DNA from: Spirochaetia bacterium
GTDB taxonomy: Bacteria > Spirochaetota > Spirochaetia > SZUA-6 > Bin103
Length of the DNA: 64,000 bases
Reading direction: 5' to 3'
Assembly: GCA_965203905.1 (NCBI GenBank)
Contig: CBDBDQ010000005.1
Location: forward strand, 3,232,001-3,296,000
The notes under the pieces are model-generated. The model saw only the letters and a list, made by a program, of their open reading frames with translations. It ran no database searches and was not told where the DNA came from. Below, one piece after another: positions 1 through 64,000 of this stretch. A program made the translations under genes and the position numbers. The stretch's first letter is position 1. Each line of letters opens with the position of its first letter.

Positions 1-2
1 AC

Positions 3-1160
3 TGCGGTGGCGAGCTGGAGACTCCCCCCGAGTGCTCGATCCTGCTTCCCAAGGCCCATTTCAAGCATCCCGAGGTCCAGGAAATCGCCGGCACCCTGTT
101 CGAAACCGACATCCGCAAGCCGTCGGTTACCAAGCACATCCATGAGCTGCGGGAGGAGCTGAAGAAGGGCCTCCACGAGTTCATCGAGCGGTTCTCCCTG
201 GACGTGCTGATCGCCGAGAACACGCTGTCGATTCCGCTCAACATTCCGCTTGGCCTGGCCATCACCGAGGTGATCGCCGAGACCCGCATCGCCACCATCG
301 CCCATCACCACGACTTCACCTGGGAACGCAAGCGGTTCATGGTCAGTTCCGTGTCCGACTACCTGCGCAACGCCTTCCCGCCGCGATTGCACTCGGTGGT
401 GCACGTGGTGATCAACAGCACGGCGCGCAACCAGTTGGCGCTGCGCTCGGGGGCCAACGCCTACCTGATTCCCAACGTGATGGATTTCGACAACCCGCCG
501 GCGGGCATCGACGGCTACAACGCCGACGTGCGGGAAGCACTGGGGCTGGCCGCGGACGATACCTTCGTGCTGCAACCGACGCGGGTGGTGCAGCGCAAGG
601 GCATCGAGCATGCCATCGAACTGGTAAAGCACCTGGGCCAGGACGGGAAGATGATCCTGGTGATTTCGCACGCCTCGGGCGACGAGGGCTTCGAGTACCA
701 GGAGCGGGTCAGAAACTACGCCAAGCTGCTGGGGATCCGCTCCCTGTTCGTGGACGAATTGATAGACCACCGCCGCGGGACCACGGCGGACGGCCGCAAG
801 GTGTACTGCCTGGACGATGTCTACCCGCACGCCGACCTGGTGACCTACCCCTCCCTGTTCGAGGGCTTCGGCAATGCGTTCCTGGAAGCGGTCTACCACC
901 GCAAGCCGATCTTCGTGAACAATTATTCGATCTACGCCAGCGACATCCGCCCCAAGGGATTCCGCACCATCCTCATGGACGAGTTCATCTCCGACCGCGT
1001 GCTGGGGGAGGCGAAGCGGTTCCTGGGGGATGCCGACTACCGGCAGTGGGCGGTGGACTACAACTACACCGTGGCGCGCAAGCACTACTCCTACCGCGTG
1101 CTGGAGTCCAGCCTGAGCCACATCCTGATGAGCTTTTTCGGGCTGGACGATCCCGACTGA
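3..1160 (+). CDS. Glycosyltransferase family 4 (mannosylglucosylglycerate synthase-like), 5' end outside window
   Basis: Frame open from the window edge (CGGELETPPE...AHFKHPE). Motifs HHHDFTWER, LQPTRVVQRKGIEHAI and YPSLFEGFGNAFLEA (GT4 E-x7-E). Confidence 0.85.
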   Translation, partial: CGGELETPPECSILLPKAHFKHPEVQEIAGTLFETDIRKPSVTKHIHELREELKKGLHEFIERFSLDVLIAENTLSIPLNIPLGLAITEVIAETRIATIAHHHDFTWERKRFMVSSVSDYLRNAFPPRLHSVVHVVINSTARNQLALRSGANAYLIPNVMDFDNPPAGIDGYNADVREALGLAADDTFVLQPTRVVQRKGIEHAIELVKHLGQDGKMILVISHASGDEGFEYQERVRNYAKLLGIRSLFVDELIDHRRGTTADGRKVYCLDDVYPHADLVTYPSLFEGFGNAFLEAVYHRKPIFVNNYSIYASDIRPKGFRTILMDEFISDRVLGEAKRFLGDADYRQWAVDYNYTVARKHYSYRVLESSLSHILMSFFGLDDPD

Positions 1161-1238
1161 ACCGGCCGCGGGCGCCGCAGATTCCGGATACCGAGTTGGC
1201 CGGCCTCACCGCCGTGACCTGGTGTATGCTGCGGCGGC

Positions 1239-2417
1239 ATGAAGATCACCGCGATCAAGAGCTTTCCGGTGTGGGCCGGACACCGCAACCTGTTCGTCCT
1301 CAAGATCGAGAGTGACGACGGCTCCTACGGCTACGGCGAGGCCGGCCTGTCGGGCCGCGAGCTGGCCGTGCAGGGGGCGGTCGACCACTTCCGCCGTTTC
1401 CTCATCGGCCAGGATCCGCGCCGCATAGGCGCCTTGTGGCAGCTCATCTACCGCAGCCAGTACTTCGAGGGCGGCCGGGTCCTCACGGCGGCGCTGTCGG
1501 CGATCGACATCGCCCTGCACGACCTGGTGGCGCGCAGCCTCGGGGTGCCGGTGTACCAGCTCCTGGGAGGCAAGCAGCGCGACCGGGTGCCCTGCTTCGT
1601 GACCGCCAGTTCGCGTCCCGGGCCGGGCATCATCGAAGAGGTCGAGGGCCTCATCGGCGCCGGCTGGAACTGCATCCGGACGGGCTGGGGGTATCCCGCC
1701 GTGGACAACCCCATCGAGGGCGCCGACAGCGACGGCACGGTGTACGAGCCGCGCGCATCGATCGGCACCACCGCCGAGTGGCTGGTCAAGCTGCGCGAAG
1801 CGGTGGGGCGGCGCGCGGCGCTGGGCATCGACTACCACCACCGGCTGTCGGTGGGGGAGGCGGCGTCGTTCTGCCAGGCGATGCCCACCGGCACGCTGGA
1901 CTTCCTGGAGGAGCCGATCCGCGACGAAAGCCCGGAAGCCTATCAGGCGTTGCAGCGCATGACGCCGGTGCCGCTGGCGATCGGCGAGGAATTCGCCAGC
2001 AAGTGGCAGTTCCTGCCCTACGTGGAGCGCGGCATACCAGCCTACGCGCGGCTCGACATCTGCAACGTCGGCGGCTTTACCGAGGCGATGAAGGTGGTGG
2101 GCTGGTGCGAGGCGCACTACATCGACCTGATGCCGCACAACCCCCTGGGACCGGTCAGCACCGCCGCCAACATCCACCTCGCGGCGGCCACGCCGCTGTA
2201 CGCCTGGCTGGAGGAACGCTCGCCGGAGCGCGGCTTCCACTTCGACCCGGAGCTGTTTCCGGTGCAGCCGATGCTAGAGGGCGTGTTTCACCGGGTGCCG
2301 GACACGCCCGGCCTCGGGGTGGAGTTCAACGAGGACGCGCCCGCGGTGCAGAAGGCGTTCGAGTTCTGGGAGAACCCGCACCTGCGCCGGCGCGACGGCT
2401 CGCACACCAACTGGTGA
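1239..2417 (+). CDS. Mandelate racemase/muconate lactonizing enzyme family acid-sugar dehydratase (DgoD/RspA-like)
   Basis: MKITAIKSF start, SAIDIALHDL, DYHHR, FLEEP, AIGEE, PHNPLGP, PGLGVEFNE enolase-superfamily motifs. Confidence 0.9.
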   Translation: MKITAIKSFPVWAGHRNLFVLKIESDDGSYGYGEAGLSGRELAVQGAVDHFRRFLIGQDPRRIGALWQLIYRSQYFEGGRVLTAALSAIDIALHDLVARSLGVPVYQLLGGKQRDRVPCFVTASSRPGPGIIEEVEGLIGAGWNCIRTGWGYPAVDNPIEGADSDGTVYEPRASIGTTAEWLVKLREAVGRRAALGIDYHHRLSVGEAASFCQAMPTGTLDFLEEPIRDESPEAYQALQRMTPVPLAIGEEFASKWQFLPYVERGIPAYARLDICNVGGFTEAMKVVGWCEAHYIDLMPHNPLGPVSTAANIHLAAATPLYAWLEERSPERGFHFDPELFPVQPMLEGVFHRVPDTPGLGVEFNEDAPAVQKAFEFWENPHLRRRDGSHTNW

Positions 2418-2437
2418 CGCCGGAGGCGCGGCGGGCC

Positions 2438-2497
2438 ATGTCCCGCTACGGCGAGCGGGCCGTCGCGCCGACACCGGTGAACCGCATGATGGCGACG
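2438..2497 (+). pseudogene. 5' remnant of a PLP-dependent aminotransferase gene
   Basis: GGAGG RBS, then ATG MSRYGERAVAPTPVNRMMA, resembling the N-terminus of a class I/II aminotransferase family. Similarity stops at the ABC cassette, and a matching C-terminal remnant lies at 6012-6338. Confidence 0.55.
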
Positions 2498-2553
2498 TGG
2501 CGGCCGACTGCCGCACCGGATTGGCTGTGCATGCAGGGTACCCGAGGTTCGTC

Positions 2554-3444
2554 CTACCCCTTTATTCCGGTCATGGTAATTCCCTGTACAAAGAACCGCT
2601 GTCCAACAATAAACAGCGCCACAATCGGTATGATACTCACCACACTCCCCGCCATCAGCAGGTCCCAGCGAAATATCTCCCCACCACCGAACTCCGCAAA
2701 ATACCCCGTCAAACCTACGGTCAGCGTCATCTTCTCGCGACTGCCCAGGTAAATCACGGGCCTGATAAGCTCCTCCCACCGCCACATGAAGGTGAGCACC
2801 GCCAGCGTGGCCAGTGCAGGTTTCGCCAATGGCAGGAATATCCGCCCGAAAATCGTGAAGGGACCGGCCCCGTCCATCGCCGCGGCATCCTCCAGTTCCT
2901 GCGGGACCGTAAGGAAGAATTGACGAAGCAGAAACGTCCCGAACGGATTCCCGAAGAAGTCGGGCAGGTACAGCGGAATATGGGTATTTATCACTCCCAG
3001 CGCTCTCATTACGAAGAATATCGGGATCAGCGTGACCTCCCCGGGCAACATCAACGTAGACAGCAGCAGAGCGAATATGAGATTCCTCCCCGGAAAGCTC
3101 AGCCTGGCGAACGCGAATGCCGCCAGCGCACTGCTCAAAACCACACCTGCCGTGGACAGCAGACTCACCTTGAAACTATTGAAGACGAAGCGGCCGAACG
3201 GCATGACGACGAATATATCCGTGTAGTTGCTCCACCTCCGGACGCGGGGAAACCACTTGGGCGGGAAGCTGAATATCTCGGCAACACTCTTCAGGGACGC
3301 GGACAGCATCCACAGGAAAGGCAGCAGAAAGGCCAGTCCGACCAATATCAACAGCACGTAGAAGAACAGATTGACGGCCGCCCTTCCCGCCAACTGGTTG
3401 CGGCGGTTCAACGCAAGCGACGACATGAGATTATCGCGCATCAT
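2554..3444 (-). CDS. Carbohydrate ABC transporter permease (MalG-like)
   Basis: Hydrophobic helices and EAA loop ELEDAAAMDGA. Confidence 0.92.
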   Translation of the reverse strand: MMRDNLMSSLALNRRNQLAGRAAVNLFFYVLLILVGLAFLLPFLWMLSASLKSVAEIFSFPPKWFPRVRRWSNYTDIFVVMPFGRFVFNSFKVSLLSTAGVVLSSALAAFAFARLSFPGRNLIFALLLSTLMLPGEVTLIPIFFVMRALGVINTHIPLYLPDFFGNPFGTFLLRQFFLTVPQELEDAAAMDGAGPFTIFGRIFLPLAKPALATLAVLTFMWRWEELIRPVIYLGSREKMTLTVGLTGYFAEFGGGEIFRWDLLMAGSVVSIIPIVALFIVGQRFFVQGITMTGIKG

Positions 3445-3454
3445 CCTTCGGCAC

Positions 3455-4363
3455 CTAATAGTGCACCCAACTCTTTCTCAGTCGAAACTGAATCAGAGTG
3501 AAGAACATCACGATGACGAACAGCACTAGACCGACCGCCGAGGCGTACCCCATGCGGAAGTCTTCGAAGGCGCTCACGAAGACGAAGTAGCCCAATGTCG
3601 TCGTCGACCATCGCGGCCCACCTTCCGTCATGACGTATATCTGCGAAAACACCTGAAGTGAATTGATCGTGCTCACCACGGCGACAAAGAACGTCGTGGG
3701 GGACACCAACGGAAGCGTAACGTGCAGGAACCTCCTCCATGGGCCAGATCCATCGATCGTTGCCGAATCATACAAATCCCTGGGAATGTCTTGCAAACCG
3801 GCGAGGAATATCATCATTCCGACGCCCAGACTCTTCCATACGCTCATGATCGCCACCGCAGCCATGGCCCACGCGGGGTCGGTCAACCAACCTGGGCCGG
3901 ATACGCCTAACAGGGTCTTCAGGACGTAATTGATCAATCCGAACTCCTTACCGTACATCATCGTCCACAGTAGAGAAATCGCCACTACTGAAGAGACCAC
4001 GGGAAGAAAGTAGACGGTTCGGAATGCCACAATGCCTTTCAGATCTCGATTCACCAACATTGCAAGGAGCAGCGAGAGTATCGTGTGAGCCGGTACGTAG
4101 AGTATGGCGAAGTAGATGGTGTTCCACACCGCCTTGGGAAACAGCGGACTCGCGAACAACCTCTGGAAATTATCGAGTCCGTTCCATCTGGGAGGAGAGA
4201 GGACATCATACTCCAAAAAGGAGAAGAAAACGGCCGCCACCATCGCCCCCAAGCTGAAGAAGATCAGGTAGAAAATGGTGGGGAGGACAAACAGATATGC
4301 TACACGGGCGTTCTTGATGTTCCTCCTGGCAACCGCCTTCGAGGTGGTAGTCGATTCTGCCAC
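3455..4363 (-). CDS. Carbohydrate ABC transporter permease (MalF/UgpA-like)
   Basis: GLDNF, FLAGLQDIPRDLYDSATIDG, MTEGGP, MGYASA motifs. Confidence 0.92.
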   Translation of the reverse strand: MAESTTTSKAVARRNIKNARVAYLFVLPTIFYLIFFSLGAMVAAVFFSFLEYDVLSPPRWNGLDNFQRLFASPLFPKAVWNTIYFAILYVPAHTILSLLLAMLVNRDLKGIVAFRTVYFLPVVSSVVAISLLWTMMYGKEFGLINYVLKTLLGVSGPGWLTDPAWAMAAVAIMSVWKSLGVGMMIFLAGLQDIPRDLYDSATIDGSGPWRRFLHVTLPLVSPTTFFVAVVSTINSLQVFSQIYVMTEGGPRWSTTTLGYFVFVSAFEDFRMGYASAVGLVLFVIVMFFTLIQFRLRKSWVHY

Positions 4364-4437
4364 GTGGGTCTCCCGTGCTCTGTTCGCGTGCGCCGATGCT
4401 CGGATTCAGGTACGCATGTGCATCGCAAGGAAAATGA

Positions 4438-4469
4438 GCACCCCGGCGGGAATATTCCCACCGGGGTGC
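4438..4469 (-). terminator. Intergenic stem-loop after the binding-protein gene (partial terminator or mRNA stabiliser)
   Basis: Near-perfect inverted repeat GCACCCCGG-C-GGGAAT/ATTCCC-A-CCGGGGTGC, followed on the minus strand by TCATTTT. Confidence 0.65.
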
Positions 4470-4503
4470 ATGTTCTCTCGACGCCGGGAACGAAGAATGA
4501 GGT

Positions 4504-5811
4504 CTATCTCGAGAGCGCTTCGTTGATCGTGGCGGTGGCCTCCGCTGCCGCCTCCGCCACGGTCACGTGTCCGCCTCTATACGAGCTCATCATATCGTTT
4601 ACGGCCCGTCTGATTTCCGGCAGCGTCCGTAGACCCACATCCCAATAGGGCGCACGCCTCCCATAGACTTCGACGGTCTCCTGAACGACCCCGATATTGT
4701 GGGGCGTCATGCCCTCCTGGTCTGCAGTCCACACGTCAGCAAGGGCTCTGTTTCCGGTGAAATTGCCGCCCAGTATGAGGTTGTCCACGCTCAGATTGTT
4801 GTAGTACCACTTGAAGAATGCCCAAGCCTCTTCAGGGTGCTCGGTATTCGCCGATATCGAATGAGCAGGGTCGCCGAACAGGGCTATCTTTCGTCCCTCC
4901 GGTCCCTCCGGAAGCAACGCAATGTCCCAGCGGAAATCCTCTATTTCCCTGAACCGCTGGATATTGTACGCCGAATTCGGCCGCATGGCGACTTTTCCCG
5001 TGAAGAACAGTTCGCCCAGCCCGTCGGCCATCTCCGGCGTTGGCGCGACGCCATGCTTGTGGATCAGGTCAGCATCGTACTGCAGACCGGCCAATGACCC
5101 CGGAGAGAGGAGATTCGATTCGGAAAGATCCTCGTTGAGGACGGTCCCTCCGAAGGATGGTATGAGACTATGAATCCAATAGCCGCCCCCCGGCACGATT
5201 CCCCACTGATCGGGGGTTCCATCGCCGTCTTCATCAACCGTCAGCTCCTTGGCGACCTCCAGCAGCTTGTCATAGTCCCACGTGGAGTCCGGGTAGGGTA
5301 TTCCTGCGTCGTCAAAGATGTCCTTGTTGTACATGAGGACACCCGTTCCGACCATGGAGTAGATGCCATAGAAGCCGTCCGCCCCTGCCACGTATCCGCG
5401 ATTCCAGCTTTCCTCGAAGAAGTCGTCCTTGTCGACGTCTCCTCTTTCGAGAAAGGGCGTCAGATCGAGTAGGTGTCCATTGGCGACGAATGCGCCCTTG
5501 TAGTCGGCCGCCATCTCCATTATGTCCGGCTCGTCACCAGACGCAAACAGTGTCTGCAGCTTTTGCCAATACGTCGACCAGGGAAACATCTCGTATTCGA
5601 TCTCGATTCCGGGATGCGCCTCGTTGAAGGGTCCTACGATGTGATTCTCGTAGGTGTCTACCGACTGACTGATCCACGACGTCATTTCCAGAGTAACTGG
5701 TCCCGCCGCCGCTTCGGTCTCACCGGAGGCAAAGCCAAGAACAGCTAGACTCATCAGTGCCGCAAGACACACGGGAAAGATCAGCCTTTTCAGTTTCCTC
5801 GTATTTTTCAT
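4504..5811 (-). CDS. Sugar ABC transporter substrate-binding protein
   Basis: ATG at 5811 with GGAG RBS. Signal peptide MKNTRKLKRLIFPVCLAALMSLAVLGFASGETE, plus YNKDIFDDAG and FFTGKVAM SBP motifs. Confidence 0.9.
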   Translation of the reverse strand: MKNTRKLKRLIFPVCLAALMSLAVLGFASGETEAAAGPVTLEMTSWISQSVDTYENHIVGPFNEAHPGIEIEYEMFPWSTYWQKLQTLFASGDEPDIMEMAADYKGAFVANGHLLDLTPFLERGDVDKDDFFEESWNRGYVAGADGFYGIYSMVGTGVLMYNKDIFDDAGIPYPDSTWDYDKLLEVAKELTVDEDGDGTPDQWGIVPGGGYWIHSLIPSFGGTVLNEDLSESNLLSPGSLAGLQYDADLIHKHGVAPTPEMADGLGELFFTGKVAMRPNSAYNIQRFREIEDFRWDIALLPEGPEGRKIALFGDPAHSISANTEHPEEAWAFFKWYYNNLSVDNLILGGNFTGNRALADVWTADQEGMTPHNIGVVQETVEVYGRRAPYWDVGLRTLPEIRRAVNDMMSSYRGGHVTVAEAAAEATATINEALSR

Positions 5812-5946
5812 ACTGTCTCCTTGTAGCGAGCGTTCCTGATTGCCGGAATCCTCCGATTCTGGTAATCCGTGCACGTCAACAAAGTAACCCCCTCTGAGCA
5901 CAGTTTTGGATCAGCCAGATCAGGAATTCGGCAACACTGCGATGGT

Positions 5947-5975
5947 AGAGTACCCGGGGGGGGGGGGGAGGTCAA
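5947..5975 (-). promoter_or_regulatory. Sigma70-type promoter of the ABC operon with a poly-C spacer
   Basis: Minus strand reads TTGACC (5975-5970), 17-bp spacer T-C13-GGG, TACTCT (5952-5947). Confidence 0.65.
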
Positions 5976-6011
5976 GGGGCCGCCGCTCGGCTGCAGCCGC
6001 CACCGCGCCGG

Positions 6012-6338
6012 GTGACGCGCGTCAACGCGGGCTACCGCGAGCAGGCGCGTGCCGGAATGTATTACCTGACCCTGCGCCGGACCCTGACCTGCGAGGAATC
6101 ACCCTTCTTCCGCTACCTCACCGCCACCACCGGCGACCCGCGGGTGGGCGGGGCCGCCGGCGAGCGGCCGCGGGTGCGCTACCTGCCCGGCGAGCACTGC
6201 GCGCACCCGGCTGGAGCGCTGGTCGCCGCGGACACCCGTCAACTCCGCATCTCCTACGGTTTCAAGGAGCAGCCCCGCATCGACGCCGCCCTGCAGGTCA
6301 TGCGCGAAGCAATCCGCTACGCCGCCGCGGACGGATAG
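6012..6338 (+). pseudogene. 3' remnant of a PLP-dependent aminotransferase gene
   Basis: [51 protein letters not shown] resembles a class I/II aminotransferase C-terminal domain. No N-terminal part is in place. Confidence 0.6.
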
Positions 6339-6472
6339 GGACACGACGGCAGTCGGGCGGCGGGGTCCCGCAGAGCCCACCAAATCTGCCCAACTAGTCC
6401 GTAAACCACGTCCAGCAGGCGAACCAGATGCATCGGTTTCATGGTCTCGGCGCCACGGAGTGGCTCTGCGTA

Positions 6473-6706
6473 CTATTCTGACAGCGCCAATTCGCGTACA
6501 TGAGCGAGGTCCTGCCTACAAACAGGGCGAAGCTGCGACGGCAGCACGGTGGCCACGGCCACGTTGACTCCGGTAAGCGTGACGATCTCCACTTCGTAGG
6601 CTGTCCCGTTCCCATGGACATGAACTGAAGTGCCTACGTCGCCAGCCTTTAGGCCCTCGTTCGGGATATCCTCTGTCAAGACGACAACGTCGTGCTCTTT
6701 GATCAT
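6473..6706 (-). CDS. DUF4926 family small protein
   Basis: MIKEHDVVVLTEDIPNEGLKAGDVGTSVHVH...AYEVE, with GGAGG RBS. Confidence 0.8.
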   Translation of the reverse strand: MIKEHDVVVLTEDIPNEGLKAGDVGTSVHVHGNGTAYEVEIVTLTGVNVAVATVLPSQLRPVCRQDLAHVRELALSE

Positions 6707-6708
6707 GC

Positions 6709-6972
6709 TCAAGCCTCCAAAGGATGGGCCGTGATAAGACGAGGGACTATTTCGCCATCGTCGATCTGCCATATGGTGCGCACACGTGGCTGTCGGTTGT
6801 CTGGAACCCGTAGCACGCCATCCACTGCATAGCGTACACCAAACTCCGTTTCCCTTACGCTGGTTACTTCGTAGCGTTGTCCATGTTCCTTCAATGCAGC
6901 AGCCAAATCCTCCCATACCTCTTGCCGAAATCCAAATTCGACAAAGAACCGGGCTTTGCTTGCCCCGTACAG
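6709..6972 (-). pseudogene. DUF6883 family protein, N-terminus missing
   Basis: GASKARFF..FGF...EFGVRYAVDG...VRTIWQID...PRLITAHP. The usual N-terminal segment is replaced by the duplicated dehydratase 3' end. Confidence 0.65.
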
Positions 6973-6976
6973 ATGC

Positions 6977-7181
6977 GAGGAGACGCCGGAGGCGGGATTC
7001 CTGTTCGATCCCGAGCTGTTCCCGGTGCAGCCCGTGCTCAATGGCGTGACCCACCGCGTACCCGGTACCCCGGGGCTGGGCGTCGAGTTCAATGAGGACG
7101 CGCCGGCGGTGAAGAAGGCGTTCGAGTTCCGGGGGGAACCCACACCTGCGCCGCCGCGACGGCTCGCACAACAACTGGTGA
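6977..7181 (+). repeat. Diverged, frameshifted direct copy of the 3' ~200 bp of the dehydratase gene (2211-2417)
   Basis: Encodes FDPELFPVQPVLNGVTHRVPGTPGLGVEFNEDAPAVKKAFEF and ends cgcgacggctcgcacaacaactggtga, like 2392-2417. Confidence 0.85.
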
Positions 7182-7204
7182 AGCCGCCGGTACCCACGCA
7201 CCTC

Positions 7205-7233
7205 TTGCAACAAGACGTCTGGACGTCTATCTT
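7205..7233 (+). promoter_or_regulatory. Promoter of the MTase gene (probably leaderless) with two GACGTC sites in the spacer
   Basis: TTGCAA (7205-7210), 17 bp, TATCTT (7228-7233), GTG start at 7240. Palindrome AGACGTC-TG-GACGTCT at 7213-7228. Confidence 0.6.
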
Positions 7234-7239
7234 GTAAGC

Positions 7240-8388
7240 GTGAGTGAGCAGCCCGCCAGATACGCTCCCGGTCAGGTGCGCGACGCCATCCTGCAGGTGA
7301 TGCGGCTCACGTCCGACGGCTTGACGGCGAAACAGATCGCGGAGCGGGTGGCGCAGATCAACGGTCCCACCCCGGAGTCATCGGTACGGTCGTTCTTGCG
7401 GCTGAACACGCCGGAGCTGTTCCTCAAGGAGCGGCGGGGGGTCTACCGGCTGACAACCGACCGCGACCGCAGTCTGGAGCCGATGCTGCCGGGGATCCTG
7501 ACCTGGGAAGAAGCCTTTCACTTCGGCGATGCAACCCTGGTGCACGGCGACTGCTTCGATTGGCTTGCCGCCCGTCCTGACAACAGCATCCACGCGGTGG
7601 TTACCGACCCACCCTATGGCTTGCAGGAATACACTCCCACCGAGCAGAAGAAGCTGCGGAGCGGGCGCGGGGGAGTGTGGAGGATTCCTCCGTCGTTCGA
7701 CGGGCACACGCGCTCGCCGTTGCCAAGGTTCACCACGCTGAACGATCGGCAACGAGCATACCTGCGCGAGTTTTTTCTGACTTGGACGCGCCTGTTGATC
7801 CCGAAGTTGGTTCCCGGCGCCAACGTCATGGTAGCCTCCAACCCGCTCCTGTCGCATATCGTTGCGGCAGCGATGGCTGACGCTGGGCTTGAACGGCGCG
7901 GCGACATTGTCAGACTGGTCATGACCATGCGGGGTGGAGATCGTCCCAAGGGAGCCCACAAAGAGTTCGCAGATGTCAGCGTGCTTCCCCGCTCGATGTG
8001 GGAACCGTGGGTTCTGTTTCGTAAACCGGTCGAGGGGCGGGTACAGGATAACCTGCGCAAATGGCGCACGGGCGGATTCCGGCGGAAGTCCGATCAATCC
8101 CCATTCGGAGACGTGATAAAGTCGGCTCCGACGCGACGAGCGGAGAAGGAGATCGCTCCGCATCCCAACCTGAAGCCTCAGGCTCTGTTGCGGCAACTCG
8201 TGAGGAGCGCGCTTCCTCTTGGTGAGGGTGTCGTCGTCGATCCGTTCGCAGGATCCGGCTCTACGCTTGCTGCCGCGGAAGCAGTAGGATACGCGTCGGT
8301 CGGCATTGAGAAGGACCCGTATTACTTCCGGATGGCAGCCGACGCAATCCCCGCGTTGGCGCAGATCTCGGTCACGGAGACTGCGTAG
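7240..8388 (+). CDS. Beta-class N6-adenine/N4-cytosine DNA methyltransferase with an N-terminal winged-HTH
   Basis: HGDCFDWL, VVTDPPY (motif IV) ahead of HPNLKP and VDPFAGSGST (motif I). The N-terminal ~70 aa look HTH-like. Confidence 0.9.
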   Translation: MSEQPARYAPGQVRDAILQVMRLTSDGLTAKQIAERVAQINGPTPESSVRSFLRLNTPELFLKERRGVYRLTTDRDRSLEPMLPGILTWEEAFHFGDATLVHGDCFDWLAARPDNSIHAVVTDPPYGLQEYTPTEQKKLRSGRGGVWRIPPSFDGHTRSPLPRFTTLNDRQRAYLREFFLTWTRLLIPKLVPGANVMVASNPLLSHIVAAAMADAGLERRGDIVRLVMTMRGGDRPKGAHKEFADVSVLPRSMWEPWVLFRKPVEGRVQDNLRKWRTGGFRRKSDQSPFGDVIKSAPTRRAEKEIAPHPNLKPQALLRQLVRSALPLGEGVVVDPFAGSGSTLAAAEAVGYASVGIEKDPYYFRMAADAIPALAQISVTETA

Positions 8389-8392
8389 TCTA

Positions 8393-9006
8393 CTACAACC
8401 TGTAGAGCCAGCTCTTGCGCAGTTTGGCGACCCCGTGGCGGTCCAACGTCGCGGTTCTGGTGCCCAATTCGCCGCGCGGGTTGCGTCTGAAGTCCGCCGT
8501 CGTGACCTGCGCGAGGTAGACTTCGGTAAACGTCATTGGTACCGATCTCTTACCGGTTCCGTGTCGTTGTCTACGATGTACACGAACACGCACATCCACT
8601 GGTCTCGTGCGCCGTGCGTGTCGACTGCCCCGCCTTTCTTGCGTGTGGTCTTGATCTCCACGCCCTCCGTGCCCGCCTTGACGGAGTTATTCGGGTATAC
8701 GCCCTGAACGACCAGATCAGGATGACCGTTGAAATAGTCGTTCTCGGTCAGCACTCGAGAGTGTTTCGCCAGACTTGCCGTCAGCATGTCGGATAGCACA
8801 CCGGACATGATCGCCGGTCGCAGCATCTCGTCGAGCCGCTCCAGTCCTCGCGCCAGGAGATGCGAGTTGACGTCATGGAAGAAGTCGTACACGTCCTGCA
8901 TTGCCGACTCGAAATCGGTAATGCGAAGCTCGTAGGGAAGGTTACACGACTGATTGAAACTGTCCCGGTCCGCTACATTCCGTGTGAACTCAGGAATCAT
9001 CGACAT
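8393..9006 (-). pseudogene. Type II restriction endonuclease-like PD-(D/E)XK gene, frameshifted near 8540
   Basis: NGHPDL...GVEIK motif. ORFs 8533-9006 and 8393-8599 join into ~205 aa if one base is restored at ~8541. Convergent with the MTase. Confidence 0.7.
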
Positions 9007-9128
9007 ACGTATTCTCGATCAGTCAGACGTTCGACACCCAACAGCGCCGCGGCAGGCGTGGTAACTCGGCCCGCGCTTGCCGCAGCCTGCAGGAGGGGAC
9101 TTCAGGTCGGTGGTGCTCCGGTGTCCGG

Positions 9129-9788
9129 CTACTTCGGCTGGGGGACGACGCGAATGTAGGGTAGCGGAGATTCCCACCCGTCGGGGTAGGTCTCCTTGGC
9201 CGCGTCGTCGGATACGGACGGCAGGATGATCACGTTGTCGCCCTGGTTCCAGTTGGCCGGCGTCGCCACCTGCTTGTTCGCGGTGAGCTGGCAGGAGTCG
9301 AGCAGGCGCAGGATCTCGGCGAAGTTGCGGCCGGTGCTCATCGGGTAGGTCAGCGACGCCTTGATCTTCTTGTCGGGTCCGATCACGAACACCGAGCGCG
9401 CGGTGGCGTTGTCCATCGGCGTACGCCCCTCGCAGGTCTCTCCGGCGTCAGCCGGCAGCATGTCGTACGCCTTCACGATCGACAGGTCGGGATCGCCGAT
9501 CAGCGGGTAGGTGACCGCGTGTCCCTGCGAGGCCTCGATATCCTTCGACCACGCCTGGTGGTCGCTGACGCCGTCGACGCTGATCCCGATCACCTTGCAG
9601 TTGCGCTTGGCGAACTCGCCCTGCAGGCCGGCCATGGTGCCCAGTTCGGTGGTGCACACCGGGGTGAAGTCCTTGGGGTGCGAGAACAGGATGGCCCAGC
9701 CGTCGCCGACCCAGTCGTGGAAGTTGATCCGACCCTGGGTGGTATCGGCGTCGAAATTGGGCGCCTCGTCGTTGATCCTCAGTGCCAT
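9129..9788 (-). CDS. 1-Cys peroxiredoxin (Prx6 family)
   Basis: FSHPKDFTPVCTTEL, YPMSTGRNF, TPANW. ATG at 9788 with AGGAG RBS. Confidence 0.95.
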   Translation of the reverse strand: MALRINDEAPNFDADTTQGRINFHDWVGDGWAILFSHPKDFTPVCTTELGTMAGLQGEFAKRNCKVIGISVDGVSDHQAWSKDIEASQGHAVTYPLIGDPDLSIVKAYDMLPADAGETCEGRTPMDNATARSVFVIGPDKKIKASLTYPMSTGRNFAEILRLLDSCQLTANKQVATPANWNQGDNVIILPSVSDDAAKETYPDGWESPLPYIRVVPQPK

Positions 9789-9928
9789 GTGTCGTCTCCT
9801 CGGAGCCCGGCGCACCGGGTCCTGAATGCTGACTCCAAAATGCCACGATCTCCGCTCACCGGCAAGGTACGGCTGCTTCGGGCCGGCAGGCGGCATGGGT
9901 CGGGCCGCCACTCTCCGGTGTTAGGCAG

Positions 9929-10171
9929 CTAACCGGTGAGCCGGATGCCCAGATGGTCTCGAGCGCACTCCTCGATCTGAAGCATCCTCGCCATGCTGCG
10001 GACGAGCCCTCGTTCGACCGGGTAGTTCGTGGGTTTCCCGTGTGGGCCCTTGGGTAGCTTGCGGTACGTCTTCGAGTTGTAGGTCACCCATACGTGGTGG
10101 AGCTTGGGCGAACGAGTGTGCCCGGGGGCGCACTCGTCCAGCATCTCATAAATGGAGTTGATCTTGATCAA
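9929..10171 (-). CDS. Small basic protein, possible divergent HicA-like toxin
   Basis: 80 aa with HHVWVTY..K...LPKGPHG......RGLVRSMARMLQI, which follows the HicA pattern. It lies immediately after a HicB-like gene. Confidence 0.45.
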   Translation of the reverse strand: MIKINSIYEMLDECAPGHTRSPKLHHVWVTYNSKTYRKLPKGPHGKPTNYPVERGLVRSMARMLQIEECARDHLGIRLTG

Positions 10172-10175
10172 ACGG

Positions 10176-10700
10176 TCAGGCTGCCAACAGGCTCGCTTCT
10201 GACGGAGGCGGGATCGCCATGAGGGGCTTGTGGTCTTGATTCTCCCTGGCGTCCTCCACGACCGCAAAGTCCGACCAGTCCGAAGCGTCGTACTTCCGCA
10301 GATCCGGCGCGCCCTCGTCCTGCCCCGACCTCACCCTGTCGAGGGCCTTCTTCCACGACGCCACGGTGACCTCGTCCGTTGTCTGCATGAAGTCCTCGAT
10401 GTGAGCCCTGAACTCCACCACGTTCCTGCTGGATACCATGACGTCTTCCAGGATCTTCGAGATGTCCGAGCGAATGTTGTCGTTCGCCTCAGTGAGGCTG
10501 GCGCCCTCGGCGAACAGGGACCCGGGGTAGACCCCGTCGATCGTGCACGAGTCCGTCTTGGGGTCGATGGTAGCCAGTAGCCGGCCCATCATCACCACGC
10601 AGACGTCGAAGTCCTTTCCCCGCACCTCCTCGACGTGCTTGAACAGCAACGGCCATTCCTGTCCGGGAGGATCCCACTCGGCGCGGCCCACGTTCGTCAT
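10176..10700 (-). CDS. Protein with a HicB-like (RNase H fold) segment, putative antitoxin
   Basis: GVYPGSLFAEGASLTEANDNIR resembles the HicB PG...G.T.EEA..N motif. Purine-rich RBS before ATG 10700. Confidence 0.5.
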   Translation of the reverse strand: MTNVGRAEWDPPGQEWPLLFKHVEEVRGKDFDVCVVMMGRLLATIDPKTDSCTIDGVYPGSLFAEGASLTEANDNIRSDISKILEDVMVSSRNVVEFRAHIEDFMQTTDEVTVASWKKALDRVRSGQDEGAPDLRKYDASDWSDFAVVEDARENQDHKPLMAIPPPSEASLLAA

Positions 10701-10774
10701 AGGTTCCCCTCTTCCTCTTCCGGTAGCAAGCACAGGACATGCGTGCAACCGAGTGTACCGGAGTGGTACCGACC

Positions 10775-10923
10775 CTGTGAGAACATGTCAAGATTGCGCG
10801 GCAGCAGATCCGGGGCGACACCGCGTCCCTGGTCGGACACGGCAACCGCGACATGGGCGTCCTCGCCACCGCCGCGACCCGGATGGGCGAGGATCCGGCG
10901 CGTGCCGGGCGGCGTTGGCGAAG
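10775..10923 (-). pseudogene. Histidine kinase HATPase_c fragment
   Basis: Across frameshifts reads FANAARHAP (N box) ...HVAVAVSDQGRGVAPDLLP (G1 box). Confidence 0.55.
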
Positions 10924-11004
10924 CTACGCCTATTCCGCGTTGGTGACCCGTGGCAGGGACCAACGGTTCGCGCTCTGATCGACCTCTGATCGACCAGCGT
11001 GCTG

Positions 11005-11034
11005 TTGACGCGGGTGCGTCGGGCGGGCTATGGT
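11005..11034 (+). promoter_or_regulatory. pyr operon promoter
   Basis: TTGACG, 18 bp, TATGGT, just upstream of the PyrR site. Confidence 0.55.
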
Positions 11035-11041
11035 ACAGCCA

Positions 11042-11074
11042 TCCTTTAAGCCGGTCCCGCGAGGCCGGCAAGGG
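11042..11074 (+). promoter_or_regulatory. PyrR-binding RNA element
   Basis: CCTTTAA-GCCG-GTCCCGCGAGG-CCGGC-AAGGG closely matches the PyrR consensus (CUUUAA plus ARUCCNGNGAGGYU loop), upstream of pyrR. Confidence 0.85.
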
Positions 11075-11131
11075 TGAACATTGGATACTTTTCGTACGCG
11101 CGTAGACTTGGAACATTCGAACGGCCTGGAG

Positions 11132-11205
11132 AATCTCCGGCCCGCACTGCGGCGGACCCGATGCTGTCGGTTCCGCAAGCGTTGCGGGAGGCGGAGATTT
11201 TTTTT
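11132..11205 (+). terminator. Attenuator terminator of the pyr leader
   Basis: AATCTCCG..CCCGCA...TGCGGG...CGGAGATT stem ending in a run of 8 T, before pyrR. Confidence 0.75.
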
Positions 11206-11231
11206 GCCCGCTTGGCAACACGGAGTCGACC

Positions 11232-11801
11232 ATGGCTGAGCACCGGCAGCGGCACGCCGAGCGCCGCATTCTCGATGCGGCCGACCTGGCACGCTGCCTG
11301 ACACGGCTGGCTCACGAGGTGGTGGAGCGCAACCGCAGCATCGACCAGGTGGCGTTCGTGGGCATCCGCACCCGCGGCGTGCCGCTGGCACGGCGCCTGC
11401 AGCAGTTGGTACGCGAGATTACCGGCAGCGATCCGCCGCTCGGGATTCTCGACATCAGTCTGTATCGCGACGACCTTAGTCACGTGGCCAGCTCCCCCGT
11501 GGTCGGCAGGACGGAGATCGACTTCGCCCTGGACGAGCGGGTGGTGGTGCTGGTGGACGACGTGCTCTACACCGGGCGCACCACCCGCGCCGCGCTCGAC
11601 GCGCTGGTGGAGTTCGGGCGTCCGCGCCGGATTCAACTGGCCGTGGTGGTCGACCGCGGCCATCGCGAGTACCCGATTCGGGCCGACTACGTGGGCAAGA
11701 ACGTTCCCACCAGCAGTGAGGAGATCGTCCACGTGCGGCTACGCGAGACCGACACCAGGGAGGAGGTGGTCATTGCCTACCGAAACCAGCACCAAGGTTA
11801 A
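11232..11801 (+). CDS. pyrR: Bifunctional pyr attenuation regulator/uracil phosphoribosyltransferase
   Basis: [53 protein letters not shown]. Confidence 0.97.
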
Positions 11802-12891
11802 GGTGCGTTCCACTGCGGCGCCGGCCCGACCGCAAACGCAGCGGTCCCGGACCACGACTGCCGGCCCCGCCGCCCAGAGAACCGCCGCTCAGCCGGCCGC
11901 CAAGGTGGCCTGGACACGCAAGGATCTGCTGTCGCTGGAGGTGCTCAGCCGCGGCGAGATCGAGCTGCTGCTGGAGACCGCCGAGTCGTTCAAGGAGGTC
12001 TCCGCGCGCCAGGTGAAGAAGGTGCCTTCGCTGCGCGGCAAGACCATCGCCAACCTGTTCTTCGAGTCCTCCACGCGCACCCGCACCAGCTTCGAGCTGG
12101 CCGCCAAGCGCTTGTCCGCCGACACGGTCAACTTCCAGGGCTCCACCTCCAGCGTGCAGAAGGGGGAGAGCCTGGTCGACACCGCCAAGAACATAGAGGC
12201 GATGCAGGTGGACACGGTGGTGGTGCGGCATTCCTCGTCGGGAGCCGCCGAGCTGCTGGCGCGGGAGCTGGAGGCCAGCGTGGTCAACGCCGGCGACGGC
12301 ATCCACGAGCATCCCACCCAGGGGCTGCTGGACATCTTCACGATCCGCGAGCACCAGGAGCTGGAGGGCCTGCACGTGTGCCTGGTGGGCGACATCCTGC
12401 ATTCGCGGGTGGCGCGCTCCAACCTGTGGGGCCTGCGCAAGCTGGGCGCCCGCGTGACCGTGTGCGGGCCGCCGAGCCTGATCCCGCACGGCATCGAGGA
12501 GCTGGGCGCGGAGGTGTCCTACGACCTGGACGAGGTGATCGAGGAGGCCGACGTCCTCAACCTGCTGCGGATTCAGTTCGAGCGCCAGCGCGGGGCGTTC
12601 TTTCCGTCGGTGCGCGAGTACGCGGTGGAGTACGGCCTGTCGCGGGACCGCCTGCGGCGCGCCAAGGAAGGGCTGCTGGTGCTGCACCCGGGGCCGATAA
12701 ACCGCGGCGTGGAAGTGGCGGCGGAGGTGGCGGACGGTCCCCATTCGCTGATCCTGGACCAGGTGACCAATGGCGTGGCGGTGCGCATGGCGGTGTTGTT
12801 CCACACCACACTGACCCGCGAGGAAGAGGATACGCGGCCACCCGAAGCGGCGCGCGGCCGGCGTGCCGGCGGAGCTCGTGAAGATGGCTGA
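11773..12891 (+). CDS. pyrB: Aspartate carbamoyltransferase catalytic subunit
   Basis: [39 protein letters not shown]. The start codon is uncertain (TTG 11773 after AGGAGG). Confidence 0.96.
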
Positions 12892-14254
12892 CTCCGGTCC
12901 CGGGTCCGGCACGGCGCCGGTGCTGGTGCGCGGCGGCCGGCTGGTGGATCCGGTCCAGGGGGTGGACGAGACGCTCGACCTGCTGGTGCAGGGCGGCCGC
13001 GTGCGGCAGATCGGGAGCGATCTGGGTGCCGCCAATGGCAGCGCCGCGCCGGAGGTGATCGATGCCCGCGGCAAGCTGGTGCTGCCCGGTCTGATCGACA
13101 TCCACGTCCACCTGCGGCAGCCGGGCTTCGAGTACAAGGAGACGATCGAGAGCGGACTGCGCGCCGCCCTGGCCGGGGGCTTTACCGGCGTCTGCCCGAT
13201 GCCGAACACCAACCCGGTGTCCGACACCCGCGCCGACATGGAGTTCCTGCGGCGCGAGGCGCGGCGGCTCGACTTGATCAACCTGTGGCCGGTGGGCGCG
13301 GTCACCGTGCGCCAGGAGGGAGCCAAGCTGACCGAGTTCGGCGAGCTGCGCAACGGCGGCGCGGTGGCGCTGTCCGACGACGGCAACCCGATCGTGTCGT
13401 CGGCGATCATGCGCCGCGCCCTGGAGTACGCCAGGAAGTTCGACCTGCCGCTGCTGCTGCACGAGGAGGATCCCGAGCTGTCGCAGGGCGGTGCGCTGAA
13501 CGAGGGCGTGGTGGCTACCCGCCTGGGACTGATCGGCAGTCCGTGCCAGGCGGAGTCGGGGATGGTGGCGCGCGACCTCGAGATCGTCGCGCTGGCCGGC
13601 GGCCGGGTCCACTTCCAGCACATCTCCTGCGGGCGCTCGGTGGAGCTGATCCGGCAGGCGCGGGCGGCCGGCATCGACGTATCCGCCGAAACCTGTCCCC
13701 ACTACCTGATTCTCACCGAGGACGCGGTGCTGCGCTACAACACCCACGCCAAGATGTACCCGCCGCTGCGCACCGCCGCCGACGTGGCCGCCGTACGCGC
13801 CGGCTTGGCGGACTGCACCATCGACATCGTCGGCAGCGACCACGCGCCCCACGCCGACTATGAGAAGGCGGTGGAGTTCGACCATGCCCCCAACGGCATT
13901 TCCGGGGTGGAGACCATGCTGCCGCTGATGCTGGCGCTGGTGCGGGAAGGGCTGATCGACCTGGAACGGCTGGTGCGGCTGCTGGCGGTGAATCCGGCGC
14001 GCCTGATCGGCGTCGAGCGTGGCAGCCTGCGGGTCGGGGCGGTGGCCGACGTGACCGTGGTCGACCCGGAGGCGGTCTGGGTGTACGACGCGGCGACCGC
14101 CCAGTCGAAGTCGCGCAACTCGCCGTTCTGGGGCCAGACCATGACCGGCCGCGCCAGCGACTGCCTGGTGGGCGGGAAGGTCCGCCTGCGCGACTGCCGC
14201 GTCCTGCAGCCGGACCCGGCGCACGCCGCTGCGGGCGTGGAGGAGCTGGCGTGA
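12884..14254 (+). CDS. pyrC: Dihydroorotase
   Basis: [33 protein letters not shown]. Confidence 0.96.
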
Positions 14255-15627
14255 ACGACAAGCCCGCACTGCTGGCGCTGGAGGATGGAGCCGTGTTCCC
14301 GGGACGAGCGGTGGGAGCGGACGGCGAGGTCTCCGGGGAGGTGGTGTTCAACACCGCCATGACCGGCTACCAGGAGATCCTCACCGATCCGTCCTACGCC
14401 GGACAGCTCGTCTGCCTGACCTATCCGTTGATCGGCAACTACGGCGTCAACGAAGACGACCCCGAGTCGCGGCAGCCGTGGACCCGCGGCCTGATCGTGC
14501 GCGAGCTGGCCGCCCGCCATTCCAACTGGCGCGCCACCGGCGACCTGGGCAGCTACCTGAAGCGCCACGGGATCGTCGGCATCGACGAGGTCGACACCCG
14601 CGTCAGTACCACCCGGAGGCCGCCCCCTCACCCGCCACCTGCGGCTGCACGGCGCCAAGACCGGGGTGATCTCCACCACCGACCTCGCCCCCGCGTCCCT
14701 GATCGCCAAAGCGCGGCAGGCGCCGAAGCTGGGCGAGCTCGACCTGGTGCGGGAGGTGGCGCCCGGCGCCATCGCCCCGCTGCGGCTGGCCGCGGACTCC
14801 TACGACGTGCTGGCCGACCAGCTCCCGGCGCAGGCGCATGCGGGACGCGGCAAGGCCGACCCGGTTGCAGCAGCCGCGACGGTCGGCGCCGCCACCGGCA
14901 GCGGCGCCGCGACGGCGGTCGTGGCAATCTGCTCCCAGAGAACCGTGATGTGGGGCCTTTAGAATGTTCGAAACGGGATGGTCATACGCGGCGTAAAGAT
15001 CGCGGACCCACCGGAGGCCGGCGCGCATCACGTGGTGGCGATCGACGCCGGCGCCAAGCACCACATCATGCGCCACCTGCGGCGGCGCGGCTGCCGCGTC
15101 ACCGTGGCGGCCCCGGGCCACGAACCTGCCTGACGGCAGTCGCGGATAAGCTTTGCCTCCGCCGCCGAGATCGCGGCCCTGCAGCCGGACGGGCTGTTTC
15201 TCTCCAACGGTCCCGGCGACCCGGAGCAGGCGCCCTACCTGGCGGACACCGTGCGCGAGCTGCTCGACGCCCACCGCGAGCTGCCGGTATTCGGCATCTG
15301 CCTGGGCCTCCAGATCATGAGCCTGGCCCTGGGAGCCAACATCTACAAGCTCAAGTTCGGCCATCACGGCGCCAACCACCCGGTGCGCGAGGAGCGCAGC
15401 GGCGTGATCTCGATCACCAGCCAGAACCACGGCTACGCGGTGGATGCCGAATCGCTGCCCGCGGACCTGCACGTCACCCACGTCAACCTCAACGACGGCA
15501 CCATCGAGGGACTGGAGCACCGCAGCCGTCCGGTGTTCGCGATCCAGTACCACCCGGAGGCCGCCCCCGGCCCCCACGAACGACGCCCAGTACCTGTTCG
15601 ACCGCTTCGTCACCGCCATGGAGCAAC

Positions 15628-15635
<8 letters not shown>
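14251..15635 (+). pseudogene. carA: Carbamoyl-phosphate synthase small subunit, disrupted
   Basis: [34 protein letters not shown] and QYHPEA are present. Lesions: frameshifting insertion at ~14603-14625, in-frame stops at 14960 and 15131, and a 4-nt duplication at ~15578. Confidence 0.85.
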
Positions 15636-18842
<3,207 letters not shown>

Positions 18843-18864
<22 letters not shown>

Positions 18865-19685
18865 CCGAGCGCACCGCGGCCGCACCGGTCCAGGAGCGCT
18901 GCCGGGTGCTCGGCAACCGCGTGGTGGCGCCGGAGCACAACCTGCTGACCGTGGCCACACGCGACATCGGGCGGCGCGCACAGGCGGGCCAGTTCGCCCA
19001 GGTCCGGATCCCCGGCGACGTGGTGTTTCTGCCGCGGCCGTTCAGCTTCCTGGCCGCCGGGGATGACCGCTGCGCCTTCCTGTCGCGGGCGATCGGGCCC
19101 GGCACGCGCGCGCTCGCGGGCCTGGTGGAAGGCACGGAGCTGGAGCTGCTCGGGCCGCTGGGGCGAGGCTTCGATCTGGCCGCGGCCGCTGCCGGTGAGG
19201 TGATCCTGGTAGGCGGCGGCGTAGGGGTGCCGCCGCTGGTGCACGCCGCGGCGGAGCTGGCCCCGCTGACCGGCACGGCGTTGATTGGCGCCGCCCGCGG
19301 CGAGTTCCTGCTCTGTGAGGAGGAGTTCGCGGCCCTCGGCTGGCGCGTGCGGGTGGCCACCGACGACGGCTCGCGCGGCCACCACGGCTTCGTGACCGAG
19401 TTGCTGGAGCGAGCGCTCGCGGCCGCACCCGGGCGGGCGGCGGCGCCCACGACCGTGCTGGCATGCGGCCCCCATCCCATGCTGCACCGCTGCGCCGAGC
19501 TGGCCGCCGCGAGCGGCGCCGCCTGCCAGGTGGCCCTGGAAGAACCGATGGCCTGCGGCTTCGGCGTCTGCCTGGGCTGCGCCATCCGCGTCCACTCCCG
19601 CAACCCCGACGATCCCCCCGGCCCCGCGTACGCCCTGGTCTGCCGCGACGGCCCCGTGTTCCCCGCCGAACAGGTCCTGTGGTAG
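18843..19685 (+). CDS. pyrK: Dihydroorotate dehydrogenase electron transfer subunit
   Basis: [40 protein letters not shown] 2Fe-2S motif. Start uncertain. Confidence 0.92.
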
Positions 19686-20641
19686 CTCGCGAGTCGTCAC
19701 TTGCGGTCGGCCTGGGTCCGTTGCTGTTGCCCAATCCAGTGCTGGTGGCATCGGGGACGTTCGGGTACGCCAGCGAATTGGCGGAACTGGTGGATCTGGC
19801 ACGGCTGGGCGGGATCGTGACCAAGACGGTGACCGTGAGACCGCGGCCGGGCAACCCGCCGCCTCGCATCGTGGAGACGCCGTCGGGGATGCTCAACGCC
19901 ATTGGCCTGCAGAACGTGGGTGTCGAGCGGTTCGTGACCGAAAAGCTGCCCTACTTGGCGGAGCTTGATCCGGTGGTGCTGGTGTCGATCATGGGCTACA
20001 CGACCGGCGAATTCGTGGCCCTGGCCGAGCGGCTGGACGGCCTGCCCGGGGTGGGTGGGCTGGAGCTGAACCTGTCCTGTCCCAACGTCGCCTACAGCGC
20101 CGGCGGCGGGGCGAGAATGTTCGCCCACGATCCGGATCTCACCGCCGAAGTGGTGCGTGAGGTGCGTGCGGTTACCGGCCTGCCGGTGGTAGCAAAGCTG
20201 GGACCGGACGTGGCGGACATCGGCGCCATCGGCCAGGCCGCAGAGGCCGCCGGAGCGGATGCGCTGGCGGTGATGAACACCATTCCCGGCATGGTGATCG
20301 ACCTGGAGCGGCGGCGGCCGGTGCTGGCCAACGTGACCGGAGGCCTGTCGGGACCCGCAATCCGGCCGCTGGCGGTGCGGCTCACCTATCAGTTGGTGAG
20401 TGCCGTGAACATCCCGGTGGTGGGCATAGGCGGGATCATGGATTACCGCGATGCGCTGCAGTTCCTGCTGGCCGGGGCGTGCGCGGTGCAGGTCGGCACC
20501 GCCACCTTCACCAACCCGCGCGCCGCGCTCGACGTGCTGGAGGGCCTGGAGCGCTACCTCGACGAAGCCGGCGTGGAGCGGCTCGGCGATCTGATCGGGG
20601 CGGCGCAACCCTCGGCCGCAAAGGAGCAACCTGATGAATAG
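19679..20641 (+). CDS. pyrD: Dihydroorotate dehydrogenase (class 1B)
   Basis: ASGTFGY, GMLNAIGLQN, ELNLSCPN, GGLSGPAIRP. Confidence 0.95.
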   Translation: MVARESSLAVGLGPLLLPNPVLVASGTFGYASELAELVDLARLGGIVTKTVTVRPRPGNPPPRIVETPSGMLNAIGLQNVGVERFVTEKLPYLAELDPVVLVSIMGYTTGEFVALAERLDGLPGVGGLELNLSCPNVAYSAGGGARMFAHDPDLTAEVVREVRAVTGLPVVAKLGPDVADIGAIGQAAEAAGADALAVMNTIPGMVIDLERRRPVLANVTGGLSGPAIRPLAVRLTYQLVSAVNIPVVGIGGIMDYRDALQFLLAGACAVQVGTATFTNPRAALDVLEGLERYLDEAGVERLGDLIGAAQPSAAKEQPDE

Positions 20642-21440
20642 AGGCATCGACGCACCACCCGGCGCGGCGACCGCACCCGGGCCAGAACCGGCCCACCTTT
20701 CGCCGCCGCCATCTCCCGAGTGGCTGATCGTCGGCCTCGACGTACCGGACCTGGAACGGGCGCGGCCGTTGGTGCGGGCGCTCGCCGGCCGCGTCGGGGC
20801 GCTCAAGATCGGGCCGGTGCTGTATACCCGCGTCGGGCCGGCAGCCATCGAACTGGTGCACGAGCACGGCGGCCGGGTGTTCCTTGATCTGAAGTGGCAC
20901 GACATTCCCAACACCGTGGCCGCTGCCTGCAGCGAAGCGGCGGCGCAGGGCGTGTGGATGGTGAACGTGCACGCGGCCGGCGGCGAACGCATGCTGGCCG
21001 CCGCACGCGAGGCCCTGGATCAGGCCCGGCAGCCCGGCACCGCGCGCCCCCTGCTCATCGCCGTTACGGTGCTCACCAGCCTCGACGAAACCGATCTCCC
21101 CGCCACCGGCGTCACCGACTCGGTCGCGGGGCAAGTGGATCGTCTGGCCGCCCTGGCGGAGCGCGGCGGAGCCGACGGCCTGGTCACCTCCGGCCACGAG
21201 GTAGCCGCGCTCCACGCCCGCTGGCCGCAGTTCAACCTGGTAGTGCCAGGCATACGCCCCCGCTGGCTGACTGCCGGCAGATCGGCTCCCCCGGCCGACG
21301 ACCAACGTCGCATCGCCACCCCTGCCGCCACGCTGGCGGCCGGCGCCAGCCACGTCGTCATCGCCCGACCCATCATCACCCATTCCGACCCCGCGCACGC
21401 CGTCCGCCTCACCGAGCGGGAAGTCGCCACCGCAGTCTGA
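20634..21440 (+). CDS. pyrF: Orotidine-5'-phosphate decarboxylase
   Basis: VFLDLKWHDIPNTV, AVTVLTS, VPGIRP, DDQRRIATP. Confidence 0.96.
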   Translation: MNRGIDAPPGAATAPGPEPAHLSPPPSPEWLIVGLDVPDLERARPLVRALAGRVGALKIGPVLYTRVGPAAIELVHEHGGRVFLDLKWHDIPNTVAAACSEAAAQGVWMVNVHAAGGERMLAAAREALDQARQPGTARPLLIAVTVLTSLDETDLPATGVTDSVAGQVDRLAALAERGGADGLVTSGHEVAALHARWPQFNLVVPGIRPRWLTAGRSAPPADDQRRIATPAATLAAGASHVVIARPIITHSDPAHAVRLTEREVATAV

Positions 21441-21583
21441 ACCTCTCGCAGCATGCGGAGAGCCGGTGCGATTTGCGCGCGGCGTGTCGCCACCGACGCT
21501 GACCTCGTTCGAGCGGAGGCCAGGGGGAAGTGCTATACTGAGCCGCCAACGTCTCGACACGTCGGCGTACCTGGGACAGACGG

Positions 21584-22729
21584 ATGATCGTTAGCCACAT
21601 CGCCCTCGAGAACTGGAGGAACTTCACACACGTCGACGTGGCGCTGCAGCAGCGCGTATTCATCGCCGGACCGAACGCGGCGGGAAAATCCAACCTGCTC
21701 GATGCATTTCGCTTTCTGCGCGACATCACGAACCCCGGGGGCGGTCTGGAGAAAGCCGTGGCCGACCGCGGAGGCGTTTCGAAGATCCGCTGCCTTGCGG
21801 CGCGCCGGTATCCGGCGATCGTGCTTGACGTGCAACTAGGCGAGCCAGCTAGCGCGCCGGAATGGCGGTACCGTTTGAGTGTCGTTCAAGACAATCAACG
21901 GCAGCCAAGGATCAAGGAGGAGCTTGTCGAGCGGGAGGGTGACGAGGTGCTCCGGCGGCCAGATCCCGACGACGAGAACGATGCAGAGCGCCTGCGGCAG
22001 ACGCATCTGGAAGGCATCAGTACGAACAAGGCTTTCCGCGACATCTACCGGTTTTTCAATTCTATACGGTATCTGCACGTATTGCCGCCACTGGTGCGCC
22101 AGCCGGAGCGTTTCACCGGCCGAGACTTGACCGGAGAGACGTTCGGAAGTGATTTCCTGGAACAGATCGCACGCAGCCCCCCGAAGATTCGGCAATCGCG
22201 GTTACGGCGAATTGAGCAGGCGCTCCGCATCGCCGTGCCACAATTGCGGGAACTGAAGCTGGAAAAGGACGAGATCGGAATCCCACACCTGGAAGGACGC
22301 TATGTGCATTGGCGGCCAAATGCGGGCTGGCAGCGAGAGGATCAGTTCTCGGACGGCACACTGCGGCTCATGGCGCTCTTGTGGTCGGTGATGGAAGGAT
22401 CCGGTCCTCTGATGATCGAGGAGCCGGAACTGAACCTGCATCCAGCAGTGATCAAGTTCATCCCGCAGATGCTTCACCAGGCCACGCGAAGGTCGAAGCG
22501 CCAAGTGATCGTTTCCACGCACTCGCCTGATTTCCTCGTTGATGAAGGGATCGCGTCCGACGAGACGCTGCTGCTGCGCCCTGACAGCAACGGCACACGA
22601 GTGGAAGTGGCCGCCGCAGATCCGGAGATCAGACTTTTGCTGGAAGCAGGCGTATCGATGGGCGAAGCCGTGCTCCCGCGCACGGCACCCAAGGGCGAAG
22701 AACAACTTGCGCTGATGTTTGGGGACTGA
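21584..22729 (+). CDS. AAA_21/AbiEii-like ABC-type ATPase
   Basis: LENWRNF, GPNAAGKSN (Walker A), FSDGTLR signature, IEEPELNLHP, STHSP. Confidence 0.88.
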   Translation: MIVSHIALENWRNFTHVDVALQQRVFIAGPNAAGKSNLLDAFRFLRDITNPGGGLEKAVADRGGVSKIRCLAARRYPAIVLDVQLGEPASAPEWRYRLSVVQDNQRQPRIKEELVEREGDEVLRRPDPDDENDAERLRQTHLEGISTNKAFRDIYRFFNSIRYLHVLPPLVRQPERFTGRDLTGETFGSDFLEQIARSPPKIRQSRLRRIEQALRIAVPQLRELKLEKDEIGIPHLEGRYVHWRPNAGWQREDQFSDGTLRLMALLWSVMEGSGPLMIEEPELNLHPAVIKFIPQMLHQATRRSKRQVIVSTHSPDFLVDEGIASDETLLLRPDSNGTRVEVAAADPEIRLLLEAGVSMGEAVLPRTAPKGEEQLALMFGD

Positions 22730-22732
22730 GTC

Positions 22733-23326
22733 GTGCGGGTGGTCTCCGTGGCGACTGAGGGTGCTGTCGATACGGCTCTCGCCCGCCGAATCTGCAAAGA
22801 GGTCGGGCTTGAGGTTGTAACGGTATATGGAGAGCGCGGTAAGCACCGGTTGGACCAGTCGTTGGGCGGCTACAACGCGGCCGCTAGACACGGGTCGTGG
22901 TTCGTGCTGCGGGATCTGGACACGGACGCGGACTGCGCTCCGCAACTTCGCGAACGACTACTGGCAACGCCTTCGCGGGGGATGACATTCCGTGTCGCCG
23001 TGCACGAAATTGAATCTTGGTTGATCGCCGATCACCGCTCGTTTGCTCGCTACTTTTCGGTCTCCGCGGCGCTCGTCACCAGTGATCCGGAGTCAATTCG
23101 TCATCCAAAAGACCACTTGGTGAGCGTCGTACGCCGCTCGAGGTCCAGGAGAATGCGCGAAGATGTCGTTCCACGCGATCGCACCAAAGCTCGCATCGGA
23201 CCCGGTTACGCGAGCAGGTTGATCGAGTACATTCGGAGCGCGCGGTCGCCAACGGCAGCAAGCACTCGGAGCGATAGCTTGCGGCGGTGTCTCGACAGGC
23301 TGTCGTGGATCTCCCCGCTTCGATGA
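22733..23326 (+). CDS. DUF4276-like TOPRIM-fold protein, partner of the ATPase
   Basis: ATEGAVD, LRDLDTD, VAVHEIESWLIAD, HPKD. Confidence 0.72.
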   Translation: MRVVSVATEGAVDTALARRICKEVGLEVVTVYGERGKHRLDQSLGGYNAAARHGSWFVLRDLDTDADCAPQLRERLLATPSRGMTFRVAVHEIESWLIADHRSFARYFSVSAALVTSDPESIRHPKDHLVSVVRRSRSRRMREDVVPRDRTKARIGPGYASRLIEYIRSARSPTAASTRSDSLRRCLDRLSWISPLR

Positions 23327-23333
23327 TGTTGGC

Positions 23334-23774
23334 TCAGTCCTCAACCAGCCGCTTGCCCATGCTCAGGGAGTCGTCCACGACAAAACCGAGCGAGCGGTAG
23401 AACGCGACGACGTCGGCGTTGGAGCTCCTGATCTGCAGGTTGATCTTGGGGCAGCCGATCCCCCGCAGGCGTGCCTCGGCTTCGTCCATCAGGTGGCGTC
23501 CGAAGCCTCGTTCCCGGCACTCCCTGGCGACTGCAAGATAGTTGATCCAGCCGCGGTGGCCCTCGTATCCGGCCATCACCGTTGCCACCAGCCGGCCATC
23601 AAGGGTCCCAACCAGGAACAGGTCGCGTTGCACGCACAACTTGCGGTGGATGTCCTTCACCGGGTCGTTCCACGGCCTGACCAGCTCGCACTCGCGCCAC
23701 AGCGCTACCACCGCGTCCTGGTCGGACTCCCGGTACGCCCGAATCTGCAGTGTCGTACTAACAGGGTTCGTCAT
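23334..23774 (-). CDS. GNAT acetyltransferase (YpeA-like)
   Basis: RPWNDP, MAGYEGHRGWINYLAV, GCPKINLQIR..N..V.AFY..LGF. Confidence 0.92.
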   Translation of the reverse strand: MTNPVSTTLQIRAYRESDQDAVVALWRECELVRPWNDPVKDIHRKLCVQRDLFLVGTLDGRLVATVMAGYEGHRGWINYLAVARECRERGFGRHLMDEAEARLRGIGCPKINLQIRSSNADVVAFYRSLGFVVDDSLSMGKRLVED

Positions 23775-23836
23775 ATCAGATGAGGTCGCCGATGCGACGC
23801 GTTACCGAGTTGAAGAGAGTCGCCTCGAACCCGGGA

Positions 23837-24151
23837 TCATGTGTTCTGGCGATCGTCGGCCGACAGCGTAGTGTACTGGCCAATGCCGTGCTCGGAGAGC
23901 CAGTTCCGAAGGTCGAGGACGTGCATGCCAAACGATTCGGCCAGCTTGCCGATGCTGATGAAACCTCCCTGGAACGCCGCCAGCGCTTGACGCTGCCGGA
24001 TGGGCAGATCGTCCACCGGCACCTGGTAACAAGCGAAGATGGCGTCGCGCACGAGTTGCCCCTTGCTGGTCTTGCGCGCTGCCGCGAGGCGGGCAAGCTG
24101 TTCGTTGGTTGCAGGATCTATCTTCACGTGCAGGGTCGCGTCATGCGCCAT
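23837..24151 (-). CDS. RHH plus UPF0175 antitoxin-like protein
   Basis: N-terminal RHH (LHVKID...LARLAAARKTSKGQLVRDAI) and C-terminal ISIGKLAE..GM....LRNWLSEHGI. Confidence 0.7.
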   Translation of the reverse strand: MAHDATLHVKIDPATNEQLARLAAARKTSKGQLVRDAIFACYQVPVDDLPIRQRQALAAFQGGFISIGKLAESFGMHVLDLRNWLSEHGIGQYTTLSADDRQNT

Positions 24152-24260
24152 CTGAGTCCTCGTGCTGCCAGCATCCTGTATCAGGCTACCGAAGGTATAC
24201 CCCATGAAGGCGCATCTTATTCGACGCGTGGAGACGGCCGCGGCGATAATCCCGGGTAGG

Positions 24261-24704
24261 CTACGGGCCGGACTCGTCCCCCTCCGCCACGCCCCGCACC
24301 ACAAACCCGACCGCGCGGGCGGCCGTCCCCAACTGCCCGTCGTGGGTGAGAAACTCGTCGATCCGGCGGTTGCGTCGCTCGTGGACGGCGAGCGCGCTTG
24401 CCAGGTGGATCGCATCCAACGTGCCGACGACCGTCGGGTAGGACTGGCTTGCCCGGGTGAGAAGTGAGGCGGAAACGCGGACCCGGTAGACGGATTCCCA
24501 GAATTTCACGAACCGCTCATGCAGAAACACACGTTCGTGATCATCGAGGTCGCCGCCAAGGCGGAGCCGGTCGACAGTCCGGTGAAACTCGACCCGGCAG
24601 ATCTCGGTGGTGTAGGCGGCCTGCCAGCGTCCCCACTCTTCGATCGACGGATCCTGGTTCAGCAGCCAGCTCAGCACCACCGACGTGTCGAGGTAGACCG
24701 TCAT
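24261..24704 (-). CDS. VapC/PIN-domain toxin
   Basis: VYLDTSV, VEF, GTLDAIHLASA, FLTHD.QL..AA..VGF. Confidence 0.88.
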   Translation of the reverse strand: MTVYLDTSVVLSWLLNQDPSIEEWGRWQAAYTTEICRVEFHRTVDRLRLGGDLDDHERVFLHERFVKFWESVYRVRVSASLLTRASQSYPTVVGTLDAIHLASALAVHERRNRRIDEFLTHDGQLGTAARAVGFVVRGVAEGDESGP

Positions 24705-24952
24705 CGGCGCCTGCGGTCGGCCAGCAGCGCGGCTACCCCCGGAATCGGTCGGCCGGACGGCAAACGGTCGAGCCGGGCAAGCGCCTCGGGCGGTTCGGTC
24801 GGCTCTTCGATCACCAACTCTTCGTCCACGGCCGGTACCAACCTGGCAATACTCTGACGGTACGAGGTGATGTCGATCGTCGCTCCCGCTCGCACGATCC
24901 CGAGGTACGTTCCGAGCCGAGCCTTCAACTCTGCGGTACTGACCTAAATCAT
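24701..24952 (-). CDS. Phd/YefM-family antitoxin (TAG at codon 3, alternative TTG start at 24928)
   Basis: MI*VSTAELKARLGTYLGIVRAGATIDIT.....IARLVP, with an ATGA overlap with vapC. Confidence 0.7.
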
Positions 24953-24969
24953 GACCACAATCTTGGTCA
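24952..24969. promoter_or_regulatory. Palindromic operator candidate of the phd-vapC operon
   Basis: TGACCA-CAATCT-TGGTCA abutting the antitoxin start. Confidence 0.5.
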
Positions 24970-25265
24970 AGTTATGGACAATAATCAAGGAGACAAGCAT
25001 CGGGTTGTCGGTCTGTGTGTGGAGTCCATACCCCTGATGCTGCCGGCTATGGCGCCCTCGACAGAGTAGCGCTGGATGCAGGCGTAGACCGCAGGATGGG
25101 CGTGACCGTGACCACGATCATCGCCGTCTTCAGGCCGCGTCGGGGGCAGCTTGACCGTTCCAGCGCCACACGGCGACGAACAGTCTGGCATGCTCCTTGC
25201 CGCCGTGGTCGTTTTCCCGTAGCGTAACGACTCGTCCCGTTCACGGTGATGCTCGTAGCGACAAC

Positions 25266-25580
25266 ATGCGGCACAAGAGACGAAAGCGACGTGCTATCGG
25301 TTCCCGGCCATCCGCTGAGATTACCGCGCGCGTTGCCCGCGAAGCGAGATATGTCGGCAGTGCCGAACACAAGGCATACCCAAGCACTGCCGGCCCACCG
25401 GCGTTGCGTTCGGACGCGACTCCTTGCGACCCTGAACTGTCGTTCGACGACGACCTCTACGAAGCGCGCCACATTTAACGGGCCGGCGGGAACGTATAAA
25501 GGTATAAGGGCTACAAGCTCCAGGAGTCCGAGTATCCGCGTGACCCGATGGGTTGCTTGAACTGGAAAGGCGCTGAATGA
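25266..25580 (+). pseudogene. Degraded small gene (putative toxin) coupled to the IrrE-like gene
   Basis: ARYVGSAEHK.YPS.AGPP..RSDATPCDP...YEARHI, then frameshifted NGPAGTYKG..LQESEYPRDP, ending in an ATGA overlap at 25577-25580. Confidence 0.45.
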
Positions 25581-26908
25581 TCGAGTTTCGCGTCGAGTGG
25601 CAGGACGCGCCCGGCGTACGCGACCCGGTACTCGCGCGCACGTGGTGCCGTCTGACCGTGGACGTGGACGGGCAGTTGGTTTCCCGAGCCATCGACCACC
25701 GCTCCGAAAGCCTGCGGGACGGGATATACGGTTCCGTCCTGCCGCTGTGCTCGTGGATGGTCGAGAACTGGTGGTGCCTCCAGCACGAGGCCTATCGGTT
25801 CCATCGCCCGTGGCGATCACACGATCTTGCCGTCTATGTCAACCACCGGGAGTGGGTGCAGCGCCACAGTCTACGGGCGGTCGGCGAGGGTGGCGTACTG
25901 CCGGACCTGATGCTGTTCCGCGATGGAGATGCCCTGGTCGTTCGCTGGTTTGCGGATCAGGCAGACGCCGCTCATCCGTATCTTCGCTTCATAGGCCACG
26001 GACAAGCGAGCATGCCGGTCGACGAGGCGACGCACGGGCTGACAGATTTTGTGGTTCGTGTTCTGGACCGCATCGAGGAGATGAACGCGCCCGAAGTCGA
26101 AGCCCTGCGACGAGACTGGTCCGCGATTACGACGGCGCCACCGGAGGAGCGCGACCTCTGCGTCTGGTCCGCGCGAGTGGGCCTGGACCCGTACGACCCG
26201 TACGAATTGACGGACCAACGCAAGAGTCTGTTGAAGGCATCGATATCGTCCCTGGAGGCCGAGCTTCGCGGTGACCTCCTGGACGCGACGACGGCAGATG
26301 CGCTCGCCACGGACGCGCGGTGGATCGATGCCGCCCACGACGTAGCACTGGGATCTGGTCTTTCTGCAGCAGACGAGCCGGTCCTGGCCCGCAGAGGGCA
26401 CCGCTCCACCGCTCACGAAACCGGCTACGAGTGCGCTCGAACGCTCCGTAGGCACCTTGGAGCGCACGAAGCTCCAGTGGCAGACATGCGTGCAGTCATG
26501 CGCGCTCTCGGCTGGGCGCAGGAGCCGTTGCTTACCACGGATTCCAAGCCGACGAGTCCGCTCGATGCACTGCTCGATCACAGCGCAAGGGGCGTGCCGG
26601 TAGTCGTCGCGTACCAGGACGGCGGCGTCGAATCGGAGCGCTTCCGGCTAGCCAGGTCACTCTTCCTTCGCCACTTCACTGCGGCGTCAGGGCGCCGACT
26701 CGTAACGGCCTCCCACACCTGGGACCAGCGAGCATCTCGTGCCTTCGCCGCCGAGTTTCTCGCTCCGGCGGGTGCCTTGGCCAAGCACATCCGGGGCCCC
26801 GTTTCGTTCAGCGACGTCGACGAATTGGGGGACGAATATCGGGTCAGCCCGCTGGTTATCGAGCACCAGATCGATAACCAGCGATTGGGGGTTCTGACGG
26901 ATTCATAA
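25577..26908 (+). CDS. Protein with a degenerate ImmA/IrrE (DUF955/peptidase M78)-like C-terminal domain
   Basis: ERFRLARSL (HExxH lost)...DQRASRAFAAEFLAP...YRVSPLVIEHQIDN. Confidence 0.7.
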   Translation: MIEFRVEWQDAPGVRDPVLARTWCRLTVDVDGQLVSRAIDHRSESLRDGIYGSVLPLCSWMVENWWCLQHEAYRFHRPWRSHDLAVYVNHREWVQRHSLRAVGEGGVLPDLMLFRDGDALVVRWFADQADAAHPYLRFIGHGQASMPVDEATHGLTDFVVRVLDRIEEMNAPEVEALRRDWSAITTAPPEERDLCVWSARVGLDPYDPYELTDQRKSLLKASISSLEAELRGDLLDATTADALATDARWIDAAHDVALGSGLSAADEPVLARRGHRSTAHETGYECARTLRRHLGAHEAPVADMRAVMRALGWAQEPLLTTDSKPTSPLDALLDHSARGVPVVVAYQDGGVESERFRLARSLFLRHFTAASGRRLVTASHTWDQRASRAFAAEFLAPAGALAKHIRGPVSFSDVDELGDEYRVSPLVIEHQIDNQRLGVLTDS

Positions 26909-26951
26909 GGGCGGAGTCACGGAGGGCGGACGCGGCGATCGGTCCCCTGGT

Positions 26952-27722
26952 ATGCTGCCGACCAGGATGGAATCAGGCGAGACTGATGCCCGCGCCGGTG
27001 CGGAGCCGCTGGTGGTGGAGACGTTCGCGATCGGGAGCCTGGGGTGCAACTGCTCGCTGGTGTACGAGCGCGACAGCCGGCAGGCGATCGTGATCGATCC
27101 GGGGGACGAGCCCGAGGCGCTGCTGCAGGCGGTGGGGGAGCGTGGCCTCAAGGTGACGCAGCTCCTGCACACCCATGCCCACTTCGATCACATCGGCGGC
27201 TCCGACGCGGTCAAGCGCCGGCTCGGGACGCCGATCCTGCTGCACCGGGACGACGAGGAGCTGTACCGGCGGCTGCAGGAGCAGGGCTTGCTGTTCGGAA
27301 TTCCCGTGCCGCCGCCGGGCGAGGTGGACCAGTTCATCGAGGAGGGGTTCGAGGTGGCGCTCGGCGCACGCAAGCTGCTCACCACCATCCACACCCCCGG
27401 CCATTCGCCCGGGTCATGCTGCTTCTACATCGAGGAAGCATGTTCATTCCGTGATACGGCAGGCGGTGAAGGTCGACGCACGGGCCTGTCGGGGGCGCCA
27501 CCACACCCGGACAAGATTACCGGAGAGCCGCTCCTGTTCGCGGGGGACACCCTGTTCCGCCAGTCGGTGGGACGCACCGACCTTCCCGGCGGCGATCCCT
27601 ACGCCCTGATCAAGTCGATCAAGCAGCGCCTGTTCGAGCTGCCGCCCGAATCCTACGTCGTGCCCGGACACGGCGAGAGCACCACCCTGCACGCCGAGCA
27701 ACGGGAGAATCCGTTCCTGTAA
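26952..27722 (+). CDS. MBL-fold metallo-hydrolase (glyoxalase II/YcbL-like)
   Basis: LHTHAHFDHIGG, HTPGHSPGS, FAGDTLF..SVGRTDLPGGD, VVPGHG, ENPFL. Confidence 0.93.
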   Translation: MLPTRMESGETDARAGAEPLVVETFAIGSLGCNCSLVYERDSRQAIVIDPGDEPEALLQAVGERGLKVTQLLHTHAHFDHIGGSDAVKRRLGTPILLHRDDEELYRRLQEQGLLFGIPVPPPGEVDQFIEEGFEVALGARKLLTTIHTPGHSPGSCCFYIEEACSFRDTAGGEGRRTGLSGAPPHPDKITGEPLLFAGDTLFRQSVGRTDLPGGDPYALIKSIKQRLFELPPESYVVPGHGESTTLHAEQRENPFL

Positions 27723-28655
27723 TCAGCCGCGGGGGCGCAGGTCGCGGTCCAGTTGCTCCTTGGCGTGCAGCCGGTCTAGGGCGTACTGGACCTGCTCCAA
27801 CTCGTCCGGGGCCAGTTCGGCATCGGCCGCCGCGAACCGGCTGAGCTCGTGATCGATGTGGGGTGCCGGTGGCGGCACCAGTTCCGCCGTGGCGATGCGC
27901 CCCAGGGTGAACTGAGCCTGCTCGGCGATCAGCCGCTCCACGATCCGGTCGCAGGTGGCGAGCCACTTGCGGAGCTGTGTGATCGGCTCATCTCCAGTGT
28001 CTTCGGAGCCGAGGCGGTCCGCACGCCATTTGCGCAGCAGATCGCGGCCGCGTTCGCGGTGGGCGAGAATGGCGTCGAGACGCGCGTGGTGATCGGAGTA
28101 GGAGGCACCCGCGGACAGCGGCGCCATGACCGCTTCCAGGCCGTTGCGCCAGCGGATCAACTCCAGCTTGGCCAGTTCGCCGGTATAGCGCCGTGCGGCG
28201 CGCGCGACGGCGGCGTCCGCCTTCTGCAACATCGGTGACAGGATCGGGGACGAGGAGGACTCGCCTTCCGCCTGCAGGCGGCGCCGCAGATCCTGCACCT
28301 GGCGCCGCGTCCGCTCGATCTCGGCCAGCCGCCCGGTGAGCTGCAGCTCGCTGCTCTGCAGCGAGGGCACCCGGCGCCGGTCCAGCAGGATGGCCGCCAC
28401 CTCGGCGAACAGGCCCAGGCCCCAGGCCAGCCCGGTCACGCAGCCGGCGAGGCAGCCGTACAGCAGGAACGCGTTGTCCATGCTGCGGGAGAATACGCTG
28501 CCGCCGAGCACTCCCCCGAGCACCGTGGTGAACAGCAGCCACGCCGAGCGATGGGCGCGGCCGGACTGGTAGGGCCGGTAGGTTCCGCAATTGGTACAAA
28601 ACCGTTCCGCGGGGGCTACCCAGAAGCTGCAGCTACGACACTGGCGGTACCGCAT
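27723..28655 (-). CDS. Hypothetical membrane protein: zinc ribbon, two TM helices, coiled coil
   Basis: CRSC...FCTNCG, two hydrophobic segments, heptad-rich C-terminus, GGAG RBS. Confidence 0.7.
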   Translation of the reverse strand: MRYRQCRSCSFWVAPAERFCTNCGTYRPYQSGRAHRSAWLLFTTVLGGVLGGSVFSRSMDNAFLLYGCLAGCVTGLAWGLGLFAEVAAILLDRRRVPSLQSSELQLTGRLAEIERTRRQVQDLRRRLQAEGESSSSPILSPMLQKADAAVARAARRYTGELAKLELIRWRNGLEAVMAPLSAGASYSDHHARLDAILAHRERGRDLLRKWRADRLGSEDTGDEPITQLRKWLATCDRIVERLIAEQAQFTLGRIATAELVPPPAPHIDHELSRFAAADAELAPDELEQVQYALDRLHAKEQLDRDLRPRG

Positions 28656-28801
28656 CCATCTCCACCTTAGGTCCCTCTCAATATGTAGGGGCGGCCAGTA
28701 TAGGAATTCTTCTCGCGCGCGCCAACCGCGTGCAGGCGGCGGAGGCGACGGCGGGCGAGGCGGACGCCGCAGTGCCGTCCAGGCCCGGCACGACGGCGCA
28801 C

Positions 28802-29647
28802 TCAGACTGCGACGGTGTGCGGACTCTGCGCCAGGCCGAGCCGGTGCTGCGTGGCCCACTCCTGCAACGGCCAGTCGATCCCGTGTTCCGATTCACGGCC
28901 GTGGCTGTCCCCGGTGGCGCCGAGCAACTGGCGGCCGGCGTCGTCCAGCAGCGCCAGCAGGTGGCTGTCGGGCTGCACGCGGCCATTGTAGTAGCGCAGG
29001 TAGTAGTCGGGCTTGATCCAGCGGTAATGGTAGCCGTACATCACGAGCTTCGCGATGTCGCGGCCGAAGTTGTAGCCCGCGGCGTGAAACAGGCGGTTCT
29101 CGAACAGAAACGCATCCCCCGGTCTCAGGCGTGGTTCCTCGTAGGTCGGGGGGTCGATGCGACCCTTGGGGATCGGCAGCGGATGGTGCCAGGAGTTGCT
29201 GCTGGGAATCATCAAGGTCATGCCGCTGTCCGGGGTGCTGAAGTCGGTCAGGCAGTAGCCGATCTTGAGACCTACGCGCGGCACGTGGGCGGGTCCGATA
29301 TCGAGGTGCACGCCCACGTCGCGATGCCAGTTGCGCTCCGCATCAGGCTCCCGCTGGGGATGCTTGTAGATCAGCGCGGTGTTGGTGATGTGGATGTTGG
29401 TGCCCAGCAGCTGCACGATCAGCGGCACGGTGGTGGAGTGGGTCGCCAGCTCCGCGAGAGCCTGTTCCTGCACCAGGCCGTCGCGCCGGTGTGCGTAGTA
29501 GCGCTCGAACTCGAAGCCTTCCATCAACCGGTCCCCGGCCTCCAGGAGCCGCGCGATGGTGGTGCCGTCCAGAGCGTCGCGGACGATCAGGTATCCCTGC
29601 TCGGCAAAGGTGCGCCGCTGCTCATCGGTGAGGGGCGTGTACTCCAT
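28802..29647 (-). CDS. Phytanoyl-CoA dioxygenase (PhyH) family Fe/2OG dioxygenase
   Basis: FAEQGYLIV, WHRD, PGDAFLF..RLFHA. Confidence 0.9.
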   Translation of the reverse strand: MEYTPLTDEQRRTFAEQGYLIVRDALDGTTIARLLEAGDRLMEGFEFERYYAHRRDGLVQEQALAELATHSTTVPLIVQLLGTNIHITNTALIYKHPQREPDAERNWHRDVGVHLDIGPAHVPRVGLKIGYCLTDFSTPDSGMTLMIPSSNSWHHPLPIPKGRIDPPTYEEPRLRPGDAFLFENRLFHAAGYNFGRDIAKLVMYGYHYRWIKPDYYLRYYNGRVQPDSHLLALLDDAGRQLLGATGDSHGRESEHGIDWPLQEWATQHRLGLAQSPHTVAV

Positions 29648-29840
29648 GGCGACAAAGAGTACCACGCTTCGCCGGTCGTACCAGCCACGGGCGGCGGAGC
29701 AGGGCGATCCCATGCTCACGGATTGGTGATCGGGTACCGCATCGGGAGCGTGAACGGCATGAGCCCGGCGCCGTCCTTGATCACCCCGTACTGCCGCCCA
29801 GAATGTTGCCTCTGGCAGACGCTGCCGGTAGCGCCTGCCG

Positions 29841-30839
29841 CTACGAGCGGGAGCCTTCGACGCGGGCCAGGAAGTCGGCGGCGGTGGCGCAGTCCACGAT
29901 CCACTCGCCGGCTTCGGCGAGGCGGTCGGGGTCCGTGACGGCGGCGAGCACCGCCGCCAGCCGTTCCGCCGCCGCCGGGCCGAACCGCCGCTCAGCCTGG
30001 TGGCGCAGCAACGCCTTCTCCCGCTCGAGGCCCTGCTTGATACCCTGCTCGATGCCCTGTTCGATGCCCCGCTCCAGGATTTCCTCTCCCCAGCGGTCGA
30101 TCTTTTCCAACAACACGGCGCGTACCTCCTCGTACTCGCGGATCGATGGCAACGCGACCCCCCACTTCTCTGCCAGCGCCCCCAGCCACAGGTCGAAGGT
30201 CGTCGTCAGCCCCGGCTCGCGTTCGCCGGCCAGCCACTCGCCCAACTCCCTCACCCGCTCAGGCAGCGTCCCGGCCTGTACGCTCTGCTCCACTGCCGCC
30301 ACCCACCGCAGGAGGTTCGCGCGCGGCAGTTGGTCCAACCTCGCAGCCACCAGGTCGACCACCTCGTAGCTCACCGCCAGCGGCGCCGGTCGGTCCTGCG
30401 GCCCGCCTGTGAGCAGCCCCGCCAGCGTCAGCGGCGCGTCCCAGCGACGCTCACCATTATAGACCACCACGTGTAGCACGGGCTCGGCCGTGTCACCCTT
30501 GCGCCACCTCTTGCGATCGCGGTAGCGCCGCTGGTACAGCAGGTTGCTGTAGTTCAGGAACCGCAACGGCATCCCGTAGTGGACGCTGGACTGGTGCTCG
30601 ATCACCAGGTGCAGCGGGTGGGCGCCGCCGCTCTCCTCGCGGCGGTCGATCGACCAGGTCAGATCGCCGAGGCGGCGGCGCAGTGCGTCGGAGATGCCCT
30701 CGGTGGCGCCTTCGCGCAGGGAGTCGAAGTCGAGCGCCGCGGCCCACTGCGGCGCTCGTTGCGGGGCGATGAAGCCGAGCAGCAGGTCCTTGACGATGCG
30801 CTTGTGATTGAGCAGCCGTTTGTAGGAGGCGTCGTCCAT
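29841..30839 (-). CDS. Rpn family recombination-promoting nuclease/putative transposase
   Basis: DASYKRLL, RRLGDLTW, VIEHQS, MPLRFLNY, VVYNGERRW, GIEQGIEQGIKQG repeats, RRFG tail. Confidence 0.88.
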   Translation of the reverse strand: MDDASYKRLLNHKRIVKDLLLGFIAPQRAPQWAAALDFDSLREGATEGISDALRRRLGDLTWSIDRREESGGAHPLHLVIEHQSSVHYGMPLRFLNYSNLLYQRRYRDRKRWRKGDTAEPVLHVVVYNGERRWDAPLTLAGLLTGGPQDRPAPLAVSYEVVDLVAARLDQLPRANLLRWVAAVEQSVQAGTLPERVRELGEWLAGEREPGLTTTFDLWLGALAEKWGVALPSIREYEEVRAVLLEKIDRWGEEILERGIEQGIEQGIKQGLEREKALLRHQAERRFGPAAAERLAAVLAAVTDPDRLAEAGEWIVDCATAADFLARVEGSRS

Positions 30840-31089
30840 GATTCTCCACCGGGTGGCGGCTCCGAGGCGATGCCTGCGCAACGAGCGCACTCGGTCGTCA
30901 GCAGGCGCGCGCGCCGGGCGCCACCCATTCTCGATACCCTTGACAACGGCCGCGTTTCGCTGCTGCTTCATCGCTCAGTCGGCGTCTTCGGGCTCCACCA
31001 GGAGCCGCCGCGGGGCGACGGACGGTGGGGTCCGGGCGAGCTGATTTGCAGCCATGGTCGATTCTCCCTCTCCGTTCGGCGAGCGCCGA

Positions 31090-31380
31090 TCACGTGGCGC
31101 CGTCTGGCGGCAATCCGTACTCCCGATGCCGGAAGCGGTGGTGTGCAGTGCAGCGGAGCCTCAAGTTCCCCGGCTCAGCGCTGCCGCCAAGCGCGAAGGG
31201 AACGATGTGGTCGAGATCCAGCAGGAAGCGGGACCCGTAGCGCCGCCCGCTGTGCGGATCGACGTAACTGCAGCAGCCGCCGTCGCGGCGCCACACCGCG
31301 CGCCGCACGGGTGCCGGAGTGTACCGGGATCGGCGCGCCCGATGGGGCGGCTGCGCGCTGGCGGGTCTCTATCAGTGCCG
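31090..31380 (-). pseudogene. HNH endonuclease C-terminal fragment
   Basis: VRRAVWRRDGGCCSYVD..SGRR.GSRFLLDLDHIVPFALGG.....NLRLRC.AHHRFRH, with no intact start. Confidence 0.7.
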
Positions 31381-31415
31381 GCACCCGGCGAGCTTCACGC
31401 CGTGTTCGAAGTCGA

Positions 31416-31556
31416 TCAGCCCGAATTCGTTGGCCAGGGTGATGTGGTCGCGTGGTGCCACTCCAGCAACCCTGCGAAGTCCACCTGCGTCCCCCGCTTG
31501 GCCAGGGCGGCGGCCACGCCGGCGGGGTCGGAACGTACCCGGTTGAGATCGATCAT
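31416..31556 (-). pseudogene. serS: 5' fragment of a seryl-tRNA synthetase gene
   Basis: MIDLNRVRSDPAGVAAALAKRGTQVDFAGLLE resembles the SerRS N-terminus, then truncates. Confidence 0.55.
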
Positions 31557-31607
31557 GGACCCTGCGACCGTAGCATGAGGGGACGGCGCGCGTCGCCCGC
31601 CCTGTGG

Positions 31608-31691
31608 CCGGTAGCCGGTCGGTAGCCGGTCGGAGCCGGTCGGCGGCGGTGCTATGCCTCTGACGAATATCTGTGTATAATCTGTGTATAA
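31608..31691. repeat. Short tandem repeats in the divergent promoter region
   Basis: About three copies of (cggtagccggt) at 31608-31643 and TCTGTGTATAA x2 at 31670-31691. Confidence 0.6.
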
Positions 31692-31753
31692 CCAGGACAT
31701 TGGAGGCGCCGGCTGCAGCAGGTACCGTCTCTCACTCCTCAATAACATACGAC

Positions 31754-33622
31754 ATGACATTCGAAGAGCTTGATCTTGATTCCAGGCTCCTCCAGGCGAC
31801 TCGCGATGCGGGATTCACCGCATGCACGCCCGTGCAGGAGCAGACCTTTGTATACAGTCTGATAGGTGCCGACGTAGCGGTTCAGTCGCAGACCGGCACC
31901 GGCAAGACCGCCGCGTTCCTCATCACCATATACCAGCTTTTTCTGGAGCAGCGCAGCCTCGATGACCGTATCGCCCTGATCGTGGCCCCCACCCGCGAAC
32001 TTGCCGATCAGATCGAGATGGATGCCCGCCAGTTGGGCAAGCACCTCGATTTTTCCATCGCCAGCTTCTACGGCGGCGTGGGGTACGACAAGCAGGAGCG
32101 GGCCCTGGCCGCCGGCGTGCGCGTGGCGATCGGCACGCCCGGACGCCTGCTGGACTTCGCCAAGCAGCGCAAGCTGGACCTGCGCCAGGTCGGCATCCTG
32201 GTCATCGACGAAGCCGACCGCCTGTTCGACATGGGGTTCATCCCCGACCTGCGGCGCCTCATCCGCCAGATGCCGGGCCGCGACGAGCGCATCACCATGC
32301 TCTACAGCGCCACCCTGAGCACCCGCGTCAAGTCACTGGCGTGGGAGCACATGAAGAACCCGGCGGAGATTACGATTACGCCGGAACGGGTCACGGTGGA
32401 TGAGATCACGCAGGAGCTGTACCACGTTCCCCGCGAGCGCAAGCTGAGCCTGCTGCTCGGGATCCTGTCGCGCGAGCAACGGCGCAACGCGCTGATTTTC
32501 ACCAACACCAAGCAGGTGGCCTTCGAAGTGGCCACCCGGCTGCAGCGCAACGGCCTCACCTGCGAGTACATCATCGGCGATCTCCCGCAACGCAAGCGCC
32601 AGCGCCTGATCGACGATCTGAAGGCGGGCGAGCTGCAGTATCTGGTGGCCACCGACGTCGCGGCCCGTGGTCTGCACATCGAGGAGCTGGACCTGGTGGT
32701 GAACTACGACCTGCCGGAGTACAGCGAGAACTACGTGCACCGCATCGGGCGCACCGCACGGGCGGGCCGCACCGGCAAGGCGATCGCGCTGGCGTGCGAA
32801 GAGTACGTGTTCGCCCTGGAAGGGATCGAAGAATTCATTCGCATGACCATCCCCGCCGTCACGGCGAATGGCGACCTGTACCTGGAAGATGCCAGTACCG
32901 GCATGCGCGTCGGCCACTACATGGCGCAGCGCCGGCGCGAGGAACGGCATGGCCGCGGCGGTTCGCGCGCCGGTACGCGGGAAGCGGGTCGCGGCGCCGG
33001 CAGCGGTGCGCGGCGGGCTCCGGCCATGGCTGCAGCGGCCGCGGGCAACGGCCAGGGCGGTGCGGCGGCGGTCGCGGCCCGTGAGCGCCCGGCCGAGCCA
33101 CGCGCGGCTGCCAGCGCCGGACGCGGTGCGGTGCGCGGCTCCGAAGCAGCGTCCGGCTCGCGGCGCACATCCGGCGGTGACGGCGGCGCGCGGAGTTCCA
33201 GGCCGGCCGGCGGACGGGACGGCACTTCCCGACCTGCCGCAACCGAGGGTGGCGGCGTGCGGCGTGCGCGGCGCCGGCGCGGGGGACGCGGCGGGGCTGG
33301 CCGGAACGGCGCCCGGCCGGAGTCCGCGTCCGCGGCGCCGGGCGTGCCGCGTCCGCGGCCAGCTGCCAGCGGCGACGCGCCGGAACGGCGCTCAGCGCGA
33401 GACTCCGGTAACGGTATCAGCCGTTCGCGCAGCACCGAGGAGCGGCTCGCCTACTACCGCGAAAAGTACGGCGAGGACTTCAAGCTCGCGCAGCAGCCCG
33501 CGCCGGTGAGCGCGGAACCCGCGGCCGGCGAGCCGCAGAACGACGGCGCCAAGCCGGCGCCGCGAAAGCACGGCCTGCTGGCACGGCTGTTCCGGCGCCG
33601 CAGCGGCCAGCCCCGCGCCTGA
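31754..33622 (+). CDS. DEAD-box RNA helicase (RhlB-like) with a long low-complexity C-tail
   Basis: QTGTGKT, PTRELA, TPGRLLD, DEADR, SAT, ARGL, HRIGRTAR. Confidence 0.95.
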   Translation: MTFEELDLDSRLLQATRDAGFTACTPVQEQTFVYSLIGADVAVQSQTGTGKTAAFLITIYQLFLEQRSLDDRIALIVAPTRELADQIEMDARQLGKHLDFSIASFYGGVGYDKQERALAAGVRVAIGTPGRLLDFAKQRKLDLRQVGILVIDEADRLFDMGFIPDLRRLIRQMPGRDERITMLYSATLSTRVKSLAWEHMKNPAEITITPERVTVDEITQELYHVPRERKLSLLLGILSREQRRNALIFTNTKQVAFEVATRLQRNGLTCEYIIGDLPQRKRQRLIDDLKAGELQYLVATDVAARGLHIEELDLVVNYDLPEYSENYVHRIGRTARAGRTGKAIALACEEYVFALEGIEEFIRMTIPAVTANGDLYLEDASTGMRVGHYMAQRRREERHGRGGSRAGTREAGRGAGSGARRAPAMAAAAAGNGQGGAAAVAARERPAEPRAAASAGRGAVRGSEAASGSRRTSGGDGGARSSRPAGGRDGTSRPAATEGGGVRRARRRRGGRGGAGRNGARPESASAAPGVPRPRPAASGDAPERRSARDSGNGISRSRSTEERLAYYREKYGEDFKLAQQPAPVSAEPAAGEPQNDGAKPAPRKHGLLARLFRRRSGQPRA

Positions 33623-33635
33623 CCCCACAAGTCGC

Positions 33636-34505
33636 ATGGGCGCCCGCATCATCAAGGGCGGTCCGGTCGCCGCGCGTATCCGCGCGCAGGTGGCGGCGGA
33701 GGTAGCCGCCGGCGCCGGCCAGGGACCTGCGCCACGCTTGCAGGTGTTGCTGGCAGGCGACGATCCCGGGTCACTGTGGTATGCCCGGGCCAAGGCCAAG
33801 CTGGGCGCCAGGGTGGGCGTCCGCGTGAAGGTGGAGCGCTTCCCGGCGGCCGTTTCCACCGCCGCCCTGTGTGGTGCCATCCGGGACTGGAATCACGATA
33901 GGTCAGTGCATGGCATTCTGGTCGAGTTGCCGTTGCCGGCCGGCGTGGACAAGCGGCTGGTGCTGGAAGCGATCGAGCCGCGCAAGGACGTCGACGGGGT
34001 GACCCCGGTGAACCGCGGACTGCTGTTCAGCGGCGCCGAGCGCGAGGCCCTGGTGCCGGCTACTCCGCTGGCCTGCCTGGAGCTGCTGGCCGAGGTGCCG
34101 GCGCAGGCGGAGGGCAAGCGTGCCGCGGTAGTCGGGCGCGGCGATACGGTAGGTCGTCCGCTGGCGGCCTTGCTGGTAACCCGTCACGCCACCGTCACCA
34201 TCTGCCACACGCGCACGCCCGACCTGGCGGCCGTGGTGCGGCAGGCCGACCTGGTGTTCGCCGCCGCCGGCCGTCCCGGCGTGGTGCGCGGTGAGATGAT
34301 CCGGCCCGGAGCCACCGTGATCGACGCCGGCATCACGGAGGTGGAGGGCGGCATCGTCGGCGACGTGGAGTGGGACAGCGTGACCGCGGTGGCCGGGGCC
34401 GCGAGCCCGGTGCCCGGCGGCGTGGGCACGGTCACCACGGCACTGATCATGCGCAACGTGCTGCGCGCCCGCACCCTGCAGCAGGCACAGGAGGCCAGGT
34501 CATGA
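33636..34505 (+). CDS. folD: Bifunctional methylenetetrahydrofolate dehydrogenase/cyclohydrolase
   Basis: HGILVELPLP, KDVDG, PATP, VGRP, TICHTRT, PVPGGVG. Confidence 0.93.
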   Translation: MGARIIKGGPVAARIRAQVAAEVAAGAGQGPAPRLQVLLAGDDPGSLWYARAKAKLGARVGVRVKVERFPAAVSTAALCGAIRDWNHDRSVHGILVELPLPAGVDKRLVLEAIEPRKDVDGVTPVNRGLLFSGAEREALVPATPLACLELLAEVPAQAEGKRAAVVGRGDTVGRPLAALLVTRHATVTICHTRTPDLAAVVRQADLVFAAAGRPGVVRGEMIRPGATVIDAGITEVEGGIVGDVEWDSVTAVAGAASPVPGGVGTVTTALIMRNVLRARTLQQAQEARS

Positions 34506-35146
34506 GCGACCCCACGCACGCGGAATTGTTCGAGCTGCCGGTCGGCGCCTTTCTGGAGCGCACGGCCTCGGCCGCGCCCACGCCTGGCGGCGGCTCGGTA
34601 GCCGCGCTGACCGGCGCCCTGGCGAGCGCGCTGGTGGCGATGGTAGCGCGCCTCACGGATGGCAAGAAGGGCTACGAACAGGGGTGGGAGGTGGCGGCGG
34701 CGGCCACCGCGGGTGCGGATCGGCTGAGCGCGGAGCTGCAGGCCGCAGCGCTGGAGGATGTCCGCAGCTTCGAGGCCTACATGGCCGCGCTGCGCCTGCC
34801 GAAGGGCTCGCCGGAGGAGCGGCAGACGCGCCGCGCCGCCCTGGAAACGGCCACCCGCCGGGCCACCGCGGCGCCTCTGGCTATCGCCGCGGCATGCGCA
34901 GACGTGCTTGCCCTCGCCGAGCGGCTGGCGCCGGTAGCCAACCGCCACGCGGTTTCCGACATCGGTGCCGCGGCGCACCTGGCCGGCGCGGCCGCGGGAG
35001 CGGCACTGCTCACCGCTGAGATCAACCTCGGCTCGGCTCCGGATGGTGAGTTTTTTGATGCGGCGCGGGTACAGGCTGCCGATTTGCGTTCCAAAACCGA
35101 GAACACAGCCCCTGCGGTCATCAAGGCCGTAGAAACACGAATCTGA
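34502..35146 (+). CDS. Cyclodeaminase/cyclohydrolase family protein (FchA/FTCD_C)
   Basis: ASAAPTPGGGSVAAL.GAL...L..MVARLT.GKKGY, N.HAVSD. Confidence 0.9.
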   Translation: MSDPTHAELFELPVGAFLERTASAAPTPGGGSVAALTGALASALVAMVARLTDGKKGYEQGWEVAAAATAGADRLSAELQAAALEDVRSFEAYMAALRLPKGSPEERQTRRAALETATRRATAAPLAIAAACADVLALAERLAPVANRHAVSDIGAAAHLAGAAAGAALLTAEINLGSAPDGEFFDAARVQAADLRSKTENTAPAVIKAVETRI

Positions 35147-35303
35147 ATCGCCAGTTATTCGACCGCGAATCTCTCATGCTGCCAAATTACGGGCAGAAGT
35201 TGTCGATTTTTGCTTGGGTTCAGATTTTGTCGTCAGAGTACTTGCCTCGCTGAGCAATAACCGGCATATTCCTCACTCTCAAACGATCCGAGGAGGGTAT
35301 TAG

Positions 35304-37034
35304 ATGGCAACAGTGGACCAAAATGGCTACGATGGCGGCCAGGCCCTGGTCAAGGCGCTGGAAAACGAGGGTATAGAGTACGTGTTTGGCCTCTCCGGCG
35401 GCGCCGCACTGCCGATTTTCGACGCTCTGGTATCGACCGATAACAAGATGAAGTTCGTCCTGGTACGGCACGAGCAGGGCGGCAGCCACATGGCCGACGG
35501 CTATGCGCGGGCCACCGGCAAGCCGGCGGTGGTGCTGGTCACCAGCGGGCCCGGGGCCACCAACACCCTGACCGGGATCATGACCGCGCACATGGACTCG
35601 GTGCCGATGCTCGTGGTCACCGGCCAGCAGGTCACCGGCATGCTCGGCAAGGACGCCTTCCAGGAAGCCGACATCTTCGGCATCACCATGCCGATCGTGA
35701 AGCACAGCTACCTGGTCAAGGACACCAACGCCATCCCGCGCATCGTGCGCGAGGCGTACCACATCGCCACCACCGGACGTCCCGGGCCGGTGCTGATCGA
35801 CGTGCCCAAGGACGTGAGCCAGGCACCGATGGGCAACGGTGCGTATGAGCGGATGGACATACCCGGCTACGACGTTCCCGAGGAGGGTGACCGCGAGGTG
35901 ATCGTGCAGGCGGCTGCGGCCCTGAACGCCGCGCGCCGGCCGGTGATCCTGGTGGGCCACGGTGCCCTCATCGCCAAGGCCTCCGACTCGGTGCGCCGCC
36001 TGGCGGAGCGCCTGCAGGCACCGGTCACCACCACCCTGCTGGGCAAGGGGGCGTTCCCGGAGACCCACCCGCTGTCGCTGGGGATGCTCGGCATGCACGG
36101 CACCGCCTACGCCAACAAGGCGATGGTGGAGTGCGACCTGGTGATGTCGATCGGCTCCCGCTTCGACGACCGCATCATCGGCCAGCCGCACCGCTTCTGC
36201 CGCAACGCGACGGTCATTCACGTCGACATCGATCCCGGCGAGAACGGCAAGATGATCAAGCCCGACCATTTCATCCAGGGCGACGCGCGGCTGGTGGTGG
36301 AGGAGTTGATCAAGCACGTCACCCGGCTCGACAGCGACTCCTGGCTGGCGCACCTTGATCGCTACAAGGTCAAGTTGCCACTCAAGTACCGCAAGCAGGG
36401 CGGCCTCAAGATGCAGCACATCATCGACGAGCTGTACCGGCTCACCGAGGGCCGGGCGATCGTCTCCACCGACGTGGGCCAGCACCAGATGTGGGCGGCG
36501 CAGTTCTACAAGACCGACTACCCCGAAAACTGGCTCAGCTCCGGCGGCGCCGGCACCATGGGCTACGGTTTCCCCGCTGCCATCGGCGCCCAGTTCGGGC
36601 GGCCCGACGACCCGGTGCTGGCGATCGTCGGCGACGGCGGCTTCCAGATGACGCTGTGCGAGCTGGCCACGGCGTGCATCCACCGCCTGCCGATCAAGGT
36701 GATCGTGCTCAATAACCACTACCTCGGAATGGTGCGGCAGTGGCAGGAGTTGTTCTACGAGGAGCGCGAGAGCGGCGTCGACCTGGAGGGCAACCCCGAC
36801 TTCGCCAAGCTGGCCGAGGCCTACGGCGCCAAGGGTTTCACCCTGCGCCGGCCCGGTGACGTGCGCCGCATCCTCACCGCCGCGCTGGAGTACAACGACG
36901 GACCCTGCGTGGTGAACGCCGAGGTGGAGAAGACCGACAACGTGTTCCCCATGATCCCGGCCGGCAGCGCCCTGGAGGACATGATCGTGGAGCCGCCGAA
37001 GGTGAAGCTCGCCAAGCCCACGGGGTCGACGTAA
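35304..37034 (+). CDS. ilvB: Acetolactate synthase large subunit
   Basis: RHEQG..HMADGYAR, TSGPGATN, DAFQE, TDVGQHQMWAAQ, GDGGFQM..N.YLGMVRQWQ. Confidence 0.97.
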   Translation: MATVDQNGYDGGQALVKALENEGIEYVFGLSGGAALPIFDALVSTDNKMKFVLVRHEQGGSHMADGYARATGKPAVVLVTSGPGATNTLTGIMTAHMDSVPMLVVTGQQVTGMLGKDAFQEADIFGITMPIVKHSYLVKDTNAIPRIVREAYHIATTGRPGPVLIDVPKDVSQAPMGNGAYERMDIPGYDVPEEGDREVIVQAAAALNAARRPVILVGHGALIAKASDSVRRLAERLQAPVTTTLLGKGAFPETHPLSLGMLGMHGTAYANKAMVECDLVMSIGSRFDDRIIGQPHRFCRNATVIHVDIDPGENGKMIKPDHFIQGDARLVVEELIKHVTRLDSDSWLAHLDRYKVKLPLKYRKQGGLKMQHIIDELYRLTEGRAIVSTDVGQHQMWAAQFYKTDYPENWLSSGGAGTMGYGFPAAIGAQFGRPDDPVLAIVGDGGFQMTLCELATACIHRLPIKVIVLNNHYLGMVRQWQELFYEERESGVDLEGNPDFAKLAEAYGAKGFTLRRPGDVRRILTAALEYNDGPCVVNAEVEKTDNVFPMIPAGSALEDMIVEPPKVKLAKPTGST

Positions 37035-37537
37035 TGGCCATCGAAAACGGATCGATACACACGCTGAGCGCCCTGGTGGCCAACAAGCCCGGGGTGCTGG
37101 CGCGCATCGCCCAGGTGTTCGCCCGGCGCGGCTTCAACATCGAGTCGCTGGTGGTGTCGCCGTCCAAGGACGGCGCCTACTCGCGCATGACCATCGGCAC
37201 CAGCGGCACCGAGGGGGGGCTCGGGCAGATCCTGGCCCAGGTCAACAAGCTGGTGGACGTGCTGCACTGCTACGACCACACCTTCGACAACGCGGTGGTG
37301 CGCGAGCTGGCCCTGGTCAAGGTGTCGGTCGGCGCCCAGGAACGCACCGAGGCATTGCAGATCGCCCAGCACTTCGGCTGCCGCACCGAGGACCTGACCG
37401 AGGAGTCGATGATCGTCATGGCCACCGGTGCCACGGAGAAGATCGACGCCCTGATCAAGATGCTGCAGAAGTTCACCATCGTCGAGATGGTACGCACCGG
37501 CAAGGTAGTGATGATGCGCGGCGAAGGCTCCACCTGA
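37034..37537 (+). CDS. ilvN: Acetolactate synthase small subunit
   Basis: NKPGVLARI..VFARRGFNIESL, RELALVKV, EMVRTG. Confidence 0.96.
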   Translation: MAIENGSIHTLSALVANKPGVLARIAQVFARRGFNIESLVVSPSKDGAYSRMTIGTSGTEGGLGQILAQVNKLVDVLHCYDHTFDNAVVRELALVKVSVGAQERTEALQIAQHFGCRTEDLTEESMIVMATGATEKIDALIKMLQKFTIVEMVRTGKVVMMRGEGST

Positions 37538-38293
37538 ATGACGCTGTCTTTCGCGCAGAAACAGGAGATAATCGACAACGGCTACGTCAAGATTCCCGGC
37601 GTCGTGCCTCGCGCGATGCTGGATGCGGCGCTGCGGGCGATCAACAGCCTGGTTGGCGAGGGGCTGGGCGGCGACGAGATGACGGAGTTGCATGATGCCG
37701 CGGTCATCACTGACCTGCTGTTGCGGACGCCGGCCTGGGAGCTGGCGGAGTCGGCGATAGGGGGCGGCAGGATCGATCGCCCGAAACGAGCCCAGATCGC
37801 GCTGCGGTTTCCGAGCCTGGAGGATCCGCCGCCGGAGCCGATCGGTCATCTCGATGGCATGCATTCGGAGCACAACGGCGTGCCCAAGGGGGAGATCCGC
37901 AACTTCACCATGCTGGTGGGAATCTACCTCAGCGACGTGCCGGATCCCTACGCCGGCAACTTCACCGTGTGGCCGGGGACCCATCACGCGCACGAGCGCT
38001 ACTTTCGCGAGCACGGAGCGGAAGCGCTGCTCGACGGCATGCCGCCGATCGACCTGCCGCCGCCGGTGCACGTCACCGGTGCCGCCGGCGACGTCATCCT
38101 GGCGCACTACCAGGTTGCCCACACCGCGGTAGCCAACGTCTCGCCGCACACGCGCTACGCGGTCTTCTTCCGTCTGCGCCACGTCGGCCACCCCAGCTTC
38201 CGGCCGGAGGCGATGACCGACATCTGGCTGGACTGGGAAGGGCTGCGCGACCTCGCGCCGCGAGCAGGTGGCTGGCGAATTACGACGGAGTGA
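37538..38293 (+). CDS. PhyH-family dioxygenase
   Basis: DNGYVKIPGVV, QIALRFP, HLDG, GNFTVWPGTH, GDVILAHY...H. Confidence 0.85.
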   Translation: MTLSFAQKQEIIDNGYVKIPGVVPRAMLDAALRAINSLVGEGLGGDEMTELHDAAVITDLLLRTPAWELAESAIGGGRIDRPKRAQIALRFPSLEDPPPEPIGHLDGMHSEHNGVPKGEIRNFTMLVGIYLSDVPDPYAGNFTVWPGTHHAHERYFREHGAEALLDGMPPIDLPPPVHVTGAAGDVILAHYQVAHTAVANVSPHTRYAVFFRLRHVGHPSFRPEAMTDIWLDWEGLRDLAPRAGGWRITTE

Positions 38294-38344
38294 ATCGAGC
38301 GTGCGACGGCGATCCGGTCCGGCTCAGTTGCTTGGCGGATCCAA

Positions 38345-38530
38345 TCATTCGCCGGTATGACTCGCGTTGGGTGTCTTGAATGCCTTGTGTATCTCCTTCC
38401 CGGGGGAGGTAGACCCGGGAAACTGGATGCCCTGAACGGTTACCGCATCGACAACCTCGTACAGCACCTCCAGTAGATCGACCTGAAACAGATACTGGAG
38501 CGGGGAGGTGTTACAGATGACCTCGTGCAA
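38345..38530 (-). pseudogene. Truncated DUF3368/PIN toxin
   Basis: EVICNTSPLQYL.QVDLL..L is a DUF3368 N-terminus. Similarity is lost after ~30 aa. Confidence 0.6.
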
Positions 38531-38759
38531 CGGCCAGGTCCCGCCGTAACTCGTCGGCGTCCTGGCTGAAGGTGTCAACTCCGTACTCGGACAGCTTCGT
38601 CAGGAAGAGCGGCTTCGGCACCCCCGCCCACTCTGCTGCGGCTCCCGTAGACATCAGACCCTGCCGGTAGAGACCAACAGCCGCTTCGACTCGCGCATCT
38701 TCCCAGCATTGATCCGGCATCAGGTCCGGCGCGAGAAAGTCCTCCGCGATTGCAGACAT
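38511..38759 (-). CDS. UPF0175 family antitoxin
   Basis: AAVGLYRQGLMSTGAAAEWAGVPKPLFL.KLSEYGVDTF, with GGAGG RBS. Confidence 0.85.
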   Translation of the reverse strand: MSAIAEDFLAPDLMPDQCWEDARVEAAVGLYRQGLMSTGAAAEWAGVPKPLFLTKLSEYGVDTFSQDADELRRDLAVARGHL

Positions 38760-38823
38760 GTCCGACCTCCTGTCTGGGCCACCATTTACCAGGCAATTGT
38801 GCTTATAATAGCGTAGCACGACC

Positions 38824-41328
38824 ATGGAGACTCAGGCCACGACCAGGGAGCGGCGGGCGGGCTACGATCCCGCCGCCATCGAGCCCAAGTGGCAGCAGCG
38901 CTGGGACCGCGACGGGCTGCACCGGGCGCGCATCGACCCGGGGCGCAAGAAGCACTACTGCCTCACCATGCTGCCCTATCCGTCCGGTGACCTGCATATC
39001 GGGCACTGGTATGCGATGACCCCGCCGGACGCACGCGCCCGCTACCTGCGCATGAAGGGCTACAACGTGATGTACCCGATGGGGTTCGACGCCTTCGGCC
39101 TGCCAGCCGAAAACGCCGCGATCAGTCGCAACATCCACCCCAAGGAGTGGACCTACGCCAACATCGACCGTATGCGCGGCCAGCTGCGCACCATGGGTGC
39201 GATGTGGGACTGGGAGCGCGAGGCGACCTCCTCGGATCCCGAGTACTACCGCTGGACGCAGTGGTTCTTCCTCAAGCTGCTGGCGCACGATCTGGCCTAC
39301 CGCAGCCACGCCGCGGTCGACTTCTGCCCCAACTGCAACACTACCGTGGCGCGCGAGCAGGTGGTCGGCGAGGAGCGGCTGTGCGAACGCTGCGACACGC
39401 CGGTGGTCAAGCGCGACCTGGAGCAGTGGTTCCTGCGCATCACCCGCTATGCCGAGGAGCTGCTGCGCTTCGAGGGCATCGACTGGCCGGAGCGGGTCCT
39501 TACCCTGCAGACCAACTGGATCGGCCGCAGCGAGGGCGCCCACGTGGCGTTCCGCACCGAGCAGGGCGACTCGCTGGAGGTGTTCACTACCCGGCCCGAC
39601 ACCCTGTGGGGGGCCACCTTCATGGTGCTCGCCCCCGAGCATCCGCTGGTCGCCAAGCTCGCCACGCCCGAGCGCCGGGCCGAGGTGGAGGCGTACGCGG
39701 CCGCGGCCACGCGCCAGACCGACATCGAGCGCGAGGCGGCGGGGCGCGAGAAGAGCGGGGTGTTCACCGGCGCCTACGCCATCAATCCGGTCAACGACGA
39801 GAAGGTTCCGATCTGGACCGCCGACTACGTGCTGATGACCTACGGCACCGGCGCCATCATGGCGGTGCCGGCGCACGACGAGCGTGACTTCGCCTTCGCC
39901 CGCGCCTACGGCCTGACCGTGCGCCCGGTGATCCAGCCGGCGGGTCTCGATCCGCTGGACGGCGAGACGATGAGCGAAGCGGTGATCGCCAAGGGGGCGA
40001 TGATCGACTCCGGACCGCTCACCGGCACCCCCGCCGAGGAGGCGATCGCGCGCACCATCGAGTGGCTCGGCGAGCGCGGCATCGGCCGCGCCGAGGTGGT
40101 CTACCGACTGCGCGACTGGCTGATCTCGCGGCAGCGCTACTGGGGGTGCCCCATCCCCGTGGTCCACTGCGAACGCTGCGGCGCCGTGCCGGTACCCGAA
40201 GATCAGCTTCCGGTGGAGTTGCCGGACGACATCGAGTGGCGGCCCACCGGCGAGAGTCCGCTCAAGTTTCACCCCACGTGGCGCAACACCAACTGTCCGC
40301 GGTGCGAACAACCGGCGGAGCGGGAGACCGACACCATGGACACCTTCCTGTGCTCGTCGTGGTACCACCTGCGCTACCTCAGCCCCGACTACACCGGAGG
40401 CCCGTTCGACGCCGACGAGTATCGCTACTGGATGCCGGTCGACACCTACACCGGCGGCGCCGAGCACGCCACGATGCACCTGATGTACACGCGGTTCTTC
40501 CACAAGGCGAACCGCGACATGGGCATCGAGACCGGCGCCGAGCCGATGCTGCAACTGCGCAACCAGGGCCAGATCCTCTCCGACGACGGCGCCCGGATGA
40601 GCAAGTCGCGCGGCAACGTGACCGACCCTGACGAACTGGTGGCGCGCCATGGCGCCGACGCGGTGCGCGCGTTCCTGATGTTTGGCTACCGCTGGTCGGA
40701 GGGTGGCCCGTGGAACTACGGCAACATCCAGGGAGTGGTGCGCTGGCTGGGGCGGGTATGGGATCTCGTCCAGCGAATGCGGGAGGCGGATGTCACCGAT
40801 TCGGCGTACACCGAGAACGGCAACTCCCGGCTGCTCGGCGACGTGGTGCGCAGGACGCACCAGGCGATTCAACGCGTCACGCACGACTTCGAGGAGTTCG
40901 AGTTCAACACCGTCGTGTCGGAATTGATGAAGCTGAACAATGCGATCCTGGCCACGGAGTCGGATGCCGGCTCCGGCTTCATCGGCCAGCCGCAGGTGCG
41001 CGAGTCGGTGCTGACCATGCTCACGCTGATGGCGCCGGTCACGCCGCACCTCGCCGAGGAGCTGTGGCAGCAGCTCGGCCAGCCCTACAGCATCCACCGG
41101 CAGCCGTGGCCCGAGGCGGATGCCGCGCTGGCCGCCGACGAGTTGATTACCCTGGTAGTGCAGGTCAACGGCAAGGTGCGCGGCAAGGTCGAGGTGCCGG
41201 CCGGCATCGAGCAGCCGGAGGCGGAGCGCCTGGCGCGCGCCGCGCCGAACGTGGCCCGCTCCCTCGGTGAGCGCAAGCCGCGGCGGGTGATCGCGGTGCC
41301 CGGCAAGCTGATAAACTTCGTGTTATGA
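38824..41328 (+). CDS. leuS: Leucine--tRNA ligase
   Basis: MLPYPSGDLHIGH, FTTRPDT, GTGAIMAVPAHDERD, DWLISRQRYWG, RMSKS, VVQVNGKVR. Confidence 0.98.
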   Translation: METQATTRERRAGYDPAAIEPKWQQRWDRDGLHRARIDPGRKKHYCLTMLPYPSGDLHIGHWYAMTPPDARARYLRMKGYNVMYPMGFDAFGLPAENAAISRNIHPKEWTYANIDRMRGQLRTMGAMWDWEREATSSDPEYYRWTQWFFLKLLAHDLAYRSHAAVDFCPNCNTTVAREQVVGEERLCERCDTPVVKRDLEQWFLRITRYAEELLRFEGIDWPERVLTLQTNWIGRSEGAHVAFRTEQGDSLEVFTTRPDTLWGATFMVLAPEHPLVAKLATPERRAEVEAYAAAATRQTDIEREAAGREKSGVFTGAYAINPVNDEKVPIWTADYVLMTYGTGAIMAVPAHDERDFAFARAYGLTVRPVIQPAGLDPLDGETMSEAVIAKGAMIDSGPLTGTPAEEAIARTIEWLGERGIGRAEVVYRLRDWLISRQRYWGCPIPVVHCERCGAVPVPEDQLPVELPDDIEWRPTGESPLKFHPTWRNTNCPRCEQPAERETDTMDTFLCSSWYHLRYLSPDYTGGPFDADEYRYWMPVDTYTGGAEHATMHLMYTRFFHKANRDMGIETGAEPMLQLRNQGQILSDDGARMSKSRGNVTDPDELVARHGADAVRAFLMFGYRWSEGGPWNYGNIQGVVRWLGRVWDLVQRMREADVTDSAYTENGNSRLLGDVVRRTHQAIQRVTHDFEEFEFNTVVSELMKLNNAILATESDAGSGFIGQPQVRESVLTMLTLMAPVTPHLAEELWQQLGQPYSIHRQPWPEADAALAADELITLVVQVNGKVRGKVEVPAGIEQPEAERLARAAPNVARSLGERKPRRVIAVPGKLINFVL

Positions 41329-41798
41329 GTGAAGCCTATCGCTACGGCGGCGCACGCGCGCTGGTGCGCCTCCACGAGCGCCACCTGTGGGAGTTCTGGG
41401 CCACCTGGTGCGAAGCACAGAACGCCAGGGTGCAGCTCCCCGAGACCGAGGATCCGAACTACGCCTCGCTGGAGGTGCTGCTGCACCACGTGTTGCAAAG
41501 CGCCCGCGGCTACCTGCAGTGGATCTGCACGCAGCTCCAGTTGCCCGATCCCGGCATCGATCGGGCGCCGCCGCCGGAACGCGCCCCCGACGAGGCGGCC
41601 GCCTACCTGGGGCACCTGCTGGAGCGCTGGCGCACGCCGCTGCGCGACGTGGCGCGGGAGGAGTTTCGCAAGCCGGTCCAGCAGGCGCTGACCGCCACCA
41701 ACATCGAGGCGATGCTGGAGCACGCGGTGATGCACCCGATCCGGCACACGTTCCAGCTTCGCAACCTGTTGGCGGAGCAGCAGGCGCTCGCGGAGTAG
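41325..41798 (+). CDS. DinB-like protein
   Basis: LLHHVL...MLEHAVMHPIRHTFQL metal-binding His pattern. Confidence 0.7.
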   Translation: MSEAYRYGGARALVRLHERHLWEFWATWCEAQNARVQLPETEDPNYASLEVLLHHVLQSARGYLQWICTQLQLPDPGIDRAPPPERAPDEAAAYLGHLLERWRTPLRDVAREEFRKPVQQALTATNIEAMLEHAVMHPIRHTFQLRNLLAEQQALAE

Positions 41799-41809
41799 CC
41801 GCGAAGCGA

Positions 41810-44596
41810 ATGGCCGCACGCCCCGGCAGAGCGAAGCGGCTCTATCTCATCGACGGTATGCCACTGGTGTACCGCGCCTACTTCGTGTTCCTGAACCGCC
41901 CCCTGATCACCGCCAACGGCTTCAATTCCTCGGCGGTGTATGGTTACACCACCTCGCTGCTGCAGATCCTCAACGACGAGCAGCCCACCCACTTGGCGGT
42001 GGTGTTCGACACCCCCGGTCCCACCTGGCGCGACCGCGAGTACGCCGACTACAAGGGCACGCGGGCGAAGGCGCCGGAGGACATCGGCGCCTCGCTGCCG
42101 CACGTGCGCCGGATCACCGAGGCGATGGGTCTGTCGGTGATCGCCCATGACGGGGTGGAGGCGGACGACGTGATCGGCACCCTGGCGGCGCGCGCGGAGG
42201 CGGCCGGCTTCGACACCTACATGGTGACGCTGGACAAGGACTTTGCACAGTTGGTCAGCGACCACGTGTTCCTCTACCGGGTGCCACGCATGGCGGGCGA
42301 TCCGCCGCAGGTCTACGACGTGGCCGGGGTGCGCGAGCGCTTCGGCGTGGAGCGGCCGGAGCAGGTGATCGACCTGATCGGGCTGGCCGGCGACAGCGTG
42401 GACAACATCCCGGGCGTGCCGGGGGTGGGGGAGAAGACCGCGCAGAAGCTGATCGCCCGGTTCGGCACGGTGGAGGCGCTGGTCGCCGGCACCGATCGAT
42501 TGAAAGGCAAGCAGCGCGAGAGGATCGAGACCCACGCCGCGCAGGCGCTGCTGTCGAAGCGCCTGGCCACCATCGACCGCGAGCTGGACCTGGAGCTGGA
42601 CCTGGAGCGGCTGGCGGTGCCGGCGCTGGATCCGCAGCGCGTCATTCCGCTGTTCCAGGAGTTCGAGTTCAGCACACTCGTCGAGCGCGTGTTCGGCGAA
42701 GGCGAGGGCGCGGCGGCGGCTGCGGCGCCCACCGGTGGTGGCGTCGAGGGCGCGGACCGGCTGCGCACGCTGGACGACGTTGCCCACGACTACCGTCTGG
42801 TGGAGGGAGCGCCGGCGCGGGCGGGGCTGGTCGAGGACCTGCTACAGCAGGAGGCGGTCAGCCTGTTCGCGGTGTGCGGCAGCGGTGACCCCAAGCGGGT
42901 GCCGCTGGCGGGCGTCGCATTCCGCTGGCAGGAGGGCGCCGCGGCCTATCTGCCGCTCTCCGAGGGGCGCGCCGCGGCTGCCGCCGAGCTGGGCGAGCTG
43001 GCGTCCTTCTGGGAACACCCGGAGATCGTCAAGGTCGGCCACGACCTGAAGCGCTGGGTCACGGCGCTGCGCTGGCACGGCATCGCCGTCCGCGGCCGGC
43101 TGCTGGACACGCGCCTGGCGCACCAGTTGGTGGAGTCGGAGGGGGCGCACGACCTGGCGCTGCTGGCCGAGCACTACCTGGGCTACGCGCCGATCGTGCC
43201 CGGTGAGGCAGCCGCCGCGCTGCTGAAGAGCCCGGCGCTGAACGCCGAGGAGCTCGCCGCGGCCGGTTTGCCTGCCGCCGAACTGGCGACCTACGCCGGT
43301 GAGCGCGCGGACGTAACCGCGCACCTGCTGGACGCCCTGCTGCAGGAGATCGACCGCTACGATGAGCGCGAGCTGTGGGAGCAGGTCGAGGTGCCGCTGA
43401 TGCCGCTGCTGGTGGATATGGAGCACACCGGAGTGGCGGTTCGCGTCGGCGCCCTGCGCGACTACTCGCTGGAGCTGGAGAAGGAGATCGCCGCCCACGA
43501 GGCGGATCTGTACCGCCTGGCCGGCGGCCCGTTCAACCTCAACTCGCCGAAGCAGCTCGGGGAGCTGCTGTTCGACCGCCTCAAGATCGCCGACAAGCCG
43601 AAGCGCACCCGTACCGGGCAGTACGTGACCACCGAGCAGGAGCTGACCCGGCTCGCCGACCGCCACGCGATCATCCCCGCCATGCTGGAGTACCGCGTGG
43701 TGCAGAAGCTGAAGTCGACCTACGTGGACGCGTTGCCCGACTCGGTGGTGGCGGAGACCGGGCGCATCCACACCACCTTCAACCAGCTGGTGGCCGCTAC
43801 CGGGCGGCTCAACTCCGAGAACCCCAACCTGCAGAACATTCCCATTCGCACCGACAAGGGGCGGGAGATCCGCCGCGCCTTCGTCGCCCCGGAGCCCGGC
43901 CAGGTGCTGCTGGCCGCCGACTACTCGCAGATCGAGCTGCGCATCATGGCGGCCATTACCGCGGACCCCGGGCTGGTGGAGGCGTTCGCCGACGACGTGG
44001 ACATCCACGCCGCCACCTCCGCCAAGGTGTTCGGCGTCCCGCTGCCGGAGGTGACCGCCGAGATGCGGCGGCGGGCGAAGATGATCAACTTCGGCCTGAT
44101 GTACGGCATGTCCGCCTTCGGTCTGGCGCAGCGCCTCAACATCGCCCGCGCCGAGGCGCGCGAGATCATCGAGCGCTACTTCGGGCAGTTCCCGAGGATC
44201 CAGCAGTACATGGGCGACACCGTGCTGTTCGCGCGCGACAACGGCTACGTCCAGACCCTGCGCGGCCGGCGCCGCTACCTGCGCGACATCCGCTCGCGCA
44301 ACCACGCCGCGCGCGCCGCCGCCGAGCGGGTGGCGATCAACGCCCCGATCCAGGGCAGCGCCGCCGACATGATCAAGATCGCTATGCTGGATATCGACCG
44401 CGAGCTGCGCGAGCGCGCTCTGGCGGCGCGGATGATCCTGCAGGTGCACGACGAACTGGTGTTCGAGGTGCCGCAGGCCGAGCTGCAGCCGGTGACGGAC
44501 CTGGTGACCCGCTCCATGCGCGATGCCCTCGACCTGGGCCGGGTGCCGGTGGTGGTGGAGGTGGGCACCGGCGCCGACTGGCTGGAGGCACACTGA
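41810..44596 (+). CDS. polA: DNA polymerase I
   Basis: LYLIDG..LVYRAYF, EADDVIGTLA, DYSQIELR, AKMINFGLMYG, LQVHDELVFE. Confidence 0.98.
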   Translation: MAARPGRAKRLYLIDGMPLVYRAYFVFLNRPLITANGFNSSAVYGYTTSLLQILNDEQPTHLAVVFDTPGPTWRDREYADYKGTRAKAPEDIGASLPHVRRITEAMGLSVIAHDGVEADDVIGTLAARAEAAGFDTYMVTLDKDFAQLVSDHVFLYRVPRMAGDPPQVYDVAGVRERFGVERPEQVIDLIGLAGDSVDNIPGVPGVGEKTAQKLIARFGTVEALVAGTDRLKGKQRERIETHAAQALLSKRLATIDRELDLELDLERLAVPALDPQRVIPLFQEFEFSTLVERVFGEGEGAAAAAAPTGGGVEGADRLRTLDDVAHDYRLVEGAPARAGLVEDLLQQEAVSLFAVCGSGDPKRVPLAGVAFRWQEGAAAYLPLSEGRAAAAAELGELASFWEHPEIVKVGHDLKRWVTALRWHGIAVRGRLLDTRLAHQLVESEGAHDLALLAEHYLGYAPIVPGEAAAALLKSPALNAEELAAAGLPAAELATYAGERADVTAHLLDALLQEIDRYDERELWEQVEVPLMPLLVDMEHTGVAVRVGALRDYSLELEKEIAAHEADLYRLAGGPFNLNSPKQLGELLFDRLKIADKPKRTRTGQYVTTEQELTRLADRHAIIPAMLEYRVVQKLKSTYVDALPDSVVAETGRIHTTFNQLVAATGRLNSENPNLQNIPIRTDKGREIRRAFVAPEPGQVLLAADYSQIELRIMAAITADPGLVEAFADDVDIHAATSAKVFGVPLPEVTAEMRRRAKMINFGLMYGMSAFGLAQRLNIARAEAREIIERYFGQFPRIQQYMGDTVLFARDNGYVQTLRGRRRYLRDIRSRNHAARAAAERVAINAPIQGSAADMIKIAMLDIDRELRERALAARMILQVHDELVFEVPQAELQPVTDLVTRSMRDALDLGRVPVVVEVGTGADWLEAH

Positions 44597-44846
44597 CCAA
44601 AGCCGAACGGCGCACCCTGAGCATATTTCGTGCTATCGTTGACCGATCACGTAGCTTGGACTCGATGGCGGTGGGACCTCTGGTAGATAACGACCTAGTG
44701 ACATTCCCCGGAACGATCGACTTACGTTCCAAGTGGCAACTACCGCGACCGGCCTTCGTTTCCGTGGTGCAAGACGAGACTTTGGCGACTCAATATAGCG
44801 GAACGATAGCCCAAGTACCCTTGAGACCTCATCTGATCCGTTGGAT

Positions 44847-46178
44847 ATGAATCCAAGTTCAATCGTGCTGGCCTCCCGCCAAGAAATACCCCGATACAGC
44901 GCCGACGAATCATGTGTACAGTTTAGAGACTGGACCGGTGGGCGTTCTGTATCTACTGTTGGAACCAACGCCGGTACTGATCTCTTACCGTTTCAGACAT
45001 GGCGCCGATTCAAGGAGGCGTTTGCTCCCGAACTCATTGAGAGGGCTGTGGCCGAGACACCCTCCCGAGTTCGACATATTGTTGATCCATTCGGTGGCTC
45101 TGGTACCACTGCCCTTGCTGCGCAGTTCCTCGGCACTCTTCCGACAACGATAGAGGTGAATCCCTACCTTGCTGATCTCATAGAGGCAAAATTGGCACCC
45201 ATCGATTTCAGCAGAGCTATCGAGCTATACCGACACATTGTTGAAGACGTAACTGAAAGTAGTATGGAATCTTCGCCAGTATTCAACGGCGCCCCCGCCA
45301 CCTTCGTCGAACCAGGAAAAGACGGTCGGTATGTCTTTTCGCAGGAAGTTGCTGGACGGATCCTGGCGTACCGAGCGGCTATTGAGAGAGTATCGGACCC
45401 CACGCACCGTAGACTCTTTCGTGTGGTGCTAGGGTCCACTGCTGTTCCCTCAAGCAATGTTGTTGTGAGCGGAAAAGGTCGCAGATACCGTATGGGTTGG
45501 AAAGAGCGTCGCCACTCGTCACATAGTGTAGACGATCTCTTTCGAAGTAAGCTGCTCCAAGCGCTGCATGACTTGCGTAAGTTCGCAGCTCGCCGATGCC
45601 TTCACTACCGCATCCTCCGTGGTGATGCGCGGGAACTTGCAGACCAGATTGGTCCCTACGACCTTGCTGTGTTCTCGCCTCCATATCCAAACTCATTCGA
45701 TTATACCGACGTATACAACGTAGAGCTATGGACGTTGGGATACCTCGACAGCGCCGGTGCGAACACGCGACTGCGTCACTCAACACTCAGTAGCCACGTC
45801 CAGCTAATCCGACGATTCGAACCAGGTTCGCTCCAGAGCCCAACCCTGAAGCGGACTCTAGACGCGCTTGCGGGCGTCCGAAACAAGCTATGGAGTCAGC
45901 ACATCCCGGAGATGATTGGTGCGTACGCCCACGATATGGAGATCGTGATGAGGAAGCTTGCGGGAGGAGTCCGTTCTCGCGGTCGGATCTACATCGTTGT
46001 AGGAGACAGCCGATATGCTGGCGTGGTCGTTCCGGCGAGTACTATAATATCGGAGATCGCACAGTCCATCGGTTTCAAGTTGGTCGGTTTAGAGTCGTGT
46101 CGGGCAATGCGAACGTCACCACAGCAGGGAGGAGAGTTTGATCTTGCAGAGACACTGCTTATCATGGAGTGGCCTTAG
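44847..46178 (+). CDS. Alpha-class amino-DNA methyltransferase (SPPY, likely m4C)
   Basis: FQTWRRFKEAFAPELI, VDPFGGSGTT (motif I) ahead of FSPPYPNSFDY (motif IV), IVVGDSRYAG. Lower GC than the flanks. Confidence 0.88.
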   Translation: MNPSSIVLASRQEIPRYSADESCVQFRDWTGGRSVSTVGTNAGTDLLPFQTWRRFKEAFAPELIERAVAETPSRVRHIVDPFGGSGTTALAAQFLGTLPTTIEVNPYLADLIEAKLAPIDFSRAIELYRHIVEDVTESSMESSPVFNGAPATFVEPGKDGRYVFSQEVAGRILAYRAAIERVSDPTHRRLFRVVLGSTAVPSSNVVVSGKGRRYRMGWKERRHSSHSVDDLFRSKLLQALHDLRKFAARRCLHYRILRGDARELADQIGPYDLAVFSPPYPNSFDYTDVYNVELWTLGYLDSAGANTRLRHSTLSSHVQLIRRFEPGSLQSPTLKRTLDALAGVRNKLWSQHIPEMIGAYAHDMEIVMRKLAGGVRSRGRIYIVVGDSRYAGVVVPASTIISEIAQSIGFKLVGLESCRAMRTSPQQGGEFDLAETLLIMEWP

Positions 46179-46197
46179 TAGAAGCGCGCCAAAGAGT

Positions 46198-47286
46198 TTA
46201 GATGCCGGTATAGCCCGAAGCTCTCGCTTCGCTCGCAGAGCCAAAGAGTGGTCGTATCTCCATTGAGGAGATTCCGCGATATTGGCGCAGGGCGTTTTTG
46301 ATGCTGGATGAGCGAAACAGATCGAGGCGTTTTTCTTTGCGAAGATCATAAATTTCGATTAGTGCCTCGGCAGCGCGACGGTTAGCGCGGTACGCCGAAG
46401 CTTGTTTGATGCCGTCCGTAATGGCGCTTTCATTGGTGCTTTGACTTACGGTTGATGGATTGGATGGGCGGTGTGAAGTCGTGAATGATTTAATTACCTT
46501 TAGTTCTATAATAGCCCAGTACTGCAACGGACCGCTTCCGACGGCGCTGAGCAAACGAACGTCTATTCTTCCGATATTCGTTGTGTCTTCGACTTCTGCT
46601 CGTAAGTTGCCATGGAACCATGAGCTGAGAGCCGTCTGTAGACTCAACTGGATGCTTTTTTCGGGTCTTTCCGCCGGAATGTATCGATTCCCATAGCGCG
46701 GTTTCCACACGCCGTCCGGGCAACACGAAGGCGTGAGGAGTCTTTGAATGTGAAAGTGGCGAAGTGCTTTCAAGAGCTCGGAAAGAGAGGCTGCGGGTTC
46801 GTAGTCGCGAATCGGGTCGTTCCTTGCGGCGTCTCGTGTTCCTGCAAGCCGTGTCACCATAGTCATTGTGTTTCGATAAACGATCACGACGGGAGAGCTG
46901 GTGAGGGACGCATCGTCGAGCCATTCAAGAATCCCGGTCTGGTCGGTTGGCAGGGGCATTGAGCGGCCGGCAGATGCATCGCAGTTGGTGAAGAAGAGTT
47001 GGCCAAGTAAGGGGGTTGCTGTTGCGAGAGGATCTGCGAAGGGTTTGGCTCCGTGGCGTTGTCCCACTTCGCGCGGGTAAGAGACCATCACAAAAACGGC
47101 AACGTCCTGCTCGCCTTCGTTCGGCCACCCCTGACGTGCTCGTTTTTCCACAAGAGATAGGATTGCTTGTGCGAACCGATCAGGAACCACGCCCTGTATA
47201 TTCGGTAGACTGGGAATAAGACTAGCAATAGCAGCGATGTCATTTTCGGCTACACCAGGTATTTGCGAAGTAGCGTCACGCGGCAT
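46198..47286 (-). CDS. Putative PD-(D/E)XK nuclease effector with an uncharacterised N-terminal domain
   Basis: EKSIQ..L...L, GRIDVRL, IIELKVIK, GIKQASAYR in the C-terminal half. Confidence 0.65.
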   Translation of the reverse strand: MPRDATSQIPGVAENDIAAIASLIPSLPNIQGVVPDRFAQAILSLVEKRARQGWPNEGEQDVAVFVMVSYPREVGQRHGAKPFADPLATATPLLGQLFFTNCDASAGRSMPLPTDQTGILEWLDDASLTSSPVVIVYRNTMTMVTRLAGTRDAARNDPIRDYEPAASLSELLKALRHFHIQRLLTPSCCPDGVWKPRYGNRYIPAERPEKSIQLSLQTALSSWFHGNLRAEVEDTTNIGRIDVRLLSAVGSGPLQYWAIIELKVIKSFTTSHRPSNPSTVSQSTNESAITDGIKQASAYRANRRAAEALIEIYDLRKEKRLDLFRSSSIKNALRQYRGISSMEIRPLFGSASEARASGYTGI

Positions 47287-47989
47287 GCATCAATCGTCCG
47301 AGATAGGATGCGTACAAATATAGTCTTTCGCCGGGCGAAAGGTTAGACTCGCCGGGAAGGAACGCACGGAAGCGTTCGGTGACTTGCCAACTACCATTCG
47401 CCTCATGATGATCAGTAGCCCATGCACCAAAGTCGACCACACTGTGCAGCTCTCCAGTGGATCGGTATGTGACGTCCTGACTCGCCGCCACGTCAATCTC
47501 TTCGTCTGGTAGGGACGCTAGCGCACGGGCGAGTTCAACGAGAAACTCATGAAATCTAACGTCCACTTTATCGAGAGCATCCTCTGGTCCTTGGGCGCCG
47601 AGTTTCTTCAACAACCCTTGAAGGTGCTTCGACCCAAAATCCAATGCATAGTATCCGATAGTCCGTGCACCGTACTCACCACGGCGAACAAAACGTACAT
47701 CGCTGATCTGAACAAGCCCAACAGCGACTAGATGGTCAAGTTCTGCTTGCAGATCAGGATAGTATGGCCCGCCCTCGGACCGATATATCTTCCCATCGAA
47801 CGGTACAAGATCCCAAACAGGACTGAGGACGTCCGAAAGATAAGCGTACGCATGAAGCCGGGGGGAGCTGAGTGGGGTTATAGCGGCGCGCTCGGCTGCC
47901 TCAAGCAGTAAGAGCAGCCGGCAACGTTGCTTCGTCTTTAACAGGAATTGATCGTATAGCTCTTCTTCAGTGTAGCTATCAGTCATCAA
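47276..47989 (-). CDS. Hypothetical winged-helix-like protein (ABC-3C middle component/SocA-like pattern)
   Basis: RLHAYAYL.D..., GPYYPDLQAELDHLVAVGLV. Overlaps both neighbouring genes. Confidence 0.6.
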   Translation of the reverse strand: MMTDSYTEEELYDQFLLKTKQRCRLLLLLEAAERAAITPLSSPRLHAYAYLSDVLSPVWDLVPFDGKIYRSEGGPYYPDLQAELDHLVAVGLVQISDVRFVRRGEYGARTIGYYALDFGSKHLQGLLKKLGAQGPEDALDKVDVRFHEFLVELARALASLPDEEIDVAASQDVTYRSTGELHSVVDFGAWATDHHEANGSWQVTERFRAFLPGESNLSPGERLYLYASYLGRLMHAA

Positions 47990-50001
47990 TTCACACCTAA
48001 AAGTGCGCTGTCGAGTAGTTCTCGGTAACGTTCACCGTCTTGCTGCAATGCAAGATTCGGAGCGGCTATCTGCATAAGATCTAGAACATGATCTAGCCTC
48101 ATAGCTGTGTCTCTTTGCGGAGCAGGTCCACCAAATAGCTCCGAAATAATCCCCATATTTGTGAGGTTACTTGTTAGGATTAGGCGGTTATTTCCTTGTG
48201 CCGAGAAATCATGAAGTGTTCTACCAATTCGCTCCATCGACACAGGGTCCAAACTTGCCTCTGGAGTCTCCATCACAAATGTGCTCGTCCCAAAAAACAC
48301 TTGCATTAGCGCTAGACGAAATGCGAGATCGATGATTTCACGCTGTGACTCCGACACTTCGTTCGGATCGATTCGTCGAACGAACCCGGGACGATCGGCG
48401 GCCTCCATCTCGGCGACAAATGCTGGCACTTCGATGCGGTCATGGCCGGGTGCCTGAAGATACCGAGGCTCCCGCTTGACTTGCGCAAGCCGAATGTTCT
48501 CTACAAGAAGAGTACGCGCTACATCCTGGAATGCAGTCAACAGCAAGTTCGACCTCTCCAAAATCGCACTTTGCCTATCACGGAGAAGGCTCTCGAGCTG
48601 CCGGAAGCGAGCAGCACGAGTTGCCTGCCAGCGACGAAGCTGAGTCTCCAGTGCACTTAGAGTCCCTTCGTACTCTCTAACGCTCCCTTCCGGCGCCAGT
48701 CTTGCTCTAAGCCGCCTCGCGGTACTCTCTCTATCCCGGAATGACTGCCGGACCTGCGACAGTGCATCGAGAGTGCTCTCATATTCGTGGACGCTACCAC
48801 GTAGCCGTCGTGACCTCGTTTCCTCCTCACGGTACGCACGCTCCACACGTTCTCGCGCACGCTCCAAATTTGCCTGTTCGAATACGTGCGACGGAATCAC
48901 CGCATCATGCTCTTTTGGATCAGCGCCACACACGGGACAATTCCCGCGTTCGATCCGGCTCTCAAGTTCCAATTGTGTTTCTTCCGCATCAGAGCTACAA
49001 ACTAAGCAGCGCCCATCTGTCATAATCCGGGAGAGGACGAGACGAGCGACTTCGTCCATACTTGGGAAGTATCGAGACAATGCGGTATACTTGAGCCGTT
49101 CGACCGCACCTACCGCTTCTTCGCGTTCGATTTTCGCTCGTTCAAGCTCAAGTCGTGCGTTTTTCCGCTCGGTGTCATGCTCATCAAGGAGAGCTTCAAG
49201 TCGGTTCGCTTCGATGATCTCTGCATCGAGGACCGCTTGCTCAGCCTCGAGTTGAGCGAGCAATCCAACGGTCTCGGCCTCCCGTTGTTTGAGTTCTGTC
49301 AAGTCCCGCTCGGTTGCACGTAGCCGTGCGTGTACGTTGCGTGCTTGGCTGTCTGCACTCTGCAGGAGCCTCTCTAGTTCTGCGACCTCTGAAGCAGCTT
49401 CTTTGGGAAGACAGAGTGTGCGAAGCAATTGTCGTTGAGCGTTAGTATCCCAAAGCGCTCCCGGGCGATTCTCGAGGAACAGTACGATGTGATGGAGGAC
49501 AAGCAAGACATCTACGAAATCTCCGAGTCCAAATAGCTCGGTGAGTTTGGTCTGAATCAGCTCTTCACGTCCCGCTTTGGAAGTTGGTATGTCGAGTAGA
49601 TTCCCATCAATACAGAGCGCCGTCAACGATAGGTTGTCGAGTCTTCTGGAAATCGTGATCTGTGTGTCGCCTATCGTTGCTGACAGCGATGCTTGGGCGT
49701 TTACGGCACCGTCGGCGACGCGATCGGCGAAGAACCTAGCTTGTTTCCGTCGAAGTGAGACGGGTGATCTCGGAAGGACGACATCGAGGGTCGCTGGCAT
49801 ACCATCGCTGGTGAGGTCGTAGGGACCGGTCAAGCACCGTAGGATCATAGTGATCAGCGTGGTCTTTCCAAGACCGTTGATGCCAGCGATCAGGGTGAGG
49901 CCGTTTGGGAACTGCCAACGGATCCCGCTGCCGCGGGGATGGCCGGGGAACAAGCGATAGTCGGTGACTTCCAACCGTGTGAAGATCGGTAGGTGGACCA
50001 T
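47986..50001 (-). CDS. Rad50/SMC-like ABC ATPase with coiled coil and a double CxxC hook
   Basis: GINGLGKTT (Walker A), coiled coils around CLVC...CPVC, VSESQREIIDLAFRLAL (signature), VMETPEASLD (Walker B/D-loop), TSNL. Confidence 0.85.
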   Translation of the reverse strand: MVHLPIFTRLEVTDYRLFPGHPRGSGIRWQFPNGLTLIAGINGLGKTTLITMILRCLTGPYDLTSDGMPATLDVVLPRSPVSLRRKQARFFADRVADGAVNAQASLSATIGDTQITISRRLDNLSLTALCIDGNLLDIPTSKAGREELIQTKLTELFGLGDFVDVLLVLHHIVLFLENRPGALWDTNAQRQLLRTLCLPKEAASEVAELERLLQSADSQARNVHARLRATERDLTELKQREAETVGLLAQLEAEQAVLDAEIIEANRLEALLDEHDTERKNARLELERAKIEREEAVGAVERLKYTALSRYFPSMDEVARLVLSRIMTDGRCLVCSSDAEETQLELESRIERGNCPVCGADPKEHDAVIPSHVFEQANLERARERVERAYREEETRSRRLRGSVHEYESTLDALSQVRQSFRDRESTARRLRARLAPEGSVREYEGTLSALETQLRRWQATRAARFRQLESLLRDRQSAILERSNLLLTAFQDVARTLLVENIRLAQVKREPRYLQAPGHDRIEVPAFVAEMEAADRPGFVRRIDPNEVSESQREIIDLAFRLALMQVFFGTSTFVMETPEASLDPVSMERIGRTLHDFSAQGNNRLILTSNLTNMGIISELFGGPAPQRDTAMRLDHVLDLMQIAAPNLALQQDGERYRELLDSALLGVN

Positions 50002-50568
50002 TCAGTCTTGTCGGGGGTCGGTTGAACGACGTTGGCCTAGGACCTGCCAGGTATGCTGGCGGCGGGTCCCGAAGCACAACCGCTGGCGGGCACCTCGTTG
50101 GATGGTGCAATTTGCAGTCATTTTCCTCTCCGCTAGTGCTCATAAGATAGCAAGTATCGACATACGCCACTACTAGGGGCGGTGCTGTAGAACATTGACA
50201 AGCTGATTCGGGCTGCTGCTTCAGAGTGCTCGCGTGGTGATTCCGAAAATCTGCGACGAGCTACGTAACTTGCTACGCAGTAGTGGAATAGTAGCACACG
50301 GCTCGAAGTTTCGCAGCTATCGGTTAAGTTGAAGGGTGACGCGACCGTGCGCGTCCGGTTGCCTCGTTTCATTAGCTCTCAGCGGCCGCGCACGTAGTCG
50401 AACTCCAGTTCGTCTCTTCTCTTCGAACCCGCTTCGTTGTGGTTGCGATACGCGGTAGATCGAGCGGGCAGTGGCGAAGGCACGACAAACCGGCAGCACC
50501 GGACGTATGGCGATGCACTGTACTCGCACACCTCAAGGCACAGAGACTGGCCTTCAACGCTCAACCAG

Positions 50569-51672
50569 CTACGTGTGGCGACGAACTTGCGCCTCCTGGC
50601 GCAGCAGGTGGTCGGCCAGCACCAGGTTGAACATGGCATCCGCCAGCGGCACGGCGCGCGGCAACACGCACGGGTCGTGGCGGCCGCGCGGCTTCAGGGT
50701 GATCTCGTTGCCCGCCTCGTCGACGGTCTGCTGCGGGCGCAGGATCGTGGCCGTGGGCTTGAAGGCGGCGCGCACCACGATCGCCTCGCCGTTGGAGATT
50801 CCGCCCTGCACGCCCCCGGAGCGGTTGCTGCGGGTGCGCACCCGCGCACCGTCGGGATGGTCACGGTCCAGGTAGAACAGGTCGTTGTGGGTGCTGCCGG
50901 TCATCCGCGTGCCGGCGAAGCCGGAGCCGATCTCGAACCCGCGGCAGGCGGGCAGCGACAGCAGCGCCTTCGCCAGGTCGGCGTCGAGCTTGTCGAACAC
51001 CGGCTCGCCGAGTCCGGGCGGAATGCCGCGCGCCACCGCCTCCACCACGCCGCCGAGCGAGTCGCCCGCCTTGCGCGCCCGCTCGATGCGTTCCTGGATA
51101 GCTGCCGCCGCGGCCGGATCGGGGCAGCGGGTGATGTGCGCCTCTACCGCGTCGCGGGTGACGCGGTCCGGGTCGACCTCGGCATCCACGTCGCTCACCT
51201 GCTTGACGTAGGACACGACCTCGGCGCCGCAGTTCAGGCGCAGCACCTTGGCGGCGATGGCGCCGGCCGCCACCCGCCCCACGGTTTCGCGGGCGCTGGC
51301 CCGGCCGCCGCCGCGCCAGTCGCGGCGACCGTACTTGGCGGAGTAGGTGTAGTCGGCGTGGGAGGGACGGAAGGCGGTGCGCATCTCGTCGTAGTCGCGG
51401 GAGCGCGCATCCTGGTTGCGCACCAGGATGTGAATCGCGGTGCCGGTGGTGCAGCCCTCGAATACTCCCGACAGGATCTCGGCGCGGTCCGCTTCCGCGC
51501 GCTGGGTGGTGATGCGGCTCTGGCCGGGCCGGCGGCGGTCGAGCTCGGCCTGCAGATCGGCCTCGTCCAGCGGCACTCCGGGCGGACAGCCGTCCACCAC
51601 GACGCCCACCGCGGGGCCGTGGGACTCGCCCCAGGTGGTGATGCGGAACAGGTGACCGAAGCTGCTTCCCAT
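50569..51672 (-). CDS. aroC: Chorismate synthase
   Basis: [48 protein letters not shown]. Confidence 0.97.
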
Positions 51673-51680
51673 GGCCGCTC

Positions 51681-52943
51681 CTAACCGGTCGCCGGGGCTG
51701 CCGCGGCCGCCCCGGCGGCGCGGAACGGGTGCCGCGGATCGGCGGCCTCGGAGAACGCAGCGCCATTCACAACTGGCAAGGAGAGTGCCGCATGCTGTCC
51801 GTCGAGCGGGTTCGGCTCGCGCCACAGGTGGCCGTCCCAGGTGCGCACCACCACCTCGTCGCCGGCGCGCCCCAGGAGGTACTGCGGCGCTAGCGGCACC
51901 TTGCCGTAGGGAGTGTCCAGCACGTAGGTGGGCACGCCGAAGCCGGTGAGGTGGCCGCGCAGCCCCCGCATGACCTCCAGTCCACGCTCGATGGTGGTGC
52001 GCAGGTGGGAGGTGCCGGCGAGCAGTTGGCATTGGAAGACGTAGTAGGGCCGCACGCGCATGCGCAGCAGCCCGTGGATCAGGGCCCGCATCACGCCCAC
52101 GTCGTCGTTCACGCCCTTGAGCAGCACCGTCTGGTTGCCGAGCGGGATCCCCGCCGCAAGCAGCAGGTCGCACGCCCGCGCCGCCTCCGGGGTGAGCTCG
52201 CGCGGGTGGTTGAAGTGGGTGTTGAGCCACAGCGGGTGGTGGCGCGCGAGGATGCGGCACAGCTCGGGGGTGATGCGCTGCGGCAGGGTGCACGGCGTGC
52301 GGGTGCCGAAACGGATTATCTCGACGTGGTCGATGGCGCGCAGCCGGCCCAGCAGATCGTCCAGGCGTTCGTCGGAGAACAGGAACGGGTCGCCGCCGGT
52401 GACCAGCACGTCGCGGATGGCCGGGGTGCGGGCGATGTAGTCGATGCCCTGCTGCAGCTTGGCGCGCGTGTGATGCTCGTCATGATTGCCGACGAAGTAC
52501 TCGCGAAAGCAGTAGCGGCAGTAGGTGGGGCAGACGTTGGTGATCTTGAAGGCGACGCGGTCGGGGTACACGTGGACCACGGCGTCCACCGGCGAGTTGT
52601 CCAGTTCGGCCAGCGGGTCGGGCAGCCCCAGGTCGTCGTGCAGCTCCTGAACCGAGGGCACCTGCTGCAGCCGCAACGGGCAGGCGGGATCGGCGCGATC
52701 CATGAGGCTGGCGTAGTAGGGCGTGATGCTCCAGCGATACTGCGCCCCGGCGGCGCGAATCTGCGCCCGCTCGGCCTCGCTCAGACGCAGGTAGCGGCCC
52801 AACTCCTCCACCGTGGAGATGCGCTCTCGCATCTGCCAGCGCCAGTCGTCCCACTGCGCCGCGGTCGGCCGCTCGGTCGCTGTCGTGCCGGGCTCGCGCG
52901 GTTCTGCCGGCACCGCCGCCGAGTCCGCACGGGATCGCTGCAT
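51681..52943 (-). CDS. KamA family radical SAM aminomutase
   Basis: [53 protein letters not shown]. Confidence 0.92.
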
Positions 52944-53137
52944 CGCTCCCCCCTCGCCGCAAATATAGCACGCCACCGTCCCGCGGTGACGCCGGGTGGC
53001 TATCAAAAGACGGCGCAAACTGACAAACTGCCGGAGTTCGGGCCCACGCGCACGCCACACCCTCAGCGCGTCGCGAGGAAGGCTGTGGTCGATACCGCAC
53101 CCGCGCCGGATCGACGACCATATTGCGGAGACTGAAG

Positions 53138-53458
53138 ATGATCACCTACAAGGGATACCAGGCAGCGATTTCATTTGATCATGCAGCCGAAGTCTTTCAC
53201 GGCGAAGCTGTCGGCACTCGTGACGTGATCTCTTTCGAGGCGACCTCCGTCGAGGAACTGAAGAAGGAGTTCCAATTCTCCATCGACGACTATCTGTCGA
53301 TGTGCGCGGAGCAGGGGCAGCCGCCTGACAAGCCGTTCTCCGGCAAGATTCCGTTACGGATCAGTCCGGCAGCTCACCGCGCCGCGACCGCTGCAGCCAA
53401 GGCCGAAGGAAAGAGCCTCAATGCCTGGCTGGCCGCGGTCGTCGAGCGAGCCGTGTAA
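53138..53458 (+). CDS. HicB family antitoxin (no hicA upstream)
   Basis: MITYKGY.A.I.FD, DVISFEA.SVEEL.KEF..SIDDYL, KPFSGK..LRI.P..H, SLNAW. Confidence 0.9.
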   Translation: MITYKGYQAAISFDHAAEVFHGEAVGTRDVISFEATSVEELKKEFQFSIDDYLSMCAEQGQPPDKPFSGKIPLRISPAAHRAATAAAKAEGKSLNAWLAAVVERAV

Positions 53459-53459
53459 G

Positions 53460-54041
53460 GTGCTCGAACAACGGCTGCGCTTCCTGCTGGAGGCCGACAA
53501 GCTGAAGCAGGTGCTGCGACGCAACGTGATCCTCGGCAAGCAGCGCCGGGAAAATTCCGCCGAGCACTCCTGGCACCTGACGCTGATGGCCCTGGTGCTG
53601 GTCGACCACGCCGCCGTCCGCGACCTGGACCTGCTGCGGGTCCTGAAGATGCTGGTGGTGCACGACCTGGTGGAGATCGACGCCGGCGACACCTTCGCCT
53701 ACGACGAGGCGGCCAGGCGGGATCAGCAGGAGCGCGAGGAACGCGCCGCCGAGCGCATCTTCGCGCTGCTGCCGGCGGAGCAGGCGGCCGAGATGCGCGA
53801 CCTGTGGGACGAGTTCGAAGCGTCGCAAAGCCCGGAGGCACAGTTCGCCCTGGCCCTGGACCGCTTGCAGCCGATGCTCCTCAACTACTTCAACGGCGGT
53901 CCGGGCTGGCAGGAGCACCGCGTGACGGCGCGCCAGGTGCGGGCCGTCAACGCCTGCATGGAACGCGGCTCCCCGGAGCTGTGGAACTACGCGCGCGGAT
54001 TGGTCGACGACGCCGTCGAGCGCGGCTTCCTCGCGCCATGA
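53460..54041 (+). CDS. HD domain phosphohydrolase (HD_3 family)
   Basis: EADKLK.VLR, ENSAEHSWHL, HDLVEIDAGD, WDEFE, DRLQP. Confidence 0.9.
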   Translation: MLEQRLRFLLEADKLKQVLRRNVILGKQRRENSAEHSWHLTLMALVLVDHAAVRDLDLLRVLKMLVVHDLVEIDAGDTFAYDEAARRDQQEREERAAERIFALLPAEQAAEMRDLWDEFEASQSPEAQFALALDRLQPMLLNYFNGGPGWQEHRVTARQVRAVNACMERGSPELWNYARGLVDDAVERGFLAP

Positions 54042-54051
54042 GAAGAAACCC

Positions 54052-54345
54052 TTGAACTCGCCGCCGTTATCCGAATGGACCGCCAACAGCTCGAAGGGGA
54101 GCAGGTGGCGCACCACCAGGAGTTGCTGGAACGCCCATTTTCTGAACCTTGTTGTGCGCCGCGCGGAACTCCGTCGACTGGGTGCGGCGGTCCGTGGCCA
54201 TAGCGTGTAAACATTGTGTAAACAAACTCACCGGTCGTGGCCCCGCCGTCGTCGCCGACCAGATCAAGACCCAGGGTGCCGAGCGCGACATCCTCCCACT
54301 CGCTGAAGGTGCGGATCGGGATATGCAGCATCAGGCTGCCGGTGG
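54052..54345 (-). mobile_element. Degraded IS transposase/integrase-core (rve) fragment
   Basis: Across frameshifts: IPIRTFSEW...LDLV..DGG...GEF..T...TD..T..TEFRA..NK.QK....LPF.LL.VHSDNGGEF. Confidence 0.72.
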
Positions 54346-54489
54346 GCCGCTTCATATGAGGTGCGCAGCAGCCGATCGATGGTAGCTGCGCTGATGCAAC
54401 TCCAGCTTGGCGCGCAACTCGGGGGGTTGAGCGCGATCTTGCGCCTGCTGCGTACATCGCAACGCTCGTAGTTCGGTCATCGCCCTGAC

Positions 54490-55035
54490 GATGTGAATTT
54501 TTTCATCAATTTGTTGTAGAGAAAATATTTAGTGGCGCCGGTTTCCACAGTGTGCCTAGGAGAAACGTTCCATCGCGAAATGGCGAAACTTGTAGATTCG
54601 CGAACTTTCCGCCAATTCGCGACTTCGCCAGAGGAATTCGGTGCTTGGGCGAGGATTTCGGATCAACCCTGATCCTCGCCCCACATGTTGAATCTTTGCA
54701 CAAACCTTTGTAGGGCATCGATTTGTGTTCCCAAGGTTCTATAGACTAGATGACACTCCATCAGTCCGTTCGCGAAATGGCGGATCTCTTGTGGGTTTCG
54801 CGAACTGACACGCCAATTCGTGAATTTGACCGGATTGGTCCCTATCTCATTGCCATAGGATGCTACTGTTTCACCAATTTGTTGTAGATAGACGATTTAA
54901 TAGCGCCGGTTCTACAGTATGCACAGAAGGCCGATCCGTCGCGAATTGGCGAACTTGCAGATTTCGAGAAACCCGTCGCCGATTCGCGACTTCGCGAGAG
55001 AAAATTCGCTGCTTAGGCGAAGTCTGGGGTCAAAA
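54490..55035. repeat. Tandem array of three diverged ~170-195 bp non-coding units with conserved hairpins
   Basis: Units start near 54490, 54684 and 54859. Each has TTGTAG...GGTT(C/T)..A.AG and then TCGCGAA(A/T)TGGCG...CGCC(A/G)ATTCG(C/T)GA. Confidence 0.75.
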
Positions 55036-55043
55036 GCGAGGGA

Positions 55044-55072
55044 TTGACAGATGCGTTGGTGCCGGCCACGAT
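55044..55072 (+). promoter_or_regulatory. Candidate promoter of the betaine-type binding-protein gene
   Basis: TTGACA, 17 bp, CACGAT, ending 9 nt before ATG 55082. Confidence 0.45.
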
Positions 55073-55081
55073 GTCCGTGAG

Positions 55082-56119
55082 ATGACACGAGACCCGAAAC
55101 CATACGTCTTGACCATGTGTCTTGCGGTGGCGCTACTTTCCTGCCGCGGGCCGGCACTAGCGGATCCGGAACCGGCCGCTGACCCTGACTGCAACGGCAT
55201 TGATCGGCCATTGGTTTTCGCCGGCCTCGGCTGGGGAAGCGCTCAGCTCCACAACCACATCGCCGGCCAGATCCTGCACGCGGGTTTCGGCTGCGAGTAC
55301 GCGGACACACCGGGATCGACCACTCTATCGGTGCAGCGACTGGTACGCGGCGAGATTGACATCACCATGGAGATCTGGGTCAACTCCGCCCCCGATATAT
55401 TCCGTGACGCGGTCGCCGCCGGCGATGTGCTTGACCTTGGCCTGAACATGACCGCCCTTGAGATGTCGTTCCTGGTGCCGCGCTACGTGATCGAGGGAGA
55501 TCCGGAGCGCGGCATCGAGCCGATGGCGCCCGATCTGAAGTCGGTGGCAGATCTGCCGCGCTACATACACGTTTTCCAAGATCCCGAGCAGCCGGACAAG
55601 GGCCGCTACTACAATTGCCCCGTCGGCTGGAACTGCGCGGAGATCAACACCATGAAGCTGGCCGCGTACGGCCTTGAGGAATACTATACCAACGTTCGTC
55701 TGGACACTAACGCCGCGCTGGTTGCGGCAATTTCCGGCGCTTACGAGCGGGGCGAAGCGTGGCTCGGTTACTACTGGAGCCCGACTCCGTGGATCGGTCT
55801 CTACCCCATGATCCAACTCGAAGAACCGGAGTGGACTCAGGAGTGCTGGGACGGCGACCGTGGCTGCGCGTTTGCACCCGCGATCGTCGACATTGCCGTA
55901 AGCAAAGGATTTTCCGACAGCGCCTCGAAAGAGATGATCGAGTTCCTGCGCGCGTACGAGATGGACCACATGCTGGTCAGCGCGTATCTCGCTTACCAGA
56001 GCACCACCGACGCGGAATGGGTTGATATTGCGCGTCACTTCCTGAAGACCGAGCCCGAAGTGTGGACCGCCTGGGTGTCCGACGAGGTAGCCAGCCGTGT
56101 ACGGGCGGTATTCAACTAA
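55082..56119 (+). CDS. Glycine betaine/histidine-type ABC substrate-binding lipoprotein (OpuAC family)
   Basis: Lipobox LLSC, W.SAQLHN.IA, EIW, VPRYVIEGD..RGI...APDLKSV.DL, CPVGW.C, YYWSP. Confidence 0.88.
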   Translation: MTRDPKPYVLTMCLAVALLSCRGPALADPEPAADPDCNGIDRPLVFAGLGWGSAQLHNHIAGQILHAGFGCEYADTPGSTTLSVQRLVRGEIDITMEIWVNSAPDIFRDAVAAGDVLDLGLNMTALEMSFLVPRYVIEGDPERGIEPMAPDLKSVADLPRYIHVFQDPEQPDKGRYYNCPVGWNCAEINTMKLAAYGLEEYYTNVRLDTNAALVAAISGAYERGEAWLGYYWSPTPWIGLYPMIQLEEPEWTQECWDGDRGCAFAPAIVDIAVSKGFSDSASKEMIEFLRAYEMDHMLVSAYLAYQSTTDAEWVDIARHFLKTEPEVWTAWVSDEVASRVRAVFN

Positions 56120-56638
56120 TCTGGCGACCGGTGATCTCTTTACACAGGAACGGACGGCTGAAGCGCTACTGCCGACGGTTCTTTGCTGTCGGCAGTTACT
56201 GTCTACCAGATCCAGCATCGCTTCGCCGTAGCCCGTGACTGTTTCTCTCTTGCGCGACGCATGATTCCGCGCGGCGTACGCGCTTTCCTCTGCTGCCGCT
56301 CTTGCGCACGCTTTGGCGGACAGGATTGCGCGAGGACGGTTTCGTCGGACGACCGGCGCTCGCTCAGATCGTGTTTGCGGACGAGGGCAACCGCGAGCGC
56401 TGCGCCCGTGAGGGCATCGGTGACTACTCGCAGTTTCTGAACGCATGCCTTGCTCGCAGGGCGGCGTCGTGGCGTGGATCGGCACCGGACCACCATGCAA
56501 CGGGATCGAACTGATCCGCGGCTCCGGCGGCGACCCTGCCGGCTGGGCGCACCCGGTGTGGAACACGCGAACGGCGCTGGAGATGCTGGAGTTGACGCTG
56601 GGGGGCTGGTGAAGTCGGACTCGGCGGCCTCATAGTGT

Positions 56639-56815
56639 TCTACGGTGCCACCAGCGTCTCATCCTCCGTCCACGCCGGCGCCGACAACCGGTACGTCCCC
56701 CGCCAGTTGCAGACCTCGCAGCGGCGGCTTCAGGTAGTGTCCTGTCGGTCGTACTGCCAGTTACTCCTGCACGTCCAGTGCCTCGTACACACGCGCTTCG
56801 ACCCCTCGTCGAAGG
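56639..56815 (-). pseudogene. Uma2 (DUF820) endonuclease fragment
   Basis: Across frameshifts: DEGSKR.YEALDVQE.WQYD.TGHYLKPPLRGLQLAG. Confidence 0.55.
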
Positions 56816-56902
56816 TGACTTGTCCTCTGGAGCAACTTTCGATCAGACACCTGTTCCCGAGGTCTGTGAAGCGCTACGATGAGAGTGACCGAGGATTGAA
56901 CC

Positions 56903-57631
56903 ATGGAACGACGCAGCAACATCGCTTCGGGTCTGGTGGCCGCGGCCGCGCTCCTGGTGGCGGCCGCCGCCTGGGCGCAGAGCGAGGGACCGCCGGAGTT
57001 CAGCTACGGCAGCATACCGTTCGGGGAGAACGCGCGGCTGGTGCTGCGTGACCTCAGCGGCGCCACCGTGTCCGACGAGGGTGCGGAGGCGCATTTCATC
57101 GGGCAGTACGAGGTGCTGCCCGACTTCTTCAGTGCCGGGTTGGAGAAGAACCTGCTCGGGATGTCGCAGCTCAACGTGGCGATCACCCGCATGTACCAGG
57201 TCTCCTACTCCGGGTGGAACAACGTGGTCGCCCTGGAGCTGTACTTCTTTCGCGAGCACGATGCTCCCGACGAGCTCACCTCCTACCGCCTGTTCCTGAT
57301 GCGCAAGACGCTGGACACCGGCGGCACCGGGGACCATACCGAGGTTGCCGAGATCCTCGAGGAGGCGATCAGCGGCAGCCTCGAGGCCGAACCGGAGAGC
57401 TACGACGTGAAGTACCTCGCCGGACTGCCGGCGCGGCTCTCCGTGTGGGAGGCCCCTGAGAGCGACATCTTCCTGCTGGTGTTCCAGAACATCTTCAGCG
57501 CCGGCGACGCCGACATCCTGTACCGCCACCGTGGCCTGTGGAGCAGCTACGTCGCCGCCTCGCAACGGCAGCAGGAGGCGGAGAAGAGCACCGGCACCGA
57601 ACAGACCCGCTCCGCCGGCAGCAGTTTCTGA
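56903..57631 (+). CDS. Hypothetical secreted protein
   Basis: GAGG RBS, signal peptide ...AAAAWA-Q, and host-like codon usage. Confidence 0.75.
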   Translation: MERRSNIASGLVAAAALLVAAAAWAQSEGPPEFSYGSIPFGENARLVLRDLSGATVSDEGAEAHFIGQYEVLPDFFSAGLEKNLLGMSQLNVAITRMYQVSYSGWNNVVALELYFFREHDAPDELTSYRLFLMRKTLDTGGTGDHTEVAEILEEAISGSLEAEPESYDVKYLAGLPARLSVWEAPESDIFLLVFQNIFSAGDADILYRHRGLWSSYVAASQRQQEAEKSTGTEQTRSAGSSF

Positions 57632-57658
57632 CAGCCACCCTTCTGATGGCCGCCGTTG

Positions 57659-60912
<3,254 letters not shown>

Positions 60913-60916
<4 letters not shown>

Positions 60917-62433
60917 TCCACCCATCCCTGGCGGTACCAGCGTCCGGTCAGGCGGTCGTGGTAGATCCACTCCAGGGTGCCGTCGGGGGAGCGCAGGAAG
61001 TAGTAGGCGCGGTCGGCGCCGCCTCCTCCCCGCGGCCCCGCGGCGAGCCACCAGCCGCTGGAGATCAGGAACGGGCCGCGATAGGCGGCCAGCTCTCCGG
61101 AGCCGGCCCTCGGCGCCGGGATCTTCACCGGCTGCGCCAGCACCCGGCGCACCAGCGGCGCCGCCTCCCGCTCCGTGGACCGGGGCCGCGGCGCCGCCAG
61201 CTCGGCGACGGGCTGCCAGCGGAACTGCGCTTCCGGCAGATGTTCCTGTGCCAACACGGCGCGCGCCACCGCGGCGTTGCCGAACTCGGCACGGATGCTG
61301 GCCAGCGCCGCGGAGCCGGCCGCCAGGTCGCGCCGCTGGCTGGTGCGGAACAGCTCCGCCTGACCTGCCGGCAGCGGGCTGGCGCGGACCTCCAGGGTCA
61401 GCTCCTCCACGCCGGCGCTCAGGTCCAGTGCGCGCAGGCGCAGCGCCAACAGCTCCGCCAGGCGGCGGCGCTCGCGGGTGGGAAACGCGGGACGCACCCG
61501 CTCCCGCCGCCACGAGCCATCTTCCAACAGGAGCTGCAGCTCCATCTCGGCCACGGCACGCTCCTCCTGCTGCAGGCGTCCGAGCAGCGGGTCGAGCAGC
61601 GCCTCGGCGTGGCGCTGCAGCCGCTCGGCATCGGTCTCGCGATACGCCAGCCGTTTGCGTTGCCGGAGCGGGGAGTCCGGTGGTGTGCCCTGCACGGGCA
61701 GCTCCAGAGTGGCGCGGGCGGACCGCTGCAGCTCTGCTACCGGGAGCCCGAAGCGGTGCAGCAACTCGGCATGGGGAAGCTCGAGAAAGTCGTCGGTCGT
61801 GACCACGTCCAGCTTCTCCAGCAGGTCCCGCACCTCCGCTTCCAGGGGTAGCCGTTCCAGCGGGACGCGGCGCGCGGCGGCGTGCTCGGCGGCGGCGTCG
61901 GGCACTACCAGCCAGTGGCGCCGCCGGTGCGGTGCGTTCCCGTGCGGCGCTGCCAGCTCGCGGGCGAGCAGGAAGGTGCCGAGACGGGTATGTCCCAGCA
62001 CCACCGTCGCGAGCAGCCGGAGCGCACGCAGGCGGCGCTGAATGGTGCGCGCCAGCGCCGCGGCGGAGGGGTAGTGGCGGCGCAGTCCGCCCGTCTCCAG
62101 CCAGAACACCCCCTGGTCGCCCCAGCCGGCTCCGCCCCACTCGATGCGCGGGCTGATCGACCGCAGCCGTCCCTCGATGAGCCGCACCCCGTCCGCGATC
62201 TCCTCGGCGGAGATGGTCGCCGCGTGCAGATGGGGCAGCAGGGAGAGTGCCGCGGCGTAGCGCATCCCGACCCGCACCCCGGCCTCGCGCGCCGCCCGAT
62301 TTACGGTCACCACGGTGCCGCGGGGCGTGTCTTCGCTGACTACCGCGGCCGGCCGCCGCCGCCACTCGGGGTGGCGCCGGAACAGCAACTGCAGCGGCAG
62401 GGCCGCGACGTCAACACAGGCCGTGGGGGGCAC
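60913..62433 (-). CDS. imuB: Inactive Y-family polymerase ImuB
   Basis: VNRAAREAGVRVGM..AAAL, SPRIE, GPF..S.GWW...RAYYF......WIY.D...W...G. Position in the cassette. Confidence 0.88.
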
Positions 62434-63064
62434 GGTAGCTGGCGGCCAGCGCCCGGCCGGGGCCGCGCTGCCGGTCCTTGGATACGCGGATGCCGCAGCG
62501 CAGGCAGCCCGCCTGCGGCGTCGCGTCGCGAAACGCCCGGCCGCGCAGCGCGATCAGCGAACCGAGGGTGGCACCGGGGGCGGGCGTGGTGAGGCACAGC
62601 AGGGCGCTGTCGTGGCGCCGCGCCAGGCGTGCCAGCCGGCCCAGGAACGGCGCCGGGATGGCGAGGCGGGCGCCGAGTTCCAGCACCACCAGCCCGAAGG
62701 CGCCGCTGCGGGTGAGGCGGTCGGCGGCGCTGGCCACGGCGTGCAGGTCGGGGACGGTCACCACCGGCAGCGCCGCCAGATCGACCCCGCCGCGGGCGAC
62801 GTCCGGCGGGAAGAAGGTGTCGCGGGTGGTGGTGACCCAGGCCACCGGTTCGGCGGCACGCTGATAGGCCCGGATCATGGCGCAGGCGAGGGTCAGATGC
62901 GCGCCATGAGGATCGGCGGCCAGTTCGCACAGGCGTCCGGCGAGTTCCTCGGGGTGCCACAGGCCGGTGGCGCGGCCTTCCCGTGGCTGGAAGCCGCGTT
63001 CGCCGGTCAGCGCGCTGGCTCGCAGCACCCGGTGCCGATGCCGGTGCAGGGGAGCGCCGGTCAT
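62411..63064 (-). CDS. imuA: RecA-like ImuA protein
   Basis: LAGRLCEL, FFPPDVA..GVDL..L, AD.L.RSGAFGLVVL, LGSLI.LR. Walker A is degenerate. Lies between lexA and imuB. Confidence 0.8.
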   Translation of the reverse strand: MTGAPLHRHRHRVLRASALTGERGFQPREGRATGLWHPEELAGRLCELAADPHGAHLTLACAMIRAYQRAAEPVAWVTTTRDTFFPPDVARGGVDLAALPVVTVPDLHAVASAADRLTRSGAFGLVVLELGARLAIPAPFLGRLARLARRHDSALLCLTTPAPGATLGSLIALRGRAFRDATPQAGCLRCGIRVSKDRQRGPGRALAASYRAPHGLC

Positions 63065-63702
63065 AGCTCCGGCGGGAGCAGCGCGCCGCCTTCCAGGTAG
63101 CGGCGCACCTCGATCACCTTGCCCAGGATCCGCACCTGGGAGGGGTCGGGTACGATAGGATCGAACGCCGGATTGGCGGGATGCAGCTCGATGCGTCCCG
63201 CGTGCAGCTTGAGCCGCTTCACCGTGGCCTCGTCCTCCACCAGGGCGACGACGATTTCCCCGGAGAGCGCGCTCTCCTGCCGGTGCACGATCACCATGTC
63301 GCCCGGCAGGATGGCGGCGTCGCGCATGCTCTCGCCGCGCACCCGCAGGGCGAACAGCTCGTCGCGTGCCCTGGTGGACTGCACCGGCAGATAGCCGTCG
63401 GGGTGTTCGCTGGCGGTGGTGAGGGCGCCGGCCTGCACCCGTCCCAGCAGCGGCACCAGGACGGTGGGGTGGGCGGAGCGGGCCGGCAGCCGGTAGCCGC
63501 GCGCCTTGCCCGGTTCCTTGTCCAGCAAGCCGTCGCGCACCAGTGCCTCCAGGTAGTCGCGCGCCGACTGCACGGCCCGGAAGCCGAAGTGCGCCTGCAC
63601 CTCGCGGGTGGTGGGCGGCGTCCCGGAGAGAATCCGGTCGCGCACGAACAGGAAGATGCGCCGCTTGCGTTCGCCGGAGCGTGATCGGGGGGCGGTAGCC
63701 AT
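63061..63702 (-). CDS. lexA: LexA repressor heading the mutagenesis cassette
   Basis: PPTTREV..HFGF, LGRVQAG (Ala-Gly cleavage site), LRVRGESM (Ser), EATVKR (Lys). Confidence 0.95.
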   Translation of the reverse strand: MATAPRSRSGERKRRIFLFVRDRILSGTPPTTREVQAHFGFRAVQSARDYLEALVRDGLLDKEPGKARGYRLPARSAHPTVLVPLLGRVQAGALTTASEHPDGYLPVQSTRARDELFALRVRGESMRDAAILPGDMVIVHRQESALSGEIVVALVEDEATVKRLKLHAGRIELHPANPAFDPIVPDPSQVRILGKVIEVRRYLEGGALLPPEL

Positions 63703-63708
63703 GGAGGC

Positions 63709-63739
63709 ACCTTATGCAGACAAATGTCTGTTATGTCAA
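63709..63739 (-). promoter_or_regulatory. lexA promoter with palindromic operator
   Basis: TTGACA (63739-63734), CAGACA-TT-TGTCTG palindrome (63717-63730), TAAGGT (63714-63709). Confidence 0.7.
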
Positions 63740-63784
63740 GTGGGTAGTCGACGGATCAGGCAGCCGGGGTTCAGTCTCCAGCAG

Positions 63785-64000
63785 CTACAGATAGGCTGCC
63801 GAGAAGGTCCAGGATGTCCGTCTCCCAGAGCCGGTCACCCGGGATACGTGGTAGGTCTTGTCCGCGAAGCCGTCCTTGCGGAACACGATCTCATGTTCCT
63901 CCTGGCGCAACGCGACCTCGACCGGCGTGGTGCCCACGTAGTAGCCGTCGAGGTACACCGCCGCTCTGGCCGGTACCGAGCCGATGTCCACGGTCGGCCT
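63785..64000 (-). CDS. PEGA domain protein, partial
   Basis: I.SVP..A.VYLDGYYVGTTPV......HEIVFRKDGF. Confidence 0.7.
   Translation of the reverse strand, partial: RPTVDIGSVPARAAVYLDGYYVGTTPVEVALRQEEHEIVFRKDGFADKTYHVSRVTGSGRRTSWTFSAAYL

Follow-up and report, generated by a model that had tools for sequence, protein, structure and literature searches.

A four-gene cassette found in the 64,000-nt stretch of Spirochaetia DNA analysed here (the window) is best read, at a probability of roughly 0.6, as a self-contained, mobile defence system akin to restriction-modification (RM), in which the restriction half is of the Lamassu type and methylation serves as the self mark. The computation shows that its DNA methyltransferase (MTase), ATPase, middle protein, and PD-(D/E)XK protein are inherited as a unit across phyla; the role of methylation as a self mark is inferred. 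The cassette looks like an undescribed cross of restriction-modification and Lamassu. Its features are as follows.

44599..50568, no strand: island of 5,970 bp, ~54% GC, between the convergent genes polA and aroC
44841/44847-46178, + strand: DNA methyltransferase, 443-445 aa, starting at ATG 44847 or TTG 44841
46198..47286, - strand: effector nuclease, 362 aa, with an N-terminal docking and a C-terminal PD-(D/E)XK domain
47276..47989, - strand: middle component, 236-237 aa, with a winged helix and a helical C-terminal part
47986..50001, - strand: LmuB-like Rad50/SMC-type ABC ATPase, 671 aa
50002..50568, - strand: non-coding stretch of 567 nt with lower GC, upstream of the ATPase gene

The lower-GC block between polA and aroC that the earlier note had pointed out is borne out by the identity of the flanking genes and by the GC profile, which drops from ~0.70 to 0.51-0.56 over 44.5-50.5 kb. 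The island holds exactly four intact genes, all of which were found where the note had placed them, with their translations checked. In four of five genomes of the same genus (L112-L115), blastn against the polA loci leaves 24-113 nt between the ends of polA and aroC; in the fifth (L111), aroC was not seen within 1.5 kb at the polA locus. The ATPase is absent from 39 of the 40 relatives searched, and the sole match (E 7.8e-4, residues 575-669) was rejected as generic. From the low GC content, the empty site in relatives, and the absence of the ATPase from 39 relatives, it follows that the island is horizontally acquired. It contains no integrase, its boundaries show no clear terminal repeats, and no tRNA gene lies in the window. 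The region upstream of the ATPase gene is presumed to hold the promoter of the three-gene operon; a terminator-like hairpin of aroC is located at 50502-50490, and a consensus scan of 50002..50568 gave no convincing sigma-70 site. Neither of two small ORFs there (49736-50170 and 50379-50639) matches a Pfam family.

The three minus-strand genes are tightly packed. The 11-nt overlap at 47276-47286 between the stop of the middle gene and the ATG of the nuclease gene is exact in the sequence. At 47986-47989 the ATPase and middle genes are indeed coupled, but the letters are not the ATGA that had been reported: the ATPase stop codon TGA occupies 47988-47986, and the start of the middle gene is one of two codons, TTG 47989 (which makes the junction TTGA) or ATG 47986 (which makes it TGATG). 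Strands and stop positions agree that the MTase gene converges on the other three, with 19 nt between its stop (46176-46178) and that of the nuclease gene (46198-46200).

This arrangement recurs well beyond the island, and the co-occurrence that the note had proposed to check stands in both directions. Searches seeded with the ATPase found 25 genome loci, and in all 24 with enough sequence the ATPase is linked to the MTase, nuclease, and middle protein; the MTase gene is convergent in 23 and co-directional in one (L018). Both ATPase loci in the plasmid collection carry the same three partners, and an intact triplet without the MTase was never encountered (0/26). The linkage also holds in reverse, as the nuclease, middle protein, or ATPase adjoins the MTase in 72 of 74 MTase-seeded metagenome loci (299 found, 80 kept, 74 with at least 300 nt beyond the MTase). 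Pairwise distances among the four proteins in 20 loci correlate: Spearman rho is 0.89-0.93 for genes of the triplet and 0.75-0.76 when the MTase is set against them. These values are descriptive only, since related sequences are not independent. Phage records and viral contigs yielded no copy of the cassette, a neutral finding.

The ATPase carries a Walker A motif (GINGLGKTT, residues 40-48), a Q-loop (NAQ, 187-189), and a coiled coil whose apex holds four cysteines (CLVC 332-335 and CPVCG 355-359), followed by the signature motif VSESQ (549-553) and, at 577-585, METPEASLD as deviant Walker B and D-loop. It retains the ATP-binding motifs but lacks both the catalytic glutamate and the H-loop histidine. 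The motifs highlighted in the note (SESQ, ETPEASLD, and a double CxxC, located at C332/C335 and C355/C358) are kept, as is the Walker A GINGLGKTT, in 20 of 20 aligned ATPases, comprising the window protein and 19 from other species. The PADLOC profile for LmuB (PDLC03859) matches with 5.4e-18 over residues 205-612 of the protein and 187-584 of the 611 profile positions, while Pfam SMC_N (1.8e-7) and AAA_23 (6.3e-5) stay below their cut-offs; a sequence search gave no relative in the PDB.

The middle protein and the nuclease were modelled with AF2 (pLDDT 87.7 and 90.3, respectively). Their VIA-align matches are of middling strength, with Z 6.5-10.7 against the 7-8 that unrelated folds often attain: the middle protein best matches a C-terminal toxin-binding fragment of DarG (7yk3_D, Z 10.7, 150 aa, rmsd 4.1), followed by the ORC winged helix (Z 8.0) and solved LmuC (9ny5_C, Z 6.6, 137/171 aa; 9hqx_d, Z 6.5, 129/164 aa), and the C-terminal nuclease domain (~165-350) is closest to CdiA-CT (4g6u, Z 8.7, 131 aa, rmsd 3.2) and to the type II group of OkrAI (Z 8.0), BstYI (7.8), BglII (7.5), and BamHI (7.2). 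The alignment with LmuC spans most of the LmuC chain. The N-terminal α/β docking domain of the nuclease (~30-160) resembles the DisA/CdaA fold (Z 6.0-6.8). In an alignment of 22 sequences, nuclease residues E233, G239-R240-x-D242, E261-x-K263, Q295, and D314/R316 are invariant. The middle protein has no Pfam, PADLOC, or NCBIfam match, and the nuclease reaches Pfam PDDEXK_9 at 1e-3, below the cut-off. Complex prediction pairs the two proteins with an ipSAE of 0.87 in three runs (best of three controls, 0.00), with at least 95% of contacts agreeing between runs and partner pLDDT of at least 88. Of 80 solved complexes, 58 attain the score mark that this pair attains, as against 2 of 110 mismatched pairs; because own alignments were used, these counts hold only roughly here. 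The middle protein is accordingly predicted to clamp the nuclease via the nuclease's N-terminal domain.

The MTase shows the α-class motif order, in which motif I (DPFGGSGTT) is followed by an invariant SGKGRRYR block and motif IV (SPPYPNSFDYTD), as read from the invariant columns of 22 aligned sequences; relative to the β-class chain 2zie it is permuted. Together with the SPPY motif, matches to Pfam N6_N4_Mtase (2.1e-6, above the cut-off) and PADLOC MTase_II (PDLC03224, 3e-41) point to a predicted exocyclic-amino (N4-C or N6-A) enzyme. The fold assignments made earlier (winged-helix middle protein, PD-(D/E)XK nuclease, α-order MTase) find support in both VIA-align and the alignments. Among the four genes, conservation is highest in the MTase (mean pairwise identity 0.52) and lowest in the nuclease (0.31), and an invariant block occupies even the region expected for the target-recognition domain of the MTase. 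Such a contrast would be unusual if both enzymes had to recognise one and the same sequence; a sensor of methylation, or a methylation motif that is short or frequent, would account for it better.

In line with the note, which did not recognise a named system, no described system matches in full: PADLOC 2.0.0 recognises only the ATPase, as LmuB-like, and the MTase, and lacks models that would cover the other two proteins, the middle protein and the nuclease. In the literature, no description of an MTase combined with an LmuB-like ATPase, a middle protein, and a nuclease was found. One of the nearest described systems is Lamassu type II/ABC-3C/DdmABC (LmuA-LmuC-LmuB; PMC10586767, section 8; bioRxiv 10.1101/2025.06.23.660979). 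The cassette shares with it a Rad50/SMC-like ATPase of ~650 aa whose coiled coil is short, whose hook is of the CPxCG type, and whose Walker B has no catalytic glutamate; the length of 671 aa, the hook, and the deviant Walker B agree with section 8 of PMC10586767. Also shared are a middle component that is small and globular, a nuclease effector of enzymatic and docking domains, and, by prediction, the holding of this effector by the middle component. The differences begin with gene order, B-C-A instead of A-C-B. The effector domains are swapped (docking N-terminal, nuclease C-terminal), Thr or Ala and not Gln stands in for the Walker B glutamate, and the hook has four cysteines per chain. The LmuA and LmuC models of PADLOC do not match the cassette proteins, and no solved LmuB turns up in a sequence search with the ATPase profile. 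The chief difference is the obligate DNA methyltransferase; the contrast drawn previously with Lamassu, where the effector gene comes first and an MTase is lacking, agrees with section 8 of the review PMC10586767.

Type II RM with a controller protein likewise pairs an amino-MTase gene with a PD-(D/E)XK nuclease gene in convergent orientation, may include a small HTH gene adjoining the MTase, and keeps the MTase while the nuclease half decays. In the cassette, however, the nuclease never occurs without the SMC-like ATPase and adaptor, and it carries a docking domain rather than standing alone. The type I, III, and ISP enzymes use SF2 motors, whereas the cassette ATPase is of the ABC/Rad50 type. 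MADS (methylation-associated defence system, mad1-8) also joins a DNA MTase, an ABC-type ATPase, and a nuclease, with weak PADLOC matches to mad2 (7.8e-6) and mad3 (8.1e-8), but has eight genes instead of four; the abstract of PMC13662399 relates its MAD3-MAD4 module to the OLD family, while the cassette has a coiled-coil zinc-hook ATPase and a PD-(D/E)XK nuclease. 7yk3_D, which heads the structural matches of the middle protein, is the toxin-binding inhibitory domain of DarG (PMC13621843). A weak Atlas lead (0.86) to SocA_Panacea and the predicted direct binding of an enzyme extend this likeness to SocA-Panacea (DUF4065) antitoxin domains, but the middle protein has no Pfam SocA_Panacea match, and the cassette has neither macrodomain nor such a toxin, the partner being a nuclease in an SMC-like complex. 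Wadjet (JetABCD) and the DndD/PbeC/SspC-type systems share SMC-family ATPases that recognise foreign DNA, with PADLOC matching DndD and PbeC weakly at the P-loop level (E 3e-4 to 6e-3), and with a JetABC chain aligning to the middle protein at Z 6.3; Toprim JetD, kleisin, and sulfur-modification genes are missing from the cassette. Its ATPase is about half the length of JetC.

Decayed copies bear on the role of the MTase. In every one of them the restriction half is damaged and the MTase ORF intact: two loci carry IS66 (L053 and L059), one has a 548-aa ORF within the middle gene (L003), and one a split ATPase (L029). This asymmetry fits an antidote as well as a self mark, and so suits a rather unlikely alternative, Lamassu-type abortive infection in which the MTase is a mere antidote without part in telling foreign from self. 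The complex would then sense DNA ends or hairpins exactly as in Lamassu and free an indiscriminate nuclease, and the MTase would only guard the host from leaky activity or make the island addictive. The LmuB hallmarks of the ATPase, the resemblance of the middle protein to LmuC and to a toxin-binding antitoxin domain, and the poor conservation of the nuclease beside a highly conserved MTase are all compatible with it. If methylation shields the chromosome, however, an unmethylated invader is by definition the preferred substrate, so that this alternative collapses in practice into the self-mark reading. Moreover, canonical Lamassu needs no MTase (PMC10586767, section 8), which implies that something about the cassette nuclease is methylation-sensitive.

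The neighbourhood gives some room to a less probable alternative still, that the module is not primarily defensive but secures its own persistence on mobile DNA, either as a selfish addiction or stabilisation unit or as a DNA-repair-like module of Rad50 and nuclease whose MTase is epigenetic. The island sits among core genes with no defence neighbours in the window, and flanks elsewhere are heterogeneous, with genes of transposition and of plasmids among them (TnsB/TniB at L029, RepB, ArdC). The 121 neighbouring ORFs include several housekeeping genes and few mobile or defence genes (four integrases, two Eco57I-type methylases, two Xre/MbcA antitoxins, and one each of ArdC, RepB, and AbiEii), so the defence-island context is weak. 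Restriction-modification-like units can behave selfishly. Selfishness and defence are not mutually exclusive, however; the closest relatives of every component family are in defence (LmuB, type II MTases, restriction-type nucleases), and the cassette holds no repair partner such as Mre11/SbcD. Most improbable is a methylation-dependent, type IV-like nuclease complex or an unrelated neighbouring MTase, for although some PD-(D/E)XK enzymes act on modified DNA (McrC and AspBHI folds, Z 5.5-6.7), a nuclease attacking the mark of its own obligate neighbour would be suicidal, and the linkage (24/24 and 72/74), together with a convergent geometry that is kept across phyla, rules out a chance neighbour.

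The preferred reading, an RM-like defence with methylation as self mark, draws on the linkage of the four genes, the decay asymmetry, the Lamassu-type machinery, the foreign origin of the island, the type II-like nuclease fold, and an Xre-like HTH gene, which 9 of the 25 genome loci have in divergent orientation to the MTase. Against it stand the contrast in conservation between MTase and nuclease, the weak defence-island context, and the middling strength of the structural matches. The catalytic residues of nuclease and MTase are invariant. In the proposed mechanism, the MTase would methylate the host chromosome (m4C or m6A), while the zinc-hook ATPase dimer and the middle protein would keep the nuclease inactive, ATP binding acting as a slow switch rather than driving a motor. 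An encounter of the complex with foreign DNA that is unmethylated, perhaps at its ends as in Lamassu, would license the nuclease to cut DNA lacking the mark. The methylated chromosome would thereby escape cutting, and the response would not have to be lethal to the cell.

In the GC profile of the window, the GC content falls from ~0.70 to 0.51-0.56 between polA and aroC, which are separated by 5,970 bp (44599-50568). This low-GC stretch holds four ORFs, all of them intact, and the genes at the site are the following.

41387-44596, plus strand, polA (Pfam DNA_pol_A, 1.7e-153)
44841/44847-46178, plus strand, DNA methyltransferase (MTase) of 445 aa, from ORF and translation
46198-47286, minus strand, nuclease-like protein of 362 aa, from ORF and translation
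47276-47989, minus strand, middle protein of 237 aa, from ORF and translation
47986-50001, minus strand, ATPase of 671 aa, from ORF and translation
ending at 50569, minus strand, aroC (Chorismate_synt, 1.6e-138)

The polA-aroC low-GC segment is an insertion. When the 3′-ends of polA are compared, the end of aroC follows that of polA by 24-113 nt in four of five same-genus genomes (L112-L115); in the fifth (L111), the 1.5 kb next to the polA end contain no aroC. The ATPase has no real match in 40 related genomes, where the single match (E 7.8e-4) is generic and confined to the last 95 residues. No tRNA, integrase, or boundary repeat was found at the insert by searches of the window. The nearest named relatives of the host aroC are proteins of Gemmatimonadota metagenome-assembled genomes (MAGs) with ~70% identity, which points to an environmental bacterium as the host. 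A scan for promoter-like and terminator-like elements performs no better than on shuffled sequence (5 versus a mean of 3.3 and 7 versus 4.8, respectively). A second low-GC patch (0.55 versus ~0.66-0.70 around it) is located a few kb downstream of the island at 54000-55500.

The three minus-strand genes, which form the restriction half of the cassette, are translationally coupled according to the sequence of their junctions. The stop of the middle gene overlaps the ATG of the nuclease gene by 11 nt (47276-47286), as described in the earlier note. The ATGA that the same note placed at the junction of the ATPase and middle genes is misread: the ATPase stop TGA (47988-47986) overlaps a middle-gene start that is either TTG 47989 or ATG 47986, and the actual letters are TTGA or TGATG, respectively. 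The MTase and nuclease genes are convergent with their stops 19 nt apart.

The ATPase is matched by the PADLOC model for LmuB, the ATPase of the SMC-like defense system Lamassu (PDLC03859, 5.4e-18), over residues 205-612 spanning the coiled coil and the C-terminal head, while the Pfam families SMC_N and AAA_23 both stay under their cut-off. No sequence-detectable relative was found among solved structures by PDB profile search. In an alignment of 20 sequences from different species, the Walker A motif GxNGxGKTT, the Q-loop AQ, and the signature VSESQ are conserved. The four cysteines at the apex of the coiled coil are kept in all 20 (CxxC, ~19 residues, CxxC) and correspond to CLVC 332-335 and CPVCG 355-359 in the window. 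At the Walker B/D-loop, 18 sequences have METPEASLD and the other two IDAPESSLD, so that the catalytic glutamate of Walker B is absent in 20/20 and is replaced by threonine or alanine, not glutamine; an H-loop histidine is likewise found in none of the 20. These motifs suggest that the ATPase binds ATP and acts as a switch rather than hydrolyzing it fast. It fits in kind the account of LmuB in PMC10586767 (section 8), according to which LmuB measures ~650 aa, its coiled coils are short, a CPxCG hook is frequent, and Walker B shows a Glu-to-Gln exchange, with the difference being that threonine or alanine takes the place of the LmuB glutamine.

The MTase scores above the cut-off of Pfam N6_N4_Mtase and matches the PADLOC model MTase_II (PDLC03224, 3e-41). 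DPFGGSGTT and SPPY are invariant in 22/22 sequences. The motif order is that of the alpha class, DPFGGSGTT and then SPPYPNSFDYTD, and is permuted relative to the beta-class structure 2zie. The SPPY motif is usually found in N4-cytosine enzymes.

The AlphaFold2 (AF2) model of the nuclease (pLDDT 90.3) has two domains. In VIA-align comparisons the C-terminal domain (~165-350) takes on a restriction-endonuclease fold, with Z-scores of 8.7 for CdiA-CT (4g6u), 8.0 for OkrAI, 7.8 for BstYI, 7.5 for BglII, and 7.2 for BamHI; NucC, McrC, and SfsA are also among its fold matches. E233, GRxD242, E261-x-K263, and Q295 are invariant in 22/22 nucleases, including the most divergent ones at 15-21% identity. 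The N-terminal domain (~30-160, window 46800-47200) weakly resembles the diadenylate-cyclase fold of DisA/CdaA (Z 6.0-6.8). No invariant column of the acidic or RHR-like kind expected of the catalytic motifs of such cyclases occurs within residues 1-160 of the 22-sequence alignment. The PADLOC models for LmuA, the Lamassu effector, do not match the nuclease.

The middle protein has no match in Pfam (E up to 1), PADLOC, or NCBIfam, and the PADLOC models for the Lamassu middle component LmuC also fail to match it. Its AF2 model (pLDDT 87.7) consists of a winged helix followed by helices. The top fold match is a fragment of the antitoxin DarG (7yk3_D, Z 10.7, 150 aa, rmsd 4.1), whose Z-score lies 2.7 above the next VIA-align match for this protein; ORC winged helices reach 7.3-8.0 and a chain of Wadjet JetABC 6.3. 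The 7YK3 fragment is described as the C-terminal toxin-binding inhibitory domain of DarG, homologous to DUF4065 (PMC13621843). LmuC itself is matched with Z 6.6 (9ny5_C, 137/171 aa, rmsd 3.8) and 6.5 (9hqx_d, 129/164 aa, rmsd 3.7), both level with generic winged-helix matches. The antitoxin domain SocA_Panacea is a weak Atlas lead for the middle protein (0.86, below 0.9). The likenesses of the predicted fold to the DarG domain and to LmuC are leads, as unrelated folds can reach such Z-scores. Foldseek against the PDB returned nothing at E ≤ 0.001 for the middle-protein or nuclease model, and PDB profile searches with either protein gave no significant match.

Complex prediction of the middle protein with the nuclease reaches an ipSAE of 0.87 in three runs, whereas the best of three controls scores 0.00. 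The runs share at least 95% of their contacts, and the partner has a pLDDT of at least 88. Among reference cases, 58 of 80 solved complexes and two of 110 mismatched pairs attain this mark, counts that are rough with custom alignments. The middle protein is thus predicted to bind the nuclease, through its residues 33-39 and 199-233 and through the N-terminal nuclease residues 7-31 and 69-108 plus 231-256, of which the last stretch adjoins the catalytic E233 and D242. The modeled contacts fit a nuclease that is kept sequestered and inactive, the state reported for the Lamassu effector LmuA in a preprint (bioRxiv 10.1101/2025.06.23.660979), which gives the stoichiometry of Lamassu as LmuB2:LmuC1:LmuA1.

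The linkage of the four genes can be followed in both directions. In the forward test, the ATPase alignment was searched against one genome per species, yielding 25 loci in Gamma- and Alphaproteobacteria, Bryobacterales, Cytophagales, and Myxococcota. Among the carriers are Qipengyuania benthica DY56-A-20 (L009), Mesorhizobium sp. B2-4-3 (L016), Pseudoxanthomonas sacheonensis BE107 (L020), and Luteimonas sp. R10 (L022), all of them cultured. The middle gene adjoins the ATPase gene in 25/25, and the order ATPase, middle protein, nuclease is shared by the window and all 25. The MTase is present in each of the 24 loci with room to test, L015 being left out because its contig measures 3.3 kb. In 23 of them the MTase follows the nuclease gene in convergent orientation, and in L018 it lies upstream in the same direction. 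With the window nuclease as query, tblastn finds no match in L018, L020, L022, and L024. The genes of the latter three are linked to the nuclease family by transitive BLAST, the L018 nuclease matches Pfam PDDEXK_9, and all four keep the invariant catalytic columns in the alignment. In the reverse test, the MTase alignment was searched against metagenomes, which gave 299 confirmed matches; 80 were kept, and in 74 of these the sequence extends 300 nt or more past the MTase. In profile searches, 72 of the 74 show one or more genes of the triplet (ATPase, middle protein, nuclease) adjoining the MTase. The two exceptions are L053, in which an IS66 transposase abuts the MTase, and L071 (7896-13495), in which the place is taken by a different convergent three-gene operon (proteins of 254, 292, and 833 aa). 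A KaiC/RecA-like ATPase domain is present in the largest of the three (Pfam ATPase, 8e-13), and this operon may supply another restriction half to go with the MTase mark. Over 20 loci the pairwise distances of the four proteins are correlated (rho 0.75-0.93), a descriptive value only, as the sequences are related.

The cassette is also located at two plasmid-collection loci on large secondary replicons of Burkholderia and Azospirillum. The carriers include Alpha-, Beta-, and Gammaproteobacteria, Bryobacterales, Cytophagales, Myxococcota, and the window host. The family is rare but widespread; among 1.84 billion proteins clustered at 50% identity, the middle protein accounts for 387 clusters. 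Searches of viral contigs and phage records gave no match, which, with exact peptide patterns or tblastn only, does not imply absence. Single loci show further genes at or within the cassette. In the Azospirillum secondary replicon (L029, 3306-6253 and 10774-12348), Mu/Tn7-like transposition genes (rve/Mu-transpos_C and TniB) lie beside it and a KAP-family NTPase gene lies between the third gene and the MTase. In L087 a 137-aa HNH endonuclease ORF (9538-9951) is inserted between the MTase and a divergent nuclease gene, and in one Gammaproteobacteria MAG (L001) a DUF6527 protein (6286-6642, 3.7e-22) is encoded upstream.

A fifth gene is optional. A ~107-aa Xre-like HTH protein is encoded divergently from the MTase in 9 of the 25 genome loci, and not in the window; beside the MTase, it resembles the controller protein of type II restriction-modification systems.

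L004-L006, L008, L009, L011, L016, L017, and L019, about 15150-15500, plus strand, Xre-like HTH, divergent from the MTase start

L025 and L021 contain weak candidates for the same gene. In the window, a 111-aa ORF upstream of the MTase (44633-44968, minus strand) was considered as an HTH controller and rejected, as it has no significant match and the HTH profile is empty across the window.

The four intact ORFs recognized in the earlier note are real, and the interpretation given to them there is supported. The cassette is probably (about 60%) an RM-like defense system with a Lamassu-type restriction half. Methylation by the MTase would mark self DNA, the ATPase-adaptor complex would hold the nuclease, and the nuclease would be licensed on unmethylated foreign DNA. 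The middling fold scores, the weak defense-island context, and the contrast in conservation between MTase and nuclease count against this RM-like reading.

Decay of the cassette bears on the role of the MTase. It is one-sided, as the restriction half is broken in four loci in which the MTase ORF is intact.

L053, 6719-7933, IS66 transposase replaces or truncates the nuclease half; MTase ORF whole
L059, 9069-13429, IS66 transposase replaces or truncates the nuclease half; MTase ORF whole
L003, 12292-13938, 548-aa ORF without Pfam match inside the middle gene; MTase ORF whole
L029, 6827-9027, ATPase split; MTase ORF whole

An intact triplet without the MTase is found at none of 26 loci. Together, both observations form the pattern expected if the MTase is an antidote to the nuclease module. 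The closest rival takes up this antidote role as the only one for the MTase and assigns the cassette the abortive logic of Lamassu; it is rather unlikely. A selfish or non-defense role is more doubtful still. The defense-island context is weak: a Pfam scan of 121 flanking ORFs turns up no further conserved partner, and the surroundings are mixed, with four integrases, two Eco57I-type methylases, two Xre/MbcA antitoxins, ArdC, RepB, AbiEii, and housekeeping genes. Methylation-dependent cutting, or an MTase that is a chance neighbor, is highly improbable; the MTase and its partner genes recur together at other loci (24/24 forward, 72/74 reverse).

The cassette is a member of neither Lamassu (type II/ABC-3C) nor type II restriction-modification. 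It resembles Lamassu through the ATPase and, as predicted, through the adaptor and the tethered effector. The Lamassu gene order lmuA-lmuC-lmuB is, however, reversed to ATPase, middle protein, nuclease. The domain order of the effector is reversed as well: LmuA has its enzymatic domain at the N terminus and docks with the C terminus, whereas the nuclease has its predicted docking contacts at 7-108 and PD-(D/E)XK at ~165-350. Lamassu furthermore lacks the MTase that accompanies the cassette in 24/24 and 72/74 loci. Type II systems share the MTase-nuclease pairing, the controller gene, and the decay asymmetry, but their enzymes work without an ATPase or adaptor, whereas the cassette nuclease is always co-encoded and translationally coupled with both. 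MADS was rejected: it comprises eight genes (mad1-mad8) with an OLD-type module (PMC13662399), compared to four in the island, where mad2 (7.8e-6) and mad3 (8.1e-8) match weakly and the nuclease and middle protein have no PADLOC match. Wadjet and Dnd/Pbe/Ssp were also considered and rejected. Two of the four cassette proteins lack a PADLOC 2.0.0 model, and two of four are without a model match in three protein-family libraries. No MTase-coupled Lamassu-like system was found in the full-text literature searched. The proposal that the locus matches no described system in full holds within the scope of PADLOC 2.0.0 and these full texts, and an earlier description may exist elsewhere.

The triplet exists in two ancient subtypes, with ~28-30% identity between their ATPases. 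The first comprises the window, L001-L019, and L021, and the second L020, L022, and L024. In L023 (5873-16168), L025 (5948-15018), and L028 (692-10815), a single MTase is flanked by one copy of each subtype, and each ATPase there shares 40-56% identity with members of its subtype at other loci. As two subtypes flank one MTase, the mark seems to be a shared currency for different sensor-nuclease sets. The mean pairwise identity is highest for the MTase (0.52) and lowest for the nuclease (0.31) among the four proteins, a contrast that would be unusual under site-matched restriction and that points to a sensor which may read methylation.

It is accordingly conceivable, as a tentative proposal, that the SMC-like ATPase complex reads the methylation of loaded DNA and that this mark, instead of DNA ends or topology, is the self/non-self signal of the Lamassu-type sensor. 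If true, this would constitute a non-abortive, methylation-gated SMC immunity system. The MTase would then be a portable hub that provides the “self-mark” to interchangeable restriction machines, as two diverged triplets share one MTase and the MTase family may even serve the KaiC-like operon of L071. For Lamassu and other SMC-based defenses, the cassette bears on how a Rad50/SMC-like sensor separates foreign DNA from the chromosome and on whether the response must kill the cell. A Lamassu-type module obligately tied to an MTase is a natural case for testing directly whether an epigenetic mark gives the answer. It would also add an architecture to restriction-modification, in which an ABC/SMC-type ATPase stands where type I and III enzymes have helicase-type motors.
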